In this document: positions 1 to 14,733 of the stretch, one piece after another | Layout of the letters: every line of letters begins with the position of its first letter | Numbering within the stretch: the first letter of the stretch is position 1 | Assembly: GCA_964247135.1 (NCBI GenBank) | Contig: CAXTTL010000120.1 | Coordinates: 1-14,733 of the forward strand | Length of the DNA stretch: 14,733 nucleotides | From: an uncultured Deinococcales bacterium | Lineage (GTDB): Bacteria > Deinococcota > Deinococci > Deinococcales > JAAFIG01 | Direction: 5' to 3' | Translations under genes and position numbers: made by a program | Notes under the pieces: generated by a model | The model's database searches: none | What the model was told of the DNA's origin: nothing | What the model saw: the letters and a program-made list of their open reading frames with translations, nothing else

Positions 1-797
1 TCTACGCCTTCACCGACAAAGAAAATCGTGGCGCGGTTATTTACGGCAACTGGTTGGTTGGTTGTAACGTACAATTCTCCATCAGCACGACCAGTACCGT
101 TGTTGCAGTCTTCAGTCTTAAAACCTGGGTTTCCAGCTCCAAGACCCAAGCCAGAATAGAAACGTTTTGCCAAAACCAGATTAGGACTTGCAGTCGTAAC
201 CTTGTCATAAGAAAGTGGTGCAACATCGGTTGCACGCTCTGGAACGGCTGAGATGGTATAAGGTGTGCGTACTGGGTTTGGAATGGTAAATGAACCGTCA
301 TTCAATGTTGAAGTTGTTTCTTGGCGATTTCCACCAGCGTCGGTCACAACAATTGGAACGCCTTTATAGACTTTGCCGTCCCATTTAAATACATGTCCAG
401 CTACATTAATACCCGTAGACCCTGCTGGGTTAATGGTAATTACTTTTTGTGCGGTAATTGTTGGTGTGGTGGCTGAGGTGGCAGTCAGAGTAACGGTAGT
501 TGCAGATGTTAAATTGTTTGGCGGCGTGTAATCTACAGTCGCTGTGCCGCCAGCAATTGCACTTGTTTGAGTGCTTAAAGTACCTGTGGTAGATGGATTT
601 AACGTCCAGTTGACATTGCCGGTGATTTCAACTGCATTCACCGTGTATTTGGCGGCTGCGGCTGGCGATGCTGTCGTACCTGCGGTAAGCGTGTCGCCAC
701 CCGCAGCAAAAGTTAGTGATGGAGTTTTTGTTGGTCCCGGGCACGCCGTTAGACCTGCCGCAAACAACGCGATCAAGCCATACTTAAAAATATTCAT
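1..797 (-). CDS. Secreted Thr-rich lipoprotein with Ig-like and carboxypeptidase-regulatory-like beta-sandwich segments; 3' end lies beyond the window
   Basis: Hand translation from ATG at 797 is open to the window edge (265 codons): MNIFKYGLIALFAAGLTAC-PGPTKTPSLTF...VNWTLNP...YTPP...INVAGHVFKWDGKVYKGVPIVVTDAGG...NDGSFTI. It has a signal peptide with lipobox LTAC and an AGGAGG RBS at 803-808. It is absent from the ORF track because no stop codon falls inside the window. Confidence 0.88.
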   Translation of the reverse strand, partial: MNIFKYGLIALFAAGLTACPGPTKTPSLTFAAGGDTLTAGTTASPAAAAKYTVNAVEITGNVNWTLNPSTTGTLSTQTSAIAGGTATVDYTPPNNLTSATTVTLTATSATTPTITAQKVITINPAGSTGINVAGHVFKWDGKVYKGVPIVVTDAGGNRQETTSTLNDGSFTIPNPVRTPYTISAVPERATDVAPLSYDKVTTASPNLVLAKRFYSGLGLGAGNPGFKTEDCNNGTGRADGELYVTTNQPVAVNNRATIFFVGEGV

Positions 798-848
798 AAT
801 TTCCTCCTGTTTCTTACGAAAACCTTACCGCTCACTCAGAGCAACCAA

Positions 849-857
849 ATCGTATCA
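849..857 (-). promoter_or_regulatory. Putative extended -10 promoter (TG-A-TACGAT) of the lipoprotein gene
   Basis: The minus strand reads TGATACGAT about 50 nt upstream of the ATG. No clear -35 element. Confidence 0.4.
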
Positions 858-920
858 CCCGAACAGTGTGAAACGTATTAAATGGTATTTATGTTCCGTC
901 CAGCACGGGATTCTCGAGCA

Positions 921-1424
921 CTATTTCGCTTCAGAATCGTCCAGCAATCCAGGAAAAACCTCGATCTCAATGAGGTTTCTTAAGACTTTGACGTAAGGCG
1001 CTTGCACTGGCACAAGGTAATCTTTGCCAAGTCTTTCAATCACCAGCAAATCTTGAATTCCAGTGTCCATCACGTCTTTCACCGTGCCAACCTCGAGCTT
1101 ATTTTGATCGATGACCTTGCACCCCACCAGATCATGGTAGTAAAAAGTGTCATCATCGAGCGGCAGTTCATCTGGGTGGGCGTAGAGCGCGAGTCCAATC
1201 AGTCTTGAAGCCAACTCCAAACTCGAGACTCCGACCAGTTGCAAAATGGGTGTGGTGTCGTGAAGCTCGAGTTTTTTGACCACAAACCAACCTCGGGTGG
1301 CGACATATACACGCGTCAGTTTGAGGATTTGATTTGGGTCATCAACCGCTCGGAGTTTAAATGCGCCCTTCAGGGCATGGGTTTGTCCGATCAAACCGAT
1401 TTTGATGAGTTCTTCTGGAATCAT
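921..1424 (-). CDS. rimM: 16S rRNA processing protein RimM
   Basis: N-terminal IGLIGQTHALKG and the PRC-barrel pattern FYYHDLVGCKV...GTVKDVMDTGIQDLLVI...LVP match RimM, and the gene lies downstream of rpsP-khpA. Start moved to ATG 1424 because the ORF-track extension to 1460 begins inside a terminator-like hairpin. Confidence 0.95.
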   Translation of the reverse strand: MIPEELIKIGLIGQTHALKGAFKLRAVDDPNQILKLTRVYVATRGWFVVKKLELHDTTPILQLVGVSSLELASRLIGLALYAHPDELPLDDDTFYYHDLVGCKVIDQNKLEVGTVKDVMDTGIQDLLVIERLGKDYLVPVQAPYVKVLRNLIEIEVFPGLLDDSEAK

Positions 1425-1445
1425 GGTTTCTCTCGTTCTAAACTG

Positions 1446-1470
1446 AAAAAGGCGAGCCAAGCCCGCCCTT
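1446..1470 (-). terminator. Intrinsic terminator-like hairpin between khpA and rimM
   Basis: The minus strand reads AAGGGCGGGC-TTG-GCTCGCCTTTTT(CAGTTT): a GC-rich stem with G-U pairs followed by a U-tract. Confidence 0.65.
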
Positions 1471-1487
1471 AAGTGTGAAAACCTGAT

Positions 1488-1763
1488 TTACTCGCCTTGT
1501 TGATCGTCGCTCGAGCTTGCTTCGGTGCGGCTCGAGCCGCCAGCGACATCCACTTGGACGCGCTCCCGAGGTCCGGCGGCGGCTCGGGCGACGGTGCGGA
1601 TGGCTTGAATCACGCGTCCGTTGCGTCCAATAATGCGTCCCTCTTCGCCTGGGGCGACATGAATCATGTAGGTGACTTCGCGTTCGCCACTCTGCTCGAC
1701 GCGAACGCTTTCGGGTTGGTCAACCACTTTTTTGGCAAGATATTCGATTAAATCTAAGGTCAT
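1488..1763 (-). CDS. khpA: KH-domain RNA-binding protein KhpA (UPF0109), 91 aa
   Basis: MTLDLIEYLAKKVVDQPESV...GRIIGRNGRVIQAIRT contains the KH GxxG motif. ATG at 1763 has a GGGAG RBS, and the gene sits in its conserved position between rpsP and rimM. The ORF-track start at 2036 overlaps rpsP and is spurious. Confidence 0.93.
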   Translation of the reverse strand: MTLDLIEYLAKKVVDQPESVRVEQSGEREVTYMIHVAPGEEGRIIGRNGRVIQAIRTVARAAAGPRERVQVDVAGGSSRTEASSSDDQQGE

Positions 1764-1799
1764 TGATGCTCCCAAGTTGCTTTGGTCATGGCACAGTTT

Positions 1800-1830
1800 A
1801 ACCCCTCGCCAGAGGTTCTGGCGAGGGGTT
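1800..1830. repeat. Perfect 14-bp inverted repeat (stem-loop) between rpsP and khpA
   Basis: AACCCCTCGCCAGA-GGT-TCTGGCGAGGGGTT. There is no good U-tract on the minus strand, so mRNA stabilisation or processing is more likely than strong termination. Confidence 0.8.
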
Positions 1831-1845
1831 CGGGTTTGAAGCGTT

Positions 1846-2100
1846 TTAAGCTTCTTTGCGGTACACGCCGGCTTGCTTGAGCAAACGACGTGCGGTGTCC
1901 GATGGTTGCGCCCCAACGCCCAACCAGTATTTGGCGCGGTCCACGTCCACGACCAGGAAGTTCTCGACTTTTTTACGGGGGTCGTAATGACCCAGGTTCT
2001 CGAGGTAACCACCATCGCGTTTTTGACGGGCGTCAACGACGACCAAACGGTAATGCGGGTTGTGGGTGTTGCCGTAACGCGAAAGACGAATCTTAACCAT
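1846..2100 (-). CDS. rpsP: 30S ribosomal protein S16
   Basis: [41 protein letters not shown]...[12 protein letters not shown] matches S16. GAGGAG RBS at 2108-2113. Confidence 0.98.
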
Positions 2101-2211
2101 TGTTGTTCTCCTCGAGGCGGGTATTAAGGGTCGAACACGTGCTCGAGATCGTGTTCGGTCTCGTTGTCCTTTGAGCCAGCAGCCATGCAACCTCAAGCTT
2201 CAACGGGCAGG

Positions 2212-2240
2212 AGTATAGCAGTTTCAGCCATCTCGAGCAA
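2212..2240 (-). promoter_or_regulatory. Sigma70-type promoter of the rpsP operon
   Basis: The minus strand reads TTGCTC (2240-2235), a 17-bp spacer ending in TGC, then TATACT (2217-2212). This gives a -35 plus an extended -10. Confidence 0.75.
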
Positions 2241-3732
2241 GGGATTCTGAACTTAATTGCTTTAAGGCAACTGGGATCAAGTCTGCAACTTCGGACGCCA
2301 GCAGTCCAAGGTCTTTGTCACCGGCGGCAAGATCACCCGCCAGCCCATGAAGGTACACCCCAAGTTGCGCAATCAGCTCGAGTGAGGTGTCCGTTGGCGC
2401 TTGGGCAATCAAAGCTGCCAGAACACCGGAGAGCACGTCGCCCATGCCGCCCGTTGCCATGCCAGGGTTGCCACTCGAGTTGACCCAAAGGTTCGAGCCT
2501 GCCACCACGCTTGGACCACCTTTCAGGACCACAACCGCTCGAGTGCGATTGGCAAGTTCTCGAGCGGCTTCGAGTGGATTTTTGGAAATCTCAGTGACAC
2601 CCGTCTCAAGCATTCGCGCCGCCTCGCCAGGGTGTGGCGTGATGATGACGCCAGGGTGCGATTCGGGTAGGTTCTGTAGGATTGGCATCAACCAAGGCTG
2701 CAAGGCGTCGGCATCAAGCACCAGCGGTTTCTCGAGCGAAAGGAGCAACTCGAGCAAATCGGGTTCGATTTTTCCGACGCCCATGCCAAACGCCAGTGCA
2801 TCAATGCGTTCAAACTTTAAAAACCCGAGTTCGGGGGCAGTCCAAGCTTTGATTGTGTGCCTTGTGGCTTCGACAGGCGCTTGAAGTCCCGCGTTGACGG
2901 GAGCGACCACCGTGACCAAACCCGCACCAGCCCGAAACGCACCTCGAGCCGCCAGCGCCGGAGCGCCTGGGTATTGTTCCAAGCCTCCGAGGATCAACAC
3001 GCGCCCCGATGTTCCTTTGTGGGCATCAATCGCTCGAGAGGTGATGGTTTTGGCAGCCTCTTTGAGTTTTGAAACCGCTGCCACTTCACCGATATGCTCG
3101 ATTAAAGCTGTTGGAATTCCAGGGTTGACCAATTCAATTTGACCTGCAATTTCTCGAGTTGGATTGAACAACAATGCGGGCTTAAAACCCGTAATGCTCA
3201 CGGTATGATCGGCAAGAACAACATCTTCGGTCATCATTTGAGGAAAGTCGGCAACCATGCCCGAGGGCAAATCCACCGCCCAAACCTTGCCCCGAGACAA
3301 ATTGATCTTCTGGACAATGCTGTGCTCGAGGATTCGCAGTGGTGGTCGAAATCCCACGCCCAAAAGCGCATCGACAATAATGTCTGCACTCTCGAGCGAT
3401 TGCAAGTGGTCTTCAATGGCAAACATCGGACAAAAGCTGATGGTGGCTCGAGCCAAAGATTTGAGAATCTCGCCGGCGTTCTCGAGTGGGACGTGTAAAA
3501 TCTTGACCTCAAAGCCGTACAGACAAAGCCACCTGGCACAAACAAAACCATCAGCCCCATTTAAGCCCTTGCCGCAGACCACCACCACGTGAGCGCCCGA
3601 CGGGAAATCACGTTTGATGGCATCGGCGACGGCTCGACCTGCGGCTTCGACCAAGACCTCGAGCGGAATTCCTGCATTGATTGCGGCGGTATCGGTGGCT
3701 TTGACGTTCTGAGAGCTGACAATAAACGGCAT
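2224..3732 (-). CDS. nnr: Bifunctional NAD(P)H-hydrate epimerase/dehydratase (YjeF/Nnr)
   Basis: YjeF_N motifs EAAG, GKGLNGADG, IVDALLGVG and AVDLPSG are present. Kinase-like dehydratase motifs HKGTSG, RAGAGLV, VLDADAL, TPHPGEAARM, LKG and GNPGMATGGMGDVLSG follow. Confidence 0.95.
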   Translation of the reverse strand: MPFIVSSQNVKATDTAAINAGIPLEVLVEAAGRAVADAIKRDFPSGAHVVVVCGKGLNGADGFVCARWLCLYGFEVKILHVPLENAGEILKSLARATISFCPMFAIEDHLQSLESADIIVDALLGVGFRPPLRILEHSIVQKINLSRGKVWAVDLPSGMVADFPQMMTEDVVLADHTVSITGFKPALLFNPTREIAGQIELVNPGIPTALIEHIGEVAAVSKLKEAAKTITSRAIDAHKGTSGRVLILGGLEQYPGAPALAARGAFRAGAGLVTVVAPVNAGLQAPVEATRHTIKAWTAPELGFLKFERIDALAFGMGVGKIEPDLLELLLSLEKPLVLDADALQPWLMPILQNLPESHPGVIITPHPGEAARMLETGVTEISKNPLEAARELANRTRAVVVLKGGPSVVAGSNLWVNSSGNPGMATGGMGDVLSGVLAALIAQAPTDTSLELIAQLGVYLHGLAGDLAAGDKDLGLLASEVADLIPVALKQLSSESLARDG

Positions 3733-3738
3733 GACCCG

Positions 3739-3744
3739 AGTCTA
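3739..3744 (-). promoter_or_regulatory. -10 box TAGACT 6 nt upstream of the nnr ATG (leaderless transcript signature)
   Basis: The minus strand reads TAGACT-CGGGTC-ATG, with no Shine-Dalgarno sequence. Confidence 0.65.
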
Positions 3745-4079
3745 AAAGATTTGGAACGAATTTGAAAAGCAATTCGAGGTGGGTATTGTCAAGATTTGAA
3801 CCGAACGCCATTTCATTTTGGACGCCGAAATCGTTTGAATGACCTGCAACCAAGCGGGTTTCGTGAAATCAAATCTGGCTTGTGAGCGTAAAGGTGCTTG
3901 TCACATTTACTGATCGCACAAACCAAACCGATCATCTGTGCCGTCCATCGATGTGATGCGCAAGAAGGTCGCACTGTTGGTTGGATATGACTCGAGATTT
4001 AAATCCTTGGCAATTGGCAGACGCGTGAAATCTATGCTCAAGGGCATTTACTCAATTTTTACCTGTCGGTTTGAGCGAC

Positions 4080-4976
4080 TCAGAATTCATTGTCAGCTTG
4101 CTTCGCAGGGCTTGTGCTTTCTCGAGTTGCCACGCCTTGCCGTTGCCTGTAGGTGATAGGTGACATCCCCGATGACTTAGAAAAGACTGCGTAAAACCTC
4201 GAAAGGCTCTGAAAGCCAGACTCGAAAGCCACGTCGAGCACGCTCAGGTCGCTGGTGATCAGCAGGCGCTCTGCGTGTGCCAGCCGGTGTTGGATCAAGA
4301 ATTTGTGCATGGTCAGACCAAAAACCTGTTTGAACAGGGTCATGGCGTAGTTTGGGTTCAGTCCAAGGTCTTGCGCGATGGTTTGGGCATTGATGGGTTC
4401 GGCGTGACGGGTGGCGATCACCTGCGCGAGCCGTTCGGCGCTGCTTCGCTGGGTGGCGTCAAGGGTTTCAGGAATCTTGATCGGGTCCTCGAGTTGCCAG
4501 AAACGGTGCAAAAAAGCTTCAACCTCGAGCATCGCGGCACGGTGTCGTTCGATGGGGTCGTGGCTGGCTGCGGGCACGCTCGAGCGTTGCAGCTCGGAAG
4601 CCCAACGTCGAAACAGTGCGCGGTCCAGGCTGGCGTCCTCGCCCTGTCGGGTCAGGGCTGTTCCGTGCAAGAGCGAGCTGCGCAAGCCGATTGGAACAGT
4701 CCAGCGCAAGAATTCGGTCAGGGGAACGTGCACCACACCAAGGATCGACTGCGGTGTGCAATCGATGATCCGGTGCGGCATGATCGCCCAGAACACCGCC
4801 ACCTCGCCGGCGCGAATGCTGAGCCTCGAGCCGCCCATCAGGTAGTGCAGTTCGCCGACTGAAACGAGGTTAAGTTCAATGTCGCTGTGCCGATGAAGCC
4901 GTTCGATCACCCAAGGCTCGCCGTACCAACCGAGCAAGCCTTGCGCTTGTATGTCGATGTCAACTTGGGGGGTCAC
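4080..4976 (-). CDS. AraC-family transcriptional regulator (MelR-like; cupin sensor plus double HTH), about 298 aa
   Basis: Cupin motifs HRHSDIELN...FWAIMPH and the C-terminal LNPNYAMTLFKQVFG...LSVLDVAFESGFQSLSRFYAVFSKSSGMSPITYR are present. Start placed at GTG 4976, 7 nt downstream of a TATCCT -10 box. Confidence 0.93.
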   Translation of the reverse strand: MTPQVDIDIQAQGLLGWYGEPWVIERLHRHSDIELNLVSVGELHYLMGGSRLSIRAGEVAVFWAIMPHRIIDCTPQSILGVVHVPLTEFLRWTVPIGLRSSLLHGTALTRQGEDASLDRALFRRWASELQRSSVPAASHDPIERHRAAMLEVEAFLHRFWQLEDPIKIPETLDATQRSSAERLAQVIATRHAEPINAQTIAQDLGLNPNYAMTLFKQVFGLTMHKFLIQHRLAHAERLLITSDLSVLDVAFESGFQSLSRFYAVFSKSSGMSPITYRQRQGVATRESTSPAKQADNEF

Positions 4977-4983
4977 AGACCTG

Positions 4984-5043
4984 AGGATACAAGAATTTTC
5001 CAGGGTGGAACGAAAAGACCCTTGTGCCTGGCTTTTGTACAAT
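4984..5043. promoter_or_regulatory. Divergent promoter region: minus-strand -10 TATCCT (4984-4989) and plus-strand -10 TACAAT (5038-5043)
   Basis: Two TANNNT boxes point away from each other. The plus-strand promoter has no recognisable -35, which fits activator dependence (inference). Confidence 0.55.
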
Positions 5044-5082
5044 GACCCATTCCAGCTCGAGCACCCAGAGGAGTCCGCCAAG

Positions 5083-5679
5083 GTGAGTTTCTTGTTTCAA
5101 GCCGAGCAGCGCATCGCCTTTTTGGGCGATGAACGCCTGAGCAATGCCAGTCCACCCGATGCCGTGACTTGCATCCTCGAACGCATCGCCGTGCGGTATC
5201 CCAGGCATGACCTGTCAAGCCTGAACCGCTGCACACCTGGTCTAAACCTGCAACGGGCGCTCGAGCAACCTGTGCCAAAAACGGATTGGGCGGTGATTGC
5301 GCTTGGAATGTACGACGGGCTGTGCGGAGCCGGATTGGCAGAATTCGAGCGGGATTACCGTCAACTGCTCGAGCGATTTGAAGGGCGCACCGTCGTCTGT
5401 GAACCGTGTGCGCTCGAGCCTCACCAGATCGCGCAACTCGAGCCGTACCGCGCCGTGGTCGAGGCGCTGGCGCTCGAGTTAAAACTGCCGTTCGCAGCCT
5501 TTCAACGCGCCCTGAACCGTGTTCTGCCCGCAACGCAACCCAGCGATTGGGGAACTGGCTCGACCCTCAACGCGGCGGGCAGTGCGCTGATCAGCGAGGA
5601 GTTCCTGGGCGCGGTGGGATTTGAAGTCTTCGAGGACGACGATGAACCCAAGCCGACGACACCCGAAGTCAAGGCTTAA
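5083..5679 (+). CDS. SGNH/GDSL hydrolase-like protein with degenerate catalytic blocks, about 198 aa
   Basis: GTG at 5083 follows a GAGGAG RBS (5068-5073). The block pattern is RIAFLGDE / NRCTPG / IALGMYD / F..DYRQLL / TLNAAGSALISEEFL. Confidence 0.72.
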   Translation: MSFLFQAEQRIAFLGDERLSNASPPDAVTCILERIAVRYPRHDLSSLNRCTPGLNLQRALEQPVPKTDWAVIALGMYDGLCGAGLAEFERDYRQLLERFEGRTVVCEPCALEPHQIAQLEPYRAVVEALALELKLPFAAFQRALNRVLPATQPSDWGTGSTLNAAGSALISEEFLGAVGFEVFEDDDEPKPTTPEVKA

Positions 5680-5738
5680 AAACCAGCTCCGCTTTACAGT
5701 GAAACACAAACGGTTTCTAACAGACATAGGAGGCACGT

Positions 5739-6581
5739 ATGACACCAACCATGAACCTGCCCGACCTCTCGAGCGAATACCCACTGAACCCCGAACACGT
5801 CCAGGGCTTCAAACGCGACGCTGTAACCCTGGTTCGTGGACTTGCCAGCCACAACGAGGTCGCGGCTTACCGGGGTTTCATCGACGGCGCGGTCGAACGC
5901 TTCAACCAGGAAACCCGCCCGCTCGAGGAACGCGACACCTACGGCATGGCTTTTTTGCAAACCATGAACCTCTGGACCCGCGACGAGGCGGTCAAACGCT
6001 TTTGTTTCGCCCGTCGCTTTGCCAAAGTCGCCGCCGAATTGATGGGCGTCTCGGGGGTGCGGATGTACCACGATCAAGCGCTGTTCAAAGAACCTGGTGG
6101 CGGCATCACACCCTGGCATCAGGACCAGCACTACTGGCCATTGGACACCGACCGCACCATCACGATGTGGATGCCGCTGGTGGACATCCCCGAGGAGGTT
6201 GGCACGCTGACCTTTGCACCCGGCTCACAGGTGCGCGGCTACCTCGGCGACCTGCCGATCAGCGAGCAATCTCAGAGCACCTTTGAGTCGTTTGTGCGCG
6301 AGAACGGGTGGATGCCGCGCACTTACGGTGCGATGAACGCCGGAGATGCCACGTTTCACAGCGGTTGGGTGCTTCACTGCGCTCCAGGCAATCCGTCAAA
6401 GACTTTCAGGCGCGAGGTCATGACGGTGATCTACATGGCTGAGGACACCCGTGTGACCACACCCGACCACAAAAACCGCGAGAACGACCTGGCGAGTTGG
6501 TTGCCTGGTTGTCGCCCCGGAGACTTGGCGGCGAGTCCGCTCAATCCAGTGTTGTACTCGAGCCGCTCAGACATCCGTTGA
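5739..6581 (+). CDS. Phytanoyl-CoA dioxygenase (PhyH) family Fe(II)/2-oxoglutarate oxygenase
   Basis: DQALFKEPGG...TPWHQD (HxD), ITMWMPL, GDATFH..WVLH (distal His) and N...RR are present. AGGAGG RBS at 5728-5733. Confidence 0.93.
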   Translation: MTPTMNLPDLSSEYPLNPEHVQGFKRDAVTLVRGLASHNEVAAYRGFIDGAVERFNQETRPLEERDTYGMAFLQTMNLWTRDEAVKRFCFARRFAKVAAELMGVSGVRMYHDQALFKEPGGGITPWHQDQHYWPLDTDRTITMWMPLVDIPEEVGTLTFAPGSQVRGYLGDLPISEQSQSTFESFVRENGWMPRTYGAMNAGDATFHSGWVLHCAPGNPSKTFRREVMTVIYMAEDTRVTTPDHKNRENDLASWLPGCRPGDLAASPLNPVLYSSRSDIR

Positions 6582-6710
6582 GGCATCAAGTGAGGGCAGG
6601 TTCATGATGCCAGCGGTGTGTACTGCAACAAGCCTCAACGCGGTTCAACGCCTCGAGCACTTCGTAACCAAGTTGGTCGATGTCCGACTTTCTGAAAAGG
6701 TTGGGCGCCG

Positions 6711-7550
6711 ATGCCGAGCAGACTGACGTTCAAACTGGCACTCATTCAGATGCGGGTCGAGGGCGGGCAACCAGACCAAAACCTGGCTCGAGCCATCGGT
6801 TTGATCGCCGCCGCCGCGATTTCGGGGGCGCAGGTGATCCTGCTTCCAGAGGCGTTTACGCTCGGCTGGACGCACCCGAGCGCCCTCGAGTTGGCAGAAG
6901 CAATCCCTCAGGGTTTGTCCTGTCGGGCGCTGATGGCTGCGGCAGTTCAGCACAACGTGTATATTTGCGCAGGTTTGATTGAGCGCAACGGGGAAACCAT
7001 CTTTAACTCGGCAGTCTTGATCGATCCGCAAGGTCAGGTCGTATTGTTGCACCGCAAACTGAACGAACTCGAGCTTGCCCATCATTTGTACGCGCAGGGG
7101 GATCGCCTCGGGGTGGTCAAAACGCCGCTGGGCACCTTTGGATTGATGATCTGCTCGGATGCGTTTGCGCCGACACAGGTCATCAGCCGTACCCTGGGCA
7201 TGATGGGCGCGGATGTGATCCTCTCGCCGTCGTCGTGGGCGGTTCCCGCCGAGCATGACAACAGCGATACCCCTTACGGGTCGCTGTGGCTCGAGCATTA
7301 CGGTGCGGTGGCACGGGATTTCAAAATCTGGATTGCAGGGGTCAGCAACGTCGGCTGGTTGAGGGCGGGACCGTGGTCGGGTCAGCAGTGTATCGGCTGC
7401 TCGATGGTCATTTCCCCGTCCGGTGAACCTGCCCTGATCGGGGCTTACGGCGTGGATGCCGAGGGAATCTTGTACGCGGACATCGAGCCGCTGGCGCGAC
7501 CCGCCCGAGGGACTGGGTGGGCGAACCTTCTGGAGTCCGAACATGACTAA
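6711..7550 (+). CDS. Carbon-nitrogen hydrolase (nitrilase/amidase superfamily)
   Basis: The Glu-Lys-Cys triad motifs LLPE, HRKL and GLMICSD are present, along with FNSAVLIDPQG and GADVIL.PSSW. Confidence 0.93.
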   Translation: MPSRLTFKLALIQMRVEGGQPDQNLARAIGLIAAAAISGAQVILLPEAFTLGWTHPSALELAEAIPQGLSCRALMAAAVQHNVYICAGLIERNGETIFNSAVLIDPQGQVVLLHRKLNELELAHHLYAQGDRLGVVKTPLGTFGLMICSDAFAPTQVISRTLGMMGADVILSPSSWAVPAEHDNSDTPYGSLWLEHYGAVARDFKIWIAGVSNVGWLRAGPWSGQQCIGCSMVISPSGEPALIGAYGVDAEGILYADIEPLARPARGTGWANLLESEHD

Positions 7551-8745
7551 CCACTTGGAAGACCTGCTCGAGTACAATCACAACCTCGAGGTCATCGATG
7601 CACACGAGCATTTCATCGGCGAACCAGCGCACCTGAAACGTTACCTGAGTTTCTACGACTTTTTCGCCTCGTACCTTCAGTGGGATTTGTACAGCGCCGG
7701 AATGCCCAAAGAACTCCTTTGGAATTACCCCAATGACGAGAACGAGTCGGTGAGTCACTTTAGCCAGATCGAACCGTACTGGCAATACGTCAAGCACGGT
7801 TCGTATGCCCGACCGATTCGCTTGGCGCTCAAGCATTTTTACGGACTCGAGGACTTGAACGCCGAAACGGTTCTGACCCTGGGACGGACAATGAACGCCA
7901 ACAATCAACCCGGGCGGTTTGATACGGTCTTCGACGAGGCAAAGATCAGGTTCATCCTCAACCAATCCCCAGACCATCCGTTTGACGATCCGCGCTTTAT
8001 TTACGGCATACCGATTGAATACCACACGGAAGAAAGTGTTGGGGCGTTGCTCAGTGCCAATCCCAATTTCCAACCCGAGGATTTGGTGGCAAGGCTCGAG
8101 CAGGGCATGTCCACGGCGGTCGGACTTGGGGCGCGTTCAGCCAAGGTGTTTTCGGTCTTTCTGATGCAAACCCCGAACCGCGACCGGGCGGCACAAGTGC
8201 TCGAGCATCTGCGCCGAGGAGAGGCGGTTGACCTCGCGCCGTTGCAGCATTATCTGTCCGACCAAACCATCGCCGCCTGCGGACGGTACGGGTTGGTCGC
8301 CACAGTCCATACGGGCGTCTGGACGGACCTGAACAAGCAAACGCCGATGCTGATCTTTCCGGTGGTCGAGCGACACCCAGATGTGATTTTCGATGTGTAC
8401 CACATGGGAATGCCGTTCGTGCGCGAGTGTGCCTTTCTGGGCAAGAGTTACCCGAACGTTCATTTGAACCTCTGCTGGAGCCACGCGGTCAGCGAGAGCA
8501 TGACCTTGCACGCGCTGGGCGAATGGCTCGATCTGGTGCCGGTCAACAAGATCAGCGGCTTCGGCGGCGACCTGATCACGCTGCCCGAGCACGTTTGGGG
8601 TCAGCTCCAGGTCGCCAAGGAAAACATCGCTCGGGCGCTGGCGCAGCGAATCGCTCGAGATCGTTTGGACCTCGAGGATGCCAAGCAGATCATGCGCTTG
8701 TGGTTGTTTGACAATCCGGCGCGGTTGTATAGGCTGCCGGTATAA
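7543..8745 (+). CDS. Metal-dependent amidohydrolase-superfamily protein (amidohydrolase_2 / uronate-isomerase-like), about 400 aa
   Basis: Motifs IDAHEH, VHTG, YHMG, YPNVHLN, FGGD and DNPARLY are present. ATG 7543 has a GGAG RBS and overlaps the upstream stop by 8 nt (ATGACTAA). Confidence 0.88.
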   Translation: MTNHLEDLLEYNHNLEVIDAHEHFIGEPAHLKRYLSFYDFFASYLQWDLYSAGMPKELLWNYPNDENESVSHFSQIEPYWQYVKHGSYARPIRLALKHFYGLEDLNAETVLTLGRTMNANNQPGRFDTVFDEAKIRFILNQSPDHPFDDPRFIYGIPIEYHTEESVGALLSANPNFQPEDLVARLEQGMSTAVGLGARSAKVFSVFLMQTPNRDRAAQVLEHLRRGEAVDLAPLQHYLSDQTIAACGRYGLVATVHTGVWTDLNKQTPMLIFPVVERHPDVIFDVYHMGMPFVRECAFLGKSYPNVHLNLCWSHAVSESMTLHALGEWLDLVPVNKISGFGGDLITLPEHVWGQLQVAKENIARALAQRIARDRLDLEDAKQIMRLWLFDNPARLYRLPV

Positions 8746-8951
8746 ACGCGCCATCAAAGCGAGGCACAGAGGTTTTTCAAGAGATCCGTCAGCCGCCGCG
8801 CCCAGATCGAGGGACTGGTTTACCCTCACTGTTATGCGCTCGAGTCACCGCGTTTGATCGCGCCCAGTACGGCTATGATGTCGCCACCTTAAAATCAGTT
8901 AGACTTCTGAGCATCAAGCTCAACTCGAGATTTCATTCGGAGGGATCACCA

Positions 8952-10592
8952 ATGTCTTATTCAATGCCAAAGCTGCCTCAAGAACCAGCACTCGAGCCTG
9001 GAACAGTGTACTTGATCGCCAGCGGAGATTCGCGTGACGCCGCCAACAAAACCTGCTGGGCGGCGCAACGCGAGATGGAACATAAACTCGAGGTGGCACT
9101 AAAAAACCTGGGTTGGAAACTCAAACGCGCCCACGAATACGACCCCGTTCTCGAACACGGTTTTATCTGGAATCAACGCCTGGGCATGGATATCTTCGCT
9201 AGAATCCCCAAAAACGCGCCGTTGATCGTCGCCGAAGCGGTCTGGCAATTCAGCCATCATGTGCTGGCGGGTTTGCGCGATCATCAGGGCAGCATTTTGA
9301 CCATTGCGAATTGGAGCGGACAATGGCCCGGCTTGGTTGGACTGCTCAACCTCGGCGGCGGTTTGACCAAAATGGGCGTGCCATTCTCGAGCCTGTGGTC
9401 CAAAGACTTTGACGACGATTTTTTCATGGCTGGTTTGACGCAGTTTCTAGGGACTGGAACGGTGCAGCACGACTTGTCACACGTGCGCAGACTCGAGGTT
9501 GTAAAGCTACCTCAGCCCGAACGTGACCTTGGAACGGCGTTGGCGCAACAACTCAAACGCGAGAAAGCCATCATTGGGGTCTTTGACGAGGGCTGCATGG
9601 GCATGTACAACGCCATCATCGACGATGAAATGCTGAACCCCTGCGGCATTTACAAGGAACGCCTGAGCCAATCGGCATTGGTTGCCGAAATGCAAACCGT
9701 CAGCGATCTCGAGGCGCAGGCAGCGAGGGATTGGCTCAACGCGCAAGGCATGAAATTCAACACGGGAACAAATCCAGAAACCGAACTGACCGATGCGCAA
9801 ATCCTCGAGCAACTGAAAATGTACATCGCCGCCGTGCGAATTGCCCACGACTTTTCGTGCGACGCGATAGGAATTCAATATCAACTGGGTTTAAAAGACA
9901 TGACGCCCGCCTCGGATTTGGTTGAGGGATTGCTGAACAACGTCATTCGTCCACCCTTGAAATCTCGAGACGGTGCGCTCGAGTTATACGCAGGACTTGC
10001 ACTGCCGCACTTTAATGAAGTCGATGAGGGCGCGGCGGTCGATGCGCTCGTGACGAACCGTATTTGGACGGCGATGGGTTTTGACCCCGCGACCACATTG
10101 CATGACGTCCGCTGGGGCGAAGAATTTAATGGGCAGTACGTTTGGGTGTTCCTGATTTCTGGCGCCGCGCCACCATCGCATTTTATTGGCGGTTATTCAG
10201 GAGCCTCGAGCGACCGTCAACCCGCCATGTACTTTCGTTTGGGCGGCGGTACTTTAAAGGGCGTTTCTAAACCTGGCGAACTCGTCTGGTCGAGGATTTT
10301 TGTCATGGATGGCGGCTTACACTGCGACATCGGTCGTGCCAGTGTGGTCGAATTGCCCGAAGCCGAAACAAGGCGCCGTTGGCAACTGACCACCCCAGAG
10401 TGGCCCATCATGCACGCCGTGCTTCACGGGGTCACTCGGGATCAATTGATGGCACGCCACAAAGCCAACCACATTCAGGTGGTGTACTGTCCGACCGAAG
10501 CAGATGCGGATAAAGCCTTGGCTGCCAAAGCGGCGATGCTCGAGGAGATGGGAATTGTGGTGCATGTGTGCGGGACGGTGAACGTTGGGTAG
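8952..10592 (+). CDS. L-fucose/D-arabinose isomerase-like protein (FucI/AraA fold)
   Basis: ANWSGQWPGLVGLLN, GCMGM and DAIGIQYQ are present. The putative Mn-ligand motifs FNEVD, LHDVRWG and KANH correspond to FucI TEND, FADVR and GANH. GGAGG RBS at 8939-8943. Confidence 0.85.
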   Translation: MSYSMPKLPQEPALEPGTVYLIASGDSRDAANKTCWAAQREMEHKLEVALKNLGWKLKRAHEYDPVLEHGFIWNQRLGMDIFARIPKNAPLIVAEAVWQFSHHVLAGLRDHQGSILTIANWSGQWPGLVGLLNLGGGLTKMGVPFSSLWSKDFDDDFFMAGLTQFLGTGTVQHDLSHVRRLEVVKLPQPERDLGTALAQQLKREKAIIGVFDEGCMGMYNAIIDDEMLNPCGIYKERLSQSALVAEMQTVSDLEAQAARDWLNAQGMKFNTGTNPETELTDAQILEQLKMYIAAVRIAHDFSCDAIGIQYQLGLKDMTPASDLVEGLLNNVIRPPLKSRDGALELYAGLALPHFNEVDEGAAVDALVTNRIWTAMGFDPATTLHDVRWGEEFNGQYVWVFLISGAAPPSHFIGGYSGASSDRQPAMYFRLGGGTLKGVSKPGELVWSRIFVMDGGLHCDIGRASVVELPEAETRRRWQLTTPEWPIMHAVLHGVTRDQLMARHKANHIQVVYCPTEADADKALAAKAAMLEEMGIVVHVCGTVNVG

Positions 10593-10621
10593 AGGTGACT
10601 CAAAATCGAACGAGGTCGTTC

Positions 10622-10860
10622 ATGGATTTGAATCCATCAAATGAATTGTATTTTGTGAATTGGGATGATTATGGCAAACGACATGTTGTTTACAGAATTC
10701 GAGTCGAGCAGGAACGCATTTATCCGAATTTTGGCGTGACGGAATTTGGTTTCAAGATCAGGACGTTTACCGCAATTATGTAAATGGTTTTGATCCCAGT
10801 GTTCAACGAATCAACAAAATTCAAGCACTCAAGATGATTGCAGAACTCGGGTCAACTTAA
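10622..10860 (+). pseudogene. Small (~79 aa) hypothetical gene split by an apparent single-base frameshift
   Basis: ATG 10622 with a GAGG RBS gives MDLNPSNELYFVNWDDYGKRHVVYRIRVEQERIY. The -1 frame continues SEFWRDGIWFQDQDVYRNYVNGFDPSVQRINKIQALKMIAELGST to TAA at 10858-10860 and has no upstream start of its own. Confidence 0.5.
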
Positions 10861-10880
10861 AACCCAATGCCTCGAGAATC

Positions 10881-10889
10881 TGATAGACT
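10881..10889 (+). promoter_or_regulatory. Extended -10 promoter (TG-A-TAGACT) of nurA-herA
   Basis: TGATAGACT lies about 40 nt upstream of the nurA GTG. Confidence 0.65.
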
Positions 10890-10892
10890 TCG

Positions 10893-10909
10893 TTACGCAT
10901 GAAACGTAA
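10893..10909. promoter_or_regulatory. 17-bp palindromic operator matching the Deinococcus radiation/desiccation response motif (RDRM, DdrO site)
   Basis: TTACG-CATGAAA-CGTAA has perfect 5-bp arms and a 7-bp spacer, fitting TT(A/C)(C/T)G-N7-C(A/G)(G/T)AA as recalled. It overlaps the predicted transcription start of DNA-repair genes. Confidence 0.72.
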
Positions 10910-10930
10910 AAAACCCTCAAGGGTCGCACA

Positions 10931-11983
10931 GTGAAACTCTCGCTCGAGCCTTGGATGCCCGAGTACGACACCAGCTTGCAAGAACAACCTGGGCTGACGC
11001 CATCACGTCCCGACGATGTGAATTTGTTCGTCGAAGGACTTGAGGCTTGGAATCCTGTTCAACCCGTGGCGGCTCGGGCGGCAGAGGTGGATTTTAAGCG
11101 GCTTTATTTTATCGATGGACGCCGACGAATCGAAGCCAAAGTCTACGGCGAGACGCTGGTTGACAATGAACCGCAAAGTGCGCCAGGCTTGCTTGGCACG
11201 TTCGCGGTTGGCTTGGTCGAGTCTTTTATGACCAATTCGCCAGCCAAGATCATCAGGGCAGAAATCTCGAGGGTTTTGGTTCTAAACCATCCCGATGGCG
11301 AGAATTTAATCATCAAAACCAGGGGTCATGAATACGGCGAATTAAAATACAACTTCGTGCAAATGAACGAGACCATCAACACCGACACCGCCCTGACCAC
11401 CCGTCTGCAATATTTAATGCGCAACGCCGAAGACGAACTCTCCTCGAGCCTCGAGCTTCAGGGTGCGCTTCTGATTCTCGACGGTCCACTTCAACGCCGC
11501 GCCCCAGACCGGGCGCTCGGTTACGTCAAAACCATTCACAACTTTTACGTGCCGCCACTCGAGCAACGCACCATCAGGCAACTTCAACGCGGTCAACGCA
11601 GCCCAATTTTTTCGATCAAAAGCGGACTCGAGCGTTACAGTTGGTACTTGCGCCTCGACGATACGCCCGATTATTACCAGCCGTTTGCGGGCATCGTCAG
11701 GCTCGAGGTCAGAAACGAACTCGGGCTGGCTTGGGCGCAAAAAATTGCAGACTGGACTTGCATCATGCTGCCCAAGTACGCCGCCAAAGGTTTCCGTGAC
11801 CCTCGGGCGCCGCAGCAACTGATGCCAATCGCCTTTCTCGAGGGTGAGCTTGGGCGGCGCATGGGTGATCTGGCAATCATTCGCCGCCGCATTCAAGCCT
11901 ATTTGCGCCAGGAACGAATTCGGCAAGAACCGCTCGGTTTTGTAAATGATGCAAAAATTGAAATTGATCGGGATTTTAATTAA
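10931..11983 (+). CDS. nurA: DNA double-strand break repair nuclease NurA
   Basis: Motifs FIDGRRRIEA, LMRNAE, LILDGPL, GYVKT, QRSPIF, RYSWYLRL, GIVRLE and DPRAPQQL.PI.FLE.ELGRRMG are present, and the gene is directly upstream of herA. Confidence 0.92.
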   Translation: MKLSLEPWMPEYDTSLQEQPGLTPSRPDDVNLFVEGLEAWNPVQPVAARAAEVDFKRLYFIDGRRRIEAKVYGETLVDNEPQSAPGLLGTFAVGLVESFMTNSPAKIIRAEISRVLVLNHPDGENLIIKTRGHEYGELKYNFVQMNETINTDTALTTRLQYLMRNAEDELSSSLELQGALLILDGPLQRRAPDRALGYVKTIHNFYVPPLEQRTIRQLQRGQRSPIFSIKSGLERYSWYLRLDDTPDYYQPFAGIVRLEVRNELGLAWAQKIADWTCIMLPKYAAKGFRDPRAPQQLMPIAFLEGELGRRMGDLAIIRRRIQAYLRQERIRQEPLGFVNDAKIEIDRDFN

Positions 11984-11984
11984 T

Positions 11985-12028
11985 ACTCGAGATTTGACCT
12001 TCGGCGTGATTAGAACAGAATCTCGAGT
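11985..12028. repeat. 10-bp inverted repeat built on two CTCGAG sites in the nurA-herA spacer
   Basis: ACTCGAGATT (11985-11994) and AATCTCGAGT (12019-12028) are separated by 24 nt. Confidence 0.6.
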
Positions 12029-12068
12029 CAAAAAAATTCAAAAACACGTTTAGAAAGACGAAAAAACC

Positions 12069-13871
12069 ATGACCGAAAAAATTGAACCCGTAGGAATCGT
12101 TTTGGGCACACGCGACGCCGCGCCGCTCGAGTTTTGGGTCGGCGTCAACGACGGGCAAATGCTGCAACTCGACGATATTGTGGTCATGAAAACCAAAAAG
12201 CCACTGACAGGCTCGAGTGACTTTATCAACTTTTACGGCGTGGTGGACAGCGTGCGCAAGCTTCACGAGGGCGTGCAATTTGATTCGGACACCAAACTGG
12301 CGCTCGAGGGGACGATTCCGGTCAACGTCTCTTACGCCGCGCACGTGATTGTCACGCGGGTTGACCCCGAAGAATTTATTCCACCGCACCCGGGCGACGA
12401 GGTGTATCACGCGCTGGGAATAGACCTCGAGATGGCGCTTTACCGTGACCGCATGGAAACCACGCTGCCGGCTGGGGTGCTGCGAAACGGTCAACCAGCC
12501 ATGCTCAACTTTGCGTTTTTGAACGGCGAGAATGGGGCGCACGTCAACATTTCTGGTGTCTCGGGTGTGGCGACCAAAACCAGTTACGCGCTGTTTTTGC
12601 TGTACAGCCTGTTCAACTCCGAAGCCCTCGGACTCGAGCGAGCCAATTCCAAAGCCCTGATTTTTAACGTCAAAGGGCAAGATTTGATGTTTCTCGATCA
12701 AGTCAACTCGAGATTCGCCGAAAAAGAGGGCAAAATCAGTACAGCTCGAGGGATCAAAACAGACCGTTATACGGCTTGCGGTTTGCCGATCATGCCGTTT
12801 CAGGACGTGCAGTTTCTCGCGCCGCCAGCCCCAGGTGAAGGTCGAACCATCACGCACAGCATCACGCAACGCAGCACGGGCGTCACGCCGTACCTTTGGA
12901 CGATACGGCAGTTTGCCGTCGAGCGCCTACTGCCGTACTGCTTTGCAGACCGTGACGCCAGCCTCAACTTGGGGTTTTTGATCGGGCAAATTGAGGACAA
13001 ACTCTTCAAACTCGGTGACTCGAGCGGCAATTACCCGTACTTGCTGGTCGACGATTTTGCCCCAGGCGACGATGCGACCGACTTGGGCATCGAATTCAAC
13101 ACGCTGGGCAAAGCCAAACTCGAGACGTTCGGGCAGTTGATTGCCTACCTCGAGTTTAAATTGATTGACCAAAACGACGGCGAGGGCGATCCGAAATGGG
13201 TTGGGCGGCAACCCGTCGGCACACGTCAAGCGTTTATTCGCCGTTTACGCGGCGTGGTCAAGCACCTCAACCCCTTGATTCGCGGCGATCTGGATGCTGG
13301 GCAGGCAGACCGTTACCGCGCCGATGTCATGCGTTCGCAACTGACGGTGGTGGACATTCACAGCCTTCACGCGCACGCGCAAATGTTTGTGGTCGGCGTG
13401 ATGCTCAAGCAACTGTTTGAAGAAAAAGAGCGCAAAGGGCAGAAACCGTATGTGTTCGTGGTGCTTGATGAGCTAAACAAATACGCCCCCAGGGAAGGGG
13501 AGAGTCCGATCAAAGATGTGCTTCTCGACATTGCCGAACGTGGGCGCAGCCTCGGGATTATTTTGATCGGAGCGCAACAAACCGCCTCCGAAGTCGAACG
13601 TCGCGTGGTCGCCAACGCCAGCATTCGCGTGGTTGGACGGCTCGACCCTGCCGAAGCCGAGCGCCCCGAATACCGTTTCTTACCAGGCGCATTTAGACTT
13701 CGCGCGAGCATCTTGCAACCAGGCACGATGATCGTGCAGCAACCCGAAGTGCCCAGTCCTGTCATGATCACGTTTCCGTTTCCAGCTTGGGCGACCCGTA
13801 AAGATGAGGTTTTAAAGGGAAGCTCGAGTTTTGAGGATGTGGTGAAAGAAGCCGAGGATTGGTTGACATAG
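12069..13871 (+). CDS. herA: HerA-family ATPase/helicase (HAS barrel plus FtsK/HerA ATPase)
   Basis: N-terminal HAS-barrel-like region (VGIVLGT...PLEFWV), variant Walker [24 protein letters not shown], Walker [12 protein letters not shown], and [15 protein letters not shown] are present. Confidence 0.94.
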
Positions 13872-13887
13872 TATATTAGGAGATTGA

Positions 13888-14703
13888 ATGACTAAAGACG
13901 ATTGGAAAGCATTGTTGGATTCGCCATTTGAACAAGAAATTCGTCGAATGCATAAACTTATATTTTATTCACGAGATGCAGTACCTCTTGTTTTTAACCT
14001 TATAATTGAAAGTAACAATAGTAACATTAATGAACTTGATTCAATGGTTGAAGAAAATTTTGTTAAACGAATTAAAAACGAAGAAGATCATAATCTTTAT
14101 CAAATTACTGACCAAAGTAAACGTATGAGTTTTAATAACCTTGCATCAAGTATTGAAATTCATAATCACGCACTTAAAACAATCCCAAGAAGCCTTTTTA
14201 TCACTTTAATTAGTGATTTTGATGTTTTTATTAGTAATTTAATTAAAATCATATTTTCTTCAAATCCCGGAGTATTAAATTCAAGAGACACTGCAATTCA
14301 GTATTCTGATTTAATTACTTTTGAAACTATGGAAGACGCTAAAAAATATATTATTGAAAAGCAGATTGATAATATACTAAGAGAAAATCATAAAAAACAA
14401 CTTGAATATCTCGAAAAAATAATCAACTGTAAAATTATTGAAAATATCCCATTTTGGAGCGAATTTATTGAAATTACTGAAAGAAGAAATCTATTGGTAC
14501 ACACTGATGGCTTTGTAAGTTCGCAATACAGAAAAAATTGTCTAGAAAATGGATTTAAAGATAATGAAATTCCCGAACTAAACTCACAAATAGATATTGA
14601 TTTAGACTATTTTGAAAAATCATGTAATATATTGTTTAAAATGGTGGTGTATGTTACACATATTACATGGAAGCAATTATTTAAAAAACAGACTACTTAT
14701 TAG
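13888..14703 (+). CDS. AT-rich hypothetical protein with a HEPN-type Rx4H motif (putative RNase)
   Basis: AGGAG RBS and a 16-nt gap after herA. The protein appears helical, with FITLISDFDVFISNL and E-RRNLLVH-TDG (RNLLVH at 14485-14502). GC is much lower than in the neighbouring genes and there is no CTCGAG. Confidence 0.7.
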   Translation: MTKDDWKALLDSPFEQEIRRMHKLIFYSRDAVPLVFNLIIESNNSNINELDSMVEENFVKRIKNEEDHNLYQITDQSKRMSFNNLASSIEIHNHALKTIPRSLFITLISDFDVFISNLIKIIFSSNPGVLNSRDTAIQYSDLITFETMEDAKKYIIEKQIDNILRENHKKQLEYLEKIINCKIIENIPFWSEFIEITERRNLLVHTDGFVSSQYRKNCLENGFKDNEIPELNSQIDIDLDYFEKSCNILFKMVVYVTHITWKQLFKKQTTY

Positions 14704-14717
14704 TCTGTTTTTTAAAT
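14679..14717. terminator. Bidirectional intrinsic terminator-like hairpin (17-bp perfect inverted repeat) overlapping the stop codon
   Basis: ATTTAAAAAACAGACTA-CTTAT-TAGTCTGTTTTTTAAAT, with A6 and T6 tracts on either side of the core stem. Confidence 0.75.
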
Positions 14718-14733
14718 TTCTTTACAAAAAGTC

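Follow-up and report, generated by a model that had tools for sequence, protein, structure and literature searches.

HIP1 (GCGATCGC) and the alternate HIPs of cyanobacteria are short GC-rich palindromes, over-represented 15- to 300-fold, which occur in coding and non-coding DNA and are conserved between genomes beyond background, and different cyanobacterial lineages can carry different HIP palindromes (available portions of PMC4390886 and PMC5861425). According to the same portions, HIP1 reaches densities of 300-2,700 per Mb, its one-off variants are common and conserved, and a long-range periodicity of 10-90 kb is its hallmark (PMC4390886, PMC5861425). Moreover, the available text of Elhai reports a cognate methyltransferase wherever a HIP is frequent (PMC4390886). 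A HIP-like signature built on the hexamer CTCGAG had been proposed by a first-pass annotation of the DNA analysed here, and the hexamer was found to be a hyper-abundant palindrome that occurs inside and outside coding sequences and is retained from genome to genome, which supports that proposal.

The window, that is, the whole stretch of 14,733 nt that was analysed, contained 85 CTCGAG sites, all between positions 913 and 13828 (approximately one per 152 bp), exactly the count and coordinates first annotated. By comparison, 200 dinucleotide-preserving shuffles gave a mean of 3.24 sites (sd 1.75, maximum 10), none of them reaching 85. A total of 47 sites were read as CTC-GAG (Leu-Glu), 12 as xCT-CGA-Gxx (including 12745) and 16 as xxC-TCG-AGx (including 12212, 12707, 13019 and 13823), the frames of these five sites agreeing with those assigned previously. 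According to home-made gene calls, the remaining 10 sites were intergenic (913, 2111, 2142, 3991, 6652, 8839, 8924, 10871, 11986 and 12022); all had been among the approximately 11 intergenic copies first proposed, while the other one, at 5056, falls inside a GDSL-like ORF by the start called here. Two of them (2111..2147) lie between the S16 gene and the NAD(P)HX epimerase/dehydratase gene, two (8839..8929) upstream of a fucose-isomerase-like gene, and two (11986..12027) in the 85-bp spacer between nurA and herA. The identities of the latter genes, both on the forward strand, were confirmed at the level of sequence by matches to the chains of PDB 7f6d (nurA, 10931..11983, E 5.2e-23; herA, 12069..13871, E 1.8e-228), although a Pfam search returned no match for either product. 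The best solved relative of HerA, together with how related genomes are arranged, places the lineage in the phylum of the Thermus and Deinococcus relatives. nurA carried 8 sites and herA 11, and the recount agreed that CTCGAG encodes 6 of the 7 Leu-Glu pairs of nurA and all 6 of herA. In a codon alignment of 20 herA orthologues, relatives gained CTCGAG where other genera hold different amino acids.

The motif was also found in accessory DNA at this locus. An accessory block of five genes (AraC-type regulator, GDSL-like, PhyH, CN-hydrolase and amidohydrolase; 3766..8888) carried 28 sites (5.5/kb) and went undetected at the locus in all 5 congeneric genomes compared, where a DNA search matched only parts 1-2868 and 7989-12972 of the query. 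Both ends of the window were free of sites. The left flank (1..912), with a lipoprotein-like ORF on the minus strand (3-797, GC 0.48), had none in 912 bp, with a probability of ~0.002 at the site density of the genome. The right flank (13829..14733) harboured an AT-rich ORF (13888-14703, GC 0.27) of no Pfam family, in which none of the 3 Leu-Glu pairs was written CTCGAG, and was probably acquired too recently to show the signature.

The whole assembly (G000; 5.09 Mb, 386 contigs, 84% complete) contained 33,925 CTCGAG sites, one per 150 bp, versus 0 for the same-composition control GAGCTC. The observed/expected ratios (O/E) were 24.7, 35.2, 14.4 and 3.4 for Markov orders 0-3, respectively, CTCGAG being the top-ranked hexamer in all four; the excess, initially put at about 20-fold, was larger still (25-fold over composition). 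Furthermore, 88% of CTCGA pentamers were followed by G. Sites occurred at 6.59/kb in coding DNA and at 7.16/kb (O/E 38) in intergenic DNA, part of which may be coding, as the gene calls (4,751 genes, 87.6% coding) were home-made. Shuffling synonymous codons within genes yielded 4,101 +/- 52 expected sites versus 29,353 observed, with all three reading frames enriched and the two non-Leu-Glu frames 11- and 15-fold above the shuffle; a strictly dicodon-preserving null is circular for the CTC-GAG frame. The O/E stayed at 22-25 whatever the GC class of the genes, the motif was missing from only 11 of the 2,015 genes of at least 900 bp, and the longest gap without it was 2,644 bp. Site-free genes included three of GC 0.26-0.36. 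The enrichment extended beyond the contig to the 18 other assemblies of the family, all 19 genomes presenting 4.3-6.8 sites/kb. Overall, the force behind CTCGAG acts on DNA and not on protein or codons, as first suggested, which is supported by the intergenic O/E, the synonymous shuffle and the intergenic retention between congeners given below.

The proteome bears a side effect of this force. CTCGAG wrote 18,487 of the 24,019 Leu-Glu pairs in the assembly (77% vs. 4.9% expected), and Leu-Glu was the most over-represented dipeptide (O/E 2.34), with Glu-Leu at 1.01. Across lineages, the Leu-Glu excess rose with motif density, from 0.9-1.2 without enrichment to 2.0-2.5 in the extremes. The signal changes protein sequences as well, with an excess of ~13,700 Leu-Glu dipeptides in this proteome.

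Among 301 genomes of the phylum, a weaker CTCGAG enrichment recurred, graded and patchy. One genome reached 7.0/kb (G253), and a low-GC genome placed in the same genus (G197) had an O/E of 1.0 and hardly any DNA methyltransferase match. In a high-GC Thermus-like genus (g9), CTCGAG and GAGCTC both appeared at ~0.9/kb, which is explained simply by codon usage, as both triplets are preferred codons (CTC, GAG); this codon baseline was roughly 2.5-fold in high-GC relatives.

Foreign DNA was sampled through CRISPR spacers. A total of 90 unique spacers from five family genomes contained 22 CTCGAG sites (8.2/kb, O/E 30), compared with 0.73 expected by chance and 17.8 at host density. The DNA sampled in this way probably includes the mobile elements of the family, and its richness in the motif argues against active restriction at CTCGAG. 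The spacers could derive from the chromosomes of related strains instead of phages; only 1 of the 90 matched G000 over its whole length at a place other than its own array, and one 34-nt spacer searched in IMG/VR gave no matches. CTCGAG is a lineage-wide, highly iterated palindrome of coding, intergenic, accessory and spacer-sampled foreign DNA.

Between congeners, no hexamer was conserved better than CTCGAG. In 253 kb aligned between G000 and G005 (85% nucleotide identity), 1,424 of 1,695 sites were identical (84%), ranking first among 720 hexamers (median 49%). The retention was also high in intergenic DNA (167 of 206 sites, 81%, vs. 46% for control hexamers), and at conserved Leu-Glu pairs CTCGAG was kept in 785 of 878 cases (89%), whereas alternative codon pairs for Leu-Glu persisted in 65 of 189 (34%). 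Most differences were single transitions, which affected each of the three positions of the half-site. In 17.3 kb shared by three congeners, the motif was present in all three at 67 positions, in two at 47 and in one at 39, a pattern that is near equilibrium. The specificity was sharp: all nine classes of one-mismatch variants had O/E of 0.08-1.74, with TTCGAG at 1.74 and the deamination variant CTTGAG/CTCAAG undepleted at 1.17. Flanks were weak, and complementarity at +/-1 was below expectation (0.211 vs. 0.275), so that no longer palindrome is involved. Moreover, sites kept apart from one another, with a pair correlation of 0.3 at 7-12 bp that rose to ~1 by about 60 bp. Of the sites private to G000, 9.3% had a shared site and 20.6% a G005-private site no more than 50 bp away (uniform null 14.5%, z ~3); this coupling of local gains and losses could partly reflect fast-evolving segments gathering private sites in both genomes.

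These numbers suggest a balance between mutation and fixation bias with a small gain per exact site. The loss-rate ratio of 0.25-0.34 corresponds to a scaled coefficient of ~2.3-2.5, and the enrichment, ln(25-38), to 3.2-3.6, which would place the per-site value at ~2.5-3.6. The per-site advantage would drop when another CTCGAG lies within ~50 bp, and one-mismatch variants would gain nothing. Such sharp symmetric specificity would be expected of a dimeric, sequence-specific protein like those of restriction-modification systems. The explanation that we tentatively favour, without giving it even chances, is a HIP-like palindrome under weak per-site fixation bias, in which CTCGAG would be selected as a closely spaced cis-acting mark present once in each short stretch of DNA. 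A putative reader or modifier would act on any DNA in these cells, for example when DNA is recombined, repaired or accepted, as in the proposals made for HIP1. It would have been gained and lost among lineages, hence the patchy on/off pattern over the phylum.

A rather unlikely competitor is a molecular drive of no benefit to the cell, in which biased mismatch repair or gene conversion resolves heteroduplexes towards CTCGAG, a sequence-specific nicking or mismatch-processing enzyme guarding old sites and fixing site-creating errors. Its counterpart in cyanobacteria is Elhai's ratchet model for HIP1 (available text of PMC4390886). Repair bias predicts conservation and enrichment equally well, so selection is not demonstrated by them. 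Acting on all replicons, such a drive fits the uniform O/E by gene class, the loaded accessory block and the host-density spacers; the on/off pattern among relatives is what a mobile enzyme gene would give, and the prevalence of single transitions between congeners is also in its favour. However, it gives no obvious reason for sites to be disfavoured within ~50 bp of one another, no particular one-off variant was depleted, the family yielded no conserved candidate enzyme, and protection alone, at the loss rate measured, would yield just a 3- to 4-fold excess, requiring a strong gain bias too. Gene content likewise lends no support to the methyltransferase- or repair-driven generation of sites first proposed. 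Vsr and the XhoI nuclease family (PF04555) were found in 0 of the 19 family genomes. An XhoI-family nuclease with an adjoining SPPY-motif methyltransferase was present elsewhere in the phylum (G021), and that methyltransferase had no close homologue in the family. The Eco57I-type (gamma) methyltransferase matches of G000 were limited to two MmeI-like enzymes and one 1,499-aa fusion protein, none of three methyltransferases of G000 and G011 traced across the family was conserved there, and G011, a complete family genome, had no PF01555 enzyme. The family may still hold an unrecognised CTCGAG methyltransferase, because the G000 assembly is incomplete and specificities are unreadable from sequence.

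A protective 'pass' or Chi-like signal is improbable. Here a lineage-specific nuclease or defence system would spare, or attenuate on, DNA dense in (possibly modified) CTCGAG, and both hosts and surviving mobile elements would be selected to carry it. This agrees with the host-level density of CRISPR-targeted DNA, with the absence of sites from presumably foreign AT-rich genes (the ORF at 13888-14703 and the three low-GC genes mentioned above), and with a lineage rich in defence and restriction systems that avoids most other palindromes. IMG/VR sequences L363 and L327, from one contig, presented the same pair of traits (103 CTCGAG and 0 GAGCTC in 24 kb), but only 2 of their ORFs of at least 150 aa had any relative in G000. 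Moreover, no such system was identified. A palindrome cannot have the asymmetry and strand orientation of known Chi sites, and a 150-bp spacing is far denser than that of any known Chi.

It is very doubtful that the motif spreads as a DNA-uptake sequence, with a competence machinery preferring CTCGAG fragments and recombination disseminating them. G000 has ComEC, and the Leu-Glu excess mirrors the effect of uptake sequences on proteomes, but ComEC is equally present in the unenriched G197, and genera of the phylum that would include a well-known transformable member are unenriched. A 6-bp signal every 150 bp, ~8 times denser than USS/DUS, would also discriminate poorly. The uptake role first suggested is further weakened by spacers carrying the motif at full host density, unlike the islands and prophages of organisms with USS/DUS. 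In its available text, a 2026 paper does propose HIP1 as an uptake sequence (PMC13756078). Finally, an artefact of codon usage, protein motifs or assembly, for which only the codon effect in g9 and the baseline of high-GC relatives would speak, is refuted for the family by the intergenic null, the codon shuffle in the two non-Leu-Glu frames, the lack of GAGCTC and the agreement of 19 independent assemblies.

Several known systems resemble this signature in part. In E. coli, Dcm/Vsr very-short-patch repair produces an excess of CCWGG and a deficit of CTWGG, with an effect well under 2-fold. It is likewise a directional process on DNA, rather than a function, that raises a site of the restriction-modification type; in contrast, CTCGAG is 25-fold enriched, CTTGAG is undepleted and Vsr was found in none of the 19 family genomes. 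XhoI, PaeR7I and BsuMI share the identical palindromic hexamer, and an XhoI-type pair is present in the phylum. However, a site subject to restriction is normally avoided, while here spacer DNA is site-rich and an XhoI-family nuclease was detected in none of the 19 family genomes. Chi is also a short over-represented chromosomal motif by which DNA is marked for recombination or nuclease machinery, in its case RecBCD or AddAB, but it is asymmetric, co-oriented with replication and found once per several kb, whereas CTCGAG is palindromic and occurs about once per 150 bp. The USS of Pasteurellaceae and the DUS of Neisseriaceae are, similarly, short genome-wide motifs tolerated in genes, which skew peptides and have a weak per-site bias and no essential role at any one position; they are non-palindromic, 9-12 nt long, present at ~1 per kb and rarer in foreign DNA, unlike a 6-bp palindrome at ~6.7/kb that is equally dense in CRISPR spacers. 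The closest likeness is to HIP1, a hyper-abundant and conserved palindrome of coding and non-coding DNA whose function has long been unexplained. A cognate methyltransferase for CTCGAG was not found in the family, in contrast to that reported by Elhai for frequent HIPs, and its one-mismatch variants are not enriched, whereas HIP1 one-offs are common and conserved. Furthermore, CTCGAG belongs to another phylum, is a hexamer compared with the HIP1 octamer, and reaches 4,300-7,000 per Mb, above the range of HIP1. The evidence supports its description as a HIP-like signature.

A total of 33,925 CTCGAG sites were counted in G000, the window's own assembly (5,091,702 bp in 386 contigs, the longest of 115 kb; GC 52.7%, completeness 84% and contamination 1.8%), which corresponds to one site per 150 bp. 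The roughly 20-fold over-representation proposed by the first-pass annotation was borne out by a genome-wide Markov check, the observed/expected ratio (O/E) being 24.7 from base composition and 35.2 from dinucleotides. Second- and third-order Markov models gave 14.4 and 3.4, respectively, and CTCGAG was the top hexamer of the assembly under each of the orders 0 to 3. At order 4, the maximal one, the ratio was just 1.24, because the signal sits in the pentamers themselves (88% of CTCGA continue with G). Moreover, CTCGAG accounted for 62% of the TCGA and 43% of the CTC occurrences in the assembly, and the runner-up over-represented palindromes, which were AT-rich, reached 3.4- to 3.7-fold. The O/E was 22-25 in every GC class of genes, and a site was missing from 11 of the 2,015 genes of at least 900 bp, where chance would give about 1.2; three of these 11 had a GC content of 0.26-0.36.

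In the window, exactly 85 copies were found, all within positions 913-13828, in agreement with an earlier hand count of about 85, while dinucleotide-preserving shuffles of the window (n = 200) gave 3.24 ± 1.75 copies with a maximum of 10. The identity of herA and nurA was provided by matches to the PDB 7f6d chains named HerA and NurA, a Pfam search giving no match for either gene, and their Leu-Glu pairs were indeed written CTCGAG in 6 of 6 and 6 of 7 cases, respectively. The frame assignment of the sites attributed to the Ser and Arg frames also held, as did 10 of the 11 sites described as intergenic when set against the present gene calls; the remaining one, at 5056, is intergenic or not according to the start choice of the GDSL-like ORF. 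No site was present in the 912 bp at the left end of the window or in the 905 bp at its right end. Directly 3' of herA, an ORF of 271 aa (13888-14703, forward strand) was free of CTCGAG, had a GC content of 0.27 and matched no Pfam family, and it has the appearance of a recent acquisition. On the reverse strand, a lipoprotein-like ORF truncated by the contig end (3-797), which had a weak CarboxypepD_reg match and an ordinary GC content (0.48), contained no site in 795 bp. Furthermore, a block of five genes (AraC regulator, GDSL-like, PhyH dioxygenase, CN-hydrolase and amidohydrolase; 3766-8888) carried 28 sites, or 5.5/kb, and was not found at the corresponding locus in any of the five congeners searched. 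In at least one of them, G004, the parts flanking this block lay close together on one contig.

Genes were called in G000 with a self-trained ORF caller (4,751 genes, 87.6% coding), which recovered the genes of the window, excluding the end-truncated first ORF. The motif was present both within and between genes, with 6.59 sites/kb in coding and 7.16 sites/kb in intergenic DNA. That the force acts on DNA rather than on protein, as originally suggested, was supported. Intergenic DNA (GC 0.45) contained 4,519 sites against 115 expected from dinucleotides (O/E 38), and shuffling synonymous codons within genes left 4,101 ± 52 sites against 29,353 observed. By reading frame, the observed sites were 18,535 for CTC-GAG (Leu-Glu), 6,648 for xxC-TCG-AGx and 4,243 for xCT-CGA-Gxx, and the synonymous shuffles gave 3,222, 587 and 291, respectively. 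Of the 24,019 Leu-Glu dipeptides, 18,487 (77%) were spelled CTCGAG, compared to 4.9% predicted from codon usage outside that context. Moreover, Leu-Glu was the most over-represented dipeptide (24,019 vs. 10,278 expected, O/E 2.34), Glu-Leu being at 1.01. In a survey of relatives based on crude calling of ORFs of at least 250 aa, with samples of 4 to 106 thousand residues, the Leu-Glu excess tracked motif density: the ratio was 0.87-1.22 where the motif was not enriched, 1.2-1.9 at intermediate enrichment and 2.0-2.5 at the extremes. The pressure behind CTCGAG extends to protein sequences and is a clear example of a proteome being reshaped from the DNA level.

The specificity for CTCGAG is exact, as all nine classes of one-mismatch variants had an O/E of 0.08-1.74, the lowest class containing CTAG. 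The flanks were weak, 39% of the sites having G at position -1 and 37% having A at -3, mirrored on the opposite side. Complementarity of the ±1 flanks was below expectation, so that no longer palindrome or hairpin is favoured, and a function of that kind was ruled out. Across the 386 contigs, the spacing of sites was approximately Poisson (mean 148, median 108, CV 0.96), apart from a deficit of close neighbours: the pair correlation rose from 0.3 at distances of 7-12 bp to about 1 by 60 bp, indicating repulsion below about 50 bp. An exact spacing of 6 was never seen, because it would create GAGCTC, and the largest CTCGAG-free gap in the whole assembly was 2,644 bp.

The conservation of the sites was assessed against the congener G005 in 101 aligned blocks (252,675 columns, 85% identity), where 1,424 sites were shared, 287 were private to G005 and 377 private to G000. 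Among the 720 hexamers that occurred 100 times or more, CTCGAG was the best conserved (84% vs. a median of 49%), and in alignable intergenic DNA 167 of 206 sites were identical (81% vs. 46% for other hexamers). At conserved Leu-Glu positions, CTCGAG was kept in 785 of 878 cases (89%), compared to 65 of 189 (34%) for the other Leu-Glu codon pairs; site retention is not a protein effect. The implied loss rate was 0.25-0.34 of the background, which under a simple fixation-bias model gives a scaled coefficient of about 2.3-2.5, and the enrichment gives ln(25-38) = 3.2-3.6; the two values would be consistent with one weak per-site advantage. Most counterparts of private sites differed by a single transition, and such changes affected each of the three positions of the half-site. 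Creation of sites by 6-bp insertion footprints was ruled out, a gap lying opposite just 30 of 664 private sites.

Regarding turnover, the three alignable blocks of the window across six congeners had sites ranging from those present in all genomes to those present in just one. In 17.3 kb aligned among G000, G005 and G004, 67 site positions were occupied in all three genomes, 47 in two and 39 in one; gains and losses therefore roughly balance. In a herA alignment of 20 orthologues, the genera of the family had gained sites at differing positions, often with amino-acid changes. Furthermore, a private site had a private site of the other genome within 50 bp in 20.6% of cases and a shared site in 9.3% (G000/G005; uniform null 14.5%, z about 3), a pattern that fits diminishing returns with local turnover, to which rate heterogeneity may contribute. 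Some replacements involved several nucleotides, such as TTCAAT in five congeners vs. CTCGAG in G004, or CTCGAG at window position 12745 opposite CCAGGG in five congeners. When one-step multi-nucleotide writing of sites was evaluated in the polarised triple (Fisher test by hand, long branches of about 15% divergence), single changes accounted for 3 of 8 gains and 30 of 47 losses, a difference that was not significant (p about 0.2).

The distribution of the motif was examined by whole-genome counts, using GAGCTC, a palindrome of the same composition, as an internal control. The 19 family genomes, which span five genera and a sampled GC of 0.45-0.62, all had 4.3-6.8 CTCGAG/kb; GAGCTC was counted 0-25 times in 16 genomes and 114-568 times in the remaining three. 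Among the 301 genomes of the phylum covered by the survey, the largest genus (100 genomes of high GC, presumably Deinococcus) had 0.01-0.2 CTCGAG/kb. In a genus of 31 genomes of about 2.2 Mb (presumably Thermus), CTCGAG roughly equalled GAGCTC at about 0.9/kb, a level that is a plain codon effect. Two samples from this Thermus-like genus showed a rarity of TCGA, which appears to be avoided except within CTCGAG: L021 (20 kb of G022) contained 19 TCGA and 19 CTCGAG, and L022 (16 kb of G026) contained 21 and 13. The Meiothermus-like genera reached 2-3.5 CTCGAG/kb, 4- to 40-fold over the control in most genomes checked, and several genera of a MAG-rich family had 2-2.8/kb. Outside the window's family, high densities were found in G253 (7.0/kb, with 30 GAGCTC) and G196 (3.6/kb). 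G197 shares its genus placement with G253, its herA being 70% identical at the nucleotide level and its GC similar (about 0.5), and in this genome (2.3 Mb, 5 contigs, 95% complete) CTCGAG had an O/E of 1.0 without palindrome avoidance. A search of G197 for five DNA-methyltransferase families gave no match in four and one weak match in the fifth. In G253, the CTCGAG excess, palindrome avoidance and many DNA-methyltransferase matches were all present, which makes this pair well suited as a contrast in the search for the gene responsible.

Mobile DNA was sampled through CRISPR spacers. The CRISPR array of G000 (C221:6962-8137 and C9:61-168) had 17 or more repeats of 37 nt with CTCGAG in each, and this repeat type (up to 3 mismatches) was common to 7 of the 19 family genomes. 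The 90 unique spacers from five of these seven genomes (3,127 nt) contained 22 CTCGAG (8.2/kb, O/E 30) and no GAGCTC, compared to 0.73 sites expected at random and 17.8 at the host density of 6.7/kb. Just one of the 90 had a full-length match in G000 beyond its own array, so most spacers target DNA absent from this genome. One G000 spacer matched C25:927-961 at 35 of 37 nt; the match falls within an ORF of 172 aa without a known family and may represent a self-target or a resident mobile element. No clear phage genes were found in that region. A single 34-nt spacer gave no match in IMG/VR. Clusters of three sites searched in the same database retrieved, among the matches listed (an arbitrary sample), predicted viral contigs rich in CTCGAG and without GAGCTC. 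Two loci of one 110-kb contig (L363 and L327), for example, had 103 CTCGAG and no GAGCTC in 24 kb, with a GC of 0.63-0.64, and L266, L322 and L275 were likewise predicted viral with many CTCGAG and no GAGCTC; all of them had little similarity to G000. The presence of the motif in spacers and viral contigs suggests that the force or benefit is not confined to the chromosome, and active CTCGAG restriction in the family hosts is unlikely. Separately, each genome of the genus was found to carry dozens of copies of a dispersed repeat of about 40-170 bp, whose core of 40-45 nt was 98-100% identical between copies; its reference copy (G000:C1:31590-31790; about 11590-11790 of the sampled locus L206) had a short internal inverted repeat and no CTCGAG, and it looks like a MITE- or REP-like element.

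Among several candidate processes, the first-pass annotation had further envisaged a methyltransferase- or repair-driven one and proposed looking for an orphan XhoI/PaeR7I-like methyltransferase, an idea that the searches did not sustain. None of the 19 family genomes had a match to the XhoI nuclease (PF04555), and G021 was the one genome with it among 12 other relatives. There, an XhoI-family nuclease gene was convergent with that of a 340-aa SPPY-motif methyltransferase (L102, G021:C1:73699-77256), the sole XhoI-type system among the 31 relatives. Homologues of this methyltransferase at 63% identity were present in G022 and G027, and in the family there was no close one, the best being a 43% partial match in G006. 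Methyltransferase families PF07669, PF01555, PF00145 and PF02384 were searched in G000, and the same four plus PF02086 in G011 (a complete genome of the same family), G009, G253, G196 and G197. The PF07669 matches in G000 were two MmeI-like enzymes and one 1,499-aa methyltransferase-helicase fusion. The other restriction systems were NgoPII-like (C14), Eco29kI-like (C178) and NotI-like nucleases, each with a methyltransferase, a type I system, and a SacI-like nuclease with a D12-class methyltransferase (C320). In G011, no PF01555 enzyme was found, and the enzymes present were one C5 with a nuclease-like neighbour, two D12, three HsdM-like and one type IIG-like. Overall, most of the methyltransferases adjoined nucleases (NgoPII-, Eco29kI-, NotI-, HindVP-, EcoRII- and SacI-like). 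Three of them were traced in the 31 relatives and none was family-wide: that of C36 was found in 5 of the 18 other family genomes, that of C189 in none (at high identity) and the D12-class one in 6. Hence, no family-wide candidate for a HIP-class cognate methyltransferase emerged among the enzymes traced, in an assembly that is 84% complete and for enzymes whose specificity is not legible from sequence.

Most other 6-bp palindromes were nearly absent from the 5.09 Mb of G000, including GAGCTC (0), GGGCCC (1), CGGCCG (3), AGGCCT (4), CGTACG (5) and GGATCC (7), followed by CCGCGG (11), CAGCTG (15) and CGATCG (47), and GGCC had an O/E of 0.02. The NgoPII-, Eco29kI- and SacI-like systems of G000 match some of them; the restriction systems as a whole would explain the avoided palindromes, GAGCTC included, and none accounts for CTCGAG. 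By Pfam, the SacI-like nuclease with its D12 methyltransferase was present in 6 of 19 family genomes, and the absence of GAGCTC is probably not part of the CTCGAG mechanism, SacI-type restriction avoidance being sufficient. In G000, the D12-class methyltransferase gene of this system (C320:2119-2985) had an in-frame TGA, reflecting either system decay or an assembly error; it was intact in four congeners and in G011.

The signature to be explained is real, exact, DNA-level, family-wide and retained across species; it is also near gain-loss balance, density-dependent at short range and common to accessory and CRISPR-sampled DNA. From this, we infer that each site benefits from a weak fixation bias and that a symmetric sequence-specific protein acts as the reader. 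The explanation that we tentatively prefer, at slightly less than even confidence, is that CTCGAG would be selected as a dense cis-acting mark for a putative factor that reads or modifies it during recombination, repair or DNA acceptance. Its main rival, which we regard as less probable, is a directional repair or conversion process that would generate the motif without any benefit, and the present data cannot separate this from selection. One form of it, a repair driver of Vsr type, was not supported: the Vsr endonuclease (PF03852) was found in 0 of 19 family genomes, and the C-to-T products were not in deficit in G000 (O/E 1.17 for CTTGAG/CTCAAG and 1.74 for TTCGAG/CTCGAA). A protective 'pass' or Chi-like signal is quite unlikely; the strand-oriented asymmetry of Chi is lacking in a motif that is its own reverse complement. 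Uptake-sequence drive agrees with the presence of ComEC in G000, but this gene was found in all five genomes tested, including the non-enriched G197, which rules out competence genes as a discriminator of enriched and non-enriched genomes. Moreover, a motif spread by uptake should be rarer in foreign DNA, and CTCGAG was not (8.2/kb in spacers, which may derive from chromosomes of related strains rather than from phages, and 5.5/kb in the accessory block vs. 6.7/kb in the host), which makes this drive very unlikely. An artefact can be practically disregarded.

The motif also has practical value for the handling of these mostly uncultured genomes. CTCGAG is a sharp compositional marker for their binning and classification, its absence can flag recently acquired DNA, and XhoI is predicted to cut their unmodified DNA to fragments of about 150 bp. 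In the most far-reaching reading, which we consider unlikely, CTCGAG would be a lineage 'password', a novel type of dense palindromic self-acceptance signal that a recombination, repair or defence machine of the family would recognise in the absence of a classical cognate methyltransferase. Chromosomes, accessory genes, plasmids and even phages would need it to persist, the pressure would rewrite about 14,000 dipeptides, and its origin would be independent of the highly iterated palindrome of cyanobacteria (HIP1). If so, it would provide a second, genetically separate system for the thirty-year-old HIP problem.

No agreed function has been assigned to HIP1 in the roughly three decades since it became known. 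In the article texts covered by the literature search, no report of a CTCGAG signature in bacteria was found; the supplements of Elhai 2015 and Xu 2018 may list non-cyanobacterial genomes, and the sole paper found on CTCGAG enrichment concerned the honey bee. The class also involves a methyltransferase specific for the palindrome (Elhai 2015, PMC4390886) and a periodicity of 10-90 kb in the distribution of sites (Xu et al. 2018, PMC5861425), and HIP1 is currently proposed as a mark used in recombination, repair or DNA acceptance (PMC13756078; bioRxiv 2024). The cyanobacterial HIP class is the nearest known system, and the HIP-like character first ascribed to CTCGAG was confirmed for three of the features that define the class, namely a short palindrome with at least 15-fold over-representation across the genome, its presence in coding and intergenic DNA, and its conservation between related genomes beyond the background. 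No conserved counterpart of the methyltransferase has so far been found in the family. CTCGAG differs from HIP1 in its phylum, in being another and shorter palindrome, and in that its one-off variants are not favoured. By the HIP1 figures (300-2,700 per Mb), it is also 2-20 times denser (4,300-7,000 per Mb). An independent HIP instance of this kind helps because it combines another phylum, a shorter palindrome and a greater density with graded and on/off states among sequenced relatives, the clearest on/off contrast being that of G253 and G197, with cultured Meiothermus-like genera in between. Such graded states turn the HIP question into a comparative one, namely, which gene tracks the motif.
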